NCBI GenBank assembly: GCA_000165345.1
Contig: CM000431.1
Span: forward strand, 736,001 to 800,000
Length of the DNA: 64,000 nt
Direction: 5' to 3'
The notes under the pieces: model-generated
What the model was told of the DNA's origin: nothing
The model's input: the letters and a program-made list of their open reading frames with translations, nothing else
Database searches by the model: none
Shown: in pieces, positions 1 to 64,000 of the stretch
How positions within the stretch are numbered: position 1 is the first letter of the stretch
How the letters are laid out: every line of letters starts with the position of its first letter
Program-made: the position numbers and the translations under genes

Positions 1-3000
1 AATCCTTTATTTATTTCACTAGAGCTACTACTCGTAGAATATTCATTGTTTGCTTCTGTTCTCAAATAAGCATTCATAGAGTTAGGAAGTTCAATAGTAT
101 TAATACAATTTTTATTATACCAATTTAATACGAACTTTAGTCTTTCATAGTTAAAAGAAGAAATAAATTCAAAAGTGCTTTCAAAAATCTCCTTTCCAAG
201 TTCTGGTGTCACAAATGAAAGAATATTTTGCATTATTAGTTCGAATTTAGGATCAAAATTGTGAAGTATCATTTGTTTCGACCAAAGAAATAGGATATAT
301 TCATCGTTAATATTATAATCCTTTGCATACTGTAAACAAAGAATTAAGTCAAAATCACTTTTATGAATCAGCTTGCAAATAATACTTTTCTTATAACCCT
401 GATTGTTATTTTGAGGATCTTGTTTCTGAAAAAAGAGTGACTGATCAAATTCAATTTTTAGTTGCCTAAAGCTGTTACACCACTTAGATTGTTTGTGAAG
501 ATCTTCCATCTCCTTCCTCATGCTGTAATGGTTGAACAAAATTCCTAAATCCCATCCAATTCTTGCCATCCTCTGTGTCCTATAATAGTTATCAAGGATA
601 TTTGATGGGTTTAAAGATTGTACAAAAACATTCCATGAATCTTTTTTTTCCAGGGAAGAAGATAATGCCATGCAAAGTTGGCCGTCTATAGGATCTCTAC
701 CCTTCAGTACTTTACGGAAAAATTCTGTGTTAATATTCAAGGCTAATTTCACATCAGAAATTAGAAGAGGATGCTTTAAATATATGCTCATTGCTAATGT
801 TAAGCATTCTGATTGATAGAGTTGTTTTGCTAGTACATCAACATTTTCTCTTAATTCTTGAATATATTTCCCAACGTCAATAGGATAGTTTTCGTTAGTT
901 TGAATTGTCCAAAGTGTTGGGTCAGTCCAGAAATTATAAATTAAAAATGGAGATATGTAAATTTTTTTAATTGAAATCTGTTTTGAAAGCTCTTTGAAAA
1001 TTCTTATTTTGGTGTAGAGAAAAGCCATTACAATTTGCTTTGCATCAGTAAAGGGATAAAGAGTACAAATCTCTTTATAATATGATTTGTAAGAGTCCAA
1101 TGGCAAAAAATGTAAATTTTTGAGTGATTTCATGATAATTTTAGAAAAAAGGTGATTATCTAAATGATTGCTAATCAATTTATTATTTGGGTTCTCAATA
1201 TTATCAATCGCATCTGAAGCGTATAAAAGAAAATCGTGTACCCATAAAATATCCGAAGATAGTGCCAGTACAAAGCTGATTAATTTAATGGGGCAATAAG
1301 GAATACAAGTTGCAACTACTTGAAGCAACTTTGAAAATATAAAAATTAACTCCAATCCATCAATACGAGACTCTTTGTCAAATTTTGCTGCATAATTTTT
1401 TTTTTTATCAACTAAATCAACCGTAAGTAAATTCAAAATAATATTTTGCACTTCATCAACTATTGTTATTGCATTTTTTGAAGATGGGGTCTTAAATAAT
1501 TCTTGTGTTAACCTTCGAAAAATACACAATTTTCCACCATCTCTTAAGGAATTCCGTATATTAGTCCTTCTAATATAGCTTTCATCAACTCCAATCAAAC
1601 TTCCCAGCCTTAACAATTTTGTAAAGATACCTTTTTTTTTCTCATCCGATATCTTTTTTTCAAAATATGGTTGTGCAAACTCATCGAAAATTTCGCATAG
1701 CTTTATATAACAAGACTCTTTATATAATTGAAAATAACCATTTCTCCATTCAGAAATAAAACTTTCATCAATTATCTGTTTATTACACAAATCAGCTTCA
1801 ATCTTTCCAAATGGATTTGATAATGTATTTTTGTTTTGAATTGGTTCTAAATACGTCATTTTGTCTTGAATTTCTTTTCCTATTAAACAATTCTGATCGT
1901 GATCCATTTTGTCTATCATTATGTCGCTAGGCCTTATGTAAATCCCAAATTCAAATTGAAGCTGTTGAAGCCTAATAAGAGTATTAAAAGATTCATTTGA
2001 AGTCCAAAAAGTGTTTTGTCTTAATTTCCATTTGTTTTCTTGGATTGTTTTAAATAGTTCTCTTAAAACGACTACTGCAGAATATGTGGCAATTTCGCAT
2101 CTTATTTTTAATCTGTTAGACTTAATACAATTTTTTGAATAACAATCCAAAAACTGCCAAACAAAGCACACAAACTGTTGCGTAATACTATAAATCTTTT
2201 TACAATCTACATTCGAAAATATATCCAATATATCCTCTTCAATTGTTTTGTTATGTATCTCTTTTATTGACTTTTTGGTCATTTTTTCCCATTCAATAAT
2301 GTTTCTTCTCCTGAAAATTAAAAATCTTAGTCTTAAGCAATATGCCTCTGAGATACCCATAAATGTAGTGTTAGTTTCTTGTTTTAAATAGTCTATTAAA
2401 AACATTGCATCGTTGAATGATTCTATTCCAGCATCGACTTGAGAGATCACATGCAGGATCAATCGTCTAGGTGCATTTTTTTCGAACAATATTATTGATG
2501 CCATACTATCTAAATTATATCTAGAAAGTAAATTTTGTGCATCTATTAACGCGATTCTATTTTTAAGTTCAAATGATTTTTTACCATTAACAGAAATGTT
2601 CTTTGCATATGACATCAAAAAATCTATTTCATTTTGAGCGGAATGAGGAAACTTCAGATCTATGTTACGATCTATTGCAAGACATTTATTATTCAATGAT
2701 AAGTACTGCAATAAAGCATGTGCCTTGTACTCATCATTTGTAATTGAATTGATCAAAGAAATGATTCTCGGTTGATAATATTTCTTGCCATCTGTAGAAT
2801 TCAAGTTGCTTTCAAGGGAGTTATAATTTATAGATGAAATTAGTTCTAACAAATATTCCATGATTATTTGATCAGCTTCCAATCCTCTTATTTTGCAAAA
2901 TGGTATAACGTGATGATTAATTTCGTAATTAAGTAATTCAGAAGAAGAAATTCTACTTAAAAGCTTAAAAGCAATATCCCGATTAGATATTTTCTTGTAA

Positions 3001-5057
3001 TAAAGAGAGCTGAAGTTTATTTCTAGTTTATATCTGTTCTTTAAATCATTACATTCCAAAAACGCCCAATAAACTTGATTAATTTTATTTAAAGGAATTT
3101 TATTAATAGAATAGCGTTTATCGCCAGAGCCTGCCCAAAGGATACCATTCGAAACAATTTGTTTTGGAAGTACATGATTGTTTGAATAACTGTACTCATT
3201 TAGAAAAACTGATGATAAAAGGAATAAGCAACGATCAATATCTCCATTGGAAACGTGTTCCAACGTAATAGCTCTATCTGCTATCAAATTTAGTAATTTG
3301 TTTTTGTTAGTTACAAATGGGAATACTTGATTCACTAACCATGATGGAATTTCTTTTTCAATTTTCTCTGGCAAATTTACGGGCAAATTACTCAATGATT
3401 CTAATATAATTTCACTTCTAACTTCCTCATCGCCATCACCAAAGTGAATAAAGTGTCTGTTAAAAAGAAAAAAAAACTCCTCAACCAAGTTAAAAGATAA
3501 TAAGCAGTTACATAATTTTCCCAAGTCACATTTTAAAAATCTCTTTAATAAAATATCCCAATTTGTGTCGATTTCGTTTGGGTTAGAATCATATTCTGAA
3601 CATATTTTAAGTGCAGCTTCAAAATTTTTATAGTTATTTTTATAAATTATATCGAAAGTTATTGACTTTTGAATGATGTAGTTCATCTTCATTATGTGAG
3701 AATTACTCGAGTTTGAATTTTCAAGAGCGGAAATTAGTGAAGAAAGTAAATTTAGTGCATCTTCAACATTATATAAAGGAATTTTGTCTAAATACTCAAA
3801 TACATCATTCCAATCAACTTTTTCTGAATTAGAAATCAACTTTGTGAGTTGGGGAATTACTATATTAAATTTGAAAGCTCTATCGAACTGATTATTTAAT
3901 GTTTTTTCGGAATTTAAAATAATTTGTTCATCTTTTACGTTATAATTTTCAAATCTAGGAATTCTTTTGTCTTTAATTAAATTATAATTTGGTTCTTCTT
4001 CCAAAATATTAATGAGAATATTGCCGGTTTTCTCTTCTAAAGTACAACCTGCATAAAAAATAGTTGTTTCACACAAACCATGTGAGACAAAAGGAATAAA
4101 AGATGTGTTTAAGTCATTATAATTTGCTATGCATATTTCTGAAGAAATTTCGTGGCCTTTAAAAACCACTACACTAGAATCGTATACTATAATGTTTGCC
4201 AAAATATCGTCTAAAAATTTGGTCTGAGAAATATTAATAATATTATCTGGATCTTTGATATTGATTTTATTAGCCCTTAGTGGAATAAGGTTATCACTTG
4301 AAATGGCTATCTCAATTCCATTAAATGGAATTCCATCCTCGATATTCAAAAATATTACATTTACAATATTGCCTTTTACTGCTTTATAAAACGAAATTAG
4401 TTTAAAATCACATTTTCCCAAAGACATGTTTAAGATCTCTCCAATGGACAAAGAGTCTATCATTGTGCATTTAATCGTATTGCTATCAATATAAAATTTT
4501 TGTATAAAACTCGAATTTACAACAAATATCCCATTCTCGCATGGTGTTGCTCCTTTACTTTCGGTTGTTATTATGTTTCCAATTTCAATGGAATAACCTG
4601 AATTGAAGCGATCAATAGAAACAGGGAAAAAACCAGAAGAAAAATTAACTATAGCAATGATTCTTTGACGATCAATTGGTATATTAGAGAAGTTATCTAT
4701 TAGTATAATCTCGGAGTTTTCAATAGTTTTTGTTAAACCATGTTTCGCAGTTTTTACTTCGAGGACTGATTCATTTTCCAATGCAAGTAAATACACTGAA
4801 CTGCTGCTTAATATTATAAATAAATTATTATCTATCCATATACCATTTAATATTAATTCTTCCTCTGAATTGATCTTCCAAGAATAAATTAATTTCGCGT
4901 TCTCGTGATCTTTCGTAATTATAAAGAAAAATACTAAGTTTTCCACAATGATAGATAGCCTTTCATTGAAAATGGTTACCTTTCGAATACTATTTGTGTA
5001 TTTTTGCAAGTTTAGACCAGGTAGACTTCCTAGTTCGATTACTTTTTTTAGATACAT
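1..5057 (-). CDS. Large protein (>1680 aa within window). The N-terminal third looks beta-propeller-like and the rest is a long alpha-helical repeat region. The stop codon lies beyond the window start, so the gene is partial at its 3' end.
   Basis: I reverse-complemented and translated by hand from the ATG at 5057-5055 (minus strand). The reading is MYLKKVIELGSLPGLNLQKYTNSIRKVTIFNERLSIIVENLVFFFIITKDHENAKLIYSWKINSEEELILNGIWIDNN... and it continues protein-like for ~5 kb with no stop I could find, down to position 1. An in-frame TGA lies upstream at 5123-5121. The ORF track lists no complete ORF of >=60 aa on either strand in 1..4947, which is what a single open frame without a stop inside the window would produce. 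Product family cannot be assigned. Confidence 0.55.
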   Translation of the reverse strand, partial: MYLKKVIELGSLPGLNLQKYTNSIRKVTIFNERLSIIVENLVFFFIITKDHENAKLIYSWKINSEEELILNGIWIDNNLFIILSSSSVYLLALENESVLEVKTAKHGLTKTIENSEIILIDNFSNIPIDRQRIIAIVNFSSGFFPVSIDRFNSGYSIEIGNIITTESKGATPCENGIFVVNSSFIQKFYIDSNTIKCTMIDSLSIGEILNMSLGKCDFKLISFYKAVKGNIVNVIFLNIEDGIPFNGIEIAISSDNLIPLRANKINIKDPDNIINISQTKFLDDILANIIVYDSSVVVFKGHEISSEICIANYNDLNTSFIPFVSHGLCETTIFYAGCTLEEKTGNILINILEEEPNYNLIKDKRIPRFENYNVKDEQIILNSEKTLNNQFDRAFKFNIVIPQLTKLISNSEKVDWNDVFEYLDKIPLYNVEDALNLLSSLISALENSNSSNSHIMKMNYIIQKSITFDIIYKNNYKNFEAALKICSEYDSNPNEIDTNWDILLKRFLKCDLGKLCNCLLSFNLVEEFFFLFNRHFIHFGDGDEEVRSEIILESLSNLPVNLPEKIEKEIPSWLVNQVFPFVTNKNKLLNLIADRAITLEHVSNGDIDRCLFLLSSVFLNEYSYSNNHVLPKQIVSNGILWAGSGDKRYSINKIPLNKINQVYWAFLECNDLKNRYKLEINFSSLYYKKISNRDIAFKLLSRISSSELLNYEINHHVIPFCKIRGLEADQIIMEYLLELISSINYNSLESNLNSTDGKKYYQPRIISLINSITNDEYKAHALLQYLSLNNKCLAIDRNIDLKFPHSAQNEIDFLMSYAKNISVNGKKSFELKNRIALIDAQNLLSRYNLDSMASIILFEKNAPRRLILHVISQVDAGIESFNDAMFLIDYLKQETNTTFMGISEAYCLRLRFLIFRRRNIIEWEKMTKKSIKEIHNKTIEEDILDIFSNVDCKKIYSITQQFVCFVWQFLDCYSKNCIKSNRLKIRCEIATYSAVVVLRELFKTIQENKWKLRQNTFWTSNESFNTLIRLQQLQFEFGIYIRPSDIMIDKMDHDQNCLIGKEIQDKMTYLEPIQNKNTLSNPFGKIEADLCNKQIIDESFISEWRNGYFQLYKESCYIKLCEIFDEFAQPYFEKKISDEKKKGIFTKLLRLGSLIGVDESYIRRTNIRNSLRDGGKLCIFRRLTQELFKTPSSKNAITIVDEVQNIILNLLTVDLVDKKKNYAAKFDKESRIDGLELIFIFSKLLQVVATCIPYCPIKLISFVLALSSDILWVHDFLLYASDAIDNIENPNNKLISNHLDNHLFSKIIMKSLKNLHFLPLDSYKSYYKEICTLYPFTDAKQIVMAFLYTKIRIFKELSKQISIKKIYISPFLIYNFWTDPTLWTIQTNENYPIDVGKYIQELRENVDVLAKQLYQSECLTLAMSIYLKHPLLISDVKLALNINTEFFRKVLKGRDPIDGQLCMALSSSLEKKDSWNVFVQSLNPSNILDNYYRTQRMARIGWDLGILFNHYSMRKEMEDLHKQSKWCNSFRQLKIEFDQSLFFQKQDPQNNNQGYKKSIICKLIHKSDFDLILCLQYAKDYNINDEYILFLWSKQMILHNFDPKFELIMQNILSFVTPELGKEIFESTFEFISSFNYERLKFVLNWYNKNCINTIELPNSMNAYLRTEANNEYSTSSSSSEINKG

Positions 5058-5331
5058 CAATATTAGTTTAATTAATTTTAGAAATCCATATGCGGTACAT
5101 GTATTATTGAGGGGAAATATTCAATTATTATCAACAGCAAATATTTTAAAAACTTAAAAATATTAGTATTAAGTTGGAATATTTTAGCTCTAACCTAGGT
5201 TATTTGTTGAATTTGAAATAAATTAAAACCTTTAACGAAAACTTAGTTTATTAGTGTCATTATTTCTGAAAAAAATAAAATGATCAGATTTTATCAAATT
5301 GAGAATAATATAAATTATTTTAAGAAAATGA

Positions 5332-5379
5332 AAATAAATAAATAAATAAATAAATGTATATGTACATTTATTTATTTAT
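5332..5379. repeat. (AAAT)6 microsatellite forming a 17-bp-arm inverted repeat with (ATTT)3 around a 4-bp spacer
   Basis: The left arm ataaataaataaatgta (5342-5358) is the exact reverse complement of the right arm tacatttatttatttat (5363-5379). It sits in the divergent region between the left-edge gene and the AP2 gene. Confidence 0.6.
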
Positions 5380-5511
5380 AGGATTCGGCTAAACTTGATA
5401 GCAAGTAATAAATATTTCAAGTATGTATAATTTCAAGTAATAAATTATTCGCCATGCCTTTTACATGTTAAATCTCTAAATTTGTATTCAAATACAAATT
5501 TAACAGGCGTG

Positions 5512-8500
5512 ATGAGAAATATAGATTTTTTTGAAATTTTTAAAAGATTGGATATTAATTATACAAATAAACAAGTAAATTCATGTTCAAGTATTAATTT
5601 AAAAAAAGACAGTATTCAACAAGAAGTTAATTCAAAAGAAAATCAACCACCTGAAAGTGGTGGATATAAACATCGTGAAAATGATGGAATATATTTAGAC
5701 ATTAACTTCAACTCTAACTCTATTGCACTCCAGCCATGTATCGCAATTAAAGAGAAATCATTCAGATTACCAATATTTGAATTGACGTATGATTTTCAAA
5801 TGCCTAATACTACATACCAAGTTAAACAAAACAGCAGGCTTTATGAAGAAATTTACTCATTAGTATATGCAAATTATTCAAATATCATAATTAATGAGAT
5901 TACTCCTTCGAGAAAAATAAAAATTTCTGAAACAAAACCTATTTTTGAAATCTCTGAAAAAGAAGGGAATCAATATTCTATATTTTGGGATGATGAAGAT
6001 ATCAAATCCAACTCATCAATTTTACTTGGTGAGTTTACTGGATTGCTGTATAATGACGAAAAAAAATACTATAACAAGTATTCTTTCAAATTGCCCAATG
6101 TTTCAAATGAAGAGTTAAGTGTTATTTTGGATGCGTCTCATTACTGTAATGAATTTGCTTTTCTAAAACATTGTAGGCTCCCCTTTCCATTCGATGATCA
6201 AAGAATAAGACCAAACACTCAGTTACAGTGGTTATTTATTGATAAATGGCCACATCTTGTTGTATTAACTATTCCTGGAATCGAAATTAAACAAGGCGAT
6301 GAACTTGTTGTCGATTTTGGGAACAATTATCATATGTATTACGTAAATAGTTTGAAAACAATATTTAAAAACATCATCAAAATTAAAGCGGAGAATACGC
6401 AAATTTTCCAAATTTGCACTGTATGTAGACTTGAACTAGAGAAAAGCATTATTGAATGTAAAAAGTGTATAATTTGCCGTGAATACATACATGATAAGTG
6501 TGGTTATTATTATAAAAACAGTGGAAACTCGGTTTGTTGTACTACTTGTTTAAAAAAATCTTTTAATATTATCTTTGGCATTAATAAAAAATTTGATTAT
6601 CCCTTCAGCGGAACAAATAATTCGAGTAAGGATTCAATTATTAGTATACTAAAAATTTATGATGGGGATGCATGCGAAGAATGTTTATCATTGTTTCGTA
6701 AAAAAGACTTGGAATTAGAAAGATGTAAGTCTGCATTCTTTTGTAAACTACTCCATGAATTTTATCAGGTAGATAAACACCCTGATAATATTGACTCTTT
6801 TTATGCAGAATATAATTCCAAAAACGAGACAGAACCAAAGTCAAGCATTAATATGGACATTAAAGCCCTTGAAAATATTTATTATATTTTTGAAAGACTA
6901 GTGAAATACTTAAAGGATTTTTATGATGAAAACAGTGTTTGCGAAAGATTAAAATTTGAATCATATTTTTCCCAAGATAATTATGTTGGTTATTCAAACC
7001 GTCAATCAAAATGTTTATTTCCAGATTCGTTAATCTACGAAACATGGGGAAAGTCGAAATGGAAAGATTTTATTTTTTGGGATCAGGCAAAAAATTCTTG
7101 GGTCGGATTACTAAGACCAAATGGGATATTTTCAAGATTCGATTGCTGTAATAAATATCCAACTATAATTGAAAGTTTTTATGAAACAGAAAAGTGGGTA
7201 GAACAGAGAATAAGCGAAACTACAATTCCAAAGAATTTGATTTCTGCAATATTGAATAATTCTGATAAAGGTTCCAATTGTAATGAAAAAGACTATTCTA
7301 AAAGTCAAGAAGATATTGTTTCACATACTTATTACCACTCGCCGTATTTACCTACTGATCTAGCATCACACCCAGACTTCAAAATATTCAGCAATGAAAA
7401 TGGAAACAAGTATCAAGGTAATTTACCTCCAGTCAACGAAACTAATAATCTATTTTCAATGAATGATAATCAGTTATTGAATGGAAAACTCAAGAACGCA
7501 AATGCTACTCATAGTGTTGAATCAGAATTGTTCTCATTTTCAAATTCGCCTGAATTTTTATTAAATGATATTAGACCACGTGTTTCTACCACAGGTTATA
7601 TTCAATGCTGTTCGCCAGTCAACAGAAAACGTAGAATAAGGTCAACTCTCCCCTTAACTTCGAATGCTGCAAAATGCCCAACTGAATGGAGAGTAAGAGG
7701 GATCACGTGGCATGCAGAAAGAAAAGCATTTATTGTACCATATAGAAGAGATAAAGATGGTGGGCTTACTTCAACAACTTTTGGTGCAATGAAGTATGGA
7801 AGCCCTTTGACTGCATTTTTAAAAGCTTTAGAATTTAGGGAAAATTATTTAAAGGAGCAGGCGACAAAGTTACCAGAAGAAATAAAGCAGCCAAGTGTTA
7901 TTTGTGATCAAGCATTATTAATTAGAAATTTACCAAATATAATTTGGGATTCGAACAAACTTGTATGGAGAGCTCTTGCAGATGAGGAACTCCTATGCAA
8001 TAATAACTTAACACATAAATTAACTTTTTATACACAAGATATTGAAATAAACGCAATGCCTTATGGAGCAAGAATTGCATATGAAATAGCCGAAGTTTGC
8101 TATATTCGTAGAAAAGCATTACTTCTTAACTCAAAGGTAAATACTATAAAAAATTCATCTGTAAGCCGTATAAGAAATAAGAGTAATTCATTAGAGGGTC
8201 ATGGAGACGAGTACCAATTGATATTAGAGGATCAAAACCATTTATTATTACCTAAAAATTCACAAATGGATATTTCAAACTCGCAAAGCTCTTGTTTCAA
8301 ACAAATCAGGTTGAAAATTATTTTTCCAAATGGAGAGGAAGTTATTAGAAGTGACTTGATTGCATGGCATTTTAGGAGTAATTCATGGATAATTACCAAT
8401 ATGATTGATGGAAGTACATCTAATCAAACGAAAAATATTAGTTTCCTCAATTATTCAGATTCCAATATAAAACAGAAATCTCTTATTCAATCATTAATTT

Positions 8501-9144
8501 ACGCAATTGAATGTTGTACATCTATACCTCCAAAGTGTCAAGTATACGTTCATGCAGAGGAAGCTGAGTCAATAATTGATTCTGAAGATCTTGCGGAATT
8601 GTTGAAACCTTTCCCAACAGGGATATCGTGGTATTGCAAAAAAAGAAGGTTTTATACATCAAATGGGCTTGATAGTAATGGAAGAGGACAACACTTTAGT
8701 ATTGCATTATACGGTTCACTTATTTCTGCATTTAATGCCGCAATTGACTATAGAAATATTTTTTTGAAAAATAGGAGAAAGGCTATTTTGCCAAAAGTTG
8801 AATGGATTCTATGCTTTCCTGTTAATCAATGTTCAACTAATACAGGTTCAAATGAAAGAATAAGCGATTCAGATATTATTAATAATCGAGATATAGTAAA
8901 GGAATTGGATAGTTGCAACATTTATCATTTATCCGATAATTATATGGGGAGTTGTAACGATAGAAATATTGATCGAATAAATAGTCAAATATCATCATTA
9001 AATACATGTATTTCAGGAGATTCATATCATTCTGGAAGTGATTGGCTTCAACATCCAACAACAGTTTCATTGTTGGACGATCAGATAATTGAGCCACAAA
9101 ATGATTTGGATAACAGAATAATGAATATTGAATTAATAGAATAA
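5512..9144 (+). CDS. Multi-domain putative chromatin/transcription regulator carrying a SET-like region, a PHD finger and at least two AP2 DNA-binding domains (ApiAP2-type).
   Basis: The track start at 5482 is a TTG codon. The first in-frame ATG is 5512 (MRNIDFFEIF...). Domain motifs are listed as separate features below. The ORF is uninterrupted for 1210 codons. Confidence 0.7.
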   Translation: MRNIDFFEIFKRLDINYTNKQVNSCSSINLKKDSIQQEVNSKENQPPESGGYKHRENDGIYLDINFNSNSIALQPCIAIKEKSFRLPIFELTYDFQMPNTTYQVKQNSRLYEEIYSLVYANYSNIIINEITPSRKIKISETKPIFEISEKEGNQYSIFWDDEDIKSNSSILLGEFTGLLYNDEKKYYNKYSFKLPNVSNEELSVILDASHYCNEFAFLKHCRLPFPFDDQRIRPNTQLQWLFIDKWPHLVVLTIPGIEIKQGDELVVDFGNNYHMYYVNSLKTIFKNIIKIKAENTQIFQICTVCRLELEKSIIECKKCIICREYIHDKCGYYYKNSGNSVCCTTCLKKSFNIIFGINKKFDYPFSGTNNSSKDSIISILKIYDGDACEECLSLFRKKDLELERCKSAFFCKLLHEFYQVDKHPDNIDSFYAEYNSKNETEPKSSINMDIKALENIYYIFERLVKYLKDFYDENSVCERLKFESYFSQDNYVGYSNRQSKCLFPDSLIYETWGKSKWKDFIFWDQAKNSWVGLLRPNGIFSRFDCCNKYPTIIESFYETEKWVEQRISETTIPKNLISAILNNSDKGSNCNEKDYSKSQEDIVSHTYYHSPYLPTDLASHPDFKIFSNENGNKYQGNLPPVNETNNLFSMNDNQLLNGKLKNANATHSVESELFSFSNSPEFLLNDIRPRVSTTGYIQCCSPVNRKRRIRSTLPLTSNAAKCPTEWRVRGITWHAERKAFIVPYRRDKDGGLTSTTFGAMKYGSPLTAFLKALEFRENYLKEQATKLPEEIKQPSVICDQALLIRNLPNIIWDSNKLVWRALADEELLCNNNLTHKLTFYTQDIEINAMPYGARIAYEIAEVCYIRRKALLLNSKVNTIKNSSVSRIRNKSNSLEGHGDEYQLILEDQNHLLLPKNSQMDISNSQSSCFKQIRLKIIFPNGEEVIRSDLIAWHFRSNSWIITNMIDGSTSNQTKNISFLNYSDSNIKQKSLIQSLIYAIECCTSIPPKCQVYVHAEEAESIIDSEDLAELLKPFPTGISWYCKKRRFYTSNGLDSNGRGQHFSIALYGSLISAFNAAIDYRNIFLKNRRKAILPKVEWILCFPVNQCSTNTGSNERISDSDIINNRDIVKELDSCNIYHLSDNYMGSCNDRNIDRINSQISSLNTCISGDSYHSGSDWLQHPTTVSLLDDQIIEPQNDLDNRIMNIELIE
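5940..6345 (+). other. SET-like domain (weak call)
   Basis: ILLGEFTGLLYNDE resembles the SET-N motif GEFIxEYxGE. ASHYCNEF resembles the NHSCxPN motif. IKQGDELVVDFG resembles the GEELTxDYG motif. The spacing between NHSC and ELxxD is about 50 aa. No post-SET cysteine cluster was seen. Confidence 0.35.
6415..6549 (+). other. PHD-type zinc finger (C4HC3)
   Basis: CTVC-x13-CIIC-REYI-H-DK-C-x12-C-TT-C. The spacing fits the PHD pattern C-x2-C-x(9-21)-C-x2-C-x4-H-x2-C-x(12-46)-C-x2-C. Confidence 0.6.
7672..7853 (+). other. AP2 DNA-binding domain 1
   Basis: RVRGITWHAERKAFIVPYRRDKDGGLTSTTFGAMKYGSPLTAFLKALEFR matches the AP2 pattern G(V/I)xW...A......G......F...YG...A...A...R. Confidence 0.65.
8620..8766 (+). 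other. AP2 DNA-binding domain 2
   Basis: GISWYCKKRRFYTSNGLDSNGRGQHFSIALYGSLISAFNAAIDYR shows the same AP2 residue pattern. Two weaker AP2-like stretches lie further upstream in the protein: IFWDQAKNSWVGLLRPNGIFSRF... and IAWHFRSNSWIITNMIDGS... Confidence 0.6.
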
Positions 9145-9199
9145 AAAAAAATTGCCGCTACAAAATTATTGTTAATTAGGCTGCAGTAATATTTACTAA

Positions 9200-12100
9200 A
9201 TGAACAGAAACTCGATAATATCTCAATGCAACGTTGATCCCACTGTTTTCTTCTATTATTCAGGTAATAACTTCCACAAAAAATTGGGATTATATTTTAT
9301 TGATGATTTTACCTACGAAAATATTAATAAAATTTTTGAACACACAAATGAGTCAAAACTAACTTTTACTCCAGCTATTGGTGAAATATCAGACCCAATT
9401 TTTTCCGGAGAAACATCTATTGAATATTCATCCGAATTTTTCCCAAGATTTTCCTGGAGCAAAAACGATACTTTTGGTGCATTTACAACTGGTATTTCTC
9501 GCGAAATAAAAATATTGTATTTGAACAAGGGGCAACTCCAAATTTCAGAAGAGATTCATACTCCTGATTACTTTTGTTCTTGTCTTGAACTAAATAATTA
9601 TGTAAATTTTCATTTATTGGCTTCTTCCAATATTAAATATTTCAATTCTCAAAATTTCGCTCAAGGAATTATTTCTATAATCGATTCCAACACTAAACAA
9701 AACATTGTAAATTATCATAAAGGTTCTAGCTTCGAAAGACTTAATAATATTTCCGGATATCCTAATAATGTTAAGTGGATAAACTCCAACTGCTTGGTTT
9801 CTGGCTGGAAGCTTTGTAATTATTCAAGCCAATTGCATTTTTACGACATACGAGCTAAAGATGCAATTTTTGCTACCAATATTATGACCAATTGTAATGA
9901 ACTCCTAGCAGTTAGCCAAACTGGAGGTAATTATTTACTTTCCAGTAACTTAAATAACATTATTTGTATATTTGATATAAGGTTTATGAAAAATGAACCA
10001 AGACAAAATATTATTCAAACATTAAACTGCATTTATTTTAATGATAATGAGATCAACGATATACAGTGGTTTCCAAATGGAGAACTCAATATTTCAATTT
10101 ATACTAATGATGGGATCTTTATTGCAGAGTTAAATAAAGAAATAAACTCACATATATCTTTTGAAGCATACAAGTCAGATAATCGTTTTGAAAATATCTA
10201 TTGGAATGAAAATTTAATCAAGCATTACAAGCCATTAAGTCTTAAAGAAGATTTCAGCGATACATTTTGTTGGGTTAATTATTTTGGAGGAAGTAACAAT
10301 AAACATTCATTAGTATACACAACTTCTGAGTCTGCATATCTTTTATCAAATTTAGAAATTAAAATTAATTCTTTTCCTACCTTTCGAATTTCTCCACTGG
10401 ATTCTCATTCAATAGATACGAAACATAAGCCTCAAAAAATTAATTACAGGGTTTCAAATTCTCCAAAATTGTTTGGTTACTCATGGATTCCATATAGGAT
10501 AATAAAATACTATAAAAATGATAAGAAAATTGAAGAGTACAACTGCATAGAGTTATTGAGAAGACTTGAGAACATAAATTCAACAGAAGCTAGAAATTTG
10601 GTCATTAATCAAAATGATCAGAAAAAGTTAATTGATATTGGAATTTTCCCATTAGCATTAAATAACTTAACTAATATTATAAAAATTATTAAATCTGCTT
10701 CTCATGCATTTAATTACTTATCAACTTTACCTAATCGAATTATTCATTGGAAAGATATTTTGAGGCAATTTAACAAGCAAGGCCTATTTAGTGGTGAAAA
10801 CGTGTCTGTTTTAGATAAATTAATGTTACCAGGAATCAGAGACTTAGTTTATATTTTTAAGTTGGAAGCAGGGAATAGTGATATATCTACCCAGCTGAGA
10901 TTTATTAATGTCAAGTATGAAGATTTAGAAAATAAGTCTTCTAAATGCTTGAATATGAGAGAAAATTTTCATCACATTGAAATATTTTGTTCTCCTTTTA
11001 GAGAGAAGTTAATAAATCTTTTTGGAGTATCCTCATTTATTATTGAAACGCCTATCTTTATAGACAATAATGACCCAATTCAATTAGAATCATTTTTAAT
11101 CACATTTTTTTGGAACTGCATTACACTTCAATACCAGAATTTTATTTCTCACGGTGATAAGCTATCAAATATTCTTGATAATTTTATTGATAATGAAAAT
11201 AAGCTACTCAAATCCTCTTTTTTAAAAAATATTAAGTTGTTTTTTAATTCTGCTGGGATTTTTATTTCGAATTTATATTCTTCAGAAGAACTAAATAAAA
11301 TTTCTTTAAGCAGAAAAGATATTCAGTTCTACTACTATTCAATTATTTCAACAAGCGAACATTTACTAGATGAAGATTATTACTTGCCTATTTGGAACAG
11401 CAACATTCATTTTGAATCTAGTCTTCAACTTTCAATAAGATTTATTGTTGCATTTTCCAAATTTATTAATATCCATGATCAAAACAAGCAATTTTCTTCA
11501 TATTTATTGGATGAACTATTAATTCCTTCCATGAGAATAAACTCTTATATTTATATTCCTGCTAATTTGTTACTTTTGATTGGAATTTATTATTTACCTT
11601 TGGAGGAAATTTGTAACTTGATAGAAATAATTATAAGAAAAATGGCTCAAAATGGTTTTTTAGATGGAATATCAATTTTAGGGTTTAATACATTTACTGA
11701 TGAAACATTTTTGTTAAGAAGTTTTCCTGATAACTACAACTCTGAACAATTTGAAACCTTTCTCGGGAATTTCAATTTGAACGAAAATCTTGATTCGATA
11801 TTTTTAGAGCCAGAAAATAATATAAATAAAAATTTTGGTTATAATTTGAGCTCTCAAGTATTTCTTAATTTAATTTTTCGCAAATATTTATCTCTTTCAT
11901 TTGGAGATATTCAAACAGTTGCATTAATTGGATCGTGTATTCCTAATCTCTCTGGTGGTCTCAAAAAAAATATGGAATTATTAAAGATTTGCATTGATGA
12001 ATACAAAGATTTATTGAAGAATAACTCTTTAATATATTATCTAATTTATAGCTCAAACATAATCGGCCTTTTAAAAAATGGATCTAAATCCGCAAAATTT

Positions 12101-12796
12101 ACTTATAATAATGTATCGGGCATACTTTATGAGCTTAATATCCTAAGATCGAGTTACTATAAAATGATTCATATTGACCAGGATCAATTAAAGCCACTAT
12201 TACCAACTGGGAATATATTATTTTGCTATTATTGCGAGCAGCCATTATGCCAAGCATATTTCGAGCAGAGTTGCTTTTTTGAAAAAAGCAATTCGAACAT
12301 GGATTGTAATTCAATAATTTCTCAATCATTCAATACAGACCTTTCTGAAGTTCAATTAGACAAAAAAGAAATAGTTTTTAAGAATATTTATAATAGAGAC
12401 TATCAGGTAGGATATTCGTTACGTTGGACAAGCAGTAATAAATCAAGTATAAATAGTTTAATTCAACCTGAAGCTATTCAAAGTTTGGAGTTATCATCTA
12501 TGATCTTAAACTGCCCTAATAAATATTGTAACAAACCTCTACCAAGATGCGTAATTTGTTTGACAGAAATGTCTATCAATGTGATTAGTAATTCAATCAA
12601 TGATGACGCTGCGCAAAAGGACTGTACTCAACAATGTAATTATAATAAATTGAGTAAATGGTATACTTGGTGTTTGCATTGCCACCATGGCGGATGTTTT
12701 AAACATATCAGTGAATGGTTTGAGTGTTTTGATGAATGCCCTGTACCGGAGTGCAATTGTTGGTGTAATTCAGTAGATCGTTGGCACAAATTATAA
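9200..12796 (+). CDS. WD40 beta-propeller, alpha-solenoid and C-terminal RING protein. The RING is of the SEA/GATOR2 type (WDR24/WDR59/MIOS-like). A HOPS/CORVET subunit such as Vps8, Vps11 or Vps18 is the alternative.
   Basis: The ATG at 9200 is confirmed. The N-terminal region carries WD-like strands (HFYDIRA, ICIFDIRF, IQWFPNGEL). The C-terminus reads CVIC...WCLHCHHGGCFKHISEWFECFDECPVPECNCWC. This resembles, as recalled from memory, the C-x2-C...C-x2-C-G-H-G-G-H...W...CP..C.C C-terminal fingers of WDR24/WDR59/MIOS. Total length is 1198 aa. Confidence 0.5.
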   Translation: MNRNSIISQCNVDPTVFFYYSGNNFHKKLGLYFIDDFTYENINKIFEHTNESKLTFTPAIGEISDPIFSGETSIEYSSEFFPRFSWSKNDTFGAFTTGISREIKILYLNKGQLQISEEIHTPDYFCSCLELNNYVNFHLLASSNIKYFNSQNFAQGIISIIDSNTKQNIVNYHKGSSFERLNNISGYPNNVKWINSNCLVSGWKLCNYSSQLHFYDIRAKDAIFATNIMTNCNELLAVSQTGGNYLLSSNLNNIICIFDIRFMKNEPRQNIIQTLNCIYFNDNEINDIQWFPNGELNISIYTNDGIFIAELNKEINSHISFEAYKSDNRFENIYWNENLIKHYKPLSLKEDFSDTFCWVNYFGGSNNKHSLVYTTSESAYLLSNLEIKINSFPTFRISPLDSHSIDTKHKPQKINYRVSNSPKLFGYSWIPYRIIKYYKNDKKIEEYNCIELLRRLENINSTEARNLVINQNDQKKLIDIGIFPLALNNLTNIIKIIKSASHAFNYLSTLPNRIIHWKDILRQFNKQGLFSGENVSVLDKLMLPGIRDLVYIFKLEAGNSDISTQLRFINVKYEDLENKSSKCLNMRENFHHIEIFCSPFREKLINLFGVSSFIIETPIFIDNNDPIQLESFLITFFWNCITLQYQNFISHGDKLSNILDNFIDNENKLLKSSFLKNIKLFFNSAGIFISNLYSSEELNKISLSRKDIQFYYYSIISTSEHLLDEDYYLPIWNSNIHFESSLQLSIRFIVAFSKFINIHDQNKQFSSYLLDELLIPSMRINSYIYIPANLLLLIGIYYLPLEEICNLIEIIIRKMAQNGFLDGISILGFNTFTDETFLLRSFPDNYNSEQFETFLGNFNLNENLDSIFLEPENNINKNFGYNLSSQVFLNLIFRKYLSLSFGDIQTVALIGSCIPNLSGGLKKNMELLKICIDEYKDLLKNNSLIYYLIYSSNIIGLLKNGSKSAKFTYNNVSGILYELNILRSSYYKMIHIDQDQLKPLLPTGNILFCYYCEQPLCQAYFEQSCFFEKSNSNMDCNSIISQSFNTDLSEVQLDKKEIVFKNIYNRDYQVGYSLRWTSSNKSSINSLIQPEAIQSLELSSMILNCPNKYCNKPLPRCVICLTEMSINVISNSINDDAAQKDCTQQCNYNKLSKWYTWCLHCHHGGCFKHISEWFECFDECPVPECNCWCNSVDRWHKL
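12548..12766 (+). other. C-terminal RING-like zinc finger of the 9200..12796 protein
   Basis: The Cys/His cluster is listed in the parent feature. Confidence 0.55.
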
Positions 12797-12867
12797 TTGG
12801 TAAAATTTTCTACTTTAATATTCACTATAGGTATCTATTAATTTTCTGTCTATTATTTTTTCAATAG

Positions 12868-15800
12868 TCAATGATTAGTATCTGCTTCGTTTATTTTAAC
12901 ATTGACATTATCATCTTGCTCTACGTTGCCAAGCGATTCATTGCTTGACTGCTCCATCTCCATAATTGAGTCAGCAATCCTTGATTCATATCTCAATGAG
13001 ATTAACCATATTATTCCGATTACAATGCTAATTGCAAAACCTATAAACGTGGCAAAATTTAAAATAACGATAAGAGTGTCTTTGGTTCTACCGACCATCC
13101 CACAAAACGTAACGATCCCATTTGTAAAGTCAACTGAAACTTGTCCACAATTATGAGCTTCTGTCTTTATACTATTTAAAATCATTGCACTCCCAAACAT
13201 TTTCCTTATTCTATCGTTTAGAACCAAATTTAGTCTCTCGACCTCATTAGCTGCAAAGTTAGTTGGGTTAATTAAATAATCGTAACTAATACTGGCAATG
13301 TACTCTTGGAATTCAACGTATTTGCATGTATTATTATAGTATTTAATATAAAGGCTGTTATTTCCAAAATTGGGAATTTCCTTTATTCCTTCAATATCTA
13401 TCCAAGAAAATGGATAACAAAAAAAATTGTGATTATACAATTCCATTGATTTCTTTACCCATACTAGCGTATGTTTAAAGCTCGAAATTGGATAGTCCTT
13501 AAAATGTTTATTATCTTTATGATATTTTTCTATGGCTAGCTGATCAATGTCTGTGTCTGCTGAAATGATTAGATTCTCTTCTGAATTTGTATTATCCTCT
13601 GTAATAGAAGATGTTGGCTCAAATATATTTTCTAAGCTAGATAATTTTGAAGTAGGATTCTCCTCAGTTTTCTCTTGTTTTCCGTTAATAGTATCTGAAG
13701 TATCTACCAAGTATTTTATTTTAAATGGGTATATTATTGATTCAAGAACTTCCAAGCCAGGAACCTTAATTGGCAATGACTGAGAAATCATTAAAGTTGA
13801 AACATTAGAATTAGGACTGCTACATAGAGCAGTGTATGTAGTGTAGCCGAATATAGAACTTTTCATTAGCCAATTTTCTTCTTTGTAGCTCTGAGTTATT
13901 AAAACTAATACAGGCACGTCTTGTTCATCTGGTGTAGATTTCTCCACATCTGGAAAGTACATTAAAGAATATTTTATGTAGTCTGTTATATTCATGTAAT
14001 TAAAACATTGTTCTGCTATTGCTTGGCTGGTGGAAATAATATTGATATATTCTGGAACAATTTTTGACATATCATTGACAAAAGAGCCTGGTAGCAATTG
14101 AACTAATAAATAGGATAGACTGCTTTCTATTGGAGCATCGTCCAACAAACCAACTATTTCCTGATTACCGAACCTTTCAGCAAGTAAAATATCATTTGAG
14201 TTACTTTTTAGTAGTTCATTATTATAATTCAAAAACAAATTGGAAATAAAGTCATTTTTATTCATTGCTCTGCTTTTTGTACTCAAATCTCCCAAGTATA
14301 ATTCACTTTTTAAACTCTCGTTACTAAACAAGTGATTCTGATTCAACAAAAATCGAGGGCTTTTATTTGAATAGTTGAAAAATATGTCTTTAATATTTTC
14401 GCTATCTTTGGACTCATCACTCTGAAGTTTATTAAATAAATCTAAATATATATGATTTTTTATTCCATGATATTCTAAAACCCTTATCCTATCAGTTATA
14501 AAATCTTTTTCATTAAGATATCTTTTGTTATCACTTTTAATCTTAATATACGATGCAAGTGGATACATACATATACTCATAATCATTCCTAATTCGGGAC
14601 TTACAGTTGAAATCCAATTCATCCCTATTGGACTAAACAAATCACTAACTATCCAACCACAATAGTCTTTCCCTACTGTTCCTGAAACCGTTAGAGTATA
14701 TGAAACAAATGAAACAAATGTAGACAATCCCATAAATATGAATGCGACAGCAACCAATGCTGACCTACTTTGGAAAAATCCAATGTGACTTCTTCCAGAT
14801 AAGAATAGTTTTATGTGAAGAATTGAAAAAATAATTGAAATTACTCCAATTATTGTAGATGAAACGCATAGCACTGTAATTATTACAAACACAATGTTGC
14901 TTGCAGTCCTAGATACATTTAAAAATAATAAAATGTATGAAATAAATTTTTTGAAAATTTCAAAGTATTCATTAACACTAAATGACATTGATGAAGTATC
15001 CACTGATTTTATAATGTCAGTTATTTTATTTAAAACCGGAATCATAGAGTTAAATAAAGTTTCATTCACTGGCATAAATGAATTTACAGCATTTAATACA
15101 GAGTTCTTAAGTAATTCTTTGGCCGGAATATACCAATCAATTCCATTAGGATTAATTACTGATGAATTGGTAAAAACATTTGCTAATTCATTTAGTCTTA
15201 TACTTAGAGCAGTTGGAAACCCTGCACTTCTAATGTAATTAATTGTGTCTTTAAAAAATTCAATTAATGTTTCAACTGAACCCAATTCCTGAAATAAACC
15301 GTAAAGTGGTAGTGATCCAATGAATGGAACTGTTGTATTTGTTTTCAAGAATGATTTTGCAATACTGAACGAACCTGAAGTTGTGTTAATATTTATATTG
15401 CCATTTGAAAATGCATCCGCTCCAATTGCAAACCAACAAACTGATGTTAAAAAAGAATCAGAAAAGGCAAAAAAGTTTACAATAATCACAATAGAAAGAG
15501 TAATATAAATAACACATAGTCCACATAATAGGGTACTCAATATATATATACTCAGTTTTACTTTCCATAATCCGTTTGATGTTTCTTCAAATGAAACAAC
15601 TCTGTCGTTCATTACTCTGCACAAAACAAACCCAAGAGATACGGCAATAAAGGTAAAGATTGAAATACCAAAAATTATACAACTGGCAATTTCTCTCCAA
15701 ATCAATGCATCTAAATAGCTGGATATCAGCGGTTTAAGATTTATGTGAGTTTTATTGGAATCTGCAATGATTGCATTTTCAAAAATTATTCCTGCTAAGA

Positions 15801-16080
15801 CACTATAATCTGAATGCCACGATTTGAACGATTCCCACATTTCCTTTTTATAAGCGAGATCACTTTCTTGAAGTTTGTCGTACCTCCCACAGTTTTCAGA
15901 GACAAATTCTTCCAGAGTAGATACCCTGGAATAATTAATAACTTGCTGTGCCTTTTCAAGGCTAGATAAAATATATGGAGTGCTAACTGACCATGGTATA
16001 TCTGTTAAGGAGGCCTCAACTTTACCAAAAAGGTATATACATATACAAAAGATGGATGTTATGCAATATTTAACAGACAT
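12868..16080 (-). CDS. Large multi-pass membrane protein with an N-terminal signal peptide. Family not assigned.
   Basis: ATG at 16080-16078. The N-terminus MSVKYCITSIFCICIYLFGKVEAS looks like a signal peptide. At least 8 hydrophobic segments are present, for example IASCIIFGISIFTFIAVSLGFVLC, VIITVLCVSSTIIGVISIIFSIL and IGFAISIVIGIIWLISL. A hydrophilic region of ~450 aa sits between the TM clusters. Confidence 0.6.
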   Translation of the reverse strand: MSVKYCITSIFCICIYLFGKVEASLTDIPWSVSTPYILSSLEKAQQVINYSRVSTLEEFVSENCGRYDKLQESDLAYKKEMWESFKSWHSDYSVLAGIIFENAIIADSNKTHINLKPLISSYLDALIWREIASCIIFGISIFTFIAVSLGFVLCRVMNDRVVSFEETSNGLWKVKLSIYILSTLLCGLCVIYITLSIVIIVNFFAFSDSFLTSVCWFAIGADAFSNGNININTTSGSFSIAKSFLKTNTTVPFIGSLPLYGLFQELGSVETLIEFFKDTINYIRSAGFPTALSIRLNELANVFTNSSVINPNGIDWYIPAKELLKNSVLNAVNSFMPVNETLFNSMIPVLNKITDIIKSVDTSSMSFSVNEYFEIFKKFISYILLFLNVSRTASNIVFVIITVLCVSSTIIGVISIIFSILHIKLFLSGRSHIGFFQSRSALVAVAFIFMGLSTFVSFVSYTLTVSGTVGKDYCGWIVSDLFSPIGMNWISTVSPELGMIMSICMYPLASYIKIKSDNKRYLNEKDFITDRIRVLEYHGIKNHIYLDLFNKLQSDESKDSENIKDIFFNYSNKSPRFLLNQNHLFSNESLKSELYLGDLSTKSRAMNKNDFISNLFLNYNNELLKSNSNDILLAERFGNQEIVGLLDDAPIESSLSYLLVQLLPGSFVNDMSKIVPEYINIISTSQAIAEQCFNYMNITDYIKYSLMYFPDVEKSTPDEQDVPVLVLITQSYKEENWLMKSSIFGYTTYTALCSSPNSNVSTLMISQSLPIKVPGLEVLESIIYPFKIKYLVDTSDTINGKQEKTEENPTSKLSSLENIFEPTSSITEDNTNSEENLIISADTDIDQLAIEKYHKDNKHFKDYPISSFKHTLVWVKKSMELYNHNFFCYPFSWIDIEGIKEIPNFGNNSLYIKYYNNTCKYVEFQEYIASISYDYLINPTNFAANEVERLNLVLNDRIRKMFGSAMILNSIKTEAHNCGQVSVDFTNGIVTFCGMVGRTKDTLIVILNFATFIGFAISIVIGIIWLISLRYESRIADSIMEMEQSSNESLGNVEQDDNVNVKINEADTNH

Positions 16081-16137
16081 TTTGCTCCATTTTTCAAAGT
16101 TAAATAGGCTTCATGTAATTCAGAGTCGAAATTCACA

Positions 16138-16146
16138 TTTTGGCGC
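16138..16146. promoter_or_regulatory. TTTTGGCGC motif (E2F-like) 58-66 bp upstream of the membrane-protein gene start
   Basis: This is a GC-rich octamer inside an otherwise AT-rich 118-bp spacer. Confidence 0.35.
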
Positions 16147-16198
16147 TAGTACATTCGAAAACTTTTAATTAAATAGAAGTAATAAAAATAATTGTTTA

Positions 16199-17830
16199 TT
16201 AAATATTTTTTTCTTGTAAGATTTTACAAATTCTAAGTAATTCCCTACATGAACTAACTACATTGCACTTAACTTGCTCGATATCTTTAATATCCTTTGC
16301 ACTGTTGTACAAATTCTTAGTGATTTCTAATAAGCTTTCATTAAGTTTAGGCGCATTTGAATTTAATTCAGGCTCTGAATTTAAGTTACACCTTATTTGA
16401 GAATAATGTATGTCTCTATGTTCAAAAAAATGGCTTCTTTGATTGGATAATAGGACCTTTTTGTAGTTTTTATCATCAAAAGCTGAGCCACTTAATAATT
16501 TAGGCGAATTTAAGCACTCGTTTTCAGCAGAAACAGTGTAGCATAGTGATTTTGCGTTCGATAATATTTCAAGTGGACTAATAGATAAGTTTGATTGATT
16601 AACTATTAATTTCAACGTATGGTTAAAGTCAGAGTTTACTATTGCACTTCTTCTTGCAAGTAGTATTGAAATAGCAATAAAATTTACTATTGGTAAAGAT
16701 GATTCAACTGCTTCACAGACCTCTTTATTTATATTTTTTCTCCCTTTTGCAGAACCATCCATTAAAATTTCGCTATTAGAGAATTTCCCATTTTGAAGGG
16801 CATCACAAAAGATGCCTTCCCAAATTATAATTGAATTATTCAAATCGGAAAATTCTCTAGAAAATAAAAGTCTAATCCATCTTAAAAAAATAAGTTGGGG
16901 TTCAATTTCATGCTCTCTATATAGATGAATAAACAGCTCATAATCTACCTTTTCTAAAATGCCATAAATATTTATACATCTATGTACTATCGGAGGTTTA
17001 TTCGAATCATCGTTTTTCATTGAATTATTATCATTTGAATTACACTCATTGTATGTGGATTTAAACATATATTTTAAACCAAAAACATTCATAACAGAAT
17101 TAAACATAATATAAGTATCTGCTTCTATTGAATCGCTCCTAAAAATGTGTTCTAAACTGAAATTATCTCCATTGTATTCATTCTTTGACTCTAGACCATT
17201 AGAATAAACTCTATTATCAACAATTTTCTGACTGTGATTTATCAAAAATAAAATTGCAGCAATTTCATTCATTCCCTGCTTGTATCCCAGATCAGGGTTC
17301 TCGCGTGTCCATGTGAACAATATTCTTTGCAAAAGTTGTCTCGTATTTGAGTCAGAAAAAAGTTGTCGTTCAGAATAGGTTCTTGTGACGTCTTTCCAAA
17401 TTTCATCTAATAATTCACCATTTTTGTGTTGTTCATTCCACGGGTTATTAGCAATCTGAGATAGAGGATGAAACTTTAAAGGGTCCATTGAAGTAACTTT
17501 ACTAATATCTAATTTATTTTTGTTAAAAGAGCGAGAATAATTGCTTCTCTCCATTTCTAGTAATTCGTGAATTTTTTTATAGCAATCATGAATTGAAAGC
17601 GAAAAAAAATCAACAGGGATAATTCTGAGTAGAATCATCCACTTAAGACGTGGGATATCCAATATATTTTCATTTTTTCCTTGTACATATTTTACATTAC
17701 AAACATTTTCGGTATATTTAATAAAGTTTTGTTTTGGATTACCTTTCAAATATTCAAAAAAATCTATAAAGCTTGAATCTTCGATTTTTGAATAGTACTC
17801 GTCATTCTCAAAAACTTCAAAATCTGTCAT
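16199..17830 (-). CDS. TBC-domain Rab GTPase-activating protein
   Basis: QLLQRILFTWTRENPDLGYKQGMNEIAAILFLI contains the TBC Gln-finger motif YxQGMxEI. The ATG is confirmed. Confidence 0.75.
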   Translation of the reverse strand: MTDFEVFENDEYYSKIEDSSFIDFFEYLKGNPKQNFIKYTENVCNVKYVQGKNENILDIPRLKWMILLRIIPVDFFSLSIHDCYKKIHELLEMERSNYSRSFNKNKLDISKVTSMDPLKFHPLSQIANNPWNEQHKNGELLDEIWKDVTRTYSERQLFSDSNTRQLLQRILFTWTRENPDLGYKQGMNEIAAILFLINHSQKIVDNRVYSNGLESKNEYNGDNFSLEHIFRSDSIEADTYIMFNSVMNVFGLKYMFKSTYNECNSNDNNSMKNDDSNKPPIVHRCINIYGILEKVDYELFIHLYREHEIEPQLIFLRWIRLLFSREFSDLNNSIIIWEGIFCDALQNGKFSNSEILMDGSAKGRKNINKEVCEAVESSLPIVNFIAISILLARRSAIVNSDFNHTLKLIVNQSNLSISPLEILSNAKSLCYTVSAENECLNSPKLLSGSAFDDKNYKKVLLSNQRSHFFEHRDIHYSQIRCNLNSEPELNSNAPKLNESLLEITKNLYNSAKDIKDIEQVKCNVVSSCRELLRICKILQEKNI

Positions 17831-17862
17831 TGTAAAATTTCACAATAATACAAATCGCAAAA

Positions 17863-20800
17863 TTACTTAGTCAAATTCCCCGCAAAATCTTTCGCATTAT
17901 AATTGGAGAAATTTATTTTTTTTTCATGGATATTTGATAGTAGGAAATCAAGGCGTTTTTCAAAAAAACTTATATAAAAACTGCTGTTTTCAAATATATC
18001 TTCTCTATTATTAATCTCCCTATATTTGGAAATTATAATCAATTTTCTAATTGATATCACAAAAGTTAAAATGCTTACTTCATCAATTAAAACGCTCCCA
18101 AAAAGTTCGATACTTATTAGTTGGGTCGGACACTCCTTTATACAATCATAAACTCTTTTAAACAGATTAATTTGACTCTTTATTTGCGTCCCCCATTGTT
18201 CAAAATGGAGCTCAATTTTCGATATTTCATCTGAATTTAGTGTTTTTTGGCTTATAGCTTTAAAATATTTGAAAATCTGACAAGTTGCTACCTGGGAAAT
18301 ATTCAAATATTCGTTACAAATATTATCAATCTCCCTTGGGAAAAATACGGAGTTATTTTGAGTTTCCATACTCCGTAAACTTTCAGATATTACGTCCAAG
18401 ATTATTATCGAAAATAAACATGAATTCTGGTCATTAAGCAAGACAATTTGTTTAATTTGATTTTCGTATTCGTTATAGCAATTTAAGCCACTGCCGTGAG
18501 AATCTTCATTTTGATGTAAGAAGTTACTACAGAAATATTTGATAATATGGATAAACGAATTAAAAGTAAGAATTGCTTTATTTTCGATGGACGCAGCTTC
18601 GTCAGTTATTAAATAAATTAAACAAACCATTAAGTTGTACCAATAATTGTGGTTAAAACACAACAAAAAAAGAATTGTTCCTTCATGAATATCATTAATG
18701 CCAATTTTTGTACAGAATAAGTTTCTAATTCTATCATTTTTTTCAACTTTTATTTCCAAAAATAATTCAGTTTCCAGAGATTCAAAAATAGTTCTTATTA
18801 TTTTGCAGATCAAACATTTTTTTTCAAGTGTTAACTGTGTTCCATTACATATGTTGTTACAAACCATCTTTAAGATTTTATCAAATACTATCTTTTCAAG
18901 TTCGTATACTATAAAATACGGAATACTATCATGTCTTGCTATATTTTTGTAAAACCTAATAAAAAAAATAGAAAATTCCAAAATCGCAATTTGATCTTCG
19001 AAAAAGAATCTTCCAATTTTGCTGTTTATTAAATCTATATCAGTTTTTTCCTCAGAGTTTTCATCTTCACCTTCGCTAGTCTTATATTTAGAAAGCTCTT
19101 GGTGATAAATCAGGTCAAAAACAGACTCTATTATTGAATCAGATTGTTCGTTTTCTAAAAAAACAAAAGACAACTTATAATTATAACCAATAAAAGATAA
19201 GCACCCTGTCAATACTTTAACTAAGTCTGTTAATATTGATAATTTTCTAATTTTCGTCTTCTCATTTATGTATTGCTCTTTATTGTTTGCTGAAATTAAA
19301 TGTTTTATGGACTTTAAATTGTTATCAATTAAGTTAAAAAGTTTCTGAACGAAGGTATCCTTCTTTTCTGATATAGATAGAATGTCAATAATTGACGAGT
19401 AGAATTCAAGTAAAATTTTCGGATGAATGATTTTATCAAAGGCTGGAGATAAACAAATTAATGAGTTTAATTCTCCAGAATCAATATATTTAAAAACATT
19501 ATTAACAATTATTTTTATCAAGTATATATGCTCTGATAGATTTTCATTAAAATAGTTCTTTGGATGACTTATTGATAAATATAGATTATTGTTTAGATTA
19601 GAGAAATCTATATAAAGTGTTTTAGATTTTGAACTGATGTTTTTCCAATAATAAATTAGATTTTCCAAACAATTCGATTTTTCATTTATAGGAAATTCAA
19701 GTTCAAATAACAAACTCATTAGTTCTAACGCCGTTATTCTTAATAGTGGATGCTTAAATGTTGTAAAGCTATCTCTAATAAAAACCAACAAATTTTCGTA
19801 AATTGAATTGTCTATAGATTTGAAAGAATTCCAACAAGATTGATTTTTAAATTTTTTCATCAGAACAATTCCCAAATTTAGAATTCCATGAATTAAGTTA
19901 TATTTATTCTCTGAATTGTTAATCGAAAATTTGATAGATTGAAAAATTAAATTTAGTAAAGAATTGGCTTTAGAAGCTTGATTATTCGAGTTATTGATAA
20001 AAATTTCAAGCAGGATTCCATCTAAATTTGCATTAGAAATTTCATTTAGTGGATGTAAACTCAAATTAGGGATATTTAATGTTAAAAAAATAATCTCTCC
20101 CAATAACTTTGAAGAATACATTCTAACGAAATATGAACTTGAATAAATTGATTTAATAATGCAAATAGCAAGCTCGTATGAGCAATCTGCCCATGAAATA
20201 GATATTTCAGTAAGTAGTAACAGAACCATTCCTTGAAATTGCGTATGAGTAGAATTTAGCAAAATATCAATAATGCATGGCTCAAAAATACCTGAAATTC
20301 TTTTAATCGATTTTAGTGAAAAACGGGTAGAAGTATTGATTTCAGATATCAAAGAATTAACACAATTATAATCAAATTGTTTATTTAATACGATTGATAA
20401 AACATCTTTGAGCACTTTATTAAATAAAATGGGTAAGTCGTCTGACCCCGGTGTGGTTTTAAAATCATTATTAAGAATTTCGCATCGATTGTTCGTCTTG
20501 CTAATATATTCAATATTACTTTCTATTCCGTTTGCTTTGAAACTAAACCTTTTCAAAAGTGCAGACATTAAATTCAATGAAGAATTGCATAAAGCAAACC
20601 CGTTTTCGTCTTTAACTTTCAAATCGTATATTTTAATATTATTGAATGCTGAAAATAAAGAACCACATAGTAAACTCAGATCAAAAATTTCGCAAAGAGT
20701 ATTTGTTCCAGAACTGCTTTTTGATTTAGAAATTAATTTTGCGAGGATATGATTAGAGTGAATACTGCATCTATAACGCTGGAATAAAATATAATCAGAA

Positions 20801-23800
20801 TCATAATCTTGCTTATTAATAATCCCATTAAATAAATTAATATTTAGGCTAGCTATTATTAATAATTTAATTGTATATTTAACGAGTTTATGTAATTTAA
20901 AGTCCTTGATTATAATCGATACTAAAATATTTATTATATTACAAAGATTATTTGATTTTCTTTTTGGAGGAGGAATATATAATTTTTCAAGATTGTTATT
21001 TAAATTGCCATGAAGTAAAAATAGCTTATTAGTATCATAAAATGAATTTGTTGTGATGAATTCATTGTTAACATATCCAGATTTTGTATAACCGTCGAAA
21101 AACTGAAAAAAAATATTGTCAATTTGTTCATAATCTAAAATACAGTTTTCAACTTCTCGATGATTAAATTTATCATTATTGCAATCTGAGCTGAGCTCAT
21201 CAAATGACAATAAAGAATAAAGAATGTGTAAAAGCAAATTTTTTGGTAGGTTATCTGTTTGTTTGTTCAAGGAGCTTTTATAATATGTTAAATCTTGAAT
21301 TTTTGCCTTATTTAAAATTGAATGTGAGCTCATTAAAATAAAATCATTGAAAGTTTTAGCAGCTTCATTATTTATCAATATATGAATTCTTGTAATTGGC
21401 AGCTTAAAACCTTTATTTTTTGATTGCTTTTCATGAGAACTCTCAAATAATTTTGTACTATATGAGTTTATTATTGCGTAAAATATTTCTAATAGGTTTT
21501 CGGAACTTCCTGGATGGTCGCACTTCAAAATAAAATTGATATAAATTATACATAGCTTATAGGAAAAATAATAGCATTTTTTAGAGTTAAATGCGATATT
21601 AAGACGATTCAAAAATGAATTCAAGTATAAATTTGATGTGATAAAATCATTAGGAATTGAATTTAGTTGATTATGAGATTCCTCAAAAATTGAATCAATG
21701 GTAATTTTTGCCAAAATGATTTTAATAAAATTACAGACTTCTTCGATAATTCTAGAAAAGTTTTGATTTAAGTTTTGGTTATAAAATCGTTCTGAAGGAT
21801 CTAATTCTTGAATTAACTCATCATGAAATTTATTTGAATAGTTAGAAATAAACTCAGAGTCGGATAAAATAAATAATAATAACGTAAATAAATAAAGAAT
21901 CTTCAATAAGTTCCAACACAAACGTTTAAAATTATTTTCAGAGTTAAATATAAATTCTGAAATAAAAGACATGTTGAGTAAGTTTATGATGCTTTGTAGT
22001 GGAATATTGTTATTCCCAAATATCAATACGTTAATATCAAAATTATTAGAACAGAAATTCTGAATTCTTGTAATTAACTCAAAAAATATTACTTCACTTA
22101 AAAAAAAGTAAATATTGTTAATTATATCCAACATTTCAAAGTTTTTCAAGTTGAATAAAGTTTTTAATAATATGATTATGCTTTCTCTCTGGCTTTCTAA
22201 ATCAATGGATAATTTTTTCATATAGTAATATAGTAAAATATTGGACACATAGTATTCTCTAGGCCGAATTATTTTAGATAATTTTTTCAGTATTGAAAAT
22301 GCACGATTAAAAGAAGGTAAATTATGTGGTTGAATAGTGTTAAAATGAAATTGATCAAAAATCTTACAAAATTTTTTATTATTGATTAGTAGGTTATTGA
22401 CTAAATTCTTGCATTCGTTTGACGATGAAAATAATTGAGATTGAATATTTGGCATTACTGACTCAACGATACATCTCTTGAGAATGATACTGCAGTCAAA
22501 TAGATCTCCATTTAAATCTTCAAAAGAGAAAGTTTCTAAAAACAGAAGAAATATAGGCAAATATAAGTCAACCTTATCACTAGAAATCTGAAGTCCAATA
22601 GAAGTTCTTAGGAAATTGAATATTTTATGTAACCATGAATAGTATACATCTCTAATTTTAAGTGGAAAAGTCTTATTCAATAATATTTTATTACTTAAAA
22701 TAAAAAATTGACCAAATATTGAAATAATACGAGACAAAACCCCCGAGCAGATATTTAATGGCTTAATATTGCAAATAATGATGTATAAGCATTCCATTTC
22801 ATTTAACAGGCAATTTCTTTCTGATAAATTTTTCATTTCTGAAGGTTTTATTGATAGAGATAGTAACTCTAATATTCTCGACAGAGAAATTGAATTATTA
22901 GAAGTTAGAGTTTTAATAAAATAATCACCGTGAATTTTGGAATATGGTTTTTTTTTGGAGTCAAAAATAACTACCAAACTAAAGTTATTAGTTAAATAAT
23001 CTCCACCTTCAAATTCATTTTCCCAAAACAAACATTCACTTCTTTTCAACTCAATTAGTGTTTGTATTTGAATAAAGTTTAATTCCGTAATAAATGAATT
23101 ATCTAATCTCAAAATTTCTTCAAAAAAACGATCAAATATTAAGGGTAATTTTTCATAATAATATTTTCTATCTGCTTTTTTTAATATTTGAAGTATTCTA
23201 GTAAATATGTCAGACTTTCCTTCTGGAGTTATTATTTCTTTTTTTTCAAAATTATTATGATCTCTTTTAATAATTTGAATCGACGTAAATAAAATAAAAT
23301 CTAAAAAAAAGTTTTCTTCTAATCCATTGTTAATTTCTTCTTTTAAAAAAACCCTTTTTCCGAGATTAAACCAAGCCAAAATTAAATTTTGTGATGAAGA
23401 AGATATATTATGTATTGAAAGTGAGTATACTAAATAGTATATAAGCTGGATTTCAACAAAACTATGATCTAATTGAGTAAGGTCAAGCTGATCTATGCTT
23501 AAGTTAATAAATCTGTTTAATTTACAAAATTGATTTTTGAATTTATGATTTTTTGAATGATTTAATATTCCGTTGAAAAGTATATTTAATGATAAAAATT
23601 TATTTTTATTATTATTGAAACTATTGTTTAATATTAAGTTCATAAACCAATTTAATGGACCTGAGCTTATTTCTTCAATGATATCTTGTTCAAAAATTGA
23701 ATCTAGAACTAATAGATAGTCAACAAATTCCTCCAAAATTTGGTTAGCCAATTTGGAATGGTAATTAATCGGTTGGTCTAAAAATGAAAAGATGATATCT

Positions 23801-25128
23801 GAAATAGGTGTTAAATAAAAGCAAAGGGCTGATAAATTAATCGAAGTTTTGTCTATACTTGAAATTTCATATTTAAATCTTGAAATCCAAATTACAAGAG
23901 ATTGCAATCCATACGCTGAGTCTTCATCTGACTTGTAATCAGTTATTAAGCACGCCAATGAGTGAAATGATACTTCAAAGATTTCATGATTATTAATAGG
24001 ATTTTTAAATTGAACAGCATCATGTATCATTGAGCAACAAAGAACTAATCCTCGGTAAAATGCCACTTGACAAACATTCGAAAATTTGCATTTTTGAACA
24101 TGCTCTTTAACATTTTTCGCAATTTTATTCATGCTTTTTATATATAAGTCATTTTTATCATCATACGTAACTTGTTCACTAATATACAATAATGACAAAA
24201 ATAGTCCAATTGATGTTATTAAATCTTTGTTAAATTTGTCAAGACTATTTGAGCACAAAATTCTGTAAAAAATAGAATTAATCACCTTTTTCGTAATTTT
24301 CCCATCCTTGTGTTCGCCTAAAACAGTATTAAAAAGAATTTTAGTATATTTTATTAAACTACTAAATGAATTGCTGCAGCATATCACAATACTAGAAATA
24401 CGGTTTAATATAGATATAATGGATAATAATATTTGCTGATCAATTTCAAAATAATGATCTATAGTATTTTCCATATTATTACTGTTTAGAAAAGATGTTA
24501 TTTTGTAAGCAAAATCTGGGGTTTGAAGTAAATAAATTAATATTTTTTTTAATACCAAATCTAAATTATATATTCCTTCAAATAATATTGGTAATACATT
24601 GTTAGAACGTAAAGTTTCTTTGTTATTAAGTCCTGCAGACGAAACTAACATTTCAAATAAGTCGTTGAGGATAAATTGAACAGAATAAATATATTTTTCA
24701 ATTAACAATTGATTTTCTCCCTTAAGTAAGTTAGAATTATTAGTATAAAAATCTGTATTAATATCTTCAATCATATTTTCCACAACAAAATTGACCAAGT
24801 TATTAAAACTATCAAGGACAAATTGGGTGTATTCTGAAATATTTGGTTGAATTATCTTCGATTTCTGCATAAAGCTTCGTAGGTAATTCAATAATTTTCT
24901 CTTTAGGTTTCTGTTATTTTCTACGAAAGCAATTAGTAGTAGTATTAGGCAACAGGACCTACTTATGCTAGAAACGTCTGTTGAACATATCTTCCCTTCT
25001 GCATTTCCATATTCGAAATCAATTTCTAGACCTAATCCAATTTCACGAATGATTTGAGCAACATCTTTCTTCACATAAGGGTATCTATAAAAATATCTAT
25101 TTGATAATTTGATCAATAAATTATTCAT
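17863..25128 (-). CDS. Very large (about 2420 aa) hypothetical protein, probably an alpha-helical (HEAT/ARM-like) scaffold
   Basis: The ORF is uninterrupted. The track start at 25146 is GTG and the first in-frame ATG is 25128 (MNNLLIKLSNRYFYRY...). No catalytic or nucleotide-binding motif is recognisable. A leucine/isoleucine-rich helical repeat character runs throughout. Confidence 0.6.
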   Translation of the reverse strand: MNNLLIKLSNRYFYRYPYVKKDVAQIIREIGLGLEIDFEYGNAEGKICSTDVSSISRSCCLILLLIAFVENNRNLKRKLLNYLRSFMQKSKIIQPNISEYTQFVLDSFNNLVNFVVENMIEDINTDFYTNNSNLLKGENQLLIEKYIYSVQFILNDLFEMLVSSAGLNNKETLRSNNVLPILFEGIYNLDLVLKKILIYLLQTPDFAYKITSFLNSNNMENTIDHYFEIDQQILLSIISILNRISSIVICCSNSFSSLIKYTKILFNTVLGEHKDGKITKKVINSIFYRILCSNSLDKFNKDLITSIGLFLSLLYISEQVTYDDKNDLYIKSMNKIAKNVKEHVQKCKFSNVCQVAFYRGLVLCCSMIHDAVQFKNPINNHEIFEVSFHSLACLITDYKSDEDSAYGLQSLVIWISRFKYEISSIDKTSINLSALCFYLTPISDIIFSFLDQPINYHSKLANQILEEFVDYLLVLDSIFEQDIIEEISSGPLNWFMNLILNNSFNNNKNKFLSLNILFNGILNHSKNHKFKNQFCKLNRFINLSIDQLDLTQLDHSFVEIQLIYYLVYSLSIHNISSSSQNLILAWFNLGKRVFLKEEINNGLEENFFLDFILFTSIQIIKRDHNNFEKKEIITPEGKSDIFTRILQILKKADRKYYYEKLPLIFDRFFEEILRLDNSFITELNFIQIQTLIELKRSECLFWENEFEGGDYLTNNFSLVVIFDSKKKPYSKIHGDYFIKTLTSNNSISLSRILELLSLSIKPSEMKNLSERNCLLNEMECLYIIICNIKPLNICSGVLSRIISIFGQFFILSNKILLNKTFPLKIRDVYYSWLHKIFNFLRTSIGLQISSDKVDLYLPIFLLFLETFSFEDLNGDLFDCSIILKRCIVESVMPNIQSQLFSSSNECKNLVNNLLINNKKFCKIFDQFHFNTIQPHNLPSFNRAFSILKKLSKIIRPREYYVSNILLYYYMKKLSIDLESQRESIIILLKTLFNLKNFEMLDIINNIYFFLSEVIFFELITRIQNFCSNNFDINVLIFGNNNIPLQSIINLLNMSFISEFIFNSENNFKRLCWNLLKILYLFTLLLFILSDSEFISNYSNKFHDELIQELDPSERFYNQNLNQNFSRIIEEVCNFIKIILAKITIDSIFEESHNQLNSIPNDFITSNLYLNSFLNRLNIAFNSKKCYYFSYKLCIIYINFILKCDHPGSSENLLEIFYAIINSYSTKLFESSHEKQSKNKGFKLPITRIHILINNEAAKTFNDFILMSSHSILNKAKIQDLTYYKSSLNKQTDNLPKNLLLHILYSLLSFDELSSDCNNDKFNHREVENCILDYEQIDNIFFQFFDGYTKSGYVNNEFITTNSFYDTNKLFLLHGNLNNNLEKLYIPPPKRKSNNLCNIINILVSIIIKDFKLHKLVKYTIKLLIIASLNINLFNGIINKQDYDSDYILFQRYRCSIHSNHILAKLISKSKSSSGTNTLCEIFDLSLLCGSLFSAFNNIKIYDLKVKDENGFALCNSSLNLMSALLKRFSFKANGIESNIEYISKTNNRCEILNNDFKTTPGSDDLPILFNKVLKDVLSIVLNKQFDYNCVNSLISEINTSTRFSLKSIKRISGIFEPCIIDILLNSTHTQFQGMVLLLLTEISISWADCSYELAICIIKSIYSSSYFVRMYSSKLLGEIIFLTLNIPNLSLHPLNEISNANLDGILLEIFINNSNNQASKANSLLNLIFQSIKFSINNSENKYNLIHGILNLGIVLMKKFKNQSCWNSFKSIDNSIYENLLVFIRDSFTTFKHPLLRITALELMSLLFELEFPINEKSNCLENLIYYWKNISSKSKTLYIDFSNLNNNLYLSISHPKNYFNENLSEHIYLIKIIVNNVFKYIDSGELNSLICLSPAFDKIIHPKILLEFYSSIIDILSISEKKDTFVQKLFNLIDNNLKSIKHLISANNKEQYINEKTKIRKLSILTDLVKVLTGCLSFIGYNYKLSFVFLENEQSDSIIESVFDLIYHQELSKYKTSEGEDENSEEKTDIDLINSKIGRFFFEDQIAILEFSIFFIRFYKNIARHDSIPYFIVYELEKIVFDKILKMVCNNICNGTQLTLEKKCLICKIIRTIFESLETELFLEIKVEKNDRIRNLFCTKIGINDIHEGTILFLLCFNHNYWYNLMVCLIYLITDEAASIENKAILTFNSFIHIIKYFCSNFLHQNEDSHGSGLNCYNEYENQIKQIVLLNDQNSCLFSIIILDVISESLRSMETQNNSVFFPREIDNICNEYLNISQVATCQIFKYFKAISQKTLNSDEISKIELHFEQWGTQIKSQINLFKRVYDCIKECPTQLISIELFGSVLIDEVSILTFVISIRKLIIISKYREINNREDIFENSSFYISFFEKRLDFLLSNIHEKKINFSNYNAKDFAGNLTK
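17876..17887 (-). promoter_or_regulatory. TTTTGCGGGGAA (minus strand), an E2F-like element 45-57 bp upstream of the TBC gene ATG and inside the last codons of the upstream giant gene
   Basis: Read directly. The spacer between the two genes is only 32 bp. Confidence 0.35.
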
Positions 25129-25773
25129 AAAAAGATAATTTAGCACTGAAAAAAAATACTTAAACTGAAAGCTAATTGTATTAATATTAATAGATTTTTA
25201 GAGCAAATAGATTAGACTAGGAATTTTGGATTACCTGCTATTAAAGAACGATATTCATCAACCAATCCAATAAGATGGAATTTCAGACTGGGGCGACAAG
25301 GAAGTCGTCATGAATCAACGCAAATTGTCAATCATCATACACTCCAATACTTACTGAAAATGCGAAGACCAAGGCTAATTGAAATTCAATACCTTAGTAG
25401 AATAATAATTTGAGCTCAGTTATTAGTTGTTTCTTCAAAAATACAATATTTCAGAAACACGGAAACCAAATACATCATTGCATTTAAAAATCGCATTTAA
25501 GTGATAAACTCCATCCGTAATAGAGGTAAAATCGATCCCTAAGCCATGGTAAACTTACGAATAAATTATAATCTTCACATTTCATTTAGGACACGGTAGT
25601 ATATAAAATTAATCTAGCTTAGCAATAATTTGATAGTTTGATAAGAGCCTCAGGACAATACATTATGCCGTCTAATTAAACTCGGCGCCCATGTCATTTT
25701 CGCCTTGAAAGAGATTCGAATGATTTGAAGCCAATTCCTTTTTTCGCAAACAACTTTTTATTAGACTGCTATT

Positions 25774-26847
25774 CTAATTTATGGGTTTATTTTGTATTGA
25801 AAATGATTCAGCAGAAAAAATACCGTCTTCTGTAACAATTGCGTTTATGAACTTGGGGGGGATTACGTCGTAGCAAGGGATAAATGTAGCTATTTGCGGT
25901 TTAGGTAAACTTTCCGAGTTTTCTGGAACATATTGGAGGTTATCAGATATGCCTTGTTCAACGACTTCGTTGAAAACTGTTGAATACTCAAAGTAATTCT
26001 TTTCGCATAGTTTATATGATTCTGAAACGATCATTACAGGAATGTGGTGTATATTTGCAAGCATTGCAACAAGTGATGATCCAGAACGATTCATTACATA
26101 TCCATTAGAAAATATTGCACAAGAACCAATAATTACTTTGGTTGCGTACCTCAAATGGTAGGCCAAACAATTAAGTAATGTATAGGTTATTTTTATCCCC
26201 TTTAGAGATAGTTTTTTAGCAATGTCTTGACTACTGGAATCAAGGTTGTTCTTTGAATCAACGACAATTAGTTGAAAGTTCTTGTTCATTTCTGCAGCCT
26301 TAAATAATGATTTGATTACAGAGCTAGAATTGGAATATGTAACTATTACATCGCCGTCAGTAATATATTTGTTTGAAACTAAATATGAAATTCTTTCACA
26401 TGCGTTCACAATTCTTTGATAAATATAAGTTTTTATACTAGAAATTAGTTGGTTTATTATTTCATTTGGTGGGAGAGATGGATTAATTTTGCATATTTGT
26501 TTTTTTAGCCATTTAATCACGTTCCCCATCGCAATGTTATGTTGTCTCTGCGATGTTATATATGAGATATGCACGTCTAAAACCATCTTTAAATGCTTTT
26601 CAATACTTTTGTATGGAGGACAGTAATAATCCTCAAGCATTTGCCCAATGGCAATTAGCAGGCATTTACTCCTCATATTTGTACCAACAATTTTCCTGTC
26701 TTTCATTCTCATTCCCAATCTCAAAATAGCAGGATGGATTTTAGACTGATCCAGTATCGAAATAAAAGAGTGTGAAATGGAATTCCTACCGAAGTATGGG
26801 CATATAGGACAATTAAATATGTTTTGTACAACATTTTTTTTCTCCAT
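25774..26847 (-). CDS. Translation initiation factor eIF2B subunit (alpha/beta/delta family fold)
   Basis: The C-terminal half has the eIF2B-family architecture. The stretch KVIIGSCAIFSNGYVMNRSGSSLVAMLANIHHIPVMIVSESYK aligns to the motif VGA(D/E)xVxxNGGxxNKIGTxxxAxxAKxxxxPFYVxAExxKF. Length is 357 aa. Confidence 0.65.
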   Translation of the reverse strand: MEKKNVVQNIFNCPICPYFGRNSISHSFISILDQSKIHPAILRLGMRMKDRKIVGTNMRSKCLLIAIGQMLEDYYCPPYKSIEKHLKMVLDVHISYITSQRQHNIAMGNVIKWLKKQICKINPSLPPNEIINQLISSIKTYIYQRIVNACERISYLVSNKYITDGDVIVTYSNSSSVIKSLFKAAEMNKNFQLIVVDSKNNLDSSSQDIAKKLSLKGIKITYTLLNCLAYHLRYATKVIIGSCAIFSNGYVMNRSGSSLVAMLANIHHIPVMIVSESYKLCEKNYFEYSTVFNEVVEQGISDNLQYVPENSESLPKPQIATFIPCYDVIPPKFINAIVTEDGIFSAESFSIQNKPIN

Positions 26848-26880
26848 TATATTAAAAACCTAGTAAATACTAAAAAAAAA

Positions 26881-26891
26881 TTGCGCCCAAA
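26881..26891 (-). promoter_or_regulatory. TTTGGGCGCAA (minus strand), 35-45 bp upstream of the eIF2B-subunit gene ATG
   Basis: Read directly. Confidence 0.3.
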
Positions 26892-27046
26892 TAAATCGTA
26901 CTTAACTTTTATTAACAGAGCTGACATATATTTCGATTTATAGGCCAGCATTTACTGTTGGATATAGTTTTAGCAACAAAATCAAATAAAATTACCCTCC
27001 AATAAATTTACTCAATCCTTTTAGATTTGAGTGGATTTCAAAATAT

Positions 27047-28747
27047 TTATATATTGCTTTCTGTTTTTCCATAGGCAATTCTTTTTAAATTGTCAGTAGT
27101 ACTCTTGACACGTTGACCCACGCCGATCACCGTGTTTTCCATATTCAAGTTTGCGTCATTACCTGATTCTGAGTCACTGGGGTATGATATAAATGGATAT
27201 GTTCTTTTTTGTAATGCTGGCGTTGTAAGACATAATTCTTGCGAACGATGAAGGAGAAGCCCTTCAGATCCAACGTCGTAATCATTTGAGGGAATAATAG
27301 TCCCTGATTGTGCAGGTTGAGAGTTTGACATTCTATTTTGTTTATGGACTATTGACAGCCTTTTAACCATATCGATTGTACCTAAAATATCAAAACTGTT
27401 GGAAGGGGTAATTGAAGTAGAAGATGACGTGCTCATAAGAGAATCAACCATGTATGCATTTATTCTATCTTTTCCCCTCAGTGTATTTGTAGCATACTTT
27501 GACCTTAGCATTTGTAGATGCTTTTTTGGGACGTTGATGCCTAAATGGTGAATAAACGGAAAGTCTCGAATTAAAATCTCTGGATGAAAATCTGCAATTT
27601 CTTCGTATACCTTATTCTGTAACAGTCTCTTTGTTGGCTCAAAGTTGTCGAAAGACCAATCAATAGAATCAGTAGTGTTGGAATCCAATGAGATTAATTC
27701 TGGTTCAATAGAGTTATTTGATTTAAACTGAATGTTATGAGCACTAGATGATTTTGGAGAGTCGTACCCTGAGTTAATATTAATTCCATTGAAATATGGA
27801 TGCGATAGAGCCTCTTCAGCTGTTATTCGCTTTTTTGGATTAAAGCTTAGCATTTTTTCAATAAGGTCAATAGCTTCAGGGCAATTAAATCCAGGGAATA
27901 AAGTTGAAATATGCCTACCCTTATAGTTTGGAAGCGTGTCTAAGTACTTTCTCGCATTCTCGGTACTCCCCTTGTAAGGAAGCCAGGAATCTAAGTCATC
28001 TCTGCTTGGGGTACCCAAACAAGAAATAATAGCTTTAAGTTGATCTAGATGGTCATGACCAGCAAACAAAGCACTCCTTTTAATTAATTCAGCAAAAATA
28101 CAGCCTGCACTCCATATATCCACAGCTTTATCGTATCTATTTACACACAAAATTATTTCGGGTGCCCTGTACCATCTCGTAACTACATAATCTGTTAATT
28201 CGTCCTTGCTTTTATCAATATCACAGACATTTCCTCTTGCTAAGCCAAAATCACAAATCTTTAAATCACATGATAAGTTTACAAGGATATTTGATGGCTT
28301 CAGATCACGGTGTATAATATTTACCTTATGTAGGTAAGATAATCCTCTCAAAATTTGATACATAAAATATTGTATATGCTCATTTGTCAGTGTCTGTTTA
28401 CTATATATCACACGGTGCAAATCTGTCTCCATTAACTGAGTAACAATATATATATCTTCAAAATTCGGAGAGTCTGGAGGAAGAAGATCAATAATACCCA
28501 AAATGTTTTCGTGTTGAAGCTGCCTTAAAAGCTTAATTTCTCTTAGAATTCTCTTTGCATCTATTAAGTCCTGAAATGCATCAAATATCTTCTTTACTGC
28601 AATATAAGATCCTCGAGATTTATCGTAAAATGAAACTACACATCCATAGGCACCACTTCCAACTTTTTTAATAAACTTGTAATGCTCGGGAACTGTGTAC
28701 GTGCTTCCATCTTCTACATTTACAGTAATATTTTTTGTGATTTTCAT
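27047..28747 (-). CDS. Mitogen-activated protein kinase (ERK-like, TDY activation motif)
   Basis: The track start is TTG and the first in-frame ATG is 28747. Motifs seen: GSGAYGCV, HRDLKPSNILVN, DFGLAR, TDYVVTRWYRAPEI. A C-terminal low-complexity tail follows. Confidence 0.85.
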   Translation of the reverse strand: MKITKNITVNVEDGSTYTVPEHYKFIKKVGSGAYGCVVSFYDKSRGSYIAVKKIFDAFQDLIDAKRILREIKLLRQLQHENILGIIDLLPPDSPNFEDIYIVTQLMETDLHRVIYSKQTLTNEHIQYFMYQILRGLSYLHKVNIIHRDLKPSNILVNLSCDLKICDFGLARGNVCDIDKSKDELTDYVVTRWYRAPEIILCVNRYDKAVDIWSAGCIFAELIKRSALFAGHDHLDQLKAIISCLGTPSRDDLDSWLPYKGSTENARKYLDTLPNYKGRHISTLFPGFNCPEAIDLIEKMLSFNPKKRITAEEALSHPYFNGININSGYDSPKSSSAHNIQFKSNNSIEPELISLDSNTTDSIDWSFDNFEPTKRLLQNKVYEEIADFHPEILIRDFPFIHHLGINVPKKHLQMLRSKYATNTLRGKDRINAYMVDSLMSTSSSTSITPSNSFDILGTIDMVKRLSIVHKQNRMSNSQPAQSGTIIPSNDYDVGSEGLLLHRSQELCLTTPALQKRTYPFISYPSDSESGNDANLNMENTVIGVGQRVKSTTDNLKRIAYGKTESNI

Positions 28748-28829
28748 TATTTCATAGATTATCAAAATAATCTACATTACGAATTTATAATCTTACGGCC
28801 TTTTAGTGGTACATTTCAATATTAATAAT

Positions 28830-28850
28830 CCCACATGTTAAACATGTGGG
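28830..28850. promoter_or_regulatory. Perfect 21-bp palindrome CCCACATGTT-A-AACATGTGGG in the divergent MAPK/PKA intergenic region
   Basis: Read directly from the sequence: 10-bp arms that are exact reverse complements around a single central A. It lies ~85-100 bp upstream of the MAPK ATG at 28747. Confidence 0.5.
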
Positions 28851-29098
28851 CATTTTACCGCCTTAGCTACGGCACGACGTTCTTTGAGTGGAAATTATGA
28901 AGTTACAAAAAATTTACAACCAAATATTCATTGAAAAATTTATTAAAGGAGTTGAAAGTGTGTCGCCAATTACAAGTTAATAAAATGAATTTGAATGGTA
29001 AAAATTTAATTGATACATATTTTTAGCGAATAAGCAATAGTATATAGAGCTTCTAGATTTAATTTTTTTGTATTGCAATTACAAATTTGAATAATCAT

Positions 29099-29127
29099 GG
29101 CGCCCTAAGCGCCTATGTTCATGCATG
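29099..29127. promoter_or_regulatory. GC-rich element GGCGCCCTAAGCGCC (inverted GGCGC arms) followed by the palindromic CATGCATG
   Basis: Read directly. It lies ~200 bp upstream of the PKA ATG, in a stretch that is GC-richer than its surroundings. Confidence 0.45.
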
Positions 29128-29321
29128 ACAGAAAAATCAGCGAGTGTAGACGGAGTGTGCAAAGCGAATTAATGTCTTAGTCTATAGTGTTGTATCTAAA
29201 GCCGTGCTCTCGCTCATATTTTTATAGCTATACACATACTTCGGTCCCAGACAATAATTATATTATATTTTTTGCTTAGTACCGTAGGGGACTTAATTTG
29301 GTATTATTCAAATTATTACGA

Positions 29322-30500
29322 ATGGATGGAATTTGGAAAAGACTTGTTTCTGGAGGGAAGAATCACTCTTCAAAAGAGGGCGGCAATAGTCAGAAAAATG
29401 CAGTTGCTGCTAACAATCGGACATGTGAAAATGGCCGAAGTTTAGATTTTAATACCAATAATAAGTCCCACAATAATCCAAATAATGACACCCGTTATCC
29501 TGCTACTTCAAACATGAACAAGCATGACACGGATATATCAGGGAATAACCAGAAAAAATATAGCATCGACGATTTTCAGCTTATTAGAACATTAGGAACA
29601 GGCTCGTTCGGAAGAGTTTTCTTATCTAAGCACAAGGAAGATAATAGCATTTATGCAATAAAAAGACTTAAAAAGAGTGTGGTTATTCGGCAAAAGCAGG
29701 TGGACCATATTACAAATGAAAAAGCGATTCTTTCAAGAATTAAACATCCATTTTTAGTTAGAATGTTTGGAACATTTAAAGATGACCGATATTTATACAT
29801 TATGATGGAATTTGTTATAGGGGGAGAGTTTTTCACATACCTAAGAAGGTGTAGGCACTTTGACAATGAAACTTCGAGGTTTTATGCTGCGCAAGTCGTG
29901 TTAATGTTTGAATATTTGCACGGAAAAAACATTATATATAGAGATCTTAAACCAGAAAATATTCTAATTGACAAAGATGGGTATTTGAAGCTAACTGATT
30001 TTGGATTTGCAAAGGCAATCGAATATAGGACGTTTACACTTTGTGGGACGCCTGAATATATCGCTCCAGAAGTTCTTTTAAACAAGGGCCATGGAAAGCC
30101 GGTTGATTGGTGGACGCTGGGCATATTGATATATGAAATGGTTGTAGGCTTTCCCCCTTTTTATGATGATGAACCTATGGGTATCTATCAAAAAATTCTA
30201 GCGGGTAAGATTTTTTTCCCTAAGTATTTTGACAAAAATTGTAAAAGTTTGGTAAAAAGACTACTTACTCCGGATTTAACAAAAAGATATGGTAACCTCA
30301 AAGGTGGTGTTAGTGATATAAAACTACACAAGTGGTTTTATAATTATGACTTTAATTCTTTGATATCAAGGAAAGTTGACCCCCCGTATATTCCTAAGGT
30401 CAACTCGTATGATGATTCATCGAATTTTGAAGAATATCCAGATAGCCATGAACAACCTACTACTGTTACAGGTAATGCTGATCCATTCGTTGACTGGTAG
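29322..30500 (+). CDS. cAMP-dependent protein kinase catalytic subunit-like (AGC kinase)
   Basis: The track start at 29298 is TTG and the ATG is at 29322. Motifs seen: GTGSFGRV, AIKRLKK, YRDLKPENILID, DFGFAK, GTPEYIAPE. There is an N-terminal extension of ~100 aa before the glycine loop. Confidence 0.8.
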   Translation: MDGIWKRLVSGGKNHSSKEGGNSQKNAVAANNRTCENGRSLDFNTNNKSHNNPNNDTRYPATSNMNKHDTDISGNNQKKYSIDDFQLIRTLGTGSFGRVFLSKHKEDNSIYAIKRLKKSVVIRQKQVDHITNEKAILSRIKHPFLVRMFGTFKDDRYLYIMMEFVIGGEFFTYLRRCRHFDNETSRFYAAQVVLMFEYLHGKNIIYRDLKPENILIDKDGYLKLTDFGFAKAIEYRTFTLCGTPEYIAPEVLLNKGHGKPVDWWTLGILIYEMVVGFPPFYDDEPMGIYQKILAGKIFFPKYFDKNCKSLVKRLLTPDLTKRYGNLKGGVSDIKLHKWFYNYDFNSLISRKVDPPYIPKVNSYDDSSNFEEYPDSHEQPTTVTGNADPFVDW

Positions 30501-30668
30501 TTTAACATATACATAGCTTAATCCTGCCCAAATAGTTATGTCTTTCTAGTTATTTCTTTCAATTGCAGCACACTTGACTTAGAAGATATTGTAAATGACT
30601 GTGTTGTAATATTCCATTAGTATTTAAATGATATTTTATTTTTTACAGTGTTTATAATGCGTAAATAA

Positions 30669-31628
30669 TCAATTATCAACAAAGCAGTTTCCCTGACTAT
30701 ATTTTAGGCTAACGTGATCGCTATACTCGCACGGAGTACAGGAAGAAAATATGCTATTTGTAAGCAGGTTTCCTTTATTGGGGTAAGCTTTATTATCTTT
30801 TAAGTTATGCTCAAAACATTCTTCAATACAGAAGCACTCTCTTTCAGAATTTTCTGGAAAGAAATCTTTAAATTCATTACTTTGATTCTCACTATGCTTT
30901 ATGAAATAATTCTCATCAATTATTTCTCGAGAAAGCGTGTTGTCAACAATTTTATGGAATGAATTGGACTCAATGTTATCGTATCTTTCTTCAAACTCTA
31001 TCTCTTGATGACTATTCCCTAAACAGTTACAAGTCAGTTTATTTGGTTCATTAAAAATAGGTGATTCAACAGTTTTTTCAACATACCTCCTTGGTCCATA
31101 AGAACTTGAAGAAGGCAATACGGAACGTCTATTAGAAGGATATTCAGCCTGAATAGTGCAGAAAGAAGCAGATGAGCCCGAACAAATAGGTGTAATACAA
31201 TTCCCTGCTAACGTTGGGTGTCTTAAATTTCCTTTAACTGAGCCATCAGCATTTATTGAACCTTGTAAATTTGGGCTTACTCCTATGTTGCTGCTTGCAC
31301 TGTAAAATTGATTATATTGGGGTTTTTGATTATTTGCGTTGTACGAGTATGCATTGTTATTATTATACTTTCTTTTGCTATATTTAGCTTTTTTCATTCT
31401 TCTTTTTTGTGATATACATCTTCCAGTAAGGAAAAAAGCTCTGCATGGATAAATACAGCACTTAAGACACGGAACCAAACATCCATACACAGGGTTTATA
31501 TCCTTAAATTCATCCCCATCTACTCCTTCAAATTCAAGTTGATCTTTTTTCACATTCTCCTTCCTGCACCCTCTAGGACTAATATTTTGACAAAACCTAC
31601 GTTCCTCTTCTTCACGTCTGATTGACAT
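30669..31628 (-). CDS. Cys-rich hypothetical protein (319 aa)
   Basis: ATG confirmed. A cysteine cluster GCLVPCLKCCIYPCRAFFLTGRC is present. A basic stretch and a poly-N stretch are also present. No family is recognised. Confidence 0.5.
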   Translation of the reverse strand: MSIRREEEERRFCQNISPRGCRKENVKKDQLEFEGVDGDEFKDINPVYGCLVPCLKCCIYPCRAFFLTGRCISQKRRMKKAKYSKRKYNNNNAYSYNANNQKPQYNQFYSASSNIGVSPNLQGSINADGSVKGNLRHPTLAGNCITPICSGSSASFCTIQAEYPSNRRSVLPSSSSYGPRRYVEKTVESPIFNEPNKLTCNCLGNSHQEIEFEERYDNIESNSFHKIVDNTLSREIIDENYFIKHSENQSNEFKDFFPENSERECFCIEECFEHNLKDNKAYPNKGNLLTNSIFSSCTPCEYSDHVSLKYSQGNCFVDN

Positions 31629-31861
31629 ATTTTTTCAAGTAGACAAAAATAAAAGAATAAAATTCAATTAAGCTAAGAGATAATTAAACTTTTGTAGAGG
31701 TCTACCTAGTCCCATTTTTCTAAAATTGTTTTGTAGAATTATTATAACAAAGTTTCCAAAGTGCCCGGACCTCTGGTTTGAATAAGCTGGAGTAATGATG
31801 GATGCAAATATAATATATTTGTCTATAATTGGAACATTTAAAGAATTAAATATTTGACTAT

Positions 31862-34800
31862 TTATTCGTCTTCGTCGTCATCTTCAATATCATCATCATC
31901 ACCCTCACCGCTATTAGAGTTTAGCCCAATTTCTTGGTTTATTAGGCCGGGAATCATCCACTGCTTGCTGTTTTCAATTTCAATTGCACGTTTTAATGCA
32001 ATACTTTTTTCTATTTCAAACATTTGTTTGCTCTCCTCATTAGTGAATTCCTTAATTTGAATAAGGAAATCATGTACAAGTCTTTGAAAGTCAGAGATGG
32101 TTTTGCTATGAACACTATTGAAAAGTTCAAGTACAAAGACTTCAACTTGCTCTTTTTGGACGGTAATGAACGATTTGATGAGTAAGTCTGCAATATACTC
32201 CATAACTCCTACTTTTGAAATTTTACATGTGGTTCCTTGGCAAGAATCGCATATTAATGAAGAGTTAGAAGCTATATTTGTTTGCTTATTGCCTTGATTT
32301 CCTTCAAATAGAGAGAATTCTGAGATTTTAATCAGCTCATAAAGTACCATTGTTTGGTACTGAAAACCCGATGTATGTAATGTATCTGTCAATACACAAA
32401 ATATCTCCCTAATTATTGACAAGTAGAATGCATGGCAAAATTGAAAAAGTGTATTGCTTTGAGCGCATGAACTCTGAATACCGTTATTCTTCGAGCTATT
32501 ATGATTAATCAAATTAATTAAAAAGTTGTACAATACAATTAATCCTTTTTCCGCCATATTTGGTTGTTCATGTCTAATAGCCCAAATAATACTCTCAATA
32601 TAAAGCGTTAATATATTTCCTGGCAAGTTGAATAATTGCAAGAAGCAAAATTCATTACAATCAGCCAGGAAAGAATAAAAAAACTCTCTATGGTCTGGGT
32701 ATGCATGAAAATTGTCCTTAATCATGGATAAAGTGGATTCGAAGAGATGGTAAATGATAGCATTAAACAAATCATTATTCGCTTTAACAATATCATTTAA
32801 ACGCACGATAATTGTACTCGATAAAATAAGTACTTGAGATTCCTTAATCTCAGAAATGCATGCATGGTAATCTTCTAAAACTGGAATAATAATTGGATGT
32901 ATAATATATTGCAGCATTTCTGTCCCTGTGATATTGTGATACAAAATCGATTGTATATCTGTTATATATCCAGAAAGATTCTTGTTTTCGCTTAACTTGA
33001 GTTTTTTTCTAGGTGCGATAAAAGAAATAAAAGAGTTAATTAATTTAATTATTTCTTTTTTGGAAATTCTTAATTGCTTAATATGAGCATGGGAAATAAT
33101 TACAATCCCTTTTCGCTGAACTTCTCCAGCTATGAAATTAGAATATAATTTATAAAGCTCAACTAAGAACGAACTTCTTTCAATAAGTACACGGGCAAAT
33201 CCAACTCCACAGCTAGATGCAATTGTTTCCATAATGCGTACAATAATAATCAATTTTTGTGAACATTCCATCGAACACAATTCATTTATTATACCTTGGT
33301 TATCAGGATTAGATCTCAATTCAACCAATCTGGAGATAATGTCCTTCCAATATAAACTATCAAAAATGAGTAGTAATTCAGTTACGTACAGATACTGCTC
33401 ATCAACATCCTTTAGAGAAGAGATAGTTAATGAGATTCCCTGTATTAGAATAAGTATTTGTTTGTCATCAAGATGCTGTTTTAGCTCGTGAGAATAACCT
33501 ATCATATACTTTAAAAACTTAATTTCTTGTGAACCGCCGTCAATAATTTCTGGCAGCATTTGATTACTTGAACTTCTATTATTTCCATCAATAAAATTAT
33601 TCGAACTCATTGATTTTTTACATTTAGTTGCAATTTTCAAAAATGCTTCACATGCCATATCTTTTACCCCAGGAAATGTTTCATGCATAAACTCAAACAG
33701 CTTGTTGATTACAGTTTGAAGAAATTTCCAATGGTCTCTGAGAAACCTTGGATACTGCCCTACTACATACATAACACAACTAGCAACGGCTGCTTTATTG
33801 GCCTTACCTCTTTTTCTTTCGCAAAGCATCAACAAAGATTTAATGACTTCTATTATTAGTCTCCTTTCAATGTTTTTGCTCAAACTTCCGCTAATACTAC
33901 CAACAGCCCAGCACAATCTATTAAGTTTTATAGGATTCCATTGATTGCCAGAAGAAGAATTACAAGTACAAATAATTCCACAATTAATGCAAACAACATC
34001 GAATTCTTCTTGAAGTAATTGCAAAATGATCTTTTCCATATAATTTTGGCCTAGGTTACTTAAATAAATTAATATCTCACGCAAGGACTTATATAAAGAT
34101 ATTTCATCTGTATCTGGAATATTTTCTCTGGTCACTTCGCCTGTTTCTGGATCAATAGCAATGTAAACTTCTTGTGGTTTTGCCATCCTACATATTACCA
34201 TTTTTCTGACATCACATAATAATGACTGATAGTGGACTAATCTAGAACTGTATTCTTCAGGATTGTTAAATGGGTTCTCTTGTCTGTGAGGATCAGAATT
34301 ATCAATATTTCCAAAAGTATCGTTTTTCAATAGAAACAAGGGCGATGATTTTGCTTGAGAGTTCATCATTGAGCTGTCATTTGACTTCTTCTTTGAATTA
34401 TCTAAAACATCATAGACCAGCTGTTGAGTGAAATGAAGCCAAAAGTCGACGCAAACTTTAAAAATCTCATCATTTTGAATGTAACTAATATTTACCATAC
34501 GTTCTAGAGCAAAATCCATTCCTTGTATGGTCTCTGGATACTTTTCACAAATCGATAGTCTATGAGTTTTAATGAAACTAGAAAGCAAGAGTGCGATATA
34601 GTTAAAGTATCTCTCATAGTACAATCTTGTGCTTGTGGAAACATTTGGCATACTATCATACTGCGCATATTCATTCGGGACCTCTTTAATGCGATTGACA
34701 ATTGAAAGCCATATTTGAACCATTTGATCTTCTATCTGTTTGTTCAAACCTCCATTGCTATCTTTTGTATTTTCATCAAATTTCAGAGGAGAAATTTCAG

Positions 34801-35662
34801 TTAAGCATTTAATTGACTCGAGTCTAAAGGAGGGATTTCCCCAAAAGTGGTCCAAAAGGAACTGAAGAAGGTTGTAAATAATATTGTTATTACCATTTGA
34901 AGCTATTGAATGAGGTAGCTGAGGCCTCAAATCGCATTCTAATATATAATTTAGCGGAATCCATTTTAAATAATGGCACAGGCACTGGAGTGACGAAACA
35001 ACTAAGTTAACCTTAATATTTTGTGGGTTTTCTAAATAAGAAGTTAATACAAACAATATTAGCGACAAAATTTGAGGGAATTGTTGATTTAATATGTCCA
35101 TCAATTTTTCAACTTTCTTTGAAACCATTTGATCCTCACCAAAATCGAATACTTCCTCGCTTAAAAGTCTCAATAATTTCATTGTATTTTCACAAATATA
35201 TTGATTTGTTTTGGCTGCATTGCATATTTCCGTAATAAAATTTTCCCAATTATCAGGCCACTCTTGTTTAACAATCATAATCAAAGTTTCATTAGTTTTG
35301 TTTAAAAAATGTTTATTTTCATTGAGAATTTTTTCGTCTTGGCAAAGCTCAATACATAATTCAGTAATGTACTGCTTTATGCCAGTCTTTTGGTCAAACG
35401 GCAAAATCTTCCATTGAAATTGAATGCATTTCTCTAAAATACTAAGTGCAAAAAATTTAGTATTATAGTCACTACTTAGCTGCAAAATATTGCCAACTAT
35501 TCTCCAAGAATCGGTTTTTTGCTTTAGTTCGCTTAAAATCTTATCTGCAATTATTCTGTCACCTGGGCGTAATCCATACATAACACCTACTAGTTCATCT
35601 AGCATCTCAACCTTCTGAAGATCATAAGGCTGAGATAAATCCAATAACAGGGAGATATCCAT
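31862..35662 (-). CDS. XPO1: Exportin-1 (CRM1)
   Basis: [55 protein letters not shown] and [11 protein letters not shown] match conserved CRM1 blocks from memory (human [62 protein letters not shown]). The ATG is confirmed. The C-terminus is acidic. Confidence 0.9.
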   Translation of the reverse strand: [1266 protein letters not shown]

Positions 35663-35979
35663 TATTGCTAGTTATGTTTCGTACTCGATGTTGTTAGTAC
35701 CTTATAGATTAACTTCATTAATGCGTCTTGGCAAACTAAAAAGTTGTCCTGAATTTCAATTTTAGGTAGTTCAATGTAATTTGTACACTAATGATTACCT
35801 TAAAATACGTACAATACGACCTATACAATTTTAATTTGCTTGTCTAATAAAAAAGTGAGTACTTTTTAAGAGCCAAAAACTTGTATACCGCCAAATTTAT
35901 ACTTAATGAAAGCAAGTCCATTTGATGATCGCATTTTAACCAATTAATTTAGATTTAAAGATATGTAGCGAAACAGAAT

Positions 35980-37449
35980 ATGAATCTTAGTGAAATGGAA
36001 AATATACATATTTTTTCGGGTGATATACCGGCAATTGTTTGTACGTACTTCAATAAAATCTATTTAAATAATAATTATATGTGCGACGTTAAATCTAATG
36101 AATCTAATAAAAGCCAGCAAAGTAGTATCAAACCAGGATCAATTGCCATTTTTGACTCAAGCTACAGTCGAAATAATCTTTTTAAGTTTGAAGATGAGCT
36201 TTGTAATTATTTGGGCATTGAAAATTTAATTCAAAACAATACTTTGTATTGCGCAAATGATAAAAATCAAACTTCTGTTGCAAATAAAGGGAATTTGATT
36301 GAACAACCACCTTGGAATGGGGAAATCAATGTATTTGAACAAAGAAATAATGATAGAATTTATTTAAATAAATTGAATAGCCTATTGTTTTTAAAAAGGT
36401 TAATAGGAGAGAAAAATGTTCACAATGCAGCGATTAATAGGAAAAAGTGCTCAGACTCAAGTTTCATGCCAGGATTATTAAAAAATTCCTATGGATTAAG
36501 TGGTATAAATTTAGATCTTGAAAGAGATGAAGTATTGGAGATTGTTCGTCATAAACTCGAAAACTCTGATCAAAATAGAATTATTCACTTGTCTACTGAA
36601 GTAGACTCTATATTTAGTAATATTTCAAACGAAATACTAGAGTTTTTAGACGAAGAAGCACCTCATGCATATAAGCCATCGCTTTCACTATTAATGAATG
36701 AGGATTCAATTACAAAAACTAATAATTTTAATCTTATTAAAATATCGAATTTTGCAAACACAAGATTCCTATTGGATCAAAGTAACTTTTGCAACGATAT
36801 TTGGTTGATGGACTTAAAATACATTGAAAGTTTGGGAAATGGAAATTTGAATAGCAATTTTAACCCTTTGGCTGCATTAGCATTTGCTGTATATCAAACT
36901 AGTATTACAGCAGGCGATATTAACAGTATATATGCGAATCCACTTAGTATATTAGGAAGAGCTGTAAACCATCCATTCAGAAATATTGCGATTTTTGATC
37001 AAAGTAAAGCCAGTAATATCAGAGATAATACTAGTTTTTTTGTGGATGAAAATTTTGAGTCTCTTTGTTCGAAATATTTTTTGGACATTTGCCAGAGCGA
37101 ATATTTTGGTTTGGAATTACTTGATAAATCAGAAGTTATTTCCATTATAAATGAAAATTCTTGCATTCTTGGAAAAGGAGCTGAACAAATAATTGATTAT
37201 TTGAACAAAAACACCCACAAAGTTATTCCTAATTACAGTAATTCGACTACAAACAATATGTTTCCAATTAGTATACTTCACACCATTTATAGCATAAAAA
37301 ATTGCAAGCTTATTAATAGCTTGTTTAAGAGTATATTAGGATGTAAAAGTGATTCTAAATTCCTAAATATGACGAGAGATTATTACAACTTGGAGTTAGT
37401 TGAAATCAATGAAATTTTTGAATCTGTATCGACTTTGTTAGACACCTGA
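35980..37449 (+). CDS. Hypothetical protein (489 aa)
   Basis: Uninterrupted ORF with ATG confirmed. No motif recognised. Its 3' end overlaps the convergent SMU1-like gene by 67 bp. Confidence 0.5.
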   Translation: MNLSEMENIHIFSGDIPAIVCTYFNKIYLNNNYMCDVKSNESNKSQQSSIKPGSIAIFDSSYSRNNLFKFEDELCNYLGIENLIQNNTLYCANDKNQTSVANKGNLIEQPPWNGEINVFEQRNNDRIYLNKLNSLLFLKRLIGEKNVHNAAINRKKCSDSSFMPGLLKNSYGLSGINLDLERDEVLEIVRHKLENSDQNRIIHLSTEVDSIFSNISNEILEFLDEEAPHAYKPSLSLLMNEDSITKTNNFNLIKISNFANTRFLLDQSNFCNDIWLMDLKYIESLGNGNLNSNFNPLAALAFAVYQTSITAGDINSIYANPLSILGRAVNHPFRNIAIFDQSKASNIRDNTSFFVDENFESLCSKYFLDICQSEYFGLELLDKSEVISIINENSCILGKGAEQIIDYLNKNTHKVIPNYSNSTTNNMFPISILHTIYSIKNCKLINSLFKSILGCKSDSKFLNMTRDYYNLELVEINEIFESVSTLLDT

Positions 37450-39170
37450 TTGCTGTAATATAATTTAATTAATTTATTTTTAGCAGTAATAACAATATTT
37501 CCACTGATTTGGTCCATAAGAATTTGCTCATTTTCACATGGATTTTCAATATTTATCTCTTCGTATTTAATGTTCTGATTTATAATATCGTAAATTGCTA
37601 TTTTAGAATTCTTCAGCAAACAAATAATAATGCTCATTTTTGAGTTAAATGTAGAAAAAAGCAAACTTTTCATTACATTTTCCCCAATTGGTAGGCTTGT
37701 TGTTTCTCCATTAGAAATATCAACCAAATACATCCCTGATTTTGATCTGATAAAGAACGAATCAAATGTTTGAATGTTTTTTTTTAACTTTCTATCTTTT
37801 TGGATTGAAAATAAAAGATCATAGTTATTAACCAGTGTTAATTCTAATATTTGCGAGGAACATATATCATACGTTGCTATACAGCTGCTAGACTTAATAT
37901 CCCAAATATTAATACTACCATTACTTAGTGCACTTATTACCATTGTTTCTGAATTATTATAGGAAACTTTGTTTACAAAGAATTCACTTTTTTTTGGAAA
38001 GTACTTGATTGTACGCACCGATTTTAAACCATGAATTTTTATGATACCTTCAATTGATGAGGAAAGTATACAGGTTGCATCTTTGTTAAATACAAAATCA
38101 GTTATATAACTTTCATATGCATTAACACAAAAAATAAAATTCGAGTTTGAATAGTCCCAAACCTTTATATCTGCTTTCTCGCTCGTACTAGCAATTATGA
38201 TACGATCAGAGTTATGATCATTTTCAAATTTATTTCCAAAACTAACTTGATTTTTAATGCAAGTTGCAGATAAACCCAATACTTTAACTTCCTCTTCGCA
38301 ATGTGAGTATATATTTTTCGAATTTACGTTTTTATTTGTAAAACCGTACAGATTAGCATTTCCAATAATAATATACCCTTTTGAAGTTGCAAATATATGT
38401 TCTCCAGAGGGAGTGAATGTAATGCAGCACAGATCTCCAAATTGTTCTGTATTAATGATAGTAGAAGAGCTTTTAAACAGTTTGAATTCTTTCGTCTCAT
38501 TAAATTGCAGTTGTTTTCGGCCGCATGTAAAATTATTTTCATTATGATCAAACCCTAAGTTCTCACATGCTTCCTCATTGTCTAATTCTAAGGTACTTTT
38601 ATATTTCAAGGAATCCCCTATAACTTCTAATAACAACGATTTTCTAACTTCTATGAAATTCTCTGTAATTAATTTAGACAATCTTTCTCTAGATTTTTCT
38701 TTACTTTCTCCTTCTAAATAGCTATTTTTGACAAATGTTAAAATTGAGGAATAGTTTAATTCAACTGAATTATTCTTTACATTTGAAATTATATTTTTTG
38801 ATTTTTCAATTATCTCGAGCAGAGTGTTATATTTTTCATCAAATTGGTTATGCAAAAATAGTGATTTGTTATTTTCTATCAAATATTGAGCAACAAATGG
38901 TTCTTTTAACTCTAACAATTCCAGAGCAATGTGCTCAAAGAGAATTATTTGTAAATTTGCTGGAATTTTGATATATTTTAATACTTCAATTAGCTCATTC
39001 CAATGCCCTTTAGAAATTATTGTTCTTATTTCATCAACACTTTCAATCCAATTTAGGCTAACACCACTTTCATATGATAGAGTAGAATAGCTTTCTAACA
39101 AGCCACTTTCCAACAAAAATTGGAGGATTAACTTGAGCACATTTACGTTTGAAAAGTTAACGTGATCCAT
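37383..39170 (-). CDS. SMU1: WD40-repeat protein with N-terminal LisH/CTLH domain (SMU1-like)
   Basis: The N-terminus VNVLKLILQFLLESGLLESYSTLSYESGVSLNW...KGHWNELIEVLKYIKIP...HIALELLELKE parallels human SMU1 [32 protein letters not shown]...SGHWDTVLQAIQSLKLP...QVVLELIELRE. The C-terminal half has WD repeats (IKVWDYSN, INIWDIKS). Confidence 0.7.
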   Translation of the reverse strand: MDHVNFSNVNVLKLILQFLLESGLLESYSTLSYESGVSLNWIESVDEIRTIISKGHWNELIEVLKYIKIPANLQIILFEHIALELLELKEPFVAQYLIENNKSLFLHNQFDEKYNTLLEIIEKSKNIISNVKNNSVELNYSSILTFVKNSYLEGESKEKSRERLSKLITENFIEVRKSLLLEVIGDSLKYKSTLELDNEEACENLGFDHNENNFTCGRKQLQFNETKEFKLFKSSSTIINTEQFGDLCCITFTPSGEHIFATSKGYIIIGNANLYGFTNKNVNSKNIYSHCEEEVKVLGLSATCIKNQVSFGNKFENDHNSDRIIIASTSEKADIKVWDYSNSNFIFCVNAYESYITDFVFNKDATCILSSSIEGIIKIHGLKSVRTIKYFPKKSEFFVNKVSYNNSETMVISALSNGSINIWDIKSSSCIATYDICSSQILELTLVNNYDLLFSIQKDRKLKKNIQTFDSFFIRSKSGMYLVDISNGETTSLPIGENVMKSLLFSTFNSKMSIIICLLKNSKIAIYDIINQNIKYEEINIENPCENEQILMDQISGNIVITAKNKLIKLYYSNQVSNKVDTDSKISLISTNSKL

Positions 39171-40126
39171 AAAATAATAATTTTAACAATTTTTAGGCGC
39201 AAATAAAAACGCTAGTTAAAAATTCTAACAAAATTAGAAGTATTGCAAAAAAAAGTTTAGAGCATCAAAAATAAATATTACGAAATTTCTTGAATATAGT
39301 GCTTGAAAAATGATCCCAATGAACTTTCAAATAATTGATTATCTATTAAAGACCCGTAATTATATTCGGGGGATTTTATAACATTTTCTAGATAAATGGT
39401 AGAGTATAGTTGCCTGAAATGATATTAATTAAAATTTACTTAATATTTTAAATGATTAATTACCTCAGCAGCTCATTTCCGTAGTGAATTGATGGATGCA
39501 CCATCAAAATAAACTAAATTTTTAATTAAAATAATCACTAAATAGTTTTAACTAACCTTGTGCCCTGAAAGAGTTTCAAAACAATACAGCTTGTATAGTT
39601 CCGTGGTATAGGAAATAAATCTAAAGTGTTTAATAATAAACATTTTCTTTGCAAATTTTTGAGATAAATTTACCCGTCCTTATCATTGGTAATGTTTGGA
39701 ATAAGCCTTTTACAAAAAGACTTCATTGAGAATAAAAGTCCATTAAGTAGACGAATATGCCTATAGTATTTCTTTGAACTGTGCCTTTTTGGAACACCTT
39801 GTGTTTCGCAAAATTCATCTTTATGTGAAGATTTGGAAAGAAAGTTCCTGCGATTTTTGTATTTAGTATTAAAAATATGTGAAACTAAAGCTTAACTAAC
39901 CTCCAGTAATTTGATGCTTCTGCTTCAGCAATATTTACATGAAATACACATGTTTGTCTATGGAATATCGTCAAGCTATATATTAATAATTCAACGGATT
40001 CTTTTGCACGCATTAAGCCAATTTTTTCTTCTTTTTAAAGTTAGTGGAAACGGCGGTAACATGATTCCGTAAAGTGTGCATATTCTTTAAGTTGAATGAA
40101 ATAATTAGTAAAATTGTTGAATATTA

Positions 40127-43100
40127 ATGAATAACGAGATTAGTATTGATGGAGATTCAATTTCTCCAAGTAGAAGACCTTCAATGGCAACAAATAATTC
40201 CGCCAATTTAATTCCTGAAAGTAGTATCAAGATTCTACGCAATATTTCAGAACAATTAAATAAACTGACTTTTGTTAGTGGGATTGTAGTTCCTAAAAAA
40301 CAATATTTTTCAGAAGAGTTATTTAATAAAACTAGCTTATACTCAGATAATTGTATTAAAAATATTTTTAAGGAAGATTTAGTTGAAAGCCAATTTAATA
40401 AGTTGGAAATGATTAAAACTAGTTTTAATATTATTAAAAACGAATGGGATGATATACTATATAGAAATACAATCAATAAAAAAAATTTAGAGCAACTTGA
40501 ATCCAGAAAGGTTGAATTTATTGGAAATACATCTTGCTTTCAGTCTATATGCGACACTTCAATATCACAGCTTGGAAACCTAGAGTCTCAGGCAAGAATA
40601 ATTGAGGAATATATATTTCCTTATCAACAGTATACAATCATCTACTATAAACTACAAAATGATAAATTCTCAAACAATTTAAAGGAGATTTCTAGTTGCT
40701 TTGAAATAATTGATAATTCAATTATTTTCTTCAAAAACCATATGGAATTGAAACGTACAGATTATTATATTGAAGGCTATAAAAAATTAAGAGTTAGGCT
40801 CTGCTGCATAATAAAAAATATCATGAAAAATATATTAAAGGACTGCCAAGTGAAAAACAGCGTAGATGAAAACCATAATATTACAGAAATATCTTCACAG
40901 CCGTTAGATTACAATGGAGAAAATAAAGGTGGGTATAATATTTCCCTATATTTTACTCAGTTAAGAGCTAAAGGGAAACTTTTTAACGAATATATAAAAT
41001 TATTAATGCAAAGATATAAAGAAACTTTACAAAATGAAACTTACAGATCTGCAATTGAAGAAATGGAAAGATACTATATTGACTTAAGAATTTCGGACGA
41101 ATGTTGTGGGGTCAGGTCATTTATTAAGTTTGGCTCGAAAAAGCTTTATTCAGGCAAAAACTCCCAAAACTGTTTGGCATTAAATATTAAAAGTTTTACC
41201 AGACTGGTTTTGAATTACTGTAAATATGAATGGGCAACATATAAATCGTTTTTCTGCTGTCAAGAAACTCTAAATGGAAAGAATGAAAACAAGATTTATG
41301 AAATTCAGAGGTTAAGCAGGGAACTTGGGAATAAAATTAATGCTTCTAAAAAGAACATCGAATTTAATAACTATTTCAGCTCACTGATTGAAAGGTTCGG
41401 AAATGAATATTATAACGCACTAATATTACAAATTAAAGCTCAAAGAGATCCAGAATTGTTAAGAGAATCAATTCAATACTTGTCACAAGATATAGTTAAT
41501 ATCTCTAACGACCTATACCAGTCCGTTTCCTTTCCGGATATCTATTTGTCTTCTCTTCTTCATTACATAATAAAACTTCAAAGCTCAATACTTGAACAAC
41601 TCATGTATTGTACTGAGGCCTTTATAAAAGAAAAAATTCAAGATTATGAATTAAAAGTTGAGGAGTTAAATTATCCTGAAATATTGCAATTATTTAGTGC
41701 AGATAAAAGGTTAATAAGAAGCCTTCAGCCTCTAGAAGATTCTGCTTCTAATATATCAACTAACCGAGGTCATTTATCTAAAGCTTCATCCCATAATAAT
41801 TTAATGGAAGGAGAAGATTTTGAAGTTACAAATAAAACTTTACGTCCTGAGAACAACAAGCATCATTATGAAAGTGAACTATTGACGAATGTTTCATTCC
41901 CACCTAACAAAATAAGTCTGCAGACTAATAGTGATGCAGAAGATTTTTTATTCGAAGATGAGTACTTTGATATTTTTCAGGAGGAATCTGAGAAAAGCAT
42001 CAATGATAGAAATACTGCGCCTTCGAATGAAAGTTGCCAGAAACAAAATGGTAGAGCAATAAACGTTAGTATTGGATGCTACCCTGTTGTGAAGAATACG
42101 TTGTTAGCTTTATCATTTATTGATAATTTAGTTCCTAATTCCAGCTATTTATTTTTGAATAAATTGATTATTCAAAAGTGCTGTGATAAATTGGTTTCTG
42201 CGAAAGAATTTATATGTAATGAATTCTACTTAAATGATAAAATCTCAAGGATGTATCATGGAAATTTATTTATTGTTAGAAATTTACTTTATTTAAAATA
42301 TGAGCTTATAAATTTAAGTAAGCAAAACAACTGTAAAGGTTTTGATGTATTTGAAAGAAATCTATGCGAGTTAGAAAGTAATGAAAAAAATTTATCCAAT
42401 ACAAAAATAACAGAATCAAATCTTTTAATAAAAGATTCTAACCTTTTGTGCTTTAAGGCGACACTAGATTCAATTGTTAATATAGTTGATGTTCTAATAA
42501 ATTCAAATTTAGAAGAAATGATCAACAATATTTGTTCGAATATCTCTCTCCCATTAACGAAAATCGTGCTGCAAGTTCATCCTGAAATTCAGTCAAGTGA
42601 TATTAAAGAACTACAATGTACAAATCATAAGTACATCCGAGAATCTACTGAATTGTTTTGGAAAAATTTAAAGTTTCATACAAGTAATTATATTTTAAAG
42701 TATCTGAACCTTTACCTTTCAATTGCAGGCAAAGAAGAAATGGAAACATTATTTTACTCTATAATTACAGAAATTGGTTATGAAGGTGACTCAAAAGTAG
42801 ATATTGATTGTAAACTGTCAAATGAATCATGCAACGGTGAGCCAACCAATTTTAGGAATTCAGGAAATTTAAATTCGATGGGATACGAATATGATAAAGC
42901 GCATTTAAACTCGGTTGTTTCTTCTATTTTACCCAGCCCAATGTCAATATTTCTATCTGTTAAGGAAGTTTTAATTGGCGTGATTTTCGAGTTTGACCAT
43001 GTATTGAATAAGAGATTAGGCATTGAAAAAAGTGTTATAGAAGAAGAATTGGATTGGAAACTCCAAAACATTATAAAATTCCTAAACTCAGTAGAAAATA

Positions 43101-43132
43101 AACTCGATGCTTACGAAAATACTAATTCTTGA
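40127..43132 (+). CDS. Hypothetical 1001-aa protein with N-terminal coiled coil. A CATCHR-family tethering subunit (COG/exocyst/GARP type) is possible but unsupported.
   Basis: ATG confirmed. The ORF is uninterrupted. No diagnostic motif found. Confidence 0.45.
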   Translation: MNNEISIDGDSISPSRRPSMATNNSANLIPESSIKILRNISEQLNKLTFVSGIVVPKKQYFSEELFNKTSLYSDNCIKNIFKEDLVESQFNKLEMIKTSFNIIKNEWDDILYRNTINKKNLEQLESRKVEFIGNTSCFQSICDTSISQLGNLESQARIIEEYIFPYQQYTIIYYKLQNDKFSNNLKEISSCFEIIDNSIIFFKNHMELKRTDYYIEGYKKLRVRLCCIIKNIMKNILKDCQVKNSVDENHNITEISSQPLDYNGENKGGYNISLYFTQLRAKGKLFNEYIKLLMQRYKETLQNETYRSAIEEMERYYIDLRISDECCGVRSFIKFGSKKLYSGKNSQNCLALNIKSFTRLVLNYCKYEWATYKSFFCCQETLNGKNENKIYEIQRLSRELGNKINASKKNIEFNNYFSSLIERFGNEYYNALILQIKAQRDPELLRESIQYLSQDIVNISNDLYQSVSFPDIYLSSLLHYIIKLQSSILEQLMYCTEAFIKEKIQDYELKVEELNYPEILQLFSADKRLIRSLQPLEDSASNISTNRGHLSKASSHNNLMEGEDFEVTNKTLRPENNKHHYESELLTNVSFPPNKISLQTNSDAEDFLFEDEYFDIFQEESEKSINDRNTAPSNESCQKQNGRAINVSIGCYPVVKNTLLALSFIDNLVPNSSYLFLNKLIIQKCCDKLVSAKEFICNEFYLNDKISRMYHGNLFIVRNLLYLKYELINLSKQNNCKGFDVFERNLCELESNEKNLSNTKITESNLLIKDSNLLCFKATLDSIVNIVDVLINSNLEEMINNICSNISLPLTKIVLQVHPEIQSSDIKELQCTNHKYIRESTELFWKNLKFHTSNYILKYLNLYLSIAGKEEMETLFYSIITEIGYEGDSKVDIDCKLSNESCNGEPTNFRNSGNLNSMGYEYDKAHLNSVVSSILPSPMSIFLSVKEVLIGVIFEFDHVLNKRLGIEKSVIEEELDWKLQNIIKFLNSVENKLDAYENTNS

Positions 43133-45037
43133 TTATTCATTTATAAAAGATTCTGTATATTTTTTTTGTCGTTTAATCGAGAAATCCTCAGCTAATTCTT
43201 GTATTTTCTTTAATAGTAAAGCTTCGCTATTTAATGTTTCATTGTACTCTAACTTAATTTCTTTTAACTTGTTTAGTGAATCTGCCATAATAATAAATAT
43301 TTTTGATTCAAGTTCCTTAAATAACTCTATAATGCACATTGATTCACCTACTTTGCTTATTTCCAGGGAGTTAATTTCATCATTAGATTGCGTCGAAACA
43401 AAGCTAGCTCTGTTTAATTGCTTATCCGAGTAATTTATTTCACTTTGCTGAAATAGTGAATTGTTCTCTTTTTCTGAAAAGGAGTTATTTTCAATAATAG
43501 TTTCGTTAACTTTTTTACTTGATATTTGACTTGAAAATTCACTTAAGGAATTAATTACATCATATATATTATTATTTATGTGATGAATCAAGTTCAGACC
43601 ATAGTTATTCTCATCTTGAAAAATTTTCTTCTCTTCAACAGTAACTAGTCCGGAAATTATAGTTTGTGAAGAAGATTCAATCTGCGATTTTTTTTTAGAT
43701 TTAACCTTCTGATCAAAAGAGTTGATCCCGATATTACAGTTGCAAGTACATGACAGATCATTTTCTTCATTATCATTTAGTAATTGATTAGATATTTTAA
43801 CCTTGATGTTTTTTGCTCTGTTAGCATATTTCAACGTGTTATGAGATTCTTCAAATGCTTTGGATGATGGGGAAATATTTGCAATCATTACAACAAAGCA
43901 TTTTTCACCTTCTAAACTATTCTTTAATATATGAGTCAATTTTGAGTCTCTATATTTAACATGGTATCTATTATCATTATTCTGGTTAAGAATGGACTGC
44001 CCATCAATGCTCGAACTTGATAAAGCCAAAGAATTAATACAGTTAGCTAGAGCTAGTAGTGAACGATTAATATGCGCACCTTCAGTTAATCTAATTCCCC
44101 TGTTTTGCGTTGCGCTTGCTCTTTCAGAGCCAGCTAGATCAATAAACGAAATCTTGCACCAAAGTTGAGGATTTGTTGAGTTGTTTATTGAGGGCTTGTA
44201 CAGTTTTTCACTAGGAAAATGATCATTTCTATAGTTATTGCTTCTAATGAATTTATGTGGATTGTTATTTGCAGATATATTAAATAACTTTTTTCTTTCT
44301 AAAAATATAGATAGTTGGAAAATTGCATGGCTTCTTGAAGACACATTATTTGCGACAGTTTGTTCAATCTTTCGGTATTTATTTCCGAAATTTAAAGCTT
44401 GAATTCCCTCCTTACTGTTTTCAATTAGTAGTTGAGTCAGGTTGCTAATTTGTATATTTGATTGATCTTCAAGTATTTCACAAGAATATTGACAATTTGA
44501 AGAGTTATTGGATGGATTCAGCAAATCTCTAATTGTTTCATTGTAAATTTCCATGTATGATGCAGTTACAAAGAAATTTGAGTTAGGCTTTAATTCATTT
44601 GAGCTATTATTTTCACTACTGCTCATATCGGAGTTATTATCTTTAACAAACCTTTCATCGCTGAAAAGATATTCAAATGTTTCATTGATCCCTCTAATTA
44701 CTATCCCAGGATTTTTCTCGTTTCCAATAATGGTATATGTTTTACCAGTACCAGTTGCACCATAAACAAATACAGTTAAATTAATTCCATTTGATATTGC
44801 ATTTTTAAGAAAATTACATGTTGATATATTGTAAACAGTCTCCTGATCAGCATTAGGTGGGAATATATGATCAAATGTGTACTCATAATATCTAGTTTGT
44901 TGTGAAAGCAAGTATGTGTTTTTTTTTCCAGGTTTAGATATTATAACCTTTCTCTGGCCCCTTATATCTACAATATCTTCATCATCGCTCCCATCAGCAT
45001 TAGGTCGTACCCTAAGAACAACTCGAACTCTTTCCAT
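43133..45037 (-). CDS. Kinesin-like motor protein (N-terminal motor domain)
   Basis: P-loop FVYGATGTGKTYT, switch I SSRSHAIFQL and switch II DLAGSE are all present. The motor occupies aa 1-~330 and is followed by a low-complexity, coiled region. The ATG is confirmed. Confidence 0.85.
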   Translation of the reverse strand: MERVRVVLRVRPNADGSDDEDIVDIRGQRKVIISKPGKKNTYLLSQQTRYYEYTFDHIFPPNADQETVYNISTCNFLKNAISNGINLTVFVYGATGTGKTYTIIGNEKNPGIVIRGINETFEYLFSDERFVKDNNSDMSSSENNSSNELKPNSNFFVTASYMEIYNETIRDLLNPSNNSSNCQYSCEILEDQSNIQISNLTQLLIENSKEGIQALNFGNKYRKIEQTVANNVSSRSHAIFQLSIFLERKKLFNISANNNPHKFIRSNNYRNDHFPSEKLYKPSINNSTNPQLWCKISFIDLAGSERASATQNRGIRLTEGAHINRSLLALANCINSLALSSSSIDGQSILNQNNDNRYHVKYRDSKLTHILKNSLEGEKCFVVMIANISPSSKAFEESHNTLKYANRAKNIKVKISNQLLNDNEENDLSCTCNCNIGINSFDQKVKSKKKSQIESSSQTIISGLVTVEEKKIFQDENNYGLNLIHHINNNIYDVINSLSEFSSQISSKKVNETIIENNSFSEKENNSLFQQSEINYSDKQLNRASFVSTQSNDEINSLEISKVGESMCIIELFKELESKIFIIMADSLNKLKEIKLEYNETLNSEALLLKKIQELAEDFSIKRQKKYTESFINE

Positions 45038-45082
45038 AATGTACTGGTTCCATAAATTATTTTAAAAATTTTTTTTCAATAA

Positions 45083-45109
45083 CGGCACGTCACCTCCCCA
45101 CATGCGGGC
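45083..45109. promoter_or_regulatory. GC-rich island CGGCACGTCACCTCCCCACATGCGGGC, 45-70 bp upstream of the kinesin ATG. A GCATGC core follows at 45137-45142.
   Basis: Read directly. It stands out against ~75% AT flanks. Confidence 0.35.
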
Positions 45110-45369
45110 TTTAAAACCAGTTATTCTATACATATTGCATGCCAAGCTTGCTACATGTATTACATGAAATGTATATATTTCGTTACAAAATTCGCAATTT
45201 TAGTAGATCAATATATTAGCAAAATATAAACTTCTCAATTTTTAAATCAGCTCGAAAAAGCATTCTATTAAAGACAAATATTTGGAGAAAGGCCTAGTTA
45301 CATAGGTAATATTAAAGCTAGAAAATCTATATTCAATAACTTAGAAATTATTTTTGCAAAATATTGCCT

Positions 45370-47205
45370 CTAAGATCGATTTGAAAGAGTATCCGATCCG
45401 TTAGATTCTAACCTGCTTCTAATAGTTCTTGTATAACCAGATATTTCGGATAGTTCAATTTTTAATGATCTCTTATCATTTCCATATGTAAAATGCAAGA
45501 GAGAATATAATAATAAGGAAATACACCAAGGAAAAACTGTAAGGAATACAAGTGCATTCGCAAGCGCATTTGCATTAATAAGTCTTGAATCTGCGTTCAT
45601 TTGACTTACATTTTCTGCAGTAGTTTTATAACCAAACACATTTTCTGATAAAATCCCTACAACAGGAGCCCCAAATGTTGCGGCTGAAATACCTTCAAAT
45701 AAAACGGCTATGGAGAATACAGTTGCTCTATGAGATGCTCTAACAACATCAGAAAGAATTGGCCTGCTTGCAGCAGCGCCTGCAATTGCAAAGAATCCCA
45801 TTAGAAAAGATAAAACCATAAAGTAATAGAATGATGAAGATTCTTTTGGTATTACTAAGAATAGAATACACATTATTGGAATTCTTATTGCCATGGAAAT
45901 TTGACCAACAAGGGGCCTTCCATGGTCAGCAGAGATGCGATTTAAGCAATCTCCTAGCAACCCCCCCATTGGGCCACCAATCATAGATCCTGCAAGCATA
46001 GTTGCAACGACTAGAGCAGCTTGAAAATTTGAAAGGTCGCAGTATTGTAAATACATTGTCATAAATGTTAGTGAACTCCAAGGTATTGTTCCGCTAATCC
46101 CTTCTAAAATCATTAATATAACGCTTTTTACTATCAGACTTTGAGTGATTACGTTTTTCATAAATTGAAGTGTAGATACGTTTTCATCAATTATATCCGA
46201 AATTTCCTCATTTTCATCATGTAAAAATATTCTATTAGTGTTAAATGTATTCAGAAGACTATCTCTTTGTCCTTCTTCTCGCGACATTGTACCAATAACA
46301 GATTGAGTATCAGAATCTGCCCCTCCAGTATCCGGGCGTGCAACAACGGAAATACTAAATTCACTTTGTTCTTGTTGCTCTAATGGTTCTTGTTCGCTCT
46401 CACTATTTGGATCTGATCGAATAGATCTAAAGCGGTGTAGGTGTAGATGAGGGATTTCATCCATAAGAAATACTATTATTCCTCCTAGTATCGCGCTTAG
46501 AACTCCTACTAAAAGGAATGCAAATCTCCATCCTTGAAATCCAACAATAAGTTTCTGTGAAATCGAAGTAGTCAGAACCGCCCCAAAAACTCTTCCAACG
46601 CAACTTGAAAGTTGTATCATTCCAAATCCTAGTCCTCTATTTTTTGAATTGAGCGTATCTGCTAAAACGCTCTGTGCTAGTGGGCCAACACTACCCAAAA
46701 ATGCTCCATTAACAGCTCTAGTAATTAGCACCTCCCAATAAGAACTACTAAATGCAAGCAATATCGTAACAAACCCCCAGACAGTTACACCGGTTGCCAA
46801 AATGTACTTCCTTGAATATCTATCTGCAAGTAAACCCCATATTGGACAACTCAAGGCAAGGCACAATATCTGACACAGGATAATATTGCCAAGGTCTTTT
46901 GGACTCAATTTTAAATCTACTTCAAGCGCTCTAAGGGATGCTGGAAGTAGTTGTTCATCGCATCCATCTAAAGACGCAGCCAAACAAACAATAGCAATAC
47001 TCCTTAAAGCAATACTATGTAGTCTTTGTAATTCAGATGCCTCATAGAGTTCAACAGATGATCCTGAATTATTTGATAAAGTTGAACAACTACTATTGAA
47101 ATGTTTTAACTTTTTTTTTGAATTATTGTCATAAACTTTTTGATCAATAATTGGCCCTTGATTAAAGGGAATTGATTTTTCTTGAGCATTTTTTTGTTTA
47201 TCCAT
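45370..47205 (-). CDS. Major facilitator superfamily transporter
   Basis: Two groups of about 6 TM helices each flank a central hydrophilic loop (SDPNSESEQEPLEQQEQSEF). An MFS-like GxLaDrxgrk-type motif LLADRYSRK follows TM2. Confidence 0.7.
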   Translation of the reverse strand: MDKQKNAQEKSIPFNQGPIIDQKVYDNNSKKKLKHFNSSCSTLSNNSGSSVELYEASELQRLHSIALRSIAIVCLAASLDGCDEQLLPASLRALEVDLKLSPKDLGNIILCQILCLALSCPIWGLLADRYSRKYILATGVTVWGFVTILLAFSSSYWEVLITRAVNGAFLGSVGPLAQSVLADTLNSKNRGLGFGMIQLSSCVGRVFGAVLTTSISQKLIVGFQGWRFAFLLVGVLSAILGGIIVFLMDEIPHLHLHRFRSIRSDPNSESEQEPLEQQEQSEFSISVVARPDTGGADSDTQSVIGTMSREEGQRDSLLNTFNTNRIFLHDENEEISDIIDENVSTLQFMKNVITQSLIVKSVILMILEGISGTIPWSSLTFMTMYLQYCDLSNFQAALVVATMLAGSMIGGPMGGLLGDCLNRISADHGRPLVGQISMAIRIPIMCILFLVIPKESSSFYYFMVLSFLMGFFAIAGAAASRPILSDVVRASHRATVFSIAVLFEGISAATFGAPVVGILSENVFGYKTTAENVSQMNADSRLINANALANALVFLTVFPWCISLLLYSLLHFTYGNDKRSLKIELSEISGYTRTIRSRLESNGSDTLSNRS

Positions 47206-47301
47206 ATTCTAAACAAAAGAAATCATAATATTTAGCATTAATTTTTATCTTATTTACGCAATAACGATATCGCAAGCATGCTAAATTTTTGCATTTCTGC
47301 G

Positions 47302-47326
47302 TACAGTTGTCTTTTATGCAACTGTA
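47302..47326. other. Inverted repeat TACAGTTG-(9 nt)-CAACTGTA, a hairpin-capable element between the TFIIH p44 stop codon and the MFS gene start
   Basis: The 8-bp arms are exact reverse complements. GGCGGTTGCCG follows at 47337-47347 and a GCATGC core lies at 47276-47281. Confidence 0.4.
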
Positions 47327-47404
47327 TGTTTTTTAGGCGGTTGCCGTAACAATAATATGAGTAAAATAATATTTAATTTATAAAAAAAAAACTATATAAT
47401 AGAA

Positions 47405-48676
47405 CTATGAAATTCTCAATGAACAGCAAATTGGGCATTGATGTAGAGTATTAAATATAAATTTACAGCATTCATTGCAGAATTGAGTGCTGCAATTTGT
47501 ACATAAATATTTGTTAATTATATTCGATCTTGACCCAGAGTTCAAATATACATTATTAGAGAACTGGCTCTCACATAATTCGCACTTTGTTTTTATAGAA
47601 CTGGACTCAATCTTTGAATATTCCCCATTTTTAATAGGAGTAATATCTGGGTGCTGAAATAAATATGCGAATGATTTTGCAAGGTGATTTGGGGAAATAA
47701 GATATATCAAGCAAACCGGACATTTTGTCGGTAAGTAACAAACAATTGATTTACACTTCGGGCAAGAATACCCACGATGAGTTAAGGACCTGTGACATGA
47801 GCAACCGAAAGGATGCGTTTGATTGCTTACATATTCAGGAAATCCCATTGTAACCAAGTTAATGTTCAATGGGGTGCTCGCAATGTTATTTGGAGGCGGC
47901 TTGATGAAATTTTCAAGGGTCAACTTAAGTAAGTGGTCATTATTCATTGCGCATAAACAAACACCCCCTGTCATCTTTGTAATTGTCTTAATTATATATA
48001 ATTCTGGGATGAAGAGTATTGCATTAATTATGATATTATTAGAAGAAAAACCTTCTACCCATTCGTTGAATAAAAAAGAATTATCTACACTTCTCATGCT
48101 TCCTAGAAAAAAAATAATTTCTTTTGTACCATACGGAGGGATTGAAACTAGTAGATACTTAGCCTTCTCAAGCCCATTTTGAATAGACATGCTTCCCTTA
48201 CATCCCTTTTTCAAATAATTCAAAATACTCGTCATAATTTCAAGAAAATTAGAATTGTAGCTTATTATTACTTCGCCAATGCCGTCGTAAATAGAAATAA
48301 CCGAGATTTGAGTTAGAGGATTATCTTCTAATAGCTGTTTAATGAAAATTTCATTGCATTTAACCATGCACTGTAGTCTGTCAGGCTTGTAATCAAGCTC
48401 CAGCATATTAGAAGTCATATCTAAAATAATTACAATATTTCTGAGTAGACCACGCCTAATATTTGTATTTGGGCCACGCTTCAACAACTCAATATTATAG
48501 CTTTCGTCTGCATTATTCGAATCAAAGCGAGTCTCATCATCAATTACAACAAGCCCACTCTCTGTTTCAACCAATCTCTCCCAATTTTTTATAAGGCCTT
48601 GTTCCCATGAATATACAACTTCTTGCTCATCCAGTGAGTTATTTGAAGTATCTGCCAATTTCTCTGCAAAATCCAT
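47405..48676 (-). CDS. SSL1: General transcription factor TFIIH subunit p44/Ssl1 (N-terminal vWA domain and C-terminal zinc fingers)
   Basis: The track start is TTG and the ATG is at 48676. The vWA block reads IVIILDMTSNM...RLQCMVKCNEIFIKQLLEDNPLTQISVISI. The C-terminus TMGFPEYV...YSCPKCKSIVCYLPTKCPVCLIYLISPNHLAKSF...CELCES...LCTNCSTQFCNECCKFIFNTLHQCPIC parallels human p44 RMGFPQH...[34 protein letters not shown]...[26 protein letters not shown]. Confidence 0.85.
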   Translation of the reverse strand: MDFAEKLADTSNNSLDEQEVVYSWEQGLIKNWERLVETESGLVVIDDETRFDSNNADESYNIELLKRGPNTNIRRGLLRNIVIILDMTSNMLELDYKPDRLQCMVKCNEIFIKQLLEDNPLTQISVISIYDGIGEVIISYNSNFLEIMTSILNYLKKGCKGSMSIQNGLEKAKYLLVSIPPYGTKEIIFFLGSMRSVDNSFLFNEWVEGFSSNNIIINAILFIPELYIIKTITKMTGGVCLCAMNNDHLLKLTLENFIKPPPNNIASTPLNINLVTMGFPEYVSNQTHPFGCSCHRSLTHRGYSCPKCKSIVCYLPTKCPVCLIYLISPNHLAKSFAYLFQHPDITPIKNGEYSKIESSSIKTKCELCESQFSNNVYLNSGSRSNIINKYLCTNCSTQFCNECCKFIFNTLHQCPICCSLRIS

Positions 48677-48930
48677 TGATTTCAAGAGAAAACCTATTTA
48701 TATCCCAAACTATACAAAGGATACTTCAAATTTAGTTCATTACCTGATTATGAAATAATAACAATCTCAAGATCAAATCGTTTATTATTTAATGGTTACT
48801 TATTATCCCGTTCTTTATTCGATTCGAAAAAAAAAAGCGCTTAGCATTTTTTAAACATAATTAGCGAGTACTTAATAAAGAACTAAATTATTTTGAATGA
48901 AATAAAATATTTCAATAAATATCTAAATTA

Positions 48931-49938
48931 CTATTCTCCATTTAATCTTATATCTGCGAGGTTGTGATTAACATCTCTGTGATGCGATTCATCTCTTCTC
49001 ATTGCTAAAAATAAATCTCTAATTGTTGCATCCTCTGGTAAGCCATAGTAGACGGAGGCAAATTTCGGGGCTTTTCTCTCAAATCCTGGAAGAAGACCCT
49101 TATCTATTTCCTCAATCAGATGAGTGTATGTGCTTACAGCTTCTTCTTCTAAGTATCCAACAAATCTGTGTGAATATTTTGGAGAAATTATATAAAATAC
49201 CGTGTAAAAGATTAAGAAGGCAAACTGAGTCCCAATTACACTGACCCTTGTTAATATTGATGGCTTATTTATCAGCTGCAGTGATATTAGTAGATGCATC
49301 CTTTCATTTTCAGCCTCTTCAAGTAGAGTATGTATCCATCCATTATCTCTTTTCATTTTTCGGAGTGAAGAAAAATGTCTAAGCATTGCACCAACCATAC
49401 CTGGGACGCCGGCTACTGTTTCCAAAAAAATTATTCTTCTGCACCATTGATATTCATTATGTCCTTTTTTGTACCTAGTTAATAAATCGAAACTTTTTCT
49501 TAATGCAATCACAAGATAGTAAGACATTTTGTCTTTAAACCCATTTGGGCATAAATGAGTTTTTTGTACATTATTAACTTCTTCTAAGTCCCAAATGGGA
49601 GAATTAAATCCGTACTCCTTTCCTTCTAATATGGAAGCCGCATGGTTTGATTTCTTCATAAAGTGGCTTCCTACTTTTTCTTCATTTTCAGCGTCGAATT
49701 TATTAATCTGATCACTTTTGCATTCCAAAGTCCTTTTTTTGGAAAAATCCCCTTGATTATTACTTGACCTATCTTTTTCTAAAGTAATATAAAGCTTTGA
49801 AGTGATTTTCTGGCCTTTATTTGAATGGACTATAGAGCACAAATTGTTCAGATTTACTTTTGAAGAGAGTAGCCAAAGATGCCTTCCATAAAAGTATCTC
49901 AATTTATTTGTATTCGATAGGTTTCTTACATAATACAT
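48931..49938 (-). CDS. AOX: Alternative oxidase (diiron carboxylate ubiquinol oxidase)
   Basis: All four iron-binding motifs are present: LETVAGVPG, ENERMHLL, LEEEAVSTY and RRDESHHRDVNH. The track start is TTG and the first in-frame ATG is 49938. The N-terminus is basic and hydroxylated, as in an organelle presequence. Confidence 0.9.
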   Translation of the reverse strand: MYYVRNLSNTNKLRYFYGRHLWLLSSKVNLNNLCSIVHSNKGQKITSKLYITLEKDRSSNNQGDFSKKRTLECKSDQINKFDAENEEKVGSHFMKKSNHAASILEGKEYGFNSPIWDLEEVNNVQKTHLCPNGFKDKMSYYLVIALRKSFDLLTRYKKGHNEYQWCRRIIFLETVAGVPGMVGAMLRHFSSLRKMKRDNGWIHTLLEEAENERMHLLISLQLINKPSILTRVSVIGTQFAFLIFYTVFYIISPKYSHRFVGYLEEEAVSTYTHLIEEIDKGLLPGFERKAPKFASVYYGLPEDATIRDLFLAMRRDESHHRDVNHNLADIRLNGE

Positions 49939-50205
49939 ATTAATATTATTTAAAAAAAAAATACGATTGTAAATAAGATTCCGCTGTAACAATTTAATAA
50001 TTCAAATACAGTTAGCTCGCGATATTCTGTTGGAAAGTGAATATAGTGGAATCCTCTGCATACTATTAGCAATTTTTAAATGTGAGCACGAGCGGGTAAT
50101 ACATGCATCTGGAAAAAAAAAGTTCATTTTGGATTAGAAAAATCTAAAAATTAATTATAACGATTTAAAAAAAAAACAATTTCTAATAAATCCAGATGTT
50201 ATTAA

Positions 50206-51627
50206 TTATTTACTTTTGTTTGCATGAATGAATTTTTTAAGTTTATTAGACTTTTTCTGAATTATTTTTAGATGGTCTTGAATTGACCTATTTTCAATAA
50301 TGTAAGGATCTCCGCTATTCATTATAAAAGAGTATAGAATCTCATATTCCGTGCATTTCATAATCAGTGAATAGATTACTTGGTCAATTATTCTTATGAA
50401 TTCTTCTGAATTGATCAACTCTTTGATTCTATGTAATTTATCTAAAGTTTTACACTCCAAGACTTTGTTCGTATGAAAAGAAGAATAGCTGCAAGCATTA
50501 AATATTAGGAGAATTACCGGAATAATTATCTTTTCTACAGAATACTTTAAATATGTTAATGTAATTTCGACTCCCTTCGAATAAATAAAAATCATACACC
50601 ATTTTTCTGATATTTTTATTAGCCTAATTAATGAAATAATAATTGGGAATGCAATACTGTTTGTACAATTCCTCAAATCGTTTTGTTTTAATACATCAAG
50701 AAGTAATCCGATAATTCCCATATAAACTAATTGTTTGCATTCTTTTTCACTGCCTTGAGTAATAATTATTCTACATAAAATTTTAATTGTTTGTAACCTT
50801 ATTGGTACGCATTCATCATACATTAAGACGAATATTGAAGGACATAATTCCAATGGCTGGATAAAATCTAATGCTAGACAATCTTGGCTATCTGCCTCTA
50901 CCATTTTAATAATAGTTGAAATATATTTAATACCCCATATTCTCATTGAAATATCGTCAGAAAATATTAACTCAGATATTTCATTTTTTAATTTAACCCA
51001 CGTGTATGAAGCTGCAGTTGGAGAAAATCGAATTAATCCTATTATTGTACGTAATAGTGCATTCTTCAATCTATGGGTTATACAATTATCATTTTGTTTC
51101 TTAAAAATTTGGATTAACAATTCCAATAATCCAATCTTAATTGCAACTCTGCAAAACATTGGTTGTTCTTTTTCGATGAAATGAAATAATATTAATGATA
51201 ACAATTGTTCAACCTCGCTTGTGTTACTTTCGTGATTTTCATTTAGAGTGATTTCAAAAATATTAATTATTGAATATAAAAATGATTGATTTGACAAAGT
51301 CTAATTAATGAAGTTTTCAAATTTATAGGTGATTAATTTAACTTACTTGAATAGTTTCATTCGGGAAGATTCTAGCATATGTTGCAAGTATATGTAAAAT
51401 AGATATTCTGATTTTCATCTAAAAAAATTTGAATTAATTTCATTACTTGCTTTAATTCAACTTACATTAAGCTTTATTTCATCTTTATTATTTGGAGCTC
51501 TGTAAGTTGGAGAGTGCTTTATTAATAATTCAACAGCATCTGGGCAAACTACCTGTGGAGATACAAGCTTCTCGAAAAACCCACATCTTGCAAAATGAGA
51601 AATTTTTCTAATAAAAGATAAATTCAT
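50206..51627 (-). CDS. Three-exon gene encoding a helical-repeat (ARM/HEAT-like) hypothetical protein. Exons are 51627..51466, 51418..51347 and 51300..50206 on the minus strand.
   Basis: The track ORF 50206..51297 starts at TTG, and its first in-frame ATG is 46 codons further in. Immediately upstream on the minus strand lies an AG acceptor (cattaattAG, at 51302-51301) preceded by a GTAAGT donor (51346-51341). The 72-nt exon ATGAAAATCAGAATATCTATTTTACATATACTTGCAACATATGCTAGAATCTTCCCGAATGAAACTATTCAA follows. A second intron follows, running GTAAGT (51465-51460) ... tttttttAG (51420-51419). A 162-nt first exon then begins with the ATG at 51627 and translates MNLSFIRKISHFARCGFFEKLVSPQVVCPDAVELLIKHSPTYRAPNNKDEIKLN. 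All junctions are phase 0. An in-frame TGA sits upstream of the first ATG. Confidence 0.6.
51301..51346 (-). other. Intron 2 (46 nt, GTAAGT...TAG)
   Basis: Read on the minus strand: gtaagttaaattaatcacctataaatttgaaaacttcattaattag. Confidence 0.55.
51419..51465 (-). other. Intron 1 (47 nt, GTAAGT...TTTTTTTAG)
   Basis: Read on the minus strand: gtaagttgaattaaagcaagtaatgaaattaattcaaatttttttag. Confidence 0.55.
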
Positions 51628-51917
51628 CGATATTATTCATCAAAATAAGCTTTTTATTTTGAAGAGACTTAATAATTCTACTCATGTTAATATTTGAAAT
51701 TGCAAAACAAGTTTATCTAATGTAAATAAGTGTGGAAAAACAAAAATTTAGGTAAAGATCAATACCAAAATATTAATAAAAGATTATTCCTATATAATAT
51801 GTTTTTAAATAAAATTTTTAACTTTTAAATTTGTGTGTGTTACATTGTGTGAACAGGAAATAAAGTTTCACATGTTCCCTTACGTTTGCCTTAATAGAAA
51901 TGGTTTAAAATATCACC

Positions 51918-54275
51918 ATGAGGGAATCTATTAACTCAGTTCACAGCGAACTATTTCCTAAAACTAAATTGGGTGCTGAATTTTTACCTCTAAATAAAAA
52001 AGAAAATATTCCAGGAAAAAAAGTTGAGAGTATAAAAAAAGATAACTCTGAAAAAAAAATCAGCGATACTAAAGAAAATGAAGAAATAAATGAAAAAATG
52101 ACTAAAGAAAAAAAGCCTAGCAAAAAACAAGTTCAATATTCTTCATCTGATTCTTCCTCAAATCCATCACCTAGAATTAAGAAAAATTCAAGCGAAATAG
52201 CATCCGACGAATCGGCTTCTATCTATACAGATTCTTCGAATAAAATTGGAAAAAAAATAAATGCAAAGCAATTTTCCAGAAATAAACATGAAATAAAGAA
52301 TGAAGTACACAACATCGGAAAAAAAGTTTCAGAAAGCAAAAAGCTTAAAGTTTCGGAAAATGTCCCTGATGACTTAAGAGCGCAATTTGAATTAGCAGTC
52401 AATAAAGTAAGGGCTTATATAGAAAAAGAATACATAGATCGTATGTGTGAAATCGATAGCGAAAATGCGATTAAATTACAAAGAGAATTAAATAAAATTT
52501 TGCAATCAGAAAGAGATGCATTGGAAAGAGAAAAGTTTAATTTTGAAAAAAGGTTAAGGGAAGAAATGGAAAGAGAAATGCATGCAACTATCGAAATTGC
52601 CGCCGTTGAAAATAAGAAGAAAGCTGATGTTTCACTTGCAGAAATAAGAAAGGATATTGAATCACACTATATTGCAAGGCAAAAAGAGGTTGAGCAAGAG
52701 CTATCAAAGAAGAAAGAATTACTAGAGGAAGAATATTTACGTAAGAGTTCAGAGCTTTCAGATATTATTTCAAAAAGAAAAGCAGAATTAGAAGAGGAGT
52801 ATAATGGCAAGAAAAGTGAATACTTAGAAGGGATTTCAAGAAGAAAGAAGGAGTTGGAAGAAGATTTTGAAGAAAGAAAAAAGTCATTAGAATCCACATT
52901 TAATGAAAGAGCTAGTGCATTAGAGTCCATATATAATGAAAGAATGAATGCATTAGAAAACCAATATGAAGAAAATTTGAAAATAAAACTAGAGGCTGAA
53001 GTAGCCAAAAGCCAAGCAAAACAACAAACTAGCATTATTGAGAAAGAAAAGGAGTTTATTCAAGGAAAGATTTTAGTAGAGTCATTAAAAGAACAATTAG
53101 AAAAAATGACAATTCAAAAGAATGAATTAGAAAATATGAGTTCTAGTACAATCAGTAATATGAAAAATTATATGAAAGAGTTGCAAGATTCTAGTGAGAT
53201 ACAAAAGTCTCAGATAGGAACATTAGAAAAAACAGTTAAAGCTCTATATGTTAAAGAACAAGAGACTATGGAACTTGTTAATCAAGCAAATGAAAAAATT
53301 TCAAATATGATGGATTTGAAAGAAGCAAAAAAGATTGCATATAATTCACTATTAAAAGGTATGGCAGTACAATTACTTGATGAGACTCTGAGAGTGCACT
53401 ATAAACAAAATTATTTGAAAAAAGGATTTGAAATTTTGAAAAAACAAATAAGTAGACCAAAGATTGTTTCAACAAACGAAGATGGGAAAGGATTAAAGGG
53501 AAATGATTTAACTTTATTCTTATTAAGAAAAGAACAGCTTTCACTTTTTGCAGAAAATGAAAACTTAATGAGCCAAGTAGAGGATTTAAGAGTCAAACAT
53601 TTAGAAGAACTTAAAAAGACACAAGAGTCTTTTATGATGTATAAAAAAGATTTAGAGAGAGACTCAAATACAGAGACAAATGTTGCATTGTATGAAACAT
53701 CTATGCTACACTTTGCATATATAATCAATACAAAAATTAGGTTACAAATGGTTGATGCATTCTGGAGAATACAAACACGACCCAGCAAAAGAAATCTTGT
53801 TGAAACAGAGGAGGTAAAGAGGGAAGGTTTAACAAAACCTATGGATCTCAATAGTAGGGACAAGCTATTTGGAAATTTTTTGAGTTCATTATACAGAATT
53901 TCTAGAATAAAGTTGATTTCATTTACTTGGAGAAAAATAGTTCTAAATGCAAAGCTCTCATCGTTCAAAACATTACCTACTGTACCTTTCAAAGATATGA
54001 ATAATAATAGAGGTTTAAATATCGACTCTTTCCATTTAAGGGACTTTATTAACAGTATGGGGAAGGATGGTGTAATGAACTTCGCGCATCAGCCCAACTA
54101 TTATAATAAACTACCATCTGTTATAAATGTACAAAATAAGGCAGTATTCGTCCCTCTAAGAAGAGATAATCCAATAACATATGGAACCTACTTCCAATAT
54201 AATAAGGAAATATTATCCGAAAGCTGCGTTACAGGCAAACCTATGGGTAGTTACGCAAACACTGATTTTAATTAG
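51918..54275 (+). CDS. Coiled-coil protein with a Lys/Ser-rich N-terminus and a central block of 11-residue repeats
   Basis: ATG confirmed. E/K/L-rich heptad and hendecad character runs across aa 150-560. No catalytic motif found. Confidence 0.6.
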   Translation: MRESINSVHSELFPKTKLGAEFLPLNKKENIPGKKVESIKKDNSEKKISDTKENEEINEKMTKEKKPSKKQVQYSSSDSSSNPSPRIKKNSSEIASDESASIYTDSSNKIGKKINAKQFSRNKHEIKNEVHNIGKKVSESKKLKVSENVPDDLRAQFELAVNKVRAYIEKEYIDRMCEIDSENAIKLQRELNKILQSERDALEREKFNFEKRLREEMEREMHATIEIAAVENKKKADVSLAEIRKDIESHYIARQKEVEQELSKKKELLEEEYLRKSSELSDIISKRKAELEEEYNGKKSEYLEGISRRKKELEEDFEERKKSLESTFNERASALESIYNERMNALENQYEENLKIKLEAEVAKSQAKQQTSIIEKEKEFIQGKILVESLKEQLEKMTIQKNELENMSSSTISNMKNYMKELQDSSEIQKSQIGTLEKTVKALYVKEQETMELVNQANEKISNMMDLKEAKKIAYNSLLKGMAVQLLDETLRVHYKQNYLKKGFEILKKQISRPKIVSTNEDGKGLKGNDLTLFLLRKEQLSLFAENENLMSQVEDLRVKHLEELKKTQESFMMYKKDLERDSNTETNVALYETSMLHFAYIINTKIRLQMVDAFWRIQTRPSKRNLVETEEVKREGLTKPMDLNSRDKLFGNFLSSLYRISRIKLISFTWRKIVLNAKLSSFKTLPTVPFKDMNNNRGLNIDSFHLRDFINSMGKDGVMNFAHQPNYYNKLPSVINVQNKAVFVPLRRDNPITYGTYFQYNKEILSESCVTGKPMGSYANTDFN
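52705..52980 (+). repeat. In-frame tandem 11-codon repeats (about 8 units) encoding hendecad coiled-coil repeats
   Basis: The units are KKELLEEEYLR, KSSELSDIIS, KRKAELEEEYNG, KKSEYLEGISR, RKKELEEDFEE, RKKSLESTFNE, RASALESIYNE and RMNALENQYEE. Confidence 0.55.
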
Positions 54276-54378
54276 AAACATAAATAAGTTATAAATTATT
54301 TAAATAGATTTTTAAAGATAAGTATATAAATTCATTTGAATATTATAGTTATTTCTTATTAATAACTTAGTAATAATA

Positions 54379-55035
54379 TTAGTTTGAAGAACAACCATTT
54401 GAAAAGCAATTTCCTCCTCCTCTTCTATCTGATCTAAACAATTGAAACCCTCCAGTTTTACCATTATTTTCTGTGCTCATACTGTTAGAGTCCAGCTTTT
54501 TGGTGTTTGGAAGCTTTCTTGCAATCTCCTCAAATAGTTCTTGGACATTATATCCAGTTTTTGCTGATGTTTCGAAGCTCAGTATTCCTTTTTCCTTAGC
54601 GTAGTTACGTGCTGTTTCAGAGTCCACAGTTCGACTACTTTCTAAGTCATACTTATTCCCAACTAAAGCAACAACAATATCATTGTTATTTATATTCTGT
54701 AGTTCTGATATCCATGACTTAGCCCCTTGAAACGTTTCTACATTTGTAATGTCGTAAACCACAATTGCTGCCGCAGCTCCTCTATAATACATGGGTGCAA
54801 GACTTCTGTATCTTTCTTGCCCTGCTGTATCCCAAATTTCGAACTTAACAGTATAATCATCATCAACATTTACCGATTGAGTCATAAAGGCAGCACCGAT
54901 TGTTGGTTCCTGATACTCATGGAATTCATCCTTTGAGAACCTAACTACTAAACATGATTTTCCAACTGAAGCATCCCCCAACAAGACCAATTTCAGATGC
55001 AATGTTTTTGGAGTTTTTATTGCTGTCTGAGACAT
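54379..55035 (-). CDS. RAB5: Rab5-family small GTPase
   Basis: G1 GDASVGKS, the RabF motif [40 protein letters not shown], the NKxD-like GNKYDL and ETSAK are all present. The C-terminus [11 protein letters not shown] carries cysteines. ATG confirmed. Confidence 0.8.
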
Positions 55036-55533
55036 TATTTAAATTTATATTAATGATCTGTCTTATTTCTCAACTGTGCATGACAAGAGTAGTAAAATAG
55101 TTTTTATATATAGACGAAAGCTACACTAAATTAAAGTGTAATCTTGAAGCTTTTTTAATTAACAAGATGATTCGCCGTCTTATGTTATTTTCCCATACAA
55201 ATGATCATAAATAAATTTTTAATTAATTAGGCATAATATCCTCACACCCCGCAACAAAGTTGAATGTCTATTACATTATCTAAATAAGAGAGAATTGATT
55301 TCACTTAAACGAGAAAAAGAGGACAATGAAAAAATATATTACTTTATCTTTGAAATTGTTTAGGATCTACCTATCATAATTGCAGTAATAAAAATCTATT
55401 TTTAATTTTCCTTTTCATTTTGAATTTTAGCGAGTAAAAAAATTAGCCAATAAAAAAATTTGAATTTATTAAATCTGTGGGCTAACTTGTCTTTGCAAGA
55501 AATTAGAAATCTAAAAAAATGTTAATAAACAAT

Positions 55534-56469
55534 TTAATTCACTTTATTTGAACTTACCCAATTGTACGATCTAGGAATAAAACCTGGAATGTAGTTGGAA
55601 TATGATTTCATAAAACCATTGATTTGAGAATTAGCAACTCTAAATGCATATTGAACAAAAGGATCAATAGGATATTTCAATCTTATCAAACTCCAGTATA
55701 TGGAAATATAAACTATACTGATTCTTCTTGTAAGCACTGCAAAGAAAATATAAATTCCCACTACAAATACTTCAAAATATGCTTTTCTTTGATACAATTT
55801 GTTTTTGTTTTTGTTAGCGAGGTCGAAAATATTAATTATTTGAATATTGTTTACAATAGGTTGGTATTTTGATACAATGAATAATGAAGTAATTGCAGGA
55901 ATGAAAAATATCATAGGAAATGAATAGATTAGACCAAAATATGCAACAACCGAAATTAGTGAGTGGAATGATTCTTCAATAAGGATCTTTTGCCAAAAGT
56001 CAATGGAAAGCAATTTAATAGGTTTAATTGAAATATCATATAAGTGTGATCCAAGACCCAGAATGTAAAATAAAGAGCTTATTCGTACAAGTAAATACGT
56101 AAATTTAGATCCACGAATGATTGGAAGGAAATTCAAAATTGGAATTATTGATGAAATCAAAAGTGAAATAGAAAGTGATAATATCATCCATTGTTTGTAT
56201 CCTGTGGAAAGTAATAGTTTTGATTCATTACTTTTGGCTTGGGAATTAAAGCTCGAGAATTTACTCTCTTCTTGATATTTATTATAGTTATGTTCTTTAA
56301 GTTGTATCTCAAGATTAGGGTTCACATTCTTTTTAAACCATTTCCTTTTAAAAGTGGTTAGTTGAGATGCAGATGGCGTCGGGTAAAGATTATTATAATA
56401 TTGCTGCCATAATGTGCTCTTTGACCAATCATATTCCAAAAACTCCTTCTGTGCTTCTTCAGGAGTCAT
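55534..56469 (-). CDS. Multi-pass membrane protein (311 aa), family not assigned
   Basis: ATG confirmed. A hydrophilic N-terminus of about 85 aa is followed by 5-6 hydrophobic helices (LSISLLISSIIPILNFLPII, ISSLFYILGLGSHLY, LISVVAYFGLIYSFPMIFFIPAITSLFIV, VFVVGIYIFFAVL). Confidence 0.5.
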   Translation of the reverse strand: MTPEEAQKEFLEYDWSKSTLWQQYYNNLYPTPSASQLTTFKRKWFKKNVNPNLEIQLKEHNYNKYQEESKFSSFNSQAKSNESKLLLSTGYKQWMILSLSISLLISSIIPILNFLPIIRGSKFTYLLVRISSLFYILGLGSHLYDISIKPIKLLSIDFWQKILIEESFHSLISVVAYFGLIYSFPMIFFIPAITSLFIVSKYQPIVNNIQIINIFDLANKNKNKLYQRKAYFEVFVVGIYIFFAVLTRRISIVYISIYWSLIRLKYPIDPFVQYAFRVANSQINGFMKSYSNYIPGFIPRSYNWVSSNKVN

Positions 56470-56560
56470 ATTTTAACTTTAGTGTAGAATGATATAGAGA
56501 TTTAATTAATTAATCAGACTAATTAGTGATGAATAATTTCATTAATTAATTGGCAATTTA

Positions 56561-56590
56561 AAAAAAAAAAAAGCTCACTGATCAAAAAAA
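56561..56590. repeat. Poly(A) tracts (A13 and A9) in the promoter region of the 55534..56469 gene
   Basis: Read directly as aaaaaaaaaaaaagctcactgatcaaaaaaaaa. Confidence 0.5.
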
Positions 56591-56699
56591 AACCGCTTAC
56601 AAATTTTTATCGTGTCTAATTAACTGCAAAAGAGAAATATCGTGCTTATTCGTGGAAAATTAATAATTTGGATTAAATAATACTATTATTATAGTATGT

Positions 56700-57833
56700 T
56701 TAAACGAGCTTCTCCATTTCCATTCTAACTTCATGGAAGCAAGAAACAATTGCAGCCAGTTGTATGCTTTCGCTAGCCCCCCTTGAAAGCCTGTACTCGA
56801 TATCTGCAAGGCGCCTCATAAGTAACGGAACAACTTCATCAGGCCAATTTGCTTCCATTGACTTGCTGTAAAGACCATTTACGAAATCTTGGGTAGAATA
56901 TCCGTTCTCATTCTGGGAATTTTGAAGTGCACTAAAGCCACTTGAAAAACTCTCTCTTGAGAGAATTCCAAATATATAATCCAATTCACTCTTTGTGGGT
57001 ATCCCAAGAATTCTGTGAATCATTTCTTCATTAATATATGTGATAAGTCCTTCAATAGATGCCCCATTTAGTTCTCCAGAATCTTTATGTTTTTCAATGT
57101 TTCCGTAATTACTCATGCTGCACGACTGCAATACATTTAAAACTTTCCTCATGTCTCCCCTTGAAGACTTTATGAGCGACTCTTGACCTTCTCGAGTTAT
57201 AAAAATCCTCTCTGACAGAGCAATTTCTGATATTCGATTCCTAATATCCTCAATAGGAAGTGGGGAAAATCTAAACCGTGTGCATCTACTTTGCAATGCA
57301 GGAGTTATTTTATTAACATAGTTGCAAATGATGCAAAATCTAACGTGTTCGGAATAACGCTCCATTATTCTTCTTAGTGCCATTTGAGCTGTGCTTGTCA
57401 TCATATCTGCCTCATCTAGAATAATTAACTTAATATTCTCACACAAGCTTTTATTACAGTCTAAATTTCTTGTGCTTACATCAGACATTTCTATATCTTC
57501 AATATTTGAATTTGTTCCACCTGAGTGATTTAATGTCGTTGATGCACTTTCTGAAAAACTTTTGATTGCATCCCTTACAACATTTATGCCACGGTCGTCT
57601 GATGCGTTGAGTTCCAACACCATCTGATACTTTCTATCTTTGTAAATACATTTGCTAATTGCATGTATAGTTGAAGTCTTTCCAGTTCCAGGAGGTCCAT
57701 GGAATAAAAGATGTGGAAGCTGGCCAGAACTAATAAATTTTTCGATAGTGTTAATTATATCTTTGTGCGACAGCAAGTCCTGTAGTCCTGAAGGCCTATA
57801 CTTTTCAACCCACGGTAATTGAGCTTCCTCCAT
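56700..57833 (-). CDS. Replication factor C small subunit (RFC2-5 family, AAA+ clamp loader)
   Basis: The N-terminal LPWVEKYRP box is present. Walker A reads GPPGTGKTST and Walker B reads LDEADMMT. A low-complexity insertion separates Walker A and Walker B. The sensor 2 region of the C-terminal lid is present. Confidence 0.85.
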   Translation of the reverse strand: MEEAQLPWVEKYRPSGLQDLLSHKDIINTIEKFISSGQLPHLLFHGPPGTGKTSTIHAISKCIYKDRKYQMVLELNASDDRGINVVRDAIKSFSESASTTLNHSGGTNSNIEDIEMSDVSTRNLDCNKSLCENIKLIILDEADMMTSTAQMALRRIMERYSEHVRFCIICNYVNKITPALQSRCTRFRFSPLPIEDIRNRISEIALSERIFITREGQESLIKSSRGDMRKVLNVLQSCSMSNYGNIEKHKDSGELNGASIEGLITYINEEMIHRILGIPTKSELDYIFGILSRESFSSGFSALQNSQNENGYSTQDFVNGLYSKSMEANWPDEVVPLLMRRLADIEYRLSRGASESIQLAAIVSCFHEVRMEMEKLV

Positions 57834-58176
57834 TTTGAAAGTGAACCTCAGTTATTGCAATAGAAATTCGAAGAATAGAGACAATTTTTATCTATTTAAT
57901 AGTAATTTGTTTTCAAACAAGGGCAACTTTATATTCCTACTGACAAATAATAAAGTTAGTACCGCTCATAAAATTTAACGAGGGAAATAATCATATTTTT
58001 AACTACAAAATTCGTTTGTAGCTTAAAAAAATATAATAGATTAAAGGAAATGTATGAAATAAATTAGTAAATTCAAGTTTTAAGTTCATAGGCAAATTTT
58101 TTTTTATTTAGGTGTTACTTTGCATTTATTTTATTGTTAAGCATATGCAATATAGTTCATAAAATAATTTGGAAGT

Positions 58177-58183
58177 GGCGCGC
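58177..58183. promoter_or_regulatory. GGCGCGC core followed by a TG-rich run (catgtgtgttaatgtgtgtaatag) in the divergent RFC/kinase intergenic region
   Basis: Read directly. Confidence 0.3.
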
Positions 58184-58659
58184 ATGTGTGTTAATGTGTG
58201 TAATAGTCAGTCTACAACTTTAAGACATGTGATTAATTGAAAAAGAGGAGGTGTGATAATATTAATAAAGTGTAGGTCTATTTTAAGAACCTTTCATGGA
58301 TCTTCCTAACTTATAATCGTAAAGTAATTAGTGGATTGTATTAATTGGGGCAAATTAAGTTAATTCAGGTAATGAGTAGGAAGGGGAATAAGGTCGGAAA
58401 GGAATAAGGAAAGATATTTATTAATTTGGAAGGCATTTGATTCAATACAATTACTTATATTGCAAGCTTTATTTGGCTATAAATTTACAGAAGATCAAAG
58501 ATTCCTTTAAGATTAGTTACTAGTCCAACCAGATTTTTAGTAATAGTTAAAGACATATTTCAATTATTGATTATATATCAAAATAATATAGCTATTATCG
58601 ATCAATTATTGCGTTATAACGCGCATATAGTACTGAATACAAGATCTGCTTACAGAATA

Positions 58660-60687
58660 ATGCATGAAGAACTAAGAATTAGAAACGGCTCTTTAAATGA
58701 ACAAAGGGTAGCGAATATAAATAAAAAAGGGAATTCTGTGTTTTTCACACAGGAGTGCAGTTGTAATAATAGCGAAAATTGTTTTGCTCTGGCTTCTCCT
58801 CATGCGTCTTTTACTTCTATGGCATCATTTGCCCTGTCATCCTCTACTTCAAATTCAATTCAACCTATTGGAAATACTTCTCCTCACAAATGCGAGCAGA
58901 GATGTAATGCTGGAAATGAACATTTGAAAAAACATTGTTGCATTCCATCAACTTCTTTATCATCAACTTCAGTTTCTCTTGGTGAAACTTCTAAGTTAGC
59001 AATTAGTTCCGGAACGAGTAATGGCAAATATAGCATAATAAATAAGCAGATAAACTGCAATATCAGTACAATAATTAATAATAATTTGACAGGTAAACCC
59101 GAAAAAAATGCGCAGAATACGACTCTAAAAGTGGAAAATGGGAGGTATACAAGTAATACTGTTTCAAATTCAAATAAGTCCCATACTAATGGTGTTTGTT
59201 ATTCAAATATTAATGCATTTTCACAAGAAGAAAACGATAAACTCGTAATGCAACAAAGCAGAGATATAGACATAAGTAATGTAAATACCCTGAACCATCC
59301 TAAAGTTACAACTTATGAATGCGAAAATACTTATTCCAGATGTTCTTCAGGTATGTTAAATGGAAATGAGAAAGATATCGTTAATTCATCAAATACAAAC
59401 CCAAATCCTACAACAAATTCATTCTCTGCAATCTCAAAAATCTCAAAGCCTTCAATTTTAGGAAGCAAAGGCCAAATGGTCTCAAAAAATTACTCATTAG
59501 TATACAAACGTTTATATGATTGTCTCGGCCCAGTGATGTTTCCCATAGCTCCATTAAAGGGAATTAAACATCCAAGAGGTGAATTAAAGCTATGGCCAAC
59601 TAGTTACGATAGAGTAATTTCACAGAATTCATCAAAGAGGAAAGTTCACAGATCTTTATGGATTCCTCCAAAAAGCTATGAACACGCATATGTAAATGAT
59701 TTAAATGGCACAGAGACCATTTCTGCATATCCGATGGCATTGAAGTTTGTTGAGGATGGAAATGCGCGCGATGGAAGAAGCATTAAGAGAGAAATAGAGT
59801 GCCACTTATATATATATCAGAGGCTATCACAGCTTCAACAAGATCAGGGCTACGACAACTTGGAGGATGCATGGCCATGCGCAGAGTTAATCGGATATTA
59901 TTTAGATAAGAAGAACCCTGGAAATTCTGTATTAGTAACTAGAAAGCTTTCAGGGCCAGATTTTTTTGACATCATAAGATCTGAACACTCGTCTTCTGCC
60001 AATTCAGTGTATAGCAAGTGCCAAGCTCTTTACGAATATAATAAACTTCAGTGGTGCACACTAGCATTAACAAGAATTGCGCAATATTCAGCACTTGGTA
60101 TTAGGCATAACGATATTAAACCTGACAATATAGTATTGGATTTTTATTACAATAGCACAAATAACGAAAGGCATTTAGACGTTAAAATTATTGATTTAGG
60201 CACTGCCTCCATGCATAGCGCTAAGGATTTCACAGGAGGTACCTCATGGTATGAGAGCCCTGAGCAGAAAATGCTAGAGTACTATACAAAAAAAAGTAGA
60301 GATTTGAAATCAGCAAAGACAGTTGAAATTGGACTTTCTTCTGATTCATGGGGTGCAGGAATTTCAATAGCAGAAGTTTTAATGGGCAGAAGAGTTGTGG
60401 ATAGTATGAAAAGCCCATATGGCCCAGGCCCATTGGAATTTAAAGGAAAAGATGGGTGGCTAATAGAACCTCAAGAGTGGATTGAGTTTGCCAAAATGGC
60501 ATTGGGATTTGATAATTCAAACTGTCCATACAAATATAAAATATGTGAAGAGGCTGCAAAATATGTATTCAATATGCTTGTACAAGTTAATTCAAATAAA
60601 AGAGCTAATATTAAAGATGTAATACAAAAAATGGACTACTTTACTCAAAAGGCATACCAGGCTGTTAAGCAAAAACATCAAACGTGA
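58660..60687 (+). CDS. Divergent protein-kinase-like protein (non-RD, DLG instead of DFG, no canonical glycine loop) with a low-complexity N-terminal half
   Basis: The track start at 58567 is TTG and the first in-frame ATG is 58660. The C-terminal domain carries AYPMALKF (beta3 Lys), REIECHLY (alphaC Glu), HNDIKPDNIVLD (catalytic loop), KIIDLGTAS and SWYESPEQ (APE-like). Confidence 0.65.
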   Translation: MHEELRIRNGSLNEQRVANINKKGNSVFFTQECSCNNSENCFALASPHASFTSMASFALSSSTSNSIQPIGNTSPHKCEQRCNAGNEHLKKHCCIPSTSLSSTSVSLGETSKLAISSGTSNGKYSIINKQINCNISTIINNNLTGKPEKNAQNTTLKVENGRYTSNTVSNSNKSHTNGVCYSNINAFSQEENDKLVMQQSRDIDISNVNTLNHPKVTTYECENTYSRCSSGMLNGNEKDIVNSSNTNPNPTTNSFSAISKISKPSILGSKGQMVSKNYSLVYKRLYDCLGPVMFPIAPLKGIKHPRGELKLWPTSYDRVISQNSSKRKVHRSLWIPPKSYEHAYVNDLNGTETISAYPMALKFVEDGNARDGRSIKREIECHLYIYQRLSQLQQDQGYDNLEDAWPCAELIGYYLDKKNPGNSVLVTRKLSGPDFFDIIRSEHSSSANSVYSKCQALYEYNKLQWCTLALTRIAQYSALGIRHNDIKPDNIVLDFYYNSTNNERHLDVKIIDLGTASMHSAKDFTGGTSWYESPEQKMLEYYTKKSRDLKSAKTVEIGLSSDSWGAGISIAEVLMGRRVVDSMKSPYGPGPLEFKGKDGWLIEPQEWIEFAKMALGFDNSNCPYKYKICEEAAKYVFNMLVQVNSNKRANIKDVIQKMDYFTQKAYQAVKQKHQT

Positions 60688-61009
60688 TAGATAGTCACAG
60701 TTATATATACTTACCTACAAATTATATGAGCAGATAGCAAAGATGAAATCCAAAAAAATTAATGTATTTTAGGAAAAAAAAAATTTGGACAATTTTTTTA
60801 CTTAACAAATTAAAAAGTGGCCAAATTAATACAGCTTTTAGCAATCATTTTCTGCTAAGCATATTTCCACGATTAACAGGTTTTGTTTTTAATTAGATTA
60901 ATCAGATTTTATCTTAAATGGATGTTTTTGACTTTAACATAATGAATATATATGATTGTAAAAGTAATGTTTAGACACCAAAATGTAGTTATAGGTATAT
61001 TTTAACATT

Positions 61010-62977
61010 TTATGATTCCTGTATCGTTTGTAGCATTGGCCAAATAAATGCCTCCAACTGGTTTGCATACTTCGTATAAATTGTATTTTTTGCATTGTAA
61101 AATCTGCAGTTATCAAACATTCTTTTAAGCTCGCTGCTAAACTCAGATAATGTCTTATATTCTTTATTTTTAGCTTTACGCTTCATAGTTTGGATATCAG
61201 TAGGTTCTTTAATAATCTCATAGTAGTCTGATGCTTCCCCTATGCTAACTGGTTTTCTAAACGGCCATGCATTTTCATGCCTTGATAGGGTATCAAGTAA
61301 CTGCCAAATTTGATCGTTCATAGAGAGGTCAACCTTAGATTGCTCGACAGGATCAATTATCTTTTCTACCCAACCAACCTCTAAAACACCAGGTATATCA
61401 CTGGGCTTTATTTTTTTTGTGTTTATGTTTAAATCATTCTCTGGTTTGGTATCTATAATTGGAGTAAAATCTTCAGCACAAGGGTCATTTTGGAAATTTT
61501 TAGCTGGATCACCATCATTCATTGGTTCAGATATAGTTGATTCAATATTTTTTTGATCACTAGTTAACTCAATATTTAAATCTTTCTTGACCATACTTTC
61601 GTCTCCATTTTCCCATAAATTGATACCTGGATAGACCTTTAAAGGTCTAATAGTATTAATAGCCCTTAACAATGCAGATTTTTGCTCATGGAAAAGATCG
61701 GATAATCTCAAATAATTAATCTCTGGATTAATATAACACTCCATTAAAGTACCACCGTCATAATCTTTAATATATCCAAACCATCTTTCTTTTGGCATAC
61801 TAACCTCTTTTCTGAAACCTTGTTTTCTGAAATAACCCGTGGCAAAGTTATCTGCATATGTTAAAAAGTATTCTATTTTGCTTTTCTTGACATGCTGCTT
61901 TAAATGGTTCATTAATCTTGTACCATAACCTTTAACCTGCTCAGTACTAGTTACAGCTAAAAACGCAATTTCAGCAAATCTTTGCTCGAAGTACGGGCGA
62001 AAACATACTCCACCGATTACTTTTCCTTTCTTCAGCAAACAGAAAGAATAATGGTTTCTGTCAAAAATCAGTCTAACTATATATTCTCTTGGCATTTTCG
62101 GTAATTGCCTTGCGAAAACATTTTTTAATGCAATAAGTTTAACAAGATGTTCTGGCTCTCTATCATTGGTAATACATTCAAATGAAATAATACCCAGAGC
62201 TTCTTCCTTTGCACTACCACTATCTCTATGAAGAAAGCCCAATCCAGTTTCAGACAATAGACTGGACTGTAGAGTTTCATCATCAGAAATATACCTAAGA
62301 TGGTCCCATGCTTGCCTTTTCAAATGATCAATAGATTCTTTGGAAGCGATGCCACATGCTACGCACAATTTAATAGCAAACTTCATGCAAATAGCCTTAC
62401 TTAAGTTGCTTTTTAACGCAAATTTAGTAAATATTCCCGAAGTTTCAATATCATTAAGAATTACTCCAATATTTGTAAGCAATAAGGACTTTAAAAATGA
62501 AAGTTTAAACATTTCACAGACTTTTCTACCTGCAGGGGAATCTCTCTTGAGAAACAGCTTCCAAGAATTGTAGTTATTTTCATAATTTTCATCAGGCAAA
62601 TAGTTCATAACAAAGCTCTTTACACTTGCTCTTTCATCTTTTTTAATAGTTGGAAATGGACCCCGTTCGCGAGCTTCAATACTGAGCCATTGCTGAATAT
62701 TAATAATAGAAAGTACTGCTGAAAATATCTCCTCTAAAGTTACCTTAAAAATTCGGATTAATTCATTATTTAAATCTCCTTGTTCGTTGGATAACTTCAG
62801 GAATTCAACAAAACCAAAGTTGTTACATAATTTTAATAATTTTGGATCGGAGTAATCTCTATATATTCCTTCCAAGTAGTCCTTGTTAATATTTTCTACG
62901 ACTAAGGGCGAAAATTCTTCGAAGATAATTGTGCGGATCCCCCTATCAATGCTGGCATTTGCCTCTTCAATAAACAT
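61010..62977 (-). CDS. GCN5: GCN5-type histone acetyltransferase with C-terminal bromodomain and an N-terminal extension of ~300 aa
   Basis: The HAT core reads IVRLIFDRNHYSFCLLKKGKVIGGVCFRPYFEQRFAEIAFLAVTSTEQVKGYGTRLMNHLKQHVK...FRKEVSMPKERWFGYIKDYDGGTLMECYI. The bromodomain reads WPFRKPVS...YYEIIKEPTDIQTMKRK...FSSELKRMFDNCRFYNAKNTIYTKYANQLE. The ATG is confirmed. Confidence 0.9.
   Translation of the reverse strand: MFIEEANASIDRGIRTIIFEEFSPLVVENINKDYLEGIYRDYSDPKLLKLCNNFGFVEFLKLSNEQGDLNNELIRIFKVTLEEIFSAVLSIINIQQWLSIEARERGPFPTIKKDERASVKSFVMNYLPDENYENNYNSWKLFLKRDSPAGRKVCEMFKLSFLKSLLLTNIGVILNDIETSGIFTKFALKSNLSKAICMKFAIKLCVACGIASKESIDHLKRQAWDHLRYISDDETLQSSLLSETGLGFLHRDSGSAKEEALGIISFECITNDREPEHLVKLIALKNVFARQLPKMPREYIVRLIFDRNHYSFCLLKKGKVIGGVCFRPYFEQRFAEIAFLAVTSTEQVKGYGTRLMNHLKQHVKKSKIEYFLTYADNFATGYFRKQGFRKEVSMPKERWFGYIKDYDGGTLMECYINPEINYLRLSDLFHEQKSALLRAINTIRPLKVYPGINLWENGDESMVKKDLNIELTSDQKNIESTISEPMNDGDPAKNFQNDPCAEDFTPIIDTKPENDLNINTKKIKPSDIPGVLEVGWVEKIIDPVEQSKVDLSMNDQIWQLLDTLSRHENAWPFRKPVSIGEASDYYEIIKEPTDIQTMKRKAKNKEYKTLSEFSSELKRMFDNCRFYNAKNTIYTKYANQLEAFIWPMLQTIQES
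61040..61310 (-). other. Bromodomain of the GCN5 gene
   Basis: See parent feature. The conserved YN (NCRFYNAKNT) is present. Confidence 0.75.
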
Positions 62978-63470
62978 TAAATAGCAAATTCGAACTGCCT
63001 AAAAATATCTACGATAAGATGAGTTGTTTTTTCTCTGCCAAGTTAAGAATTGATTTTTATAAACGATATAGAAAAAATATTCTGAAAATTGCGTAAAAAA
63101 AACCCGCCATTAGTTCGGTCAAAGGCAACAAACAAACACAACGAGATAATGGTGAAGATTTGACTAGAAATTAAGCGAAGTCTGCAATATCATTCCTCAT
63201 ATTATGTCTAATTTATGATCGCTCTCATTTAACTATAAGCATCTCAGAAATAATAACTGAATTCAATTATATTATAAGGTAAATTAACGTAGCTTTTAGA
63301 TATTATGTATCAATTAAATTGTCAAGTAAGATTCCCCAAATCCTCATGAGGTTTTCAATTCTCGGAGACCACCATTTTGAGAGTTAGAATAAACTCCAAC
63401 ATTAATTTATTAAATTGACATGTTTGTGTCTACTTTGATTTTTTCTAACTTTGGTGTATTTATTACTTTC

Positions 63471-64000
63471 CTAGTTGATAAGATACTCAACAGAAATAAC
63501 TTTTGATTTGTTACCAACAAGGTCGCTATCTGATATAATAGTCTTATCCCCATTCAAAGCTTCTACCTTAATAATGTCCTTGTTAATATCAATGACTTCT
63601 TGAGAACCAATTTTTTCGCGTGTTTGATTTGATGAAATAGGGGCAGATGGATGCGAGATACCCACCAGTTCATTCTCAGGTGATGAAATATTATCTTCTT
63701 GGTTAACTTGCTCAGCGTTAATTGGCTTAATACCTAATGTATGAACAATCCTTAATTCATCGTCAATACCAAGTAATTCTTGGATAATTAATGGATGCAA
63801 AGTTGAAGAACCAATTCTAAATGTATTTGGTGATGAAACATATTCATTGCCAAGAACATCTTCAACTTGCTTGATAAATTCCCTAGCAATATCCAACGAA
63901 CTAACACCTCCTTGAAGTTTTATACCTACTTTGCGCTTCTGTAAATATCGCAACCTATTTGGAAGGATTAGAGTTCCTTTAACAAAGCTCTCATCATAAT
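63471..64000 (-). CDS. C-terminal part of a protein whose N-terminus lies beyond the window end. Possibly an aldolase-type TIM barrel (DeoC-like) followed by a low-complexity tail.
   Basis: The track 'M' at 63953 is TTG. Hand translation of the minus strand stays open to position 64000 (..YDESFVKGTLILPNRLRYLQKRKVGIKLQGGVSSLDIAREFI...FRIGSS...). GIKLQGGVSSLDIA and FRIGSS resemble the DeoC motifs GVKASGGVRTLEDA and TRIGTSS. Confidence 0.3.
   Translation of the reverse strand, partial: YDESFVKGTLILPNRLRYLQKRKVGIKLQGGVSSLDIAREFIKQVEDVLGNEYVSSPNTFRIGSSTLHPLIIQELLGIDDELRIVHTLGIKPINAEQVNQEDNISSPENELVGISHPSAPISSNQTREKIGSQEVIDINKDIIKVEALNGDKTIISDSDLVGNKSKVISVEYLIN

Follow-up and report, generated by a model that had tools for sequence, protein, structure and literature searches.

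A Cryptosporidium parvum ApiAP2 protein combining two AP2 modules with a SET10-type SET fold, probably non-catalytic, and a PHD-type finger

The Toxoplasma AP2 factor TgAP2VIIa-7 also has PHD and SET domains, and it belongs to the core partners of the bromodomain proteins BDP1, BDP2 and BDP5 (PMC10470533). The interactome of PfSET10 is rich in ApiAP2 proteins and BDPs (PMC11580448). Knockout of PfSET10 abolishes H3K18me1. Catalytically inactive SET folds, with loss of key cofactor or catalytic residues, are found in MLL5, yeast Set3, UpSET and plant SUVH2 and SUVH9, where they act within larger chromatin complexes together with a PHD finger or another reader. In Cryptosporidium, few regulators of transcription and chromatin are recognised.

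The window analyzed here is a stretch of 64,000 nucleotides (GCA_000165345.1 CM000431.1:736001-800000). An ORF on its plus strand (5482..9144, first ATG at 5512) contains a complete single-exon CDS of 1210 amino acids plus stop (5512..9144, +), whose translation matches C. parvum Iowa II EAK89035.1/Q5CUG0 exactly. The ORF is present as predicted from the DNA. Full-length orthologues exist in at least nine Cryptosporidium species. The gene lies at approximately 742-746 kb of the 1.106-Mb chromosome 3; AOX (cgd3_3120) is found 16 ORFs downstream, within the window, and the only nearby ApiAP2 gene in a review table is cgd3_2970 (PMC12246861). Because of this position the gene is almost certainly cgd3_2970, gene order leaving an uncertainty of about one gene. 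Male-gamont-specific expression has been reported for cgd3_2970; since the gene identity itself derives from gene order, male-specific expression of EAK89035.1 is likely to the same extent. According to the review, cgd3_2970 "does not bind DNA" in protein-binding microarrays (PBMs) (PMC12246861, Table 4).

The original prediction placed a SET-like region, a C4HC3 PHD-type finger and two AP2 domains in this one polypeptide; segment profiles, family homology and fold agree with these domain calls, and the motifs and the AP2 and PHD stretches it quoted were all found where it had located them. The SET10-type SET fold covers residues ~105-275 (5824..6336, +) and is made up of beta strands and a helix in the N-flank (LYEEIYSLVY); its SET-I insert is very short, and the C-terminal SET motifs are present. 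Pfam profiles recovered the predicted domains in part: a scan of the whole EAK89035.1 protein gave no match, as did a phmmer search against PDB, and isolated segments matched SET and AP2, in all cases under the gathering scores. For the SET segment, Pfam SET (PF00856) was the sole family matched, with 17.4 bits (E=0.006, profile positions 8-105 of 105) against a gathering cut-off of 22.4 bits. Structure prediction for this region recovered a SET fold, the model matching solved SET structures including MLL5 SET (5ht6) and SUVH9 (4nj5). Family-level homology and fold confirm the SET call; on the predicted model, the N-terminal region of EAK89035.1 is a genuine SET fold, and the proposed SET-like region is thereby borne out by the segment profile, the SET10-family homology and the model.

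The N-terminal module of EAK89035.1 belongs to the apicomplexan SET10 family, represented here by PfSET10 of Plasmodium, proteins of Babesia and Theileria, the Toxoplasma "HKMT SET" protein and a second Cryptosporidium paralogue. When a profile built from the orthologues was searched exhaustively with hmmsearch, 31 hits were obtained at E<1e-3, the relatives (E 1e-8 to 3e-16) being named SET10, HKMT SET or AP2VIIa-7, and BLASTP gave E-values of 1e-9 to 6e-18. The family and EAK89035.1 have in common the N-flank helix, the SET fold, the PHD finger and a following "C..C....FNII" helix, as well as Phe at the invariant-Tyr position. SET10 proper retains GEYTG and NH and has a long SET-I insert, whereas in EAK89035.1 the insert is minimal and the motifs are degraded. 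SET10 proper also carries a C-terminal PTM/DIR17-type Tudor domain (relatives P0018, P0019, P0020 and P0023), for which no Pfam match was found in EAK89035.1, either in the whole protein or in segments, and it lacks AP2 in Plasmodium, piroplasms and Toxoplasma, while EAK89035.1 has two AP2 modules.

The architecture had been regarded as unusual, but SET, PHD and AP2 are already published together for Toxoplasma AP2VIIa-7 (TGME49_202490), and the same order is seen in Neospora (SET 844-1004, PHD 1200-1239, AP2 2421-2461). The Toxoplasma protein and its Neospora and Besnoitia orthologues thus share with EAK89035.1 a SET10-type SET domain followed by PHD and AP2, and their SET-like module is homologous to that of EAK89035.1 (E~1e-13). 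AP2VIIa-7 differs in its length of ~3000 amino acids with one detectable AP2 (1210 amino acids and two AP2 in EAK89035.1), in the retention of canonical GEYTG and NH, which EAK89035.1 does not have, and in an AP2 without the "PFP.GI.W" lead. A SET10-type module together with AP2-like segments is also present in the second Cryptosporidium paralogue, in a Cardiosporidium protein and in a Vitrella protein. In a neighbor-joining tree of the SET module (106 columns), in which all deep nodes are weak, the EAK89035.1 clade grouped with B. microti BMR1_02g03206 (55%) and Cardiosporidium P0036 (40%), and not with Neospora and Besnoitia AP2VIIa-7. A SET10-type module on a Cryptosporidium ApiAP2 protein appears to be unreported. 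Outside this family, MLL5, Set3 and UpSET (PHD plus SET) and SUVH2/SUVH9 form unrelated subfamilies with no AP2 fusion; in Set3/MLL5 the PHD finger precedes the SET domain, whereas EAK89035.1 has SET before PHD. ATXR5/ATXR6, which monomethylate H3K27 in plants and protists and contain PHD and SET, and SET8/KMT5A are enzymatically active; they retain NH and both Tyr residues and have no AP2, and ATXR5/6 again have PHD before SET, unlike EAK89035.1.

The SET-like motifs are GEFTGLLYNDE (residues 173-183), SHYCNEF (209-215) and GDELVVDFG (262-270). GEFTG (residues 173-177; 6028..6042, +) is the counterpart of the family GEYTG and of the SET "EYxG"; where GEYTG has Tyr, the Cryptosporidium orthologues have F, I, V or L (GE[F/I/V/L][T/S]G). 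Motif and predicted fold suggest that this Phe corresponds to SET8 Tyr245, the N-terminal half of the SET module staying unaligned in the HMMER alignment to SET8. NEFAFLKHC (residues 213-221; 6148..6174, +) is the counterpart of the SET "N..RxxNHSC". Here the Asn of the AdoMet-binding NH pair, part of the (R)FINHSC motif, is Lys219 in each of the 9-10 orthologues; most species retain His220, and C. xiaoi has Tyr there (KY). The SET8 alignment puts the family NH on N298/H299 and DFG on Y336, and WPHLVVLTIPGIEIKQGDELVVDFG (residues 246-270; 6247..6321, +) is the counterpart of SET8 "VPHLILIASRDIAAGEELLYDYG" in the printed alignment. The invariant Tyr of ELxFDY (SET8 Tyr336) is Phe269 in EAK89035.1, as it is Phe throughout the SET10 family, and Leu in C. 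muris (DL), which has a 5-residue insertion alongside. The scaffold motifs GE.TG, NEF, WPH, IPG, GDEL and DFG are kept; relative to the family consensus (GEYTG ... NE.S.VNH ... DGWPH..LTSIPG..I..GDEL.ADFG), EAK89035.1 differs at the Tyr of GEYTG and the Asn of NH. Among orthologues the core residues WPH, IPG, DEL and D268 are invariant, while the counterparts of GEYTG, NH and DF drift. Inspection of the cofactor-binding and catalytic Tyr positions makes catalysis doubtful: NH has become KH, the GEYTG Tyr F/I/V/L and the invariant Tyr Phe or Leu.

The SET module is directly followed by a PHD-type C4HC3 zinc finger (residues 302-346; 6415..6549, +), which shares homology with the finger in PfSET10 and its relatives and aligns with Pfam-significant PHD fingers of the SET10 family. 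The ligands are spaced C-x2-C-x13-C-x2-C-x4-H-x2-C-x12-C-x2-C, and each of the eight (C302, C305, C319, C322, H327, C330, C343 and C346) is invariant in orthologues, so that the finger is canonical in ligands and spacing, as had been claimed. Pfam PHD (PF00628) scored the segment at 10.3 bits (E=0.76), under its 24-bit cut-off, and C1_1 ranked higher (E=0.007); a family-level profile (A3) matched solved PHD fingers at E 0.002-0.02. The usual Trp two residues before Cys7 is absent, the sequence being NSVCCTTC as compared with (E/K/G)WFC..C in relatives.

AP2 module 1 comprises residues 723-785 (7678..7866, +; Pfam AP2 E=5.9e-4 to 9.4e-4, about 20 bits, with 19.9 bits at E=9.4e-4) and AP2 module 2 residues 1031-1090 (8602..8781, +; E=2.8e-4, 21.5 bits), both below the Pfam AP2 (PF00847) cut-off of 33.3 bits. 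The stretches 7672-7853 and 8620-8766 proposed as two clear AP2 copies correspond to residues 721-781 and 1037-1085, and the Pfam AP2 model scored both, though sub-cut-off, at residues 727-780 and 1037-1082. AP2 was the sole Pfam match for both blocks as isolated segments, it matched five of seven related segments (best E=1.4e-5), and precomputed Pfam annotation gives PF00847 for all orthologues. The two modules are related to each other (hhalign probability 76-84%); in BLASTP, module 1 resembles the AP2-like C-terminus of the SET10-like paralogue in Cryptosporidium (E=5e-5) and module 2 resembles Cardiosporidium P0036 (E=1.7e-5), the "L.PFP.GI.W" lead of module 2 being common to that paralogue and P0036. 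A profile of the AP2-like segments matched no AP2 structure among solved structures. Identity between C. parvum and C. muris is 94% and 89% in the AP2 blocks, 44% in SET, 42% in PHD and 8-26% in the linkers.

Two further stretches may be degenerate AP2-like sequences: residues 505-575 (7024..7236, +) aligned weakly with the AP2 profile in hhalign (48 columns, P=1.2e-3), as did residues 940-1010 (8329..8541, +; P=3e-3 to 7e-3), compared with P 0.35-0.78 for control regions against the AP2 blocks; neither had a Pfam AP2 match. A conserved region at residues 786-875 (7867..8136, +), which includes the invariant YGARIAYEIAEV, is 51-99% identical across the genus and is AP2-like by eye only, residues 800-875 giving no AP2 signal by hhalign or Pfam. 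Just upstream of module 1, the basic stretch NRKRRIR (residues 704-710; 7621..7641, +), with invariant K706, R707, R708 and R710, may serve for nuclear localisation or as an arm that contacts DNA. The C-terminal motif WLQHPTTVSLLDDQ (residues 1178-1191; 9043..9084, +) is invariant in nine orthologues and absent from all relatives examined, and may serve in partner docking.

We give a probability of about 0.5 to the explanation that EAK89035.1 is a chromatin-associated ApiAP2 protein with a non-catalytic SET-PHD docking module, tethered by its AP2 modules. The cgd3_2970 product would be a nuclear, chromatin-associated protein whose AP2 modules hold it either on DNA, perhaps only as a tandem or within chromatin, or on a fixed surface of a partner. 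The SET-PHD module would dock on nucleosomes, on histone tails or on chromatin proteins that are its partners, and the SET fold would act as a pseudo-methyltransferase without catalysis. By analogy with Toxoplasma AP2VIIa-7, the protein would be the subunit that directs a larger chromatin complex to particular sequences or loci. Because the residues that hold AdoMet and orient the substrate lysine in SET10 and canonical enzymes are lost, the SET part, judged by its sequence, has probably lost enzyme activity, and drifting active-site positions in an invariant core are the usual pattern of a fold kept for binding and not for chemistry. The DNA tether is putative because cgd3_2970 was negative in PBMs. 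As for the suggested link between promoter recognition and histone modification, the SET, PHD and AP2 domains are there, and a catalytic route is doubtful given the changes at NH, the invariant Tyr and the GEYTG Tyr and the negative PBM result.

Retention of His220 in most species argues against a pseudo-enzyme, and unusual active sites in the SET10 family can still support methylation, directly or indirectly, since PfSET10 has Phe at the invariant-Tyr position and its knockout nevertheless abolishes H3K18me1. The protein might be an active, DNA-targeted histone lysine methyltransferase, in which AP2 brings a SET10-type enzyme to promoters and H3K18me1 or H3K4me is written; the SET fold of the predicted model, the invariant fold core, membership in the family of PfSET10 and the naming of the C. 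felis orthologue as a putative H3K4 methyltransferase in one database are consistent with this. We consider it unlikely. A positive charge at the NH Asn position should oppose the AdoMet alpha-amino group, and Lys occupies this position in every orthologue; the GEYTG Tyr is lost and variable, C. muris combines Phe->Leu at the invariant-Tyr position with its insertion, C. xiaoi has Tyr for His, and the Pfam SET score is below cut-off. The gene is also missing, together with the SET10-like paralogue, from a published curated list of 10 CpSET genes.

Rather unlikely, too, is a reading in which the AP2 blocks are AP2-derived modules for protein-protein interaction or dimerisation and the protein is a scaffold brought to chromatin only by partners or by PHD/SET. 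It would explain the PBM result, and it is in line with Pfam scores of 20-21 bits against a cut-off of 33.3, with the failure of the AP2-like profile to match any solved AP2 and with a subtype-specific "L.PFP.GI.W" lead that occurs only together with SET10-like modules. However, 89-94% block identity across the genus fits nucleic-acid binding, basic residues lie on the predicted strands (R727, R729, R737, K738, R745 and R746; K1043-R1046), the invariant NRKRRIR adjoins module 1, and some ApiAP2 domains need a tandem partner to bind: PFF0200c_D2 tested alone showed no DNA binding in PBMs (Oberstaller 2014). Chance motif matches in low-complexity, AT-rich coding sequence, with no SET, PHD or AP2 ancestry, could account for the empty whole-protein Pfam scan and phmmer search and for segment scores under gathering, but this reading has practically no probability left, being ruled out by the SET10-family profile homology and the SET fold of the predicted model.

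Two more far-reaching readings are, taken together, quite unlikely. In the first, the AP2-bearing SET10 branch (Cryptosporidium cgd3_2970, Cardiosporidium P0036 and the Vitrella 1557-aa protein) would form an ancient lineage of myzozoans whose histone methyltransferase turned into a non-catalytic histone-tail reader fixed to its own AP2 modules, a self-contained coincidence detector of DNA sequence and chromatin state that would control male gamete development in Cryptosporidium. In the second, AdoMet would still be bound in the Lys-for-Asn pocket, which would represent a new catalytic SET variant.

In summary, the Cryptosporidium SET-fold inventory gains two genes, that of EAK89035.1 and that of the SET10-like paralogue, and the pairing of SET10 and AP2 known from Toxoplasma AP2VIIa-7 is met repeatedly in Apicomplexa and also in a chromerid. 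EAK89035.1 can be flagged, from its residues, as a probable pseudo-enzyme; this is of practical interest, as enzymes of the PfSET10 type have been discussed as drug targets. If cgd3_2970 is male-gamont-specific, its SET-PHD module would offer a testable handle on how a sex-specific AP2 factor meets nucleosomes or a chromatin complex.

The gene lies among dense, long ORFs without introns in an AT-rich window (GC content about 0.25-0.35). Its ORF extends from 5482 to 9144 on the plus strand, with the first ATG at 5512, and encodes 1210 aa that match exactly EAK89035.1/Q5CUG0 of Cryptosporidium parvum Iowa II, annotated as a 'hypothetical protein'. Full-length orthologues with 43-97% identity were found in all Cryptosporidium species sampled, and the one in C. 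felis is named a putative H3K4 methyltransferase in one genome annotation. The whole protein had no match in Pfam and, by phmmer, none in PDB, so a routine annotation pass would leave it featureless, and segment-wise and family-profile searches were needed. When segments were scanned on their own, the Pfam SET model matched with E=0.006 over positions 8-105 of its 105 (17.4 bits; threshold 22.4), the AP2 model matched twice, with E=9.4e-4 and 2.8e-4 (20-21.5 bits; threshold 33.3), and PHD had E=0.76. The SET and AP2 segments matched no other Pfam family. These segment-level Pfam scores weakly suggest SET and AP2.

The family was then defined by an exhaustive hmmsearch using residues 60-360 of nine orthologues as the profile, which retrieved 31 proteins at E<1e-3. 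Apart from multi-PHD proteins, the matches are apicomplexan and chromerid; their similarity covers the SET-like region, with E as low as 3e-16, and in many cases extends to the zinc finger. Among their names are 'SET10' in Babesia microti, the H3K4-specific HKMT of Plasmodium falciparum (PfSET10 family), 'histone lysine methyltransferase, SET' in Toxoplasma gondii, 'zinc finger protein with SET domain' in Babesia caballi, and 'AP2 domain transcription factor AP2VIIa-7' in Neospora and Cardiosporidium. The family alignment runs from an N-flank helix through beta strands, (V/I)(L/F)GEYTG, YxFxL and a SET-I insert, variable across the family and minimal in our protein, to LDS..xNE.S.VNH, N.EWQ..(Y/F)VDGWPH..LTSIPG..I..GDEL.ADFG..WF and the PHD finger. 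Family profiles matched the solved SET domains of SETD8 (E=0.0024), MLL1 (0.06) and EZH2 (0.08). An AlphaFold model was built from a diverse 23-sequence alignment; a homologue search seeded with the diverse alignment returned one protein only. The SET-like region belongs to the SET10 family and, on the predicted model, has a genuine SET fold. The Theileria H3K18 methyltransferase TaSETup1, considered as a relative, was rejected as SMYD-like.

In SET8, Asn298 and His299 form the AdoMet-binding pair, and Tyr336 is the invariant Tyr of ELxFDY. In SET structures the AdoMet alpha-amino group donates a hydrogen bond to the Asn side chain of the NH motif, mutation of this Asn abolishes activity (for example, MLL1 N3906A), and substrate lysine and methyl group are positioned by the hydroxyls of two active-site Tyr residues. 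The NH of the family aligns with SET8 Asn298/His299 and the F of ADFG with Tyr336; HMMER gave no alignment of SET8 over the N-terminal half of the family, so the equivalence of Tyr245 is one that we infer. In our motif table, GEYTG, NH and DFG are shared by every canonical SET10 protein and by AP2VIIa-7 of coccidia. In our protein and its Cryptosporidium orthologues, GE[F/I/V/L][T/S]G stands where the family has GEYTG, and KH (KY in C. xiaoi) where it has NH; DFG is kept, with DL and a five-residue insertion in C. muris. Similar motif losses were observed in the Cardiosporidium protein P0036 (GELIG/KH/DLG), in B. microti BMR1_02g03206 (GEVTG/SN/DFT) and in Vitrella 1557 (GEFVG/IP/DFG). The SET core (WPH, IPG, DEL and D268) is invariant among the orthologues. 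A lysine at the Asn position, loss of both Tyr hydroxyls and drift between species at these sites, together with the invariant core, make up a pseudo-enzyme signature, and catalytic function is doubtful.

Eight residues of the zinc finger (C302, C305, C319, C322, H327, C330, C343 and C346) are invariant across orthologues and have the canonical PHD spacing. The fingers of relatives at the homologous position pass the Pfam PHD model (E from 1e-8 to 6e-7), and the family profile matched solved PHD fingers (KDM5/Lid, KMT2C/D, BRD1, PYGO1 and CHD4) with E of 0.002-0.02. In our protein the Trp that usually precedes Cys7 is missing, and the finger alone scores poorly. It appears to be a divergent PHD, from which histone-reading specificity would not be predictable. 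Downstream of it, a similarity of residues 374-426 (6631-6789, plus strand) to the acidic domain at the N-terminus of hnRNP Q (PDB 2nbb, E=0.35) was set aside as weak and probably noise.

By hhalign, the AP2 blocks at residues 723-785 and at 1031-1090 are mutually related (probability 76-84%, E~1e-5). BLASTP relates them also to a segment near the C-terminus of a second Cryptosporidium SET10-like protein (E=5e-5) and to P0036 (E=1.7e-5). Pfam AP2 was independently the top match in five of seven such segments (best E=1.4e-5); no AP2 structure in PDB was matched by the profile of AP2-like segments. Between C. parvum and C. muris, the blocks are 94% and 89% identical, compared with 44% for the SET-like region, 42% for the PHD finger and 8-26% for the linkers; the AP2 blocks are under striking constraint. 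An invariant NRKRRIR lies directly upstream of the first. Two further degenerate AP2-like stretches had been proposed; hhalign gave weak signals at residues 505-575 and 940-1010 (P~1e-3 to 7e-3, controls 0.35-0.78), and residues 800-875 were rejected as a third AP2, having no profile-profile or Pfam signal. The motif WLQHPTTVSLL(D/E)DQ at the C-terminus (residues 1178-1191; 9043-9084, plus strand) is invariant in every orthologue, occurs in none of the relatives examined and may be a docking motif.

The original prediction of SET-like, PHD and AP2 domains in one protein was essentially right: each motif it quoted was found in place, both its AP2 regions score on the AP2 profile, below the cut-off, and its SET-like stretch combines a sub-threshold Pfam match with a predicted SET fold. 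The layout, which it held to be unusual, has already been published for Toxoplasma (Fleck et al.), and ours is another case of this known SET-PHD-AP2 architecture, not a novel one. Neospora AP2VIIa-7 has the same order of SET (844-1004), PHD (1200-1239) and AP2 (2421-2461). The HMM of AP2-like segments matched both Cryptosporidium paralogues, P0036, the coccidian AP2VIIa-7 proteins and one Vitrella protein, and had no match in SET10 proper of Plasmodium, piroplasms or Toxoplasma. A rough NJ tree built from the SET module sets the Cryptosporidium clade apart from coccidian AP2VIIa-7 with no supported deep node; the shared layout may reflect orthology or independent fusion. Our protein is not among the 10 genes of a dedicated Cryptosporidium SET catalogue (PMC9487757), is not given as SET-bearing in a 2025 review (PMC12246861), and none of the papers searched mentions Cryptosporidium together with SET10.

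The second Cryptosporidium SET10-like gene, located outside the window (P0019 of C. canis, 1467 aa; P0031 of C. muris, 1496 aa; P0067 of C. andersoni), has canonical GEYTG/NH. Its PHD is significant in Pfam, a Tudor domain of the PTM/DIR17 type is present, and as many as three AP2-like repeats lie close to the C-terminus (in P0019 at about 1047, 1172 and 1390). It is also missing from the 10 published C. parvum SET genes (PMC9487757).

The gene upstream of ours (minus strand, end near 5057; locus L001, 1-546) encodes a kinetochore RZZ-complex-like protein of 2691 aa, which has a KNTC1/ROD-type ARM domain (PF24515). The gene immediately downstream (9200-12796, plus strand) encodes a protein of 1198 aa that ends in a zinc_ribbon_16 (PF17034, E=2e-14), a domain type occurring in the GATOR2/SEA-complex proteins MIOS, WDR24 and WDR59. 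Ordinary housekeeping genes occupy 25774-62977, including those for an eIF2B-family protein, two protein kinases, COG3, a kinesin, an MFS transporter, TFIIH Ssl1, alternative oxidase and an RFC subunit, with CRM1/exportin-1 at 31862-35662. The convergent ORFs for a 489-aa protein without a Pfam match (35980-37449, plus strand) and a 595-aa WD40 protein (37383-39170, minus strand) share 67 nt where their 3' ends meet; the junction is very tight, or else one of the two ORF ends is spurious. Strong purine skew at 52-54 kb (GC skew 0.23, AT skew 0.30) is due to the gene of a 785-aa Lys/Glu-rich coiled-coil protein (51918-54275, plus strand), which had no Pfam match and whose repeats, of 33 nt and 16 nt, are no more than weak.

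Our gene is located at about 742-746 kb of the 1.106-Mb chromosome. Sixteen ORFs downstream lies the alternative oxidase gene (48931-49992, minus strand), cgd3_3120 (PMC12691609), and therefore our gene should be cgd3_2960/2970. As cgd3_2970 is the only ApiAP2 in that part of chromosome 3 (PMC12246861 Table 4), we infer from position that the two are the same. According to that table, cgd3_2970 is male-specific (single-cell clusters 10 and 11) and its AP2 domains belong to a Cryptosporidium-specific clade.

The role of a histone-modifying 'writer', raised in the original prediction, is doubtful given the Asn to Lys change in the NH pair and the alteration of both active-site Tyr positions, and an active, atypical methyltransferase is unlikely. 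A caveat is that Phe stands at the invariant Tyr position throughout the family, yet H3K18me1 is abolished by PfSET10 knockout (PMC11580448). That the AP2 modules contact protein and not DNA is conceivable, if on the improbable side; in its favour, cgd3_2970 is listed as 'does not bind DNA' on protein-binding microarrays (PMC12246861 Table 4). Such contacts would be compatible with the reading we prefer, to which we assign a probability of about 0.5: an ApiAP2 chromatin factor whose SET-PHD module would act as a docking device without catalysis, tethered by the two highly constrained AP2 modules. In male gamonts, the protein would probably work as part of a larger chromatin complex.

What the first reader, a model, noticed from the sequence alone, without database searches (positions are those of the whole stretch)
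9200..12796. WD40 and RING protein of the SEA/GATOR2 type, in a lineage often reported to lack TOR
The architecture is an N-terminal beta-propeller, then a long alpha-solenoid, then a C-terminal Cys/His cluster CVIC...WCLHCHHGGCFKHISEWFECFDECPVPECNCWC. This matches the distinctive RING of GATOR2/SEACAT subunits (WDR24, WDR59, MIOS), which carry a ...C-G-H-G-G-H...W...CP.GCGC C-terminal pattern as recalled from memory. HOPS/CORVET subunits (Vps8/11/18) share the overall plan but not the HGG-containing finger. If the host organism is an apicomplexan without TORC1, a retained GATOR2-like subunit would imply a TOR-independent function for this module.
Basis: partly seen in the sequence, partly recalled or inferred. 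Interest (0 to 1): 0.6.

Follow-up and report, generated by a model that had tools for sequence, protein, structure and literature searches.

The report
Cryptosporidium orthologue of GATOR2 subunit MIOS/Sea4
This gene is the Cryptosporidium parvum copy of MIOS/Sea4, the scaffold subunit of the GATOR2/SEACAT nutrient-signalling coat complex. Public databases already label its orthologues this way, so it is mildly interesting only because the parasite is reported to lack the TOR kinase that the complex normally controls.

Summary
Window 9200..12796 (+) is one intact 1198-aa ORF, identical to C. parvum Iowa II EAK89033.1.

**Identity**
- The C-terminal Cys/His cluster matches only Pfam PF17034 (the MIOS zinc ribbon).
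- In the PDB it matches only human MIOS (E 5e-16) and yeast Sea4 (4e-10). WDR24 scores E 8.4, and no HOPS/CORVET subunit appears.
- An AlphaFold model of the last 200 aa finds MIOS/Sea4 chains first. Other GATOR2 chains follow, then RBX1.
- Pfam's MIOS propeller and solenoid models miss the first 1000 aa. Profile-profile alignment nevertheless aligns them colinearly with canonical MIOS (E 6e-18 without the zinc domain; reversed control E 0.29).

**Conservation**
- dN/dS is 0.18-0.23.
- Full-length orthologues exist in every Cryptosporidium species sampled.
- The nearest other relatives are gregarines, Cardiosporidium and Vitrella.

It is not new: the C. hominis and C. felis orthologues are already named "mio"/"MIOS". 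The literature reports no TOR-complex subunits in C. parvum, so a TOR-independent role is a reasonable inference. I could not check for partner subunits, GATOR1, Rag or TOR, because only this window was accessible. TORC1-independent GATOR2 functions are already known in animals.

The parts
9200..12796 (+). Complete intron-less CDS (1198 aa plus stop) of the C. parvum MIOS/Sea4 orthologue
   Evidence: ORF listing. Exact match to EAK89033.1/QOY42652.1 of C. parvum. The same gene boundaries are called in C. hominis and the chipmunk genotype. dN/dS is 0.18-0.23.
9227..10405 (+). N-terminal WD40 beta-propeller (about aa 10-402), equivalent to Pfam MIOS_WD40
   Evidence: hhalign blocks Q10-402 to T11-368 of a canonical MIOS master whose residues 40-359 are PF21720. 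Strands at aa 16-373 in the low-confidence model. Weak WD40-type hits at aa 197-309.
10463..10537 (+). Highly conserved linker segment (aa 422-446, ...FGYSWIPYRIIKYYK...) between propeller and solenoid; possibly the blade-donating 'domain invasion motif' that binds Seh1 (inferred only)
   Evidence: Invariant residues G426 Y427 S428 W429 P431 R433 Y437 Y438 across 9 Cryptosporidium species. The position matches the DIM described for Sea4 between propeller and solenoid (PMC9646525). hhalign confidence here is low.
10610..12163 (+). Alpha-solenoid (about aa 471-988), equivalent to Pfam MIOS_a-sol plus its C-terminal continuation
   Evidence: hhalign blocks Q471-988 to T398-728; the master's residues 399-626 are PF21719. 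Helices at aa 429-987 in the model. Lowest dN/dS of the three regions in the C. parvum/C. hominis comparison only (0.106); in the comparisons with the chipmunk genotype the zinc domain is lowest (0.13 against 0.15).
12191..12277 (+). First CxxC knuckle of the zinc domain (aa 998-1026; FCYYCEQPL with invariant C1009 and C1012)
   Evidence: Maps to the start of PF17034 in canonical MIOS (T729-757). Invariant in all Cryptosporidium species. A CxxC appears in the family consensus.
12278..12487 (+). Cryptosporidium-specific, poorly conserved insert (aa 1027-1096) inside the zinc domain
   Evidence: Unaligned to canonical MIOS in hhalign. pLDDT below 50 in the C-terminal model. Variable among species.
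12491..12784 (+). MIOS-type zinc ribbon/RING (aa 1098-1195): CPNKYC, CVIC, WCLHCHHGGCFKH, CPVPECNCWC
   Evidence: PF17034 E 1.9e-14. MIOS 3e-14 to 5e-16 and Sea4 4e-9 to 4e-10 in the PDB. All Cys/His ligand columns conserved against diverse MIOS, with one H-to-C swap. AlphaFold pLDDT 68-96, and Foldseek's top hits are MIOS/Sea4 chains.

Best explanation
The ORF encodes the vertically inherited Cryptosporidium orthologue of MIOS (animals) / Sea4 (yeast). This is the beta-propeller, alpha-solenoid and RING-like zinc-domain protein that forms the central scaffold of the coatomer-related GATOR2/SEACAT complex.

**Shown here**
- Orthology-level similarity over the whole length.
- Conservation of every zinc-ligand column.
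- Purifying selection on all three domains.
- Presence throughout the genus and in related myzozoans.

**Inferred from the solved human and yeast complexes**
- The protein probably pairs with a Seh1-type propeller through the conserved linker.
- Its C-terminal zinc domain probably heterodimerises with the RING domains of Sea2/WDR24-like and Sea3/WDR59-like partners, building a cage on an endomembrane.

**Inferred from the literature**
C. parvum is reported to lack all TOR-complex subunits. The retained, constrained gene therefore most likely serves the TORC1-independent side of GATOR2 biology (endolysosomal or autophagic membrane function, or ubiquitin-related scaffolding) and not Rag-TORC1 signalling.
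For: - **Domain matches.** Pfam returns only PF17034, E 1.9e-14. The PDB returns only MIOS (3e-14; profile 5e-16) and Sea4 (4e-9; profile 4e-10). WDR24 is at E 8.4 and no Vps chain appears.
- **Whole-length homology.** Profile-profile alignment of 14 Cryptosporidium sequences against 46 canonical MIOS is colinear over 10-1195 to 11-863, E 2.4e-40. With the zinc domain removed it gives E 6.2e-18 (99% probability). The reversed-template control gives E 0.29. The reference set carries PF21720, PF21719 and PF17034.
- **Structure.** The C-terminal AlphaFold model has pLDDT 68-96 over aa 1098-1197. It finds 22 MIOS/Sea4 chains at E 2e-6 to 7e-4, other GATOR2 chains at E >= 0.02 and RBX1 at E >= 0.14.
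- **Ligands.** The zinc-ligand columns are conserved.
- **Selection.** dN/dS is 0.23 (C. parvum against C. hominis) and 0.18 (against the chipmunk genotype), and is below 0.45 in each domain.
- **Distribution.** Full-length orthologues occur in 12+ Cryptosporidium species, including the gastric clade. The next-best relatives are gregarines, Cardiosporidium and Vitrella, sharing an HGGC signature.
- **Existing names.** Orthologues are already named 'WD repeat-containing protein mio' (C. hominis) and 'GATOR complex protein MIOS' (C. felis).
- **Literature.** No TOR-complex subunit was detected in C. parvum (PMC3236823). Apicomplexans lack TORC1 and TORC2 (PMC12467227). GATOR2, through WDR24 and MIOS, has a TORC1-, GATOR1- and Rag-independent lysosomal role in flies and human cells (PMC11545208). 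Sea4 architecture and RING heterodimerisation are described in PMC9646525.
Against: - Pfam's MIOS_WD40 and MIOS_a-sol models do not hit the protein on their own.
- The full-length AlphaFold model failed (pLDDT 29), so the N-terminal fold rests on profile alignment.
- No WDR24, WDR59 or HOPS profiles were available to compete against MIOS for the N-terminal 1000 aa. The MIOS-versus-paralogue call therefore rests mainly on the C-terminal domain.
- Partner subunits (Seh1, Sec13, Sea2-like and Sea3-like), GATOR1, Rag and TOR could not be searched in the C. parvum genome with these tools. None lies in the 64-kb window.
- Complex formation and TOR-independence are both unproven.
- The absence of TOR rests on comparative-genomics papers, not on a test here.
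Confidence: 0.85

Rival explanations
1. It is a HOPS/CORVET-type tethering subunit (Vps8/11/18/39/41 class), which shares the propeller-solenoid-RING plan. The GATOR2 resemblance would be superficial.
For: Only the shared protocoatomer architecture (PMC9646525; PMC8534245).
Against: No Vps chain or Vps/RING-H2 Pfam family appears at E <= 1-10 in sequence or profile searches. Foldseek lists no Vps chain in the top 50, and RBX1-type RING-H2 only at E >= 0.14, against 2e-6 for MIOS. The N-terminal 1000 aa aligns colinearly to MIOS at E 6e-18.
Confidence: 0.01
2. It is the WDR24/Sea2 or WDR59/Sea3 paralogue, not MIOS/Sea4.
For: The three paralogues share their architecture, and the last ~40 aa (C-x2-C-x-HGG-H/C ... 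CP-x3-C-x-C-x-C) are related. Some canonical MIOS also weakly hit PF17120 zf-RING_16.
Against: The family profile scores 5e-16 against MIOS and 8.4 against WDR24. Pfam gives PF17034 only, with no zf-RING_16 and no RWD domain. Foldseek ranks all MIOS/Sea4 chains ahead of the other GATOR2 chains by more than four orders of magnitude.
Confidence: 0.03
3. The protein is MIOS but works in a canonical, highly divergent Rag-GATOR1-TOR pathway that comparative genomics has missed in Cryptosporidium. On this reading it has no TOR-independent function.
For: Cryptosporidium proteins are very divergent. Here the MIOS propeller and solenoid escape Pfam detection and needed profile-profile methods, so other pathway members could be missed in the same way. 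Some apicomplexans retain TOR alone or with LST8 (PMC12467227).
Against: Independent surveys report no TOR, Raptor, Lst8, Rictor or Sin1 in C. parvum (PMC3236823). They also report loss of RAG, GATOR1 and TORC1 in intracellular parasites such as P. falciparum (PMC5745459). TOR is a large, well-conserved kinase that is hard to miss. This was not testable here.
Confidence: 0.15
4. It is a decaying relic of a lost pathway with no current function.
For: Its presumed pathway (TORC1) is reported lost. The N-terminal domains are strongly diverged from canonical MIOS (16-18% identity).
Against: The ORF is intact at full length in every species sampled, from C. parvum to C. muris, C. andersoni and C. 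serpentis. dN/dS is 0.18-0.23, with the solenoid and zinc domains at 0.11-0.27. About 37 consecutive C-terminal residues are invariant across species that are only 45% identical overall.
Confidence: 0.02

Closest known systems
Human MIOS (GATOR2 scaffold; PDB 7UHY chain A, 9LVJ chain A)
   Same: The domain order is the same and colinear over the whole length (hhalign E 2.4e-40). The C-terminal zinc domain is about 30-37% identical, with all ligand columns conserved. It is the best PDB hit by both sequence and fold.
   Different: The protein is about 325 aa longer. It has insertions in the propeller-solenoid linker and the solenoid, and a ~70-aa insert inside the zinc domain. HGGH is replaced by HGGC, and CPxC by CPNKYC. 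N-terminal identity is only about 16-18%, below Pfam detection. The host is reported to lack TORC1, and the animal sensors (Sestrin, CASTOR) are not expected there (my own knowledge).
Yeast Sea4 (SEACAT core; PDB 8ADL chain G)
   Same: Same family and architecture: propeller, DIM, alpha-solenoid and C-terminal RING (PMC9646525). Profile E 4e-10; Foldseek E 6e-5 to 9e-5.
   Different: It is more distant than human MIOS. Sea4's roles (cage of four Sea4-Seh1 dimers, RING pairing with Sea2 and Sea3, contact with Npr3) are demonstrated only in yeast. The partners were not verified in Cryptosporidium.
WDR24/Sea2 and WDR59/Sea3 (GATOR2 paralogues)
   Same: Same protocoatomer plan and a related terminal C-x2-C-x-HGG...CP-x3-C-x-C-x-C motif. 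They are second-tier Foldseek hits (E 0.02-0.4).
   Different: There is no significant sequence match (WDR24 E 8.4), no zf-RING_16 hit and no RWD domain.
HOPS/CORVET RING subunits (Vps11, Vps18, Vps8) and RBX1-type RING-H2
   Same: A general propeller-solenoid-RING plan, and a cross-brace zinc fold that is weakly similar to RBX1 (E 0.14-0.6).
   Different: No sequence, profile or top-50 fold match to any Vps subunit.
MIOS-like proteins of other Myzozoa (Vitrella brassicaformis CEL97425.1, Cardiosporidium cionae KAF8820529.1, gregarines Lankesteria and Ancora)
   Same: They are the highest-scoring non-Cryptosporidium hits and share the lineage signature CHHGGC...FDECPVP[ED]C. This indicates vertical inheritance.
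   Different: Only the C-terminal ~100 aa is detectably similar at the HMMER level. Vitrella retains both TOR complexes (PMC12467227), whereas Cryptosporidium reportedly does not.

Membership tests
MIOS/Sea4 (GATOR2/SEACAT scaffold subunit) | C-terminal MIOS-type zinc ribbon/RING (Pfam PF17034) with CxxC...CPxC...CxxC...WCxxCxHGG[H]xxH...CPVxxCxCxC | tested here: met
   PF17034 E 1.9e-14, 54 bits against a cutoff of 27. All ligand columns are conserved, with one H-to-C swap and a C-x4-C variant of the CPxC knuckle.
MIOS/Sea4 (GATOR2/SEACAT scaffold subunit) | Best match among solved structures is MIOS/Sea4, not the paralogues WDR24/WDR59 | tested here: met
   Sequence and profile: MIOS 5e-16, Sea4 4e-10, WDR24 8.4. 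Fold: 22 MIOS/Sea4 chains at E <= 7e-4 before any other chain.
MIOS/Sea4 (GATOR2/SEACAT scaffold subunit) | N-terminal MIOS-type WD40 beta-propeller (PF21720) | tested here: met
   Not detected by single-sequence Pfam. The profile-profile alignment maps PF21720 (40-359 of the master) to aa 59-392, within an N-terminal-only alignment of E 6.2e-18. The reversed control gives E 0.29. No paralogue profiles were available as competitors.
MIOS/Sea4 (GATOR2/SEACAT scaffold subunit) | Central MIOS alpha-solenoid (PF21719) | tested here: met
   PF21719 (399-626 of the master) maps to aa 472-798, in the same colinear hhalign hit. Helical content at aa 429-987 in the low-confidence model.
MIOS/Sea4 (GATOR2/SEACAT scaffold subunit) | Assembles with Seh1/Sec13 and with the RING domains of WDR24/Sea2 and WDR59/Sea3 | not testable with these tools
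   Only the 64-kb window of the genome was accessible, and it holds no such gene.
MIOS/Sea4 (GATOR2/SEACAT scaffold subunit) | Acts upstream of GATOR1-Rag-TORC1 | not testable with these tools
   The literature reports no TOR-complex subunits in C. parvum (PMC3236823). This functional feature is probably not met, which bears on function and not on homology.
WDR24/Sea2 and WDR59/Sea3 | C-terminal zf-RING_16-type RING (PF17120); an RWD domain in WDR59/Sea3 | tested here: not met
   No PF17120 or RWD hit at E <= 1. WDR24 is at E 8.4 in the profile search.
HOPS/CORVET RING subunits (Vps8/11/18) | Classical RING-H2 and Vps-specific solenoid families; best structural match to Vps chains | tested here: not met
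   No Vps or RING-H2 family or chain. None among the top 50 Foldseek hits.

The most novel reading that the evidence does not exclude
Cryptosporidium, and possibly gregarines and Cardiosporidium, keep a selectively constrained GATOR2/SEACAT-like scaffold in a genome that has lost TOR, Raptor, Rag and GATOR1. The module would then perform an ancestral TOR-independent job, such as a membrane coat or ubiquitin-ligase scaffold of the reduced endolysosomal system. Cryptosporidium would be a natural 'TOR-null' background in which to define that function.
Probability: 0.5. Interest if true: 0.55.

Novelty: already known. Interest (0 to 1): 0.3.

Why it matters
GATOR2 is studied almost only as an amino-acid-responsive activator of TORC1. 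How it acts, and what its RING domains do, are still debated. Work in flies and human cells already shows a second function that is independent of GATOR1, Rag and TORC1 (PMC11545208). An organism that has discarded TOR but keeps MIOS under purifying selection would isolate that second function genetically. For Cryptosporidium biology, it points to a conserved endomembrane or nutrient-related complex that nobody appears to have studied: no paper in the searched library links Cryptosporidium to GATOR2 components. As a sequence finding it is ordinary. It is a correctly recognised, divergent orthologue that automated pipelines already name MIOS.

Tried and rejected
- **Full-length AlphaFold.** Run with the 9-sequence Cryptosporidium alignment, it gave pLDDT 29. 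The model is unusable except for a rough secondary-structure pattern, so no fold search was run on it.
- **Word-indexed homology searches.** Searches with the full protein or its family alignment returned only Cryptosporidium proteins. The search with the C-terminal alignment returned only short fragments of 218 aa or less. These could deepen the alignment for the C-terminal model only.
- **First hhalign run.** It used a chimeric gene model (P0023, with an eIF4E-like N-terminus) as template master. I repeated it with a canonical MIOS master.
- **Partner and pathway genes.** Looking for Seh1, Sec13, WDR24, WDR59, Nprl2/3, DEPDC5, Rag, TOR and Raptor was possible only inside the window. None is there. 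The Ras-family GTPase at 54379..55035 hits Gtr1_RagA only generically (1e-4, against 9.5e-60 for Ras).
- **Literature.**
  - The SEA-complex paper with a phylogenetic distribution (PMC3108837) is not held.
  - Table 1 of PMC5745459 lists C. parvum, but its presence/absence symbols are not held.
  - The 2026 TOR/AMPK survey has no supplements held.
  - A search for a guessed gene ID, 'cgd3_2980', found nothing. That ID is my inference from the C. hominis tag CHM_3g2980 and is not verified.
  - Searches combining Cryptosporidium, Plasmodium or Toxoplasma with GATOR2, MIOS or Sea4 found nothing relevant.
- **DIM assignment.** The hhalign confidence in the propeller-solenoid linker is too low to assign a Seh1-binding DIM. 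I list that segment only as a conserved candidate.


Full report
**Observation.** Window 9200..12796 (+) is a single ATG-to-stop ORF of 1198 aa. The region has about 26-31% G+C and is packed with long intron-less ORFs. The translation is identical to C. parvum Iowa II EAK89033.1 ('conserved COOH terminal-specific cysteine rich domain') and to QOY42652.1. The window is therefore Cryptosporidium parvum. The C. hominis locus tag CHM_3g2980 suggests chromosome 3.

**C-terminal domain.**
- Against Pfam at E <= 1, the only real hit is PF17034 zinc_ribbon_16, the MIOS C-terminal domain: E 1.9e-14, aa 1104-1190. No RING-H2, zf-RING_16, RWD or Vps family appears.
- Against all PDB chains, the single sequence finds only human MIOS (7UHY_A and 9LVJ_A, 3e-14) and yeast Sea4 (8ADL_G, 4e-9).
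- A profile of nine Cryptosporidium orthologues sharpens this to 5e-16 for MIOS and 4e-10 for Sea4. WDR24 appears only at E 8.4, and no HOPS/CORVET chain appears at E <= 10.
- An alignment with diverse MIOS proteins shows every Cys/His ligand column conserved. There are two lineage-specific changes: HGGH becomes HGGC, and CPxC becomes CPNKYC.
- An AlphaFold model of aa 998-1198 was built with 80 sequences. It is confident over aa 1098-1197 (block pLDDT 68-96) and poor in the aa 1027-1096 insert.
- Foldseek against the PDB returns 22 hits at E <= 1e-3. All are MIOS or Sea4 copies in GATOR2/SEAC entries, at 28-37% identity. Other chains of the same complexes follow at E 0.02-0.4, and RBX1-type RING-H2 at E 0.14-0.6. 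No Vps subunit is in the top 50.

**N-terminal 1000 residues.**
- Single-sequence Pfam does not see MIOS_WD40 or MIOS_a-sol. It gives only a marginal generic beta-propeller hit.
- An exhaustive HMMER search of 1.84 billion representatives finds only four full-length relatives, all Cryptosporidium. Every other hit (645 at E <= 1e-3) matches only aa ~1098-1193.
- I therefore ran hhalign between a 14-sequence Cryptosporidium alignment and 46 canonical MIOS proteins of 780-1100 aa. All seven canonical MIOS-like hits I scanned from that search (three of them inside the 46-protein reference set, including the master P0029) carry PF21720, PF21719 and PF17034.
- The full-length comparison is colinear, 10-1195 to 11-863, E 2.4e-40.
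- With the zinc domain deleted from both sides it is still colinear, 9-941 to 10-709, E 6.2e-18, 99% probability. A reversed-template control gives E 0.29.
- Mapping the Pfam boundaries gives the propeller at about aa 59-392, the solenoid at aa 472-798 and continuing to about aa 988, and the zinc domain at aa 1009-1190 with a ~70-aa insert.
- The failed full-length AlphaFold model (pLDDT 29) shows strands only at aa 16-373 and helices at aa 429-987, which agrees.
- Caveat: I had no WDR24, WDR59 or Vps profiles to compete for the N-terminal part. Discrimination among paralogues rests on the C-terminal domain.

**Is the gene functional?**
- Full-length orthologues (45-96% identity) exist in C. 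hominis, C. meleagridis, C. tyzzeri, the chipmunk genotype, C. ubiquitum, C. canis, C. felis, C. ryanae and the gastric species C. muris, C. andersoni and C. serpentis.
- Flanking genes and gene boundaries are the same in C. hominis and the chipmunk genotype.
- Nei-Gojobori dN/dS is 0.23 (C. parvum against C. hominis) and 0.18 (against the chipmunk genotype).
- All three domains are constrained, with dN/dS 0.11-0.42.
- The last ~37 residues are invariant across species that are only 45% identical overall.

**Phyletic context.** The best non-Cryptosporidium hits are the gregarines Lankesteria and Ancora, the apicomplexan Cardiosporidium cionae, and a fragment that clusters with Vitrella brassicaformis. 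All share the CHHGGC...FDECPVP[ED]C signature. Among the 180 proteins fetched up to that point, that signature occurs nowhere else. This is the pattern expected for vertical descent within Myzozoa. I saw no Plasmodium or Toxoplasma protein among the 20 hits whose names I could look up, which says nothing about their absence.

**Mechanism.**
- In the solved yeast SEAC, Sea2, Sea3 and Sea4 share the order propeller, DIM, solenoid, RING. Four Sea4-Seh1 dimers form the core cage. Sea4's RING heterodimerises with the RINGs of Sea2 and Sea3. Removing any RING dissociates the complex (PMC9646525).
- By homology, the Cryptosporidium protein most likely plays the same scaffold role. The invariant zinc domain would be the partner interface. 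The invariant linker segment at aa 422-446 is a candidate Seh1-binding blade, but this is inference only, because alignment confidence there is low.
- van Dam et al. detected no TOR-complex subunit in C. parvum (PMC3236823).
- A 2025 survey finds TORC1 and TORC2 uniformly absent from apicomplexans, with some species retaining TOR alone or TOR with LST8 (PMC12467227).
- Tatebe and Shiozaki report loss of RAG, GATOR1 and TORC1 in P. falciparum (PMC5745459).
- If this holds for Cryptosporidium, a gene under purifying selection must act independently of TOR. That is plausible and not unprecedented. WDR24 and MIOS maintain lysosomal-autophagic function independently of GATOR1, Rag and TORC1 in Drosophila and human cells (PMC11545208; PMC4864241).

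**What I could not do.** The window contains no other SEA/GATOR, Rag or TOR gene. It encodes, among others, a TBC RabGAP, eIF2B, kinases, CRM1, COG3, a kinesin, an MFS transporter, Ssl1, AOX, RFC, a Rab-type GTPase and a GCN5-like acetyltransferase. No tool gave access to the rest of the genome. The presence of partners and the absence of TOR therefore remain literature-based or untested.

**Novelty and verdict.**
- The identification is correct but already public. NCBI and UniProt name the C. hominis orthologue 'WD repeat-containing protein mio' and the C. felis orthologue 'GATOR complex protein MIOS isoform X1'. Several others are named 'GATOR2 complex protein MIO zinc-ribbon like domain-containing protein'.
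- The searched literature contains no discussion of GATOR2 in Cryptosporidium or other apicomplexans. The SEA/GATOR review notes only 'some representation in protists' (PMC8534245).
- The finding is a well-read, ordinary orthologue with a modestly interesting evolutionary corollary. I score interest at 0.3.

Noticed in passing
window 12491-12784 (aa 1098-1195); proteins P0018-P0021, P0181: The zinc domain carries a lineage signature, CHHGGC...FDECPVP[ED]C, with HGGC in place of the usual HGGH. Among the 180 MIOS-like proteins fetched up to that point, it is confined to Cryptosporidium, the gregarines Lankesteria and Ancora, Cardiosporidium, and a fragment that clusters with Vitrella. It could serve as a myzozoan/apicomplexan MIOS marker.
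   Followed up: partly
window 12278-12487 and 12512-12529 (aa 1027-1096; CPNKYC at aa 1105-1110): Cryptosporidium has a ~70-aa poorly conserved insert inside PF17034. It also has a C-x4-C knuckle (CPNKYC) where other MIOS proteins have CPxC.
   Followed up: partly
window 5482-9144 (+): A 1220-aa ORF ends 55 bp upstream of the MIOS gene. It has no Pfam family at E <= 0.001. The precomputed annotation of its C. hominis and chipmunk-genotype orthologues lists only a 'faint' AP2 hit, and by eye it has PHD-like Cys clusters. It may be an ApiAP2-type factor. It is syntenic in all three species examined.
   Followed up: partly
window 12868-16080 (-) and 17863-25146 (-): These are a 1070-aa ORF with several long hydrophobic stretches (a likely multi-pass membrane protein) and a 2427-aa ORF. 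Neither has any Pfam family.
   Followed up: partly
window 54379-55035 (-): A Ras/Rab-family small GTPase (PF00071, 9.5e-60). Its weak Gtr1_RagA hit (1e-4) is generic, so it is not a Rag GTPase.
   Followed up: yes
window 51918-54275 (+): A strong purine skew on the + strand (AT skew 0.30 and GC skew 0.23 at 52-54 kb) coincides with a 785-aa Glu/Lys-rich, probably coiled-coil ORF without a Pfam family. Only two short imperfect tandem repeats are present.
   Followed up: partly
window 48931-49992 (-) and 16199-17830 (-): Alternative oxidase (PF01786, 1.5e-88) and a TBC-domain RabGAP (1.8e-20). Both are ordinary Cryptosporidium genes, noted for context.
   Followed up: no
protein P0023: One 'MIOS' representative in the public collection looks like a chimeric gene model with an eIF4E-like N-terminus. 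It distorted my first profile comparison until I replaced it as template master.
   Followed up: yes

Follow-up and report, generated by a model that had tools for sequence, protein, structure and literature searches.

Gene order and composition of the locus

The window analysed here is a 64-kb (64,000-nt) stretch of Cryptosporidium parvum chromosome 3, and all coordinates refer to it. Within the window a spacer, identical to that in CP044420.1, lies between the eIF2B-delta gene upstream and the 2421-aa gene cgd3_3010 downstream, both on the minus strand. Adding 739044 to a window position gives its position in CP044420.1. MAPK, eIF2B-delta, a spacer of 599-764 nt and the giant gene follow one another in this order in 12 Cryptosporidium species. 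Logan and NCBI contigs were recovered for the flanking proteins, and all were genomic. The landmarks that bound the spacer are:

25126..25128, minus strand: start codon of the giant ORF (cgd3_3010 / CPATCC_001313); orthologous N-termini align from this Met in eight other species, C. muris being ambiguous
25762-25757, minus strand: AATAAA, 12 nt past the eIF2B stop codon

Measured to the ATG, the spacer is 645 nt long. It had been described as the longest gene-flanking spacer, which holds between same-strand neighbours, but among inter-ORF gaps it is only third, after gaps of 956 and 733 nt. The accompanying description of it as GC-richer than its flanks is correct with respect to the giant ORF (31.7% against 25.5%) but not with respect to the upstream eIF2B gene (33.0%); most other spacers have 20-29% GC. 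The excess is concentrated in two segments described below, snoB (41.8%) and the stretch between the 5' splice site and snoA (34.7%).

No Pfam match to the product of cgd3_3010 was obtained even at E=10, nor a PDB match with a six-species profile, and a literature search for cgd3_301x or cpbgf_300301x found no mention. One C. hominis UniRef entry is labelled 'HEAT repeat-containing protein 1', a label unconfirmed for cgd3_3010. Small ORFs in the spacer were rejected as genes, all being at most 36 aa in length (the ORF at 25585..25484 has 33 aa) and not conserved. Three GenBank locus tags (CPATCC_001314-16) fall in the spacer, and unnamed ncRNA features are for this reason probably already annotated there.

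The spacer carries two predicted box C/D snoRNA genes

Rfam at gathering thresholds together with ARAGORN returned no RNA genes in the 64-kb window, and only a permissive Rfam scan exposed the two snoRNAs that we refer to as snoA and snoB. Across the whole 64 kb, Rfam matches with E<=1 were solely to C/D snoRNA families and fell at these two spots. No further snoRNA candidates came from a strict search of the entire window for 10-mers shared with conserved rDNA words; a search that strict misses even snoA and snoB and is uninformative on other snoRNAs. The elements of the two genes are:

25411..25483, minus strand: snoA, predicted U18/snR18-type box C/D snoRNA (sub-threshold Rfam matches, conserved boxes and guide)
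25478-25472, minus strand: snoA C box, AUGAUGU
25469-25455, minus strand: snoA D' guide, UUGGUUUCCGUGUUU
25454-25451, minus strand: snoA D' box, CUGA
25437-25432, minus strand: snoA C' box, UGAAGA
25419-25416, minus strand: snoA D box, CUGA
25276..25346, minus strand: snoB, predicted U31/snR67/TBR7-type box C/D snoRNA with terminal stem (Rfam matches, invariant boxes and guide, covarying stem)
25346-25341 and 25281-25276, minus strand: strands of the snoB stem
25338-25332, minus strand: snoB C box, AUGAUGA
25311-25305, minus strand: snoB C' box, AUGACGA
25298-25287, minus strand: snoB D guide, UGUCGCCCCAGU
25286-25283, minus strand: snoB D box, CUGA

For snoA, sub-threshold matches were found to SNORD63 and snoU18 in the window and to SNORD18 in C. 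xiaoi, the best scores of 25.4-28.6 bits falling short of the gathering thresholds of 41-47. The D' guide and box do not vary among the 12 species, which range from C. parvum to C. muris, save for one D'-box base in C. felis. The internal D' CUGA and C' UGAAGA are both conserved, and the distance from box C (AUGAUGU) to box D (CUGA) is kept at 63-65 nt in the 12 species. C. xiaoi and C. ryanae show a compensatory change in the K-turn, in which C-box G6 and D-box C1 become U6 and A1. The terminal stem is short (2-3 bp), and longer external stems are present in several lineages. Relative to U18, the guide is split by a UU insertion (UUGG-UU-UCCGUGUUU) that is invariant in 12 species. Antisense candidates on the D side lack both conservation and a consistent rRNA match.

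snoB scored 30-34 bits with snoTBR7 and 23-25 bits with SNORD31 (best 23.3-34.4), also below gathering (40-45). Its boxes and guide are invariant in 12 species, in which 56-64 nt separate box C (AUGAUGA) from box D (CUGA); it is present as a single copy per locus, and the C' AUGACGA is conserved. In both snoRNAs the box-to-box distance falls in the range of 55-100 nt expected between a RUGAUGA C box and a CUGA D box. An external stem of 6-9 bp closes the RNA. In a model-fitted alignment all nine of its nine pairs are changed on both sides and 86% of cells pair; none of 500 shuffles reached the observed values, and slid controls gave 30-57%. In an independent duplex test, cognate strands had a mean of -8.4 kcal/mol against -3.9 for cross-clade combinations. 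No conserved D' box or second target was found in the 12 species, and the D'-side antisense candidates are not conserved and lack a consistent rRNA match. The gap upstream of the giant gene is predicted to carry two genes for rRNA methylation guides, of U18 and U31 type, and not a missing protein-coding exon.

One database gene model, that of C. muris, starts at the snoB C box (ATGATGA).

Predicted rRNA targets

A box C/D snoRNA is expected to have, immediately 5' of D or D', an antisense element of at least 9-10 nt whose fifth paired nucleotide marks the target; both snoRNAs have such an element. Targets were tested on 25 generic eukaryotic rDNA loci, a set outside which Cryptosporidium LSU itself lies. 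The snoB guide has a unique 12-bp LSU match, including two G-U pairs, about 2 kb 3' of the LR3 site in these loci. The snoA guide forms 9 Watson-Crick bp at LSU AAACACGGA, or 10 with box C counted; as the loci were picked by the snoA target sequence, this test speaks to uniqueness only. Continuous snoA pairing is just 9-10 bp on generic LSU because of the UU insertion relative to U18.

This pairing predicts 2'-O-methylation guided by the snoA D' element at the A of LSU GAAAC[A]CGG, which is Am649 in yeast 25S, and methylation guided by the snoB D element at the G of ACUG[G]GGCGG, which is yeast Gm2619. These are the positions assigned to U18 (LSU Am649) and to U31/snR67 (LSU Gm2619), whose P. 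falciparum homologues are PFS13 and PFS5 (PMC2656528). In cmscan alignments to SNORD18, snoTBR7 and SNORD31, the guide registers of snoA and snoB, orthologues included, are identical to the family consensus. The assignment to SNORD18/snoU18 and to SNORD31/snoTBR7 is based on guide and target identity, not on Rfam score. By this predicted pairing, snoA is the Cryptosporidium equivalent of U18/snR18 and snoB that of U31/snR67/TBR7.

A conserved, very probable 5' splice site upstream of snoA

The part of the spacer upstream of snoA, together with a second donor-like motif, contains the following features:

25653..25698, minus strand: conserved promoter-like block rTGACATrGGCGCC...TTAGACrGCAnAATGTA, kept in nine intestinal-clade species
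25689-25684, minus strand: E2F-type core GGCGCC within this block
25559..25650, minus strand: putative non-coding first exon, start approximate, flanked by the E2F-like block and the conserved 5' splice site
25551..25558, minus strand: very probable 5' splice site GTAAGTTT, with GTAAGT conserved in 12 species
25349..25354, minus strand: second GTAAGT, C. parvum-specific, directly 5' of the snoB terminal stem

The preliminary description had reported an exon-like ATG segment, ATGAAATGTGAAGATTATAATTTATTC, at 25585-25559, GTAAGT at 25558-25553 and 25354-25349, GTAATC at 25234-25229 and an ATG at 25128; all were found, and the exon-like segment lies within the putative first exon. The block further upstream, in which the GGCGCC core can be compared with the E2F motif definition [A/T][C/G]GCGC[G/C][A/T] (PMC12246861), may act as a promoter. 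RNAalifold gave no conserved fold in this block or in the exon-1-like region, and no supported fold in the stretch from the 5' splice site to snoA.

Exactly one GTAAGT occurs upstream of snoA in each of the 12 species, 72-84 nt before the C box. It is the sole hexamer of 288 upstream that is kept in all 11 other species, including four of four distant ones, and 84% of Cryptosporidium introns begin with GTAAGT (PMC2483917). Because no other upstream hexamer is kept in 12/12 and its distance to snoA is fixed, the GTAAGT at 25558 is very probably a real 5' splice site, and the conserved donor makes an upstream exon plausible, though a non-coding one. On the minus strand the motif is depleted: base composition predicts about 22 copies in 64 kb, and 10 are present. 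The two that fall within 627 nt represent about 20 times the observed density (Poisson P ~0.005), and the first alone is conserved. The second, which had also been noted, reads ATAAGT in C. meleagridis and TTAAGT in chipmunk genotype I; C. ubiquitum has it deleted, the L004 species has GTAAAT and C. canis has GTAAGC. This copy is probably incidental.

The two snoRNAs could instead form an independent, unspliced dicistronic gene, with its own E2F-like promoter and a precursor cut by nucleases in plant or yeast style. Something other than splicing would then keep GTAAGT, for example recruitment of U1 that leads to no splice, or base pairing with AAAUUUAC downstream. Plants, yeast, trypanosomes and P. 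falciparum (PFS11/12; PMC2656528) have polycistronic snoRNA clusters, RNAalifold lets GUAAGUUU pair with a conserved stretch 45 nt further downstream, and a spacer hairpin is present between snoA and snoB in the C. parvum subclade. We consider such a gene unlikely, however: GTAAGT is the consensus 5' splice site with which 84% of introns start (PMC2483917), it survives where all flanking sequence has diverged, and its pairing partner is lost in C. xiaoi, C. ryanae and C. muris, with no covariation.

A spliced transcript might also begin further upstream, the intron then lying in the eIF2B-delta 3'UTR or, if eIF2B-delta and cgd3_3010 share a polycistronic transcript, in the UTR between the two cistrons. 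The genes are all on the same strand and their order is kept in 12 species; polycistronic C. parvum transcripts with E2F motifs in internal UTRs are reported (PMC11761812, PMC12246861), and 3'UTR snoRNAs are known in Plasmodium (PMC2656528). We regard this as very unlikely, since AATAAA follows 12 nt after the eIF2B stop codon, the E2F-like block between stop codon and donor resembles a promoter, and the main text of the polycistron paper names neither gene (PMC11761812). The host of a conserved leader intron may also be a separate non-coding RNA or an eIF2B read-through transcript.

Both snoRNAs are most likely carried in one leader intron

The candidate acceptors and related features downstream of the donor are:

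25165..25190, minus strand: best candidate 3' splice site TTAATATTAATACAATTAGCTTTCAG, AG at 25166-25165; AG and TTTA invariant in nine species
25165..25558, minus strand: proposed 394-nt intron with both snoRNAs (best model, 3' boundary predicted)
25354..25362, minus strand: pyrimidine tract and AG (CATTTTCAG) directly 5' of the snoB stem, alternative 3' splice site for an intron with snoA only
25200..25261, minus strand: conserved block TTGATGAATATC...TTTAATAGCAG/GTAATCC...TTCCTAG, in eight intestinal-clade species only; includes the GTAATC at 25234-25229
25146..25159, minus strand: T8-CAG, gtattttttttCAG; not conserved (CAG, AAG or CAGGG elsewhere, absent in C. felis)

The T8-CAG had been proposed as the acceptor and placed at 25160-25147; its true place is 25159-25146. 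It is not conserved, and a join of 25559 to the base that follows it reads ...TTC/TGC TAA, an immediate stop. We infer a 3' boundary at 25165 instead, where the acceptor, TTAAT...TTTCAG, has the shape seen in four real short introns of the window, TTAAY...T-run...YAG. A pyrimidine-rich AG is found 19-43 nt upstream of the ATG in 12/12 species. The resulting intron of 394 nt is about six times the 61-nt Cryptosporidium median (mean 82 nt; PMC2483917), and its atypical length (205 nt for a variant with snoA only) is expected if the intron must carry snoRNAs.

Two competing AGs, the pyrimidine-tract AG at 25354 and TAATAGCAG/GTAAT at 25237, either of which permits a snoA-only intron or a multi-step splice, bear on whether each splicing event releases a single snoRNA. 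The donor at 25558 would then be joined to the AG at 25354, giving a 205-nt intron with snoA only, and snoB would lie in the next exon or 5'UTR, to be freed via its terminal stem, by a second intron or by recursive splicing from CAG/GTAATC (25237/25234) to 25165. A pyrimidine tract and AG lie 5-12 nt upstream of the snoB stem in the intestinal-clade species. The snoA 3' end is 57-75 nt from the AG at 25354, a spacing that Hirose and Steitz (2001) reportedly found to be favoured for mammalian intronic C/D snoRNAs. The short snoA stem of C. parvum and the 6-9-bp snoB stem, which could support splicing-independent processing, would also suit this arrangement, as would the CAG/GTAAT kept in most of eight intestinal-clade species and the UTR-located C. 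parvum snoRNAs of Li et al. (PMC9465071). Every species has an AG 5-12 nt ahead of the snoB stem, but that of C. muris is weak and lacks a pyrimidine tract, and in C. xiaoi and C. ryanae the AG falls within the stem. The internal donor is non-consensus and variable, its hexamer reading GTAATY, GTGAAT or GTAAAT, and four species (C. felis, C. xiaoi, C. ryanae and C. muris) lack it; moreover, processing of an exonic snoRNA would destroy the mRNA. A snoA-only intron is on balance possible but doubtful.

Recursive splicing at TTTTCAG/TAAGT (25354) was ruled out because only one G is present there and the end of exon 1 would not restore a GT. No consensus fold was obtained with RNAalifold for the 25200..25261 block, and the C-box-like TTGATGAAT at 25261 does not qualify as part of a third snoRNA: no D box goes with it, and it varies between species.

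We return here to a single intron with both snoRNAs, which we favour with a probability of about 0.6 for the whole model: two snoRNAs in a 394-nt leader intron (25558-25165), spliced to the giant-gene leader. Transcription would begin downstream of the E2F-type element near 25690, and a short non-coding exon would end at 25559. The intron from 25558 to TTTCAG at 25165 would be spliced out, joining exon 1 to a 36-nt leader before the ATG at 25128. The excised intron would then be debranched and cut between the two snoRNPs, and exonucleases would trim to the snoRNP-protected ends. An endonucleolytic cut would be needed because the two snoRNAs would share one intron; no cleavage structure conserved across the genus was found. 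The location of both snoRNAs in a conserved non-coding leader intron is the most likely reading of the alignments, in which the transcription start, the exact acceptor, the giant gene's mRNA as host transcript and the processing route are all predicted.

The start codon of the giant gene

The preliminary description had the ORF open exactly after the CAG, in phase 0, following an in-frame TAA. The ORF does not open there, because the frame stays open back to an in-frame TAA at 25200-25198; the G of the CAG (25146) is the first base of an in-frame GTG codon, and the TAA at 25142-25140 that had been seen is out of frame. The concern that a model starting at ATG 25128 is incomplete is not borne out at the protein level by a comparison of N-termini. 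Annotated orthologues from eight other species align to Met 25128 and share MxxLxxxLxxRY from this residue, while in C. muris, which is ambiguous, homology is too weak to place the true start.

A protein-coding 5' exon from ATG 25585 to 25559, spliced onto the giant ORF and displacing ATG 25128 as the true start, is extremely improbable. In C. parvum and chipmunk genotype I a join of 25559 to 25165 (or 25159) is in frame and open, and would add 19-21 residues, MKCEDYNLF(FK)YFFSVLNYLF. The sole in-frame join, 25559 to 25165, is open in these two and is broken by a 1-nt T-run indel in C. meleagridis, the closest relative; in the other nine species the ATG is missing or no join is open, the one exception being a join through a weak acceptor in C. 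muris. C. ubiquitum and more distant species lack ATG 25585, the exon-like segment contains non-triplet indels, and the T8-CAG acceptor originally proposed yields a stop. With an upstream ATG that is not conserved and orthologous N-termini that begin at ATG 25128, a coding 5' exon is not supported. [quoted passage not shown]

It is conceivable, though quite improbable, that in some species the start codon sits in a micro-exon, with the snoRNA intron between it and the rest of the giant ORF. By way of the 25165 acceptor, ATG 25585 reads in frame into the ORF in C. parvum and chipmunk genotype I, an extension of 21 residues; the exon-like segment of C. muris ends in ATG/GTAAGT, and its ORF stays open over the 55 codons that precede the next Met, through snoB. 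If such a micro-exon were real, one splice would couple the host's translation start to snoRNA production, or a snoRNA would be embedded in coding sequence.

Annotation value and comparison with known snoRNA systems

The presence of two snoRNAs explains why the spacer is long, relatively GC-rich and conserved. C. parvum snoRNAs in introns, intergenic regions and UTRs, along with many unnamed conserved small RNAs, have been reported by Li et al. 2022 (PMC9465071). The published C/D list comprises U3, SNORD36, SNORD96 and three others (PMC9465071; Table 8 of PMC12246861), its loci are cgd2_3583, cgd5_3935, cgd6_3219, cgd7_1545 and cgd7_5107, and it contains none on chromosome 3 and names no U18 or U31 type (PMC9465071; PMC12246861). 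To the roughly six named C. parvum box C/D snoRNAs, none of them for the U18 or U31 sites, snoA and snoB add two near-universal rRNA methylation guides. The catalogue is very incomplete, and covariance-ready alignments across 12 species are now given. The analysis also flags a probable unannotated leader exon and 394-nt intron for cgd3_3010, and exposes at least one gene model (C. muris) as starting at a snoRNA C box. The value of these results lies in annotation.

snoA shares its box C/D architecture with SNORD18/U18, yeast snR18 and plant snoU18 (RF00093, RF01159, clan CL00047) and with PFS13. Its D' element, ...UCCGUGUUU/CUGA, keeps the register of the SNORD18/U18 family consensus, and its predicted target is, as for U18, the LSU A of GAAACACGG at the yeast Am649 site. 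It differs from the U18 family in scoring 25-29 bits (gathering 41-47), in its invariant UU insertion and in a D-side guide that is not conserved. Human U18 is found in RPL4 introns and the yeast equivalent in the EFB1 intron. The host context of snoA also differs from that of P. falciparum PFS13, which lies downstream of RPL7a (PMC2656528).

In SNORD31/U31, snR67, snoU31b and snoTBR7 (RF00089, RF01285, RF00295) and PFS5, the counterparts of snoB, the comparison is similar. The D element (G/C)CGCCCCAGU/CUGA has the identical register to SNORD31 and TBR7, the 12-bp unique match is to LSU ACUGGGGCGGUA at the yeast Gm2619 site, as for the U31 family, and snoB and TBR7 share UUGAC after the C box. 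Unlike the U31 family, snoB scores 23-34 bits (gathering 40-45), has no conserved D' box and carries a covarying 6-9-bp external stem.

Two snoRNAs in one intron are found in P. falciparum, where PFS15 and PFS16 share the RPS27a intron, and in rice and Arabidopsis clusters (PMC2656528). Compared with PFS15/PFS16, the C. parvum intron, whose splicing is here predicted, would lie in a non-coding leader and not between coding exons, and its host cgd3_3010 is without a recognisable function in the ribosome or translation. The arrangement is otherwise ordinary: Plasmodium, plants and animals offer well-known cases of snoRNAs hosted by introns or arranged in clusters, and views on snoRNAs and introns are unchanged by it.

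Setting of the spacer

The window has a GC content of about 30%, and its ORFs are long and mostly without introns. The spacer studied here lies between two genes:

17863-25128, minus strand, giant ORF of 2421 aa (cgd3_3010, CPATCC_001313)
25774-26847, minus strand, upstream gene eIF2B-delta (CPATCC_001317)

Protein searches matched the giant ORF and its neighbours to C. parvum sequences, identical or nearly so, and no relatives of the giant protein were found in Pfam or the PDB. Over 701 nt around the spacer there is no difference from C. parvum IOWA-ATCC CP044420.1 or from two further C. parvum assemblies. Orthologous spacers were compared between C. parvum and 11 further Cryptosporidium species or lineages (C. 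meleagridis, chipmunk genotype I, C. ubiquitum, three Logan lineages, C. canis, C. felis, C. xiaoi, C. ryanae and C. muris). The order MAPK, eIF2B-delta, spacer and giant gene is conserved in 12/12, with a spacer length of 599-764 nt. A C. canis database model (P0006, 2935 aa; positions 3001-11830 of contig L005) fuses the giant gene to the downstream RabGAP-TBC gene; the two are separate in every other species.

The preliminary description held the spacer to be GC-richer than its flanks, which is true against the giant ORF (31.7% versus 25.5%) and not against the upstream gene (33.0%); it is also above most other spacers. It had further been called the longest gene-flanking spacer, and it is so between same-strand ORFs but ranks third overall. 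The other unusually GC-rich long spacer (28766-29297, 532 nt, 31.8% GC) separates the MAPK gene from a plus-strand ORF as a divergent promoter region, and a permissive Rfam scan gave no match there.

Two conserved box C/D snoRNAs

At the Rfam gathering score no family was reached in the window, and a tRNA search found none. A permissive Rfam scan of the 64 kb returned box C/D snoRNA families at two minus-strand spots and nothing else.

25483-25411, minus strand, SNORD63 and snoU18 (snoA, U18/snR18-type)
25341-25272, minus strand, snoTBR7 and SNORD31 (snoB, U31/snR67/TBR7-type)

Both are single-copy, in conserved order and 65-83 nt apart in 12/12 species. The layouts are AUGAUGU ... UUGGUUUCCGUGUUU-CUGA ... 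UGAAGA ... CUGA for snoA and AUGAUGA-UUGAC ... AUGACGA ... UGUCGCCCCAGU-CUGA for snoB, and the boxes and main guides are invariant across the 12 species; in C. xiaoi and C. ryanae snoA has the C box AUGAUUA and the D box AUGA, a change of the K-turn pair from G6-C1 to U6-A1. The terminal stem of snoB (6-9 bp) is clade-specific in sequence and retains complementarity, in the forms UGGAAUUU/AAAUUCCA, UAUGGGUA/UAUCCGUA, GAGCAA/UUGCUC and UUGGCAA/UUGCCAA. Mean duplex energies of its flanks were -8.4 kcal/mol for cognate pairs, versus -3.9 across clades and -3.5 for shuffles. On a covariance-model alignment, which is fitted to the model, two-sided changes occur at 9/9 pairs and 86% of cells pair; on the same fitted alignment 0/500 shuffles reach the observed values and slid controls give 30-57%. 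We put the probability that snoA and snoB are real snoRNAs at about 95%. The locus adds two newly named snoRNAs to known families, and the motifs of the preliminary description are marks of this conserved snoRNA locus rather than what they were taken for.

Published C. parvum C/D lists contain U3, SNORD36, SNORD96 and three others; chromosome 3 has no entry in them, and no U18 or U31 type appears. GenBank protein-gene tags for C. parvum IOWA-ATCC run 001311, 001312, 001313 and then 001317, 001318. Since the three absent tags (CPATCC_001314-001316) map to the spacer, three non-protein features are probably already annotated there, of which the two snoRNAs account for only two.

Predicted rRNA targets

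In cmscan alignments the guides keep the register of the consensus guides of SNORD18, snoU18, SNORD31 and TBR7. Targets were sought in generic rather than Cryptosporidium LSU: 120 eukaryotic LSU-bearing metagenome contigs were fetched and 25, each at least 5 kb, were used. In these contigs the snoB guide has one 12-bp site, ACUGGGGCGGUA or GCUGGGGCGGCA, which lies some 2 kb beyond the LR3 site in the 3' direction. For snoA, the guide makes 9 Watson-Crick pairs with AAACACGGA, a sequence that had itself served to select the contigs, so this tests uniqueness alone. The fifth-nucleotide rule gives the A of GAAAC[A]CGG as the predicted target of snoA and the G of ACUG[G]GGCGG as that of snoB. A P. 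falciparum survey lists the first as the U18 site (PFS13; Am649 in yeast) and the second as the U31/snR67 site (PFS5; Gm2619 in yeast) (PMC2656528). Unlike U18, the snoA guide carries an extra UU, invariant in 12/12 species, with which it makes 9-10 continuous pairs and 5 more across a 2-nt bulge on generic, non-Cryptosporidium LSU.

The upstream exon is predicted to be non-coding

Both GTAAGT motifs, the GTAATC and the 27-nt ATG segment lie exactly where they had been reported. Joining ATG 25585 at 25165 gives an uninterrupted in-frame reading in C. parvum and chipmunk genotype I. In C. meleagridis, where the giant protein shares 87% identity, a 1-nt T-run difference breaks the frame of this join, and the remaining species have no ATG or open join, bar one in-frame C. 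muris join via a weak acceptor. Against the suggestion that a protein start at ATG 25128 may be incomplete, the homologous Met (MxxLxxxLxxRY) is the annotated N-terminus in eight other aligned species, C. muris being ambiguous. From these comparisons we judge the upstream exon not to be coding.

A 33-aa ORF (MKCEDYNLFVSLPW...; 4263-4364 of Logan contig L136, window 25585-25484, minus strand) was called by the gene caller of that contig; it spans the conserved donor, reaches the 5' edge of snoA and was set aside as not conserved. In C. muris RN66 (DS989732.1, L009 4845-4909) the database model of the giant gene takes the snoB C box, ATGATGATTGAC, as its start; this frame runs open through snoB for 55 codons, up to the next ATG at 5011, and an exon-like segment upstream ends ATG|GTAAGT (4622-4630). 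That start is probably mis-called, with N-terminal homology too weak to place the true one.

Splice signals and the host transcript

For Cryptosporidium introns the median length is 61 nt, and no branch consensus stands out (PMC2483917). GTAAGT occurs 10 times on each strand of the window versus about 21-22 expected from composition; with this roughly two-fold depletion, two copies in 627 nt are unusual. The depletion would fit selection against cryptic 5' splice sites where the hexamer defines introns. Exactly one GTAAGT stands upstream of snoA in each spacer (12/12), 72-84 nt before the C box, which bears out the preliminary choice of 25558 as donor. Of 288 C. parvum hexamers upstream of snoA, GTAAGT alone lies at equal distance (within 12 nt) in 11/11 others, including four distant species whose flanks can no longer be aligned. 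The locus may be without splicing, but the conserved GTAAGT is hard to explain as anything other than a used 5' splice site, and we consider 25558 a likely used donor. In nine species RNAalifold pairs this site (GUAAGUUU, 25558-25551, minus strand) with a conserved AGUUUAUC/AAAUUUAC some 45 nt further downstream (25511-25504); the two sides barely vary and hence give no covariation for or against.

The acceptor first proposed, T8-CAG, lies at 25159-25146, one base from its reported position. It is not conserved, and a join from 25559 to the base after it reads TTC|TGC TAA. Its G is the first base of an in-frame GTG codon, the giant ORF frame extends upstream without a stop as far as the TAA at 25200-25198, and the TAA adjoining the CAG is out of frame, so the ORF does not open there in phase 0. 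The conserved element near the ATG is instead TTAGyTTTyAG|TTTA, in which the AG (25166-25165) does not vary among 9 species. In each of the species a pyrimidine-rich AG precedes the start codon by 19-43 nt, in most cases with TTAAY ahead of it. The form GTAAGT ... TTAAY ... T-run YAG recurs in four evident introns elsewhere in the window, all short (46-53 nt):

55557-55509, minus strand
51465-51418, minus strand
51346-51301, minus strand
60714-60662, minus strand

They imply that exons lie upstream of ORFs 54379-55035 or 55534-56469, of 50206-51297 and of a gene near 60.7 kb on the minus strand, and the single-ORF models at those loci are therefore incomplete.

The conserved GTAAGT, the conserved acceptor-like element ending at 25165 and this common form favour a 394-nt intron, 25558-25165, that would hold both snoRNAs. 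An intron with snoA only may instead end at the pyrimidine-tract AG 25354; the second GTAAGT there is C. parvum-specific and directly 5' of the snoB terminal stem. Splicing may also proceed in two steps via TAATAGCAG|GTAATC (25237|25234), but this site is conserved in eight intestinal-clade species only and its donor is variable and non-consensus. A block of about 60 nt 3' of snoB (25200-25261, minus strand), conserved in eight species (TTGATnAATATC...TTTAATAGCAG|GTAATyCAAAATTCCTAG), has the look of a weak 5' splice site set directly behind a 3' splice site, the arrangement of a zero-length exon or a recursive site; a search for a consensus fold in it found none. Between snoA and snoB, the C. 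parvum subclade has a hairpin (ACUAAGGUAUUGAAUUUCAAUUAGCCUUGGU, 25398-25368, minus strand; spacer fold z-scores -1.9 to -3.4), which could serve as the point of entry for cutting the two snoRNAs apart and has no equivalent in C. xiaoi or C. ryanae.

Some 130 nt upstream of the donor is a conserved block with the E2F-type core GGCGCC (25689-25684); no conserved fold was found in it, and it would be the promoter of the host transcript. Candidates for this host are the mRNA of the giant gene, a non-coding RNA in its own right, and a read-through or polycistron from eIF2B-delta. The snoRNA locus very probably sits in an intron of a non-coding leader; that 25165 is the acceptor and the giant gene the host is a tentative assignment, at even odds or slightly under. 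Two snoRNAs in one intron, as in the proposed 394-nt intron, are known from P. falciparum and plants (PMC2656528).

Follow-up and report, generated by a model that had tools for sequence, protein, structure and literature searches.

A perfect palindrome that lies between two protein kinase genes transcribed away from each other raises the question of whether such an element controls both genes, one of them, or neither through the DNA at all. The interval that holds it is located on chromosome 3 of Cryptosporidium parvum, within a 64-kb stretch of DNA that was analyzed in full (the window). The divergent arrangement described in the initial annotation is borne out by the open reading frames, which are separated by 574 bp and have their start codons at position 28747 on the minus strand (MAPK) and position 29322 on the plus strand (PKA). 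The MAPK protein shares 96% identity with a C. meleagridis cluster that includes the MAPK of C. parvum Iowa II, and a kinesin encoded further along the window (43133-45037) matches the C. parvum Iowa II protein of locus 3g3090 with 100% identity. Based on the adjacency of the two identifiers, the protein families, and the locus number of the kinesin, cgd3_3030 and cgd3_3040 were assigned to the two kinase genes. The former has been named MAPKL1 and is the orthologue of a Toxoplasma kinase that controls centrosome duplication and budding (PMC9560070, PMC3227725). The latter encodes the single PKA catalytic subunit (PMC3227725, PMC10865986). Gene regulation in Cryptosporidium is poorly understood, few single promoters have been dissected, and the interval between these genes offers a compact, conservation-backed test case. 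The features discussed below are collected in Table 1.

Table 1 Features of the MAPKL1/PKA intergenic region and of the related kinesin promoter, in window coordinates.
Feature	Position	Strand	Description
MAPKL1 gene (cgd3_3030)	27047-28747	minus	ORF of 566 aa; TDY activation loop; Pfam Pkinase
Divergent intergenic region MAPKL1/PKA	28748-29321		574 bp; two GC-rich conserved modules and an unconserved stretch (28896-29095)
Palindrome TCCCACATGTT-A-AACATGTGGGCA	28829-28851		23 bp; arms 28830-28839 and 28841-28850; invariant cores CCCACAT and ATGTGGG
E2F-like site, MAPKL1 side	28853-28864	minus	MAPK sense AAGGCGGTAAAA; AAGGCGGGAAAA in C. ubiquitum, C. canis and the Logan species
ACGT-core element ACGGCACGACGTT	28869-28881	minus	MAPK sense AACGTCGTGCCGT
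GAGTGGAA	28886-28893		Kept as AGTGGAA in 8 of 10 species; corresponds to no known motif
E2F-like TGGCGCC, PKA side	29098-29104		First half of GGCGCCCTAAGCGCC (29099-29113)
CATGCATG	29120-29127		AP2_1-like TGCAT core; kept in 5 of 9 aligned species
TAGACGGAGTGTGCA	29147-29161		GTGTGCA at 29155-29161
PKA catalytic subunit gene (cgd3_3040)	29322-30500	plus	ORF of 392 aa; Pfam Pkinase
Kinesin gene (cgd3_3090)	43133-45037	minus	Annotated as kinesin-8 in C. felis
Second composite site ACGGCACGTCACCTCCCCACATGCGGGC	45082-45109	minus	Gene sense GCCCGCATGTGGGGAGGTGACGTGCCGT; 45-70 nt upstream of the kinesin ATG

The palindrome itself, CCCACATGTTAAACATGTGGG, had been reported as a perfect 21-bp repeat at 28830-28850, and two 10-nt arms around one central base were indeed found there. 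On its own strand, each arm has the G-box-like sequence CATGTGGG, and the C. parvum arms end variously in C or A (CATGTGGGC/A). The length of the repeat had been considered too great to be expected by chance in 64 kb. This view does not hold: in 200 dinucleotide-preserving shuffles of the window, palindromes with arms of at least 10 nt and a spacer of 0-1 nt averaged 0.64 per window, and 47% of the shuffles contained at least one. It is the composition alone that is unusual, as arms with at least five G or C residues arose in 1 of 200 shuffles. A second 10+1+10 palindrome, TTGCTTTTTTGAAAAAAGCAA, is present at 12271-12291 inside the open reading frame at 9200-12796; it is AT-rich and can be accounted for by chance.

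Conservation in related species was a point on which the initial annotation had let the standing of the site depend. For this comparison, nine orthologous loci were set beside that of C. parvum, namely those of C. meleagridis, C. ubiquitum, a species represented by a Logan assembly, C. canis, C. felis, C. xiaoi, C. ryanae, C. serpentis, and C. muris. C. serpentis and C. muris are gastric species and the remaining eight are intestinal. Because its gap is 96% identical to that of C. serpentis, C. muris adds little depth, apart from a spacer inversion described below. The Logan sequence is a 92-kb Cryptosporidium contig (SRR31860986) with a MAPK that is 84% identical to that of C. parvum and promoter sequences nearest to those of C. 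canis. All ten species share the gene order CRM1, hypothetical gene, PKA, gap, MAPK, eIF2B. In all ten, the arm cores CCCACAT and ATGTGGG are invariant, the gastric C. serpentis and C. muris included, and the only 7-mers common to at least nine of the ten gaps are TCCCACAT, ATGTGGG, CCGCCTT, and GTGTGCA. Judged from this comparison, the palindrome element is under strong purifying selection.

The palindrome does not stand alone, as it forms part of a conserved block of about 55-65 nt (28829-28895), in which an E2F-like site (CCGCC) and an ACGT-core element are also found. Read in the MAPK sense, the block contains, in this order, TTCCACT, AACGTCGTGCCGT, AAGGCGG(G/T)AAAA, and the palindrome, followed by 67-92 nt to the ATG in each of the ten species. 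The mean identity of the block is 0.79-0.85, which is the level of the kinase domain, compared to 0.5-0.6 for other intergenic DNA in the alignment. Between 28829 and 28881, 31 of 53 columns are invariant in the nine-species alignment, relative to approximately 7% in the rest of the gap. The CCGCCT of the MAPK-side E2F-like site is invariant in this alignment; three species carry the full GGCGGGAAAA exactly, where C. parvum reads GGCGGTAAAA. The ACGT-core element contains GGCACGACGTT, which is identical in the eight intestinal species and is replaced by ACGACATGACGTT in the gastric species. Since the eIF2B and hypothetical-gene promoters in the same syntenic 10 kb show no comparable deep conservation, the constraint on the MAPKL1 block exceeds the usual promoter level. 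No second copy of the block was found in the 64-kb window, either with up to three mismatches or with an nhmmer profile of the ten species; its sub-motifs alone recur. A coding reading of the block was rejected, as the spacer lengths differ by non-multiples of three across the aligned species.

Two arguments bear on whether the palindrome serves both kinases, as the initial annotation had proposed: the distances to the two genes and the character of the DNA between the conserved parts. The palindrome tracks the ATG of the MAPK gene, whereas the GTGTGCA element on the other side, which is invariant in all ten species, tracks the ATG of the PKA gene at 155-175 nt. The distance from the palindrome to GTGTGCA is 297-336 nt in the intestinal species and 572 nt in the gastric species, and a difference of this size tells against an element common to both genes. 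The GC content is 46% in the palindrome block (28829-28895) and 51% in the PKA-side segment 29096-29165, compared to 30% for the 64-kb window, and the latter segment is in the top percentile of 70-nt windows by GC. In contrast, the 200 nt between the two modules (28896-29095) are AT-rich (21.5% GC) and unconserved. The retained per-gene distances, this unconserved AT-rich middle, and the presence of GGCGCC and CATGCATG in only five of nine aligned species therefore indicate two gene-proximal modules. A single bidirectional control element common to MAPKL1 and PKA would fit the divergent orientation of the genes and their close spacing, and it draws further support from the gastric species, in which C. 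serpentis and C. muris each carry a 13-nt ACGT-core sequence, AAACGTCATGTCG, twice and mirrored, with one copy facing each gene. However, each anchored element keeps to its own gene and each side has a separate E2F-like site, and we consider a common element improbable. The two AAACGTCATGTCG copies, at gastric intergenic positions 136-148 and 597-609, constitute a perfect inverted repeat approximately 450 nt apart, and in these species the two genes may share a factor.

In the PKA-proximal module, GGCGCCCTAAGCGCC (29099-29113) and CATGCATG (29120-29127) lie in the GC-richer segment, as the initial annotation had noted. GGCGCC is kept in five of nine aligned species and GGCGC in eight of nine, and the second arm of GGCGC..GCGCC is conserved in C. 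parvum and C. meleagridis only. Both GGCGCC and CATGCATG are kept in some intestinal species only. Measured against the E2F consensus, TGGCGCCC at 29098 matches at seven of eight positions in C. parvum and at eight of eight in C. meleagridis, C. canis, and C. felis. The E2F-like site of this side has been lost in C. ubiquitum, in the C. ryanae/C. xiaoi lineage, and in the gastric lineage. The invariant PKA-side element is instead the GCACAC site: GTGTGCA is the reverse complement of TGCACAC and includes the AP2_2 motif GCACAC, and it was not among the sites that had been flagged earlier.

To place these elements among known regulatory sequences, they were compared with the motif families reported for Cryptosporidium. 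Oberstaller et al. [quoted passage not shown] The G-box G[T/C]GGGG is bound in vitro, in protein-binding microarrays, by the ApiAP2 domains of cgd8_810, cgd2_2990, and cgd1_3520 (PMC3734150, PMC4117751). The E2F/DP consensus has been given as TGGCGCCA and TTTGGCGGGAA (PMC3734150; bioRxiv 10.1101/2025.01.17.633476) and, in an alternative form, as [A/T][C/G]GCGC[G/C][A/T] (PMC12246861). The AP2_1 family, TGCATGCA, has a TGCAT core (PMC3734150, PMC4117751), and the AP2_2 motif is GCACAC (2025 review, PMC12246861, Table 3). On the PKA side, TGGCGCC, TGCATG, TAGACG, and GTGTGCA each fall within a listed family. Of the elements singled out by the initial annotation, GGCGCC matches the known E2F family and CATGCATG resembles the AP2_1 (TGCAT) family, with the difference that CATGCATG has the TGCAT core without the full TGCATGCA and is retained in five of nine aligned species only. 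Like the AP2_2 motif, the reverse complement of GTGTGCA carries GCACAC, and it lies upstream of the PKA gene.

Like E2F/DP sites, the window contains TGGCGCC at 29098 and GGCGG(G/T)AAAA at 28853-28864 on the minus strand, although each C. parvum copy has one mismatch to the consensus. The core of the MAPK-side site agrees with Motif 4. These sites are present once per gene and proximally, as expected from open-chromatin peaks at 5' ends. In an open-chromatin study of Cryptosporidium, E2F was the dominant motif in open chromatin, and AP2 motifs were absent from sporozoite open chromatin. Given this dominance of E2F, a divergent promoter with E2F sites is ordinary in this genome.

The palindrome arms bear an imperfect resemblance to the G-box. 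The C. parvum arms ATGTGGGC and ATGTGGGA match Motif 2 at seven of eight positions and the G-box core at five of six, and, like the G-box-like motif, the palindrome sits shortly upstream of a gene in all ten species. In contrast to the core GTGGGG, the arms end in GTGGGC or GTGGGA and thus lack the fourth G, and their invariant part reaches CAT on the 5' side. The arms also include Motif 7, ACATGY. As the invariant stretch goes past the G-box core and takes in ACAT/ATGT, the binder may not be a known G-box ApiAP2 protein. The arrangement as an inverted pair with a spacer of 5-8 nt is absent from PMC3734150 and PMC4117751.

How the two arms are arranged provides a further clue to how they may be read. 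The spacer between the invariant 7-nt arms is 6, 7, 8, or 10 nt long, and its sequence also varies. In two instances, this spacer has been inverted as a unit: GTAAATAAAC in C. serpentis corresponds to GTTTATTTAC in C. muris as its exact reverse complement, within gaps that are 96% identical, and the same relation holds between GTTCAGGC in C. canis and the Logan species and GCCTGAAC in C. ryanae. The spacer undergoes flip-flop inversion driven by the inverted repeat that surrounds it. Because the arms are fixed while the spacer varies and flips, selection acts on the arms rather than on the spacer, a pattern that, at the level of the alignment, fits two sequence-specific half-sites. Similar to the palindromes of dimeric transcription factors, the element has two identical half-sites in inverted orientation, but the 6-10 nt between its invariant 7-mers differ from the fixed half-site spacing of such palindromes. 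The proposal in the initial annotation of a dimeric transcription-factor site thus survives in part. The arms resemble the G-box family bound by ApiAP2 proteins, and this resemblance in sequence would be compatible with an AP2-type reader; a rigid dimer, in contrast, is at odds with the variable spacing and the two spacer inversions.

These inversions also bring into consideration a role for DNA structure, in which cruciform or hairpin extrusion would turn the palindrome into a hotspot of recombination or replication, or into a boundary that excludes nucleosomes and separates the two promoters, with the arms kept alike by correction within the palindrome. On at least two occasions, the spacer has turned into its exact reverse complement, which is the signature of hairpin-mediated small inversions, as known from plastid non-coding DNA (Kelchner and Wendel 1996, reviewed in PMC12371153). 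In both settings, a short inverted repeat is accompanied by a spacer that occurs as its exact reverse complement in relatives; the present case differs in that the DNA is a nuclear promoter of a protist and the arms themselves are under sequence-specific selection. The inversions therefore indicate that the arms pair at the DNA level at least occasionally. Self-correction would equalize the arms within a species, but it leaves their identity across ten species unexplained, and the adjoining non-palindromic sub-blocks are equally conserved. Moreover, at 7-10 bp the arms are short for a stable cruciform. We give a function that acts through DNA structure very little credence.

If the palindrome were transcribed, it could instead act as RNA, that is, as a stem-loop in the MAPKL1 5' UTR that is read by a sequence-specific RNA-binding protein and controls translation or stability, with the E2F-like and ACGT sites as the promoter. 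A stable stem-loop with an 8-9-bp stem is predicted in all ten species (-9.5 to -14.6 kcal/mol), and the combination of a fixed stem with a freely varying loop is as seen in protein-bound RNA hairpins. The position of the repeat, 67-92 nt from the ATG and downstream of the E2F-like site in gene orientation, would suit this role, as would a degree of conservation above that of neighboring promoters. No TSS or UTR coordinates for cgd3_3030 were found in the literature. The structure, however, draws no support from compensatory changes: RNAalifold, run on both strands of nine orthologues, returned the invariant hairpin only, with compensatory changes in 0 of 11 and 0 of 16 pairs; as the stem itself never varies, this result speaks neither for nor against the fold. 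The sole non-canonical inner pair is a G-U, which falls on one strand in C. xiaoi and on the other in C. felis, and thus neither strand is favored. In addition, each arm would add an upstream AUG, and upstream ORFs are a feature of which a review describes none in Cryptosporidium (PMC12246861). The stem-loop has no Rfam match, and the same arm is found at the kinesin promoter, as CCCGCATGTGGGG, without a hairpin. An RNA element in the 5' UTR is on these grounds unlikely, albeit the most serious of the competing explanations for the repeat.

The conserved block could also be a small, unannotated non-coding RNA gene between the kinase genes. The block is GC-rich, and the one further stretch of intergenic DNA with deep conservation in the syntenic 10 kb (25411-25483) resembles a C/D-box snoRNA, so deep intergenic conservation at this locus can mark RNA genes. 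Against this explanation, Rfam searches gave nothing relevant in 28000-30000 at E values up to 10 or in the whole window at the gathering score, and a tRNA search found none. The C/D and H/ACA boxes are absent from the block sequence, covariation is lacking, and the conserved pieces are short, split by spacers of variable length, and match DNA motif families. An RNA gene at this position is thus very unlikely.

Further evidence on how the arms may be read comes from a second site in the window. ACGGCACG occurs twice in the 64 kb, in each case adjoining CCCACATG. Outside the conserved block, each of these sequences is found once in intergenic DNA, and the two are found together, at 45082-45109, upstream of the kinesin gene, 16 kb from the MAPKL1 block. 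An initial test of co-occurrence that used all 8-mers of the block was positive in 289 of 300 shuffles and was uninformative because AT-rich 8-mers are common. It was redone with the conserved cores only, and co-occurrence was then seen in 1 of 500 shuffles, in a test that was devised post hoc, after the data had been seen. In the kinesin promoter, CCGC[A/G]TGTGGGG is invariant in the four species C. parvum, C. ubiquitum, C. felis, and C. ryanae, and the copy CATGTGGGG is an exact match to Motif 2, unlike the palindrome arms. The kinesin copy of the arm is collapsed to CCCGCATGTGGGG and cannot form a long hairpin, which favors a reading as double-stranded DNA. It is plausible that MAPKL1 and the kinesin are both cell-division genes, and a link of the composite site to division would follow from that assignment. 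Within the same promoter (45082-45160), TACATGTA and CATGCAAT are almost invariant in these four species, and ACGT[G/A]CCGTT is retained by C. parvum and by C. ryanae.

On balance, we lean towards the view that the palindrome forms the centre of a promoter module close to MAPKL1 (28829-28895, about 55-65 bp) that would act as double-stranded DNA, a view that rests on sequence comparison. Weighing against it are the departure of the arms from the GTGGGG of the G-box, the absence of AP2 motifs from sporozoite open chromatin, and a constraint above the usual promoter level. In this model, the two inverted G-box-like CATGTGGG copies would probably be bound independently, or by loosely coupled ApiAP2 proteins, for which the G-box binders cgd8_810, cgd2_2990, and cgd1_3520 are candidates. 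The E2F-like GGCGG(G/T)AAAA site and the ACGT-core AACGTCGTGCCGT would act alongside the arms, and together these sites may set MAPKL1 transcription, probably within a cell-division programme. The PKA gene would have its own proximal module (29096-29161), with the E2F-like TGGCGCC, TGCAT, TAGACG, and the invariant GCACAC. The element thus has the look of a promoter module that belongs to one kinase gene and is ordinary in kind, if unusually well preserved, and not of a two-kinase switch. The general picture is unchanged, as each component has a counterpart among the motif families previously described for C. parvum. We think it rather improbable that the locus holds something beyond these families, which could take one of two forms. 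Either the inverted CATGTGGG pair and ACGT(CG)TGCCGT would be an undescribed composite cis-element that marks a genus-wide cell-division regulon (MAPKL1, the kinesin, and others), with a reader that tolerates any spacer and orientation or recognizes an extruded hairpin, or the stem-loop would be a conserved control element of the MAPKL1 5' UTR. The gap could serve for testing a possible cooperation of G-box ApiAP2 proteins with E2F/DP and could assist in delimiting a cell-division regulon.

Finally, two smaller features of the locus were observed. A two-codon upstream ORF, ATG AAA TAA (MAPK sense, 28748-28760), overlaps the MAPKL1 start region (CTATGAAATAATGAAAATC) and would be relevant only with a TSS upstream of it. 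The snoRNA-like block at 25411-25483, on the minus strand, has the top non-coding conservation in the syntenic 10 kb (identity of 0.92) and the arrangement AATGATGT-ATTTGGTTTCCGTGTTT-CTGA...TGAAGA...CTGA. With sub-threshold Rfam matches to SNORD63 (28.9 bits, E = 0.0011) and snoU18 (28.6 bits), this block, which lies between eIF2B and the gene that follows, probably represents a U18-type snoRNA that has escaped annotation.
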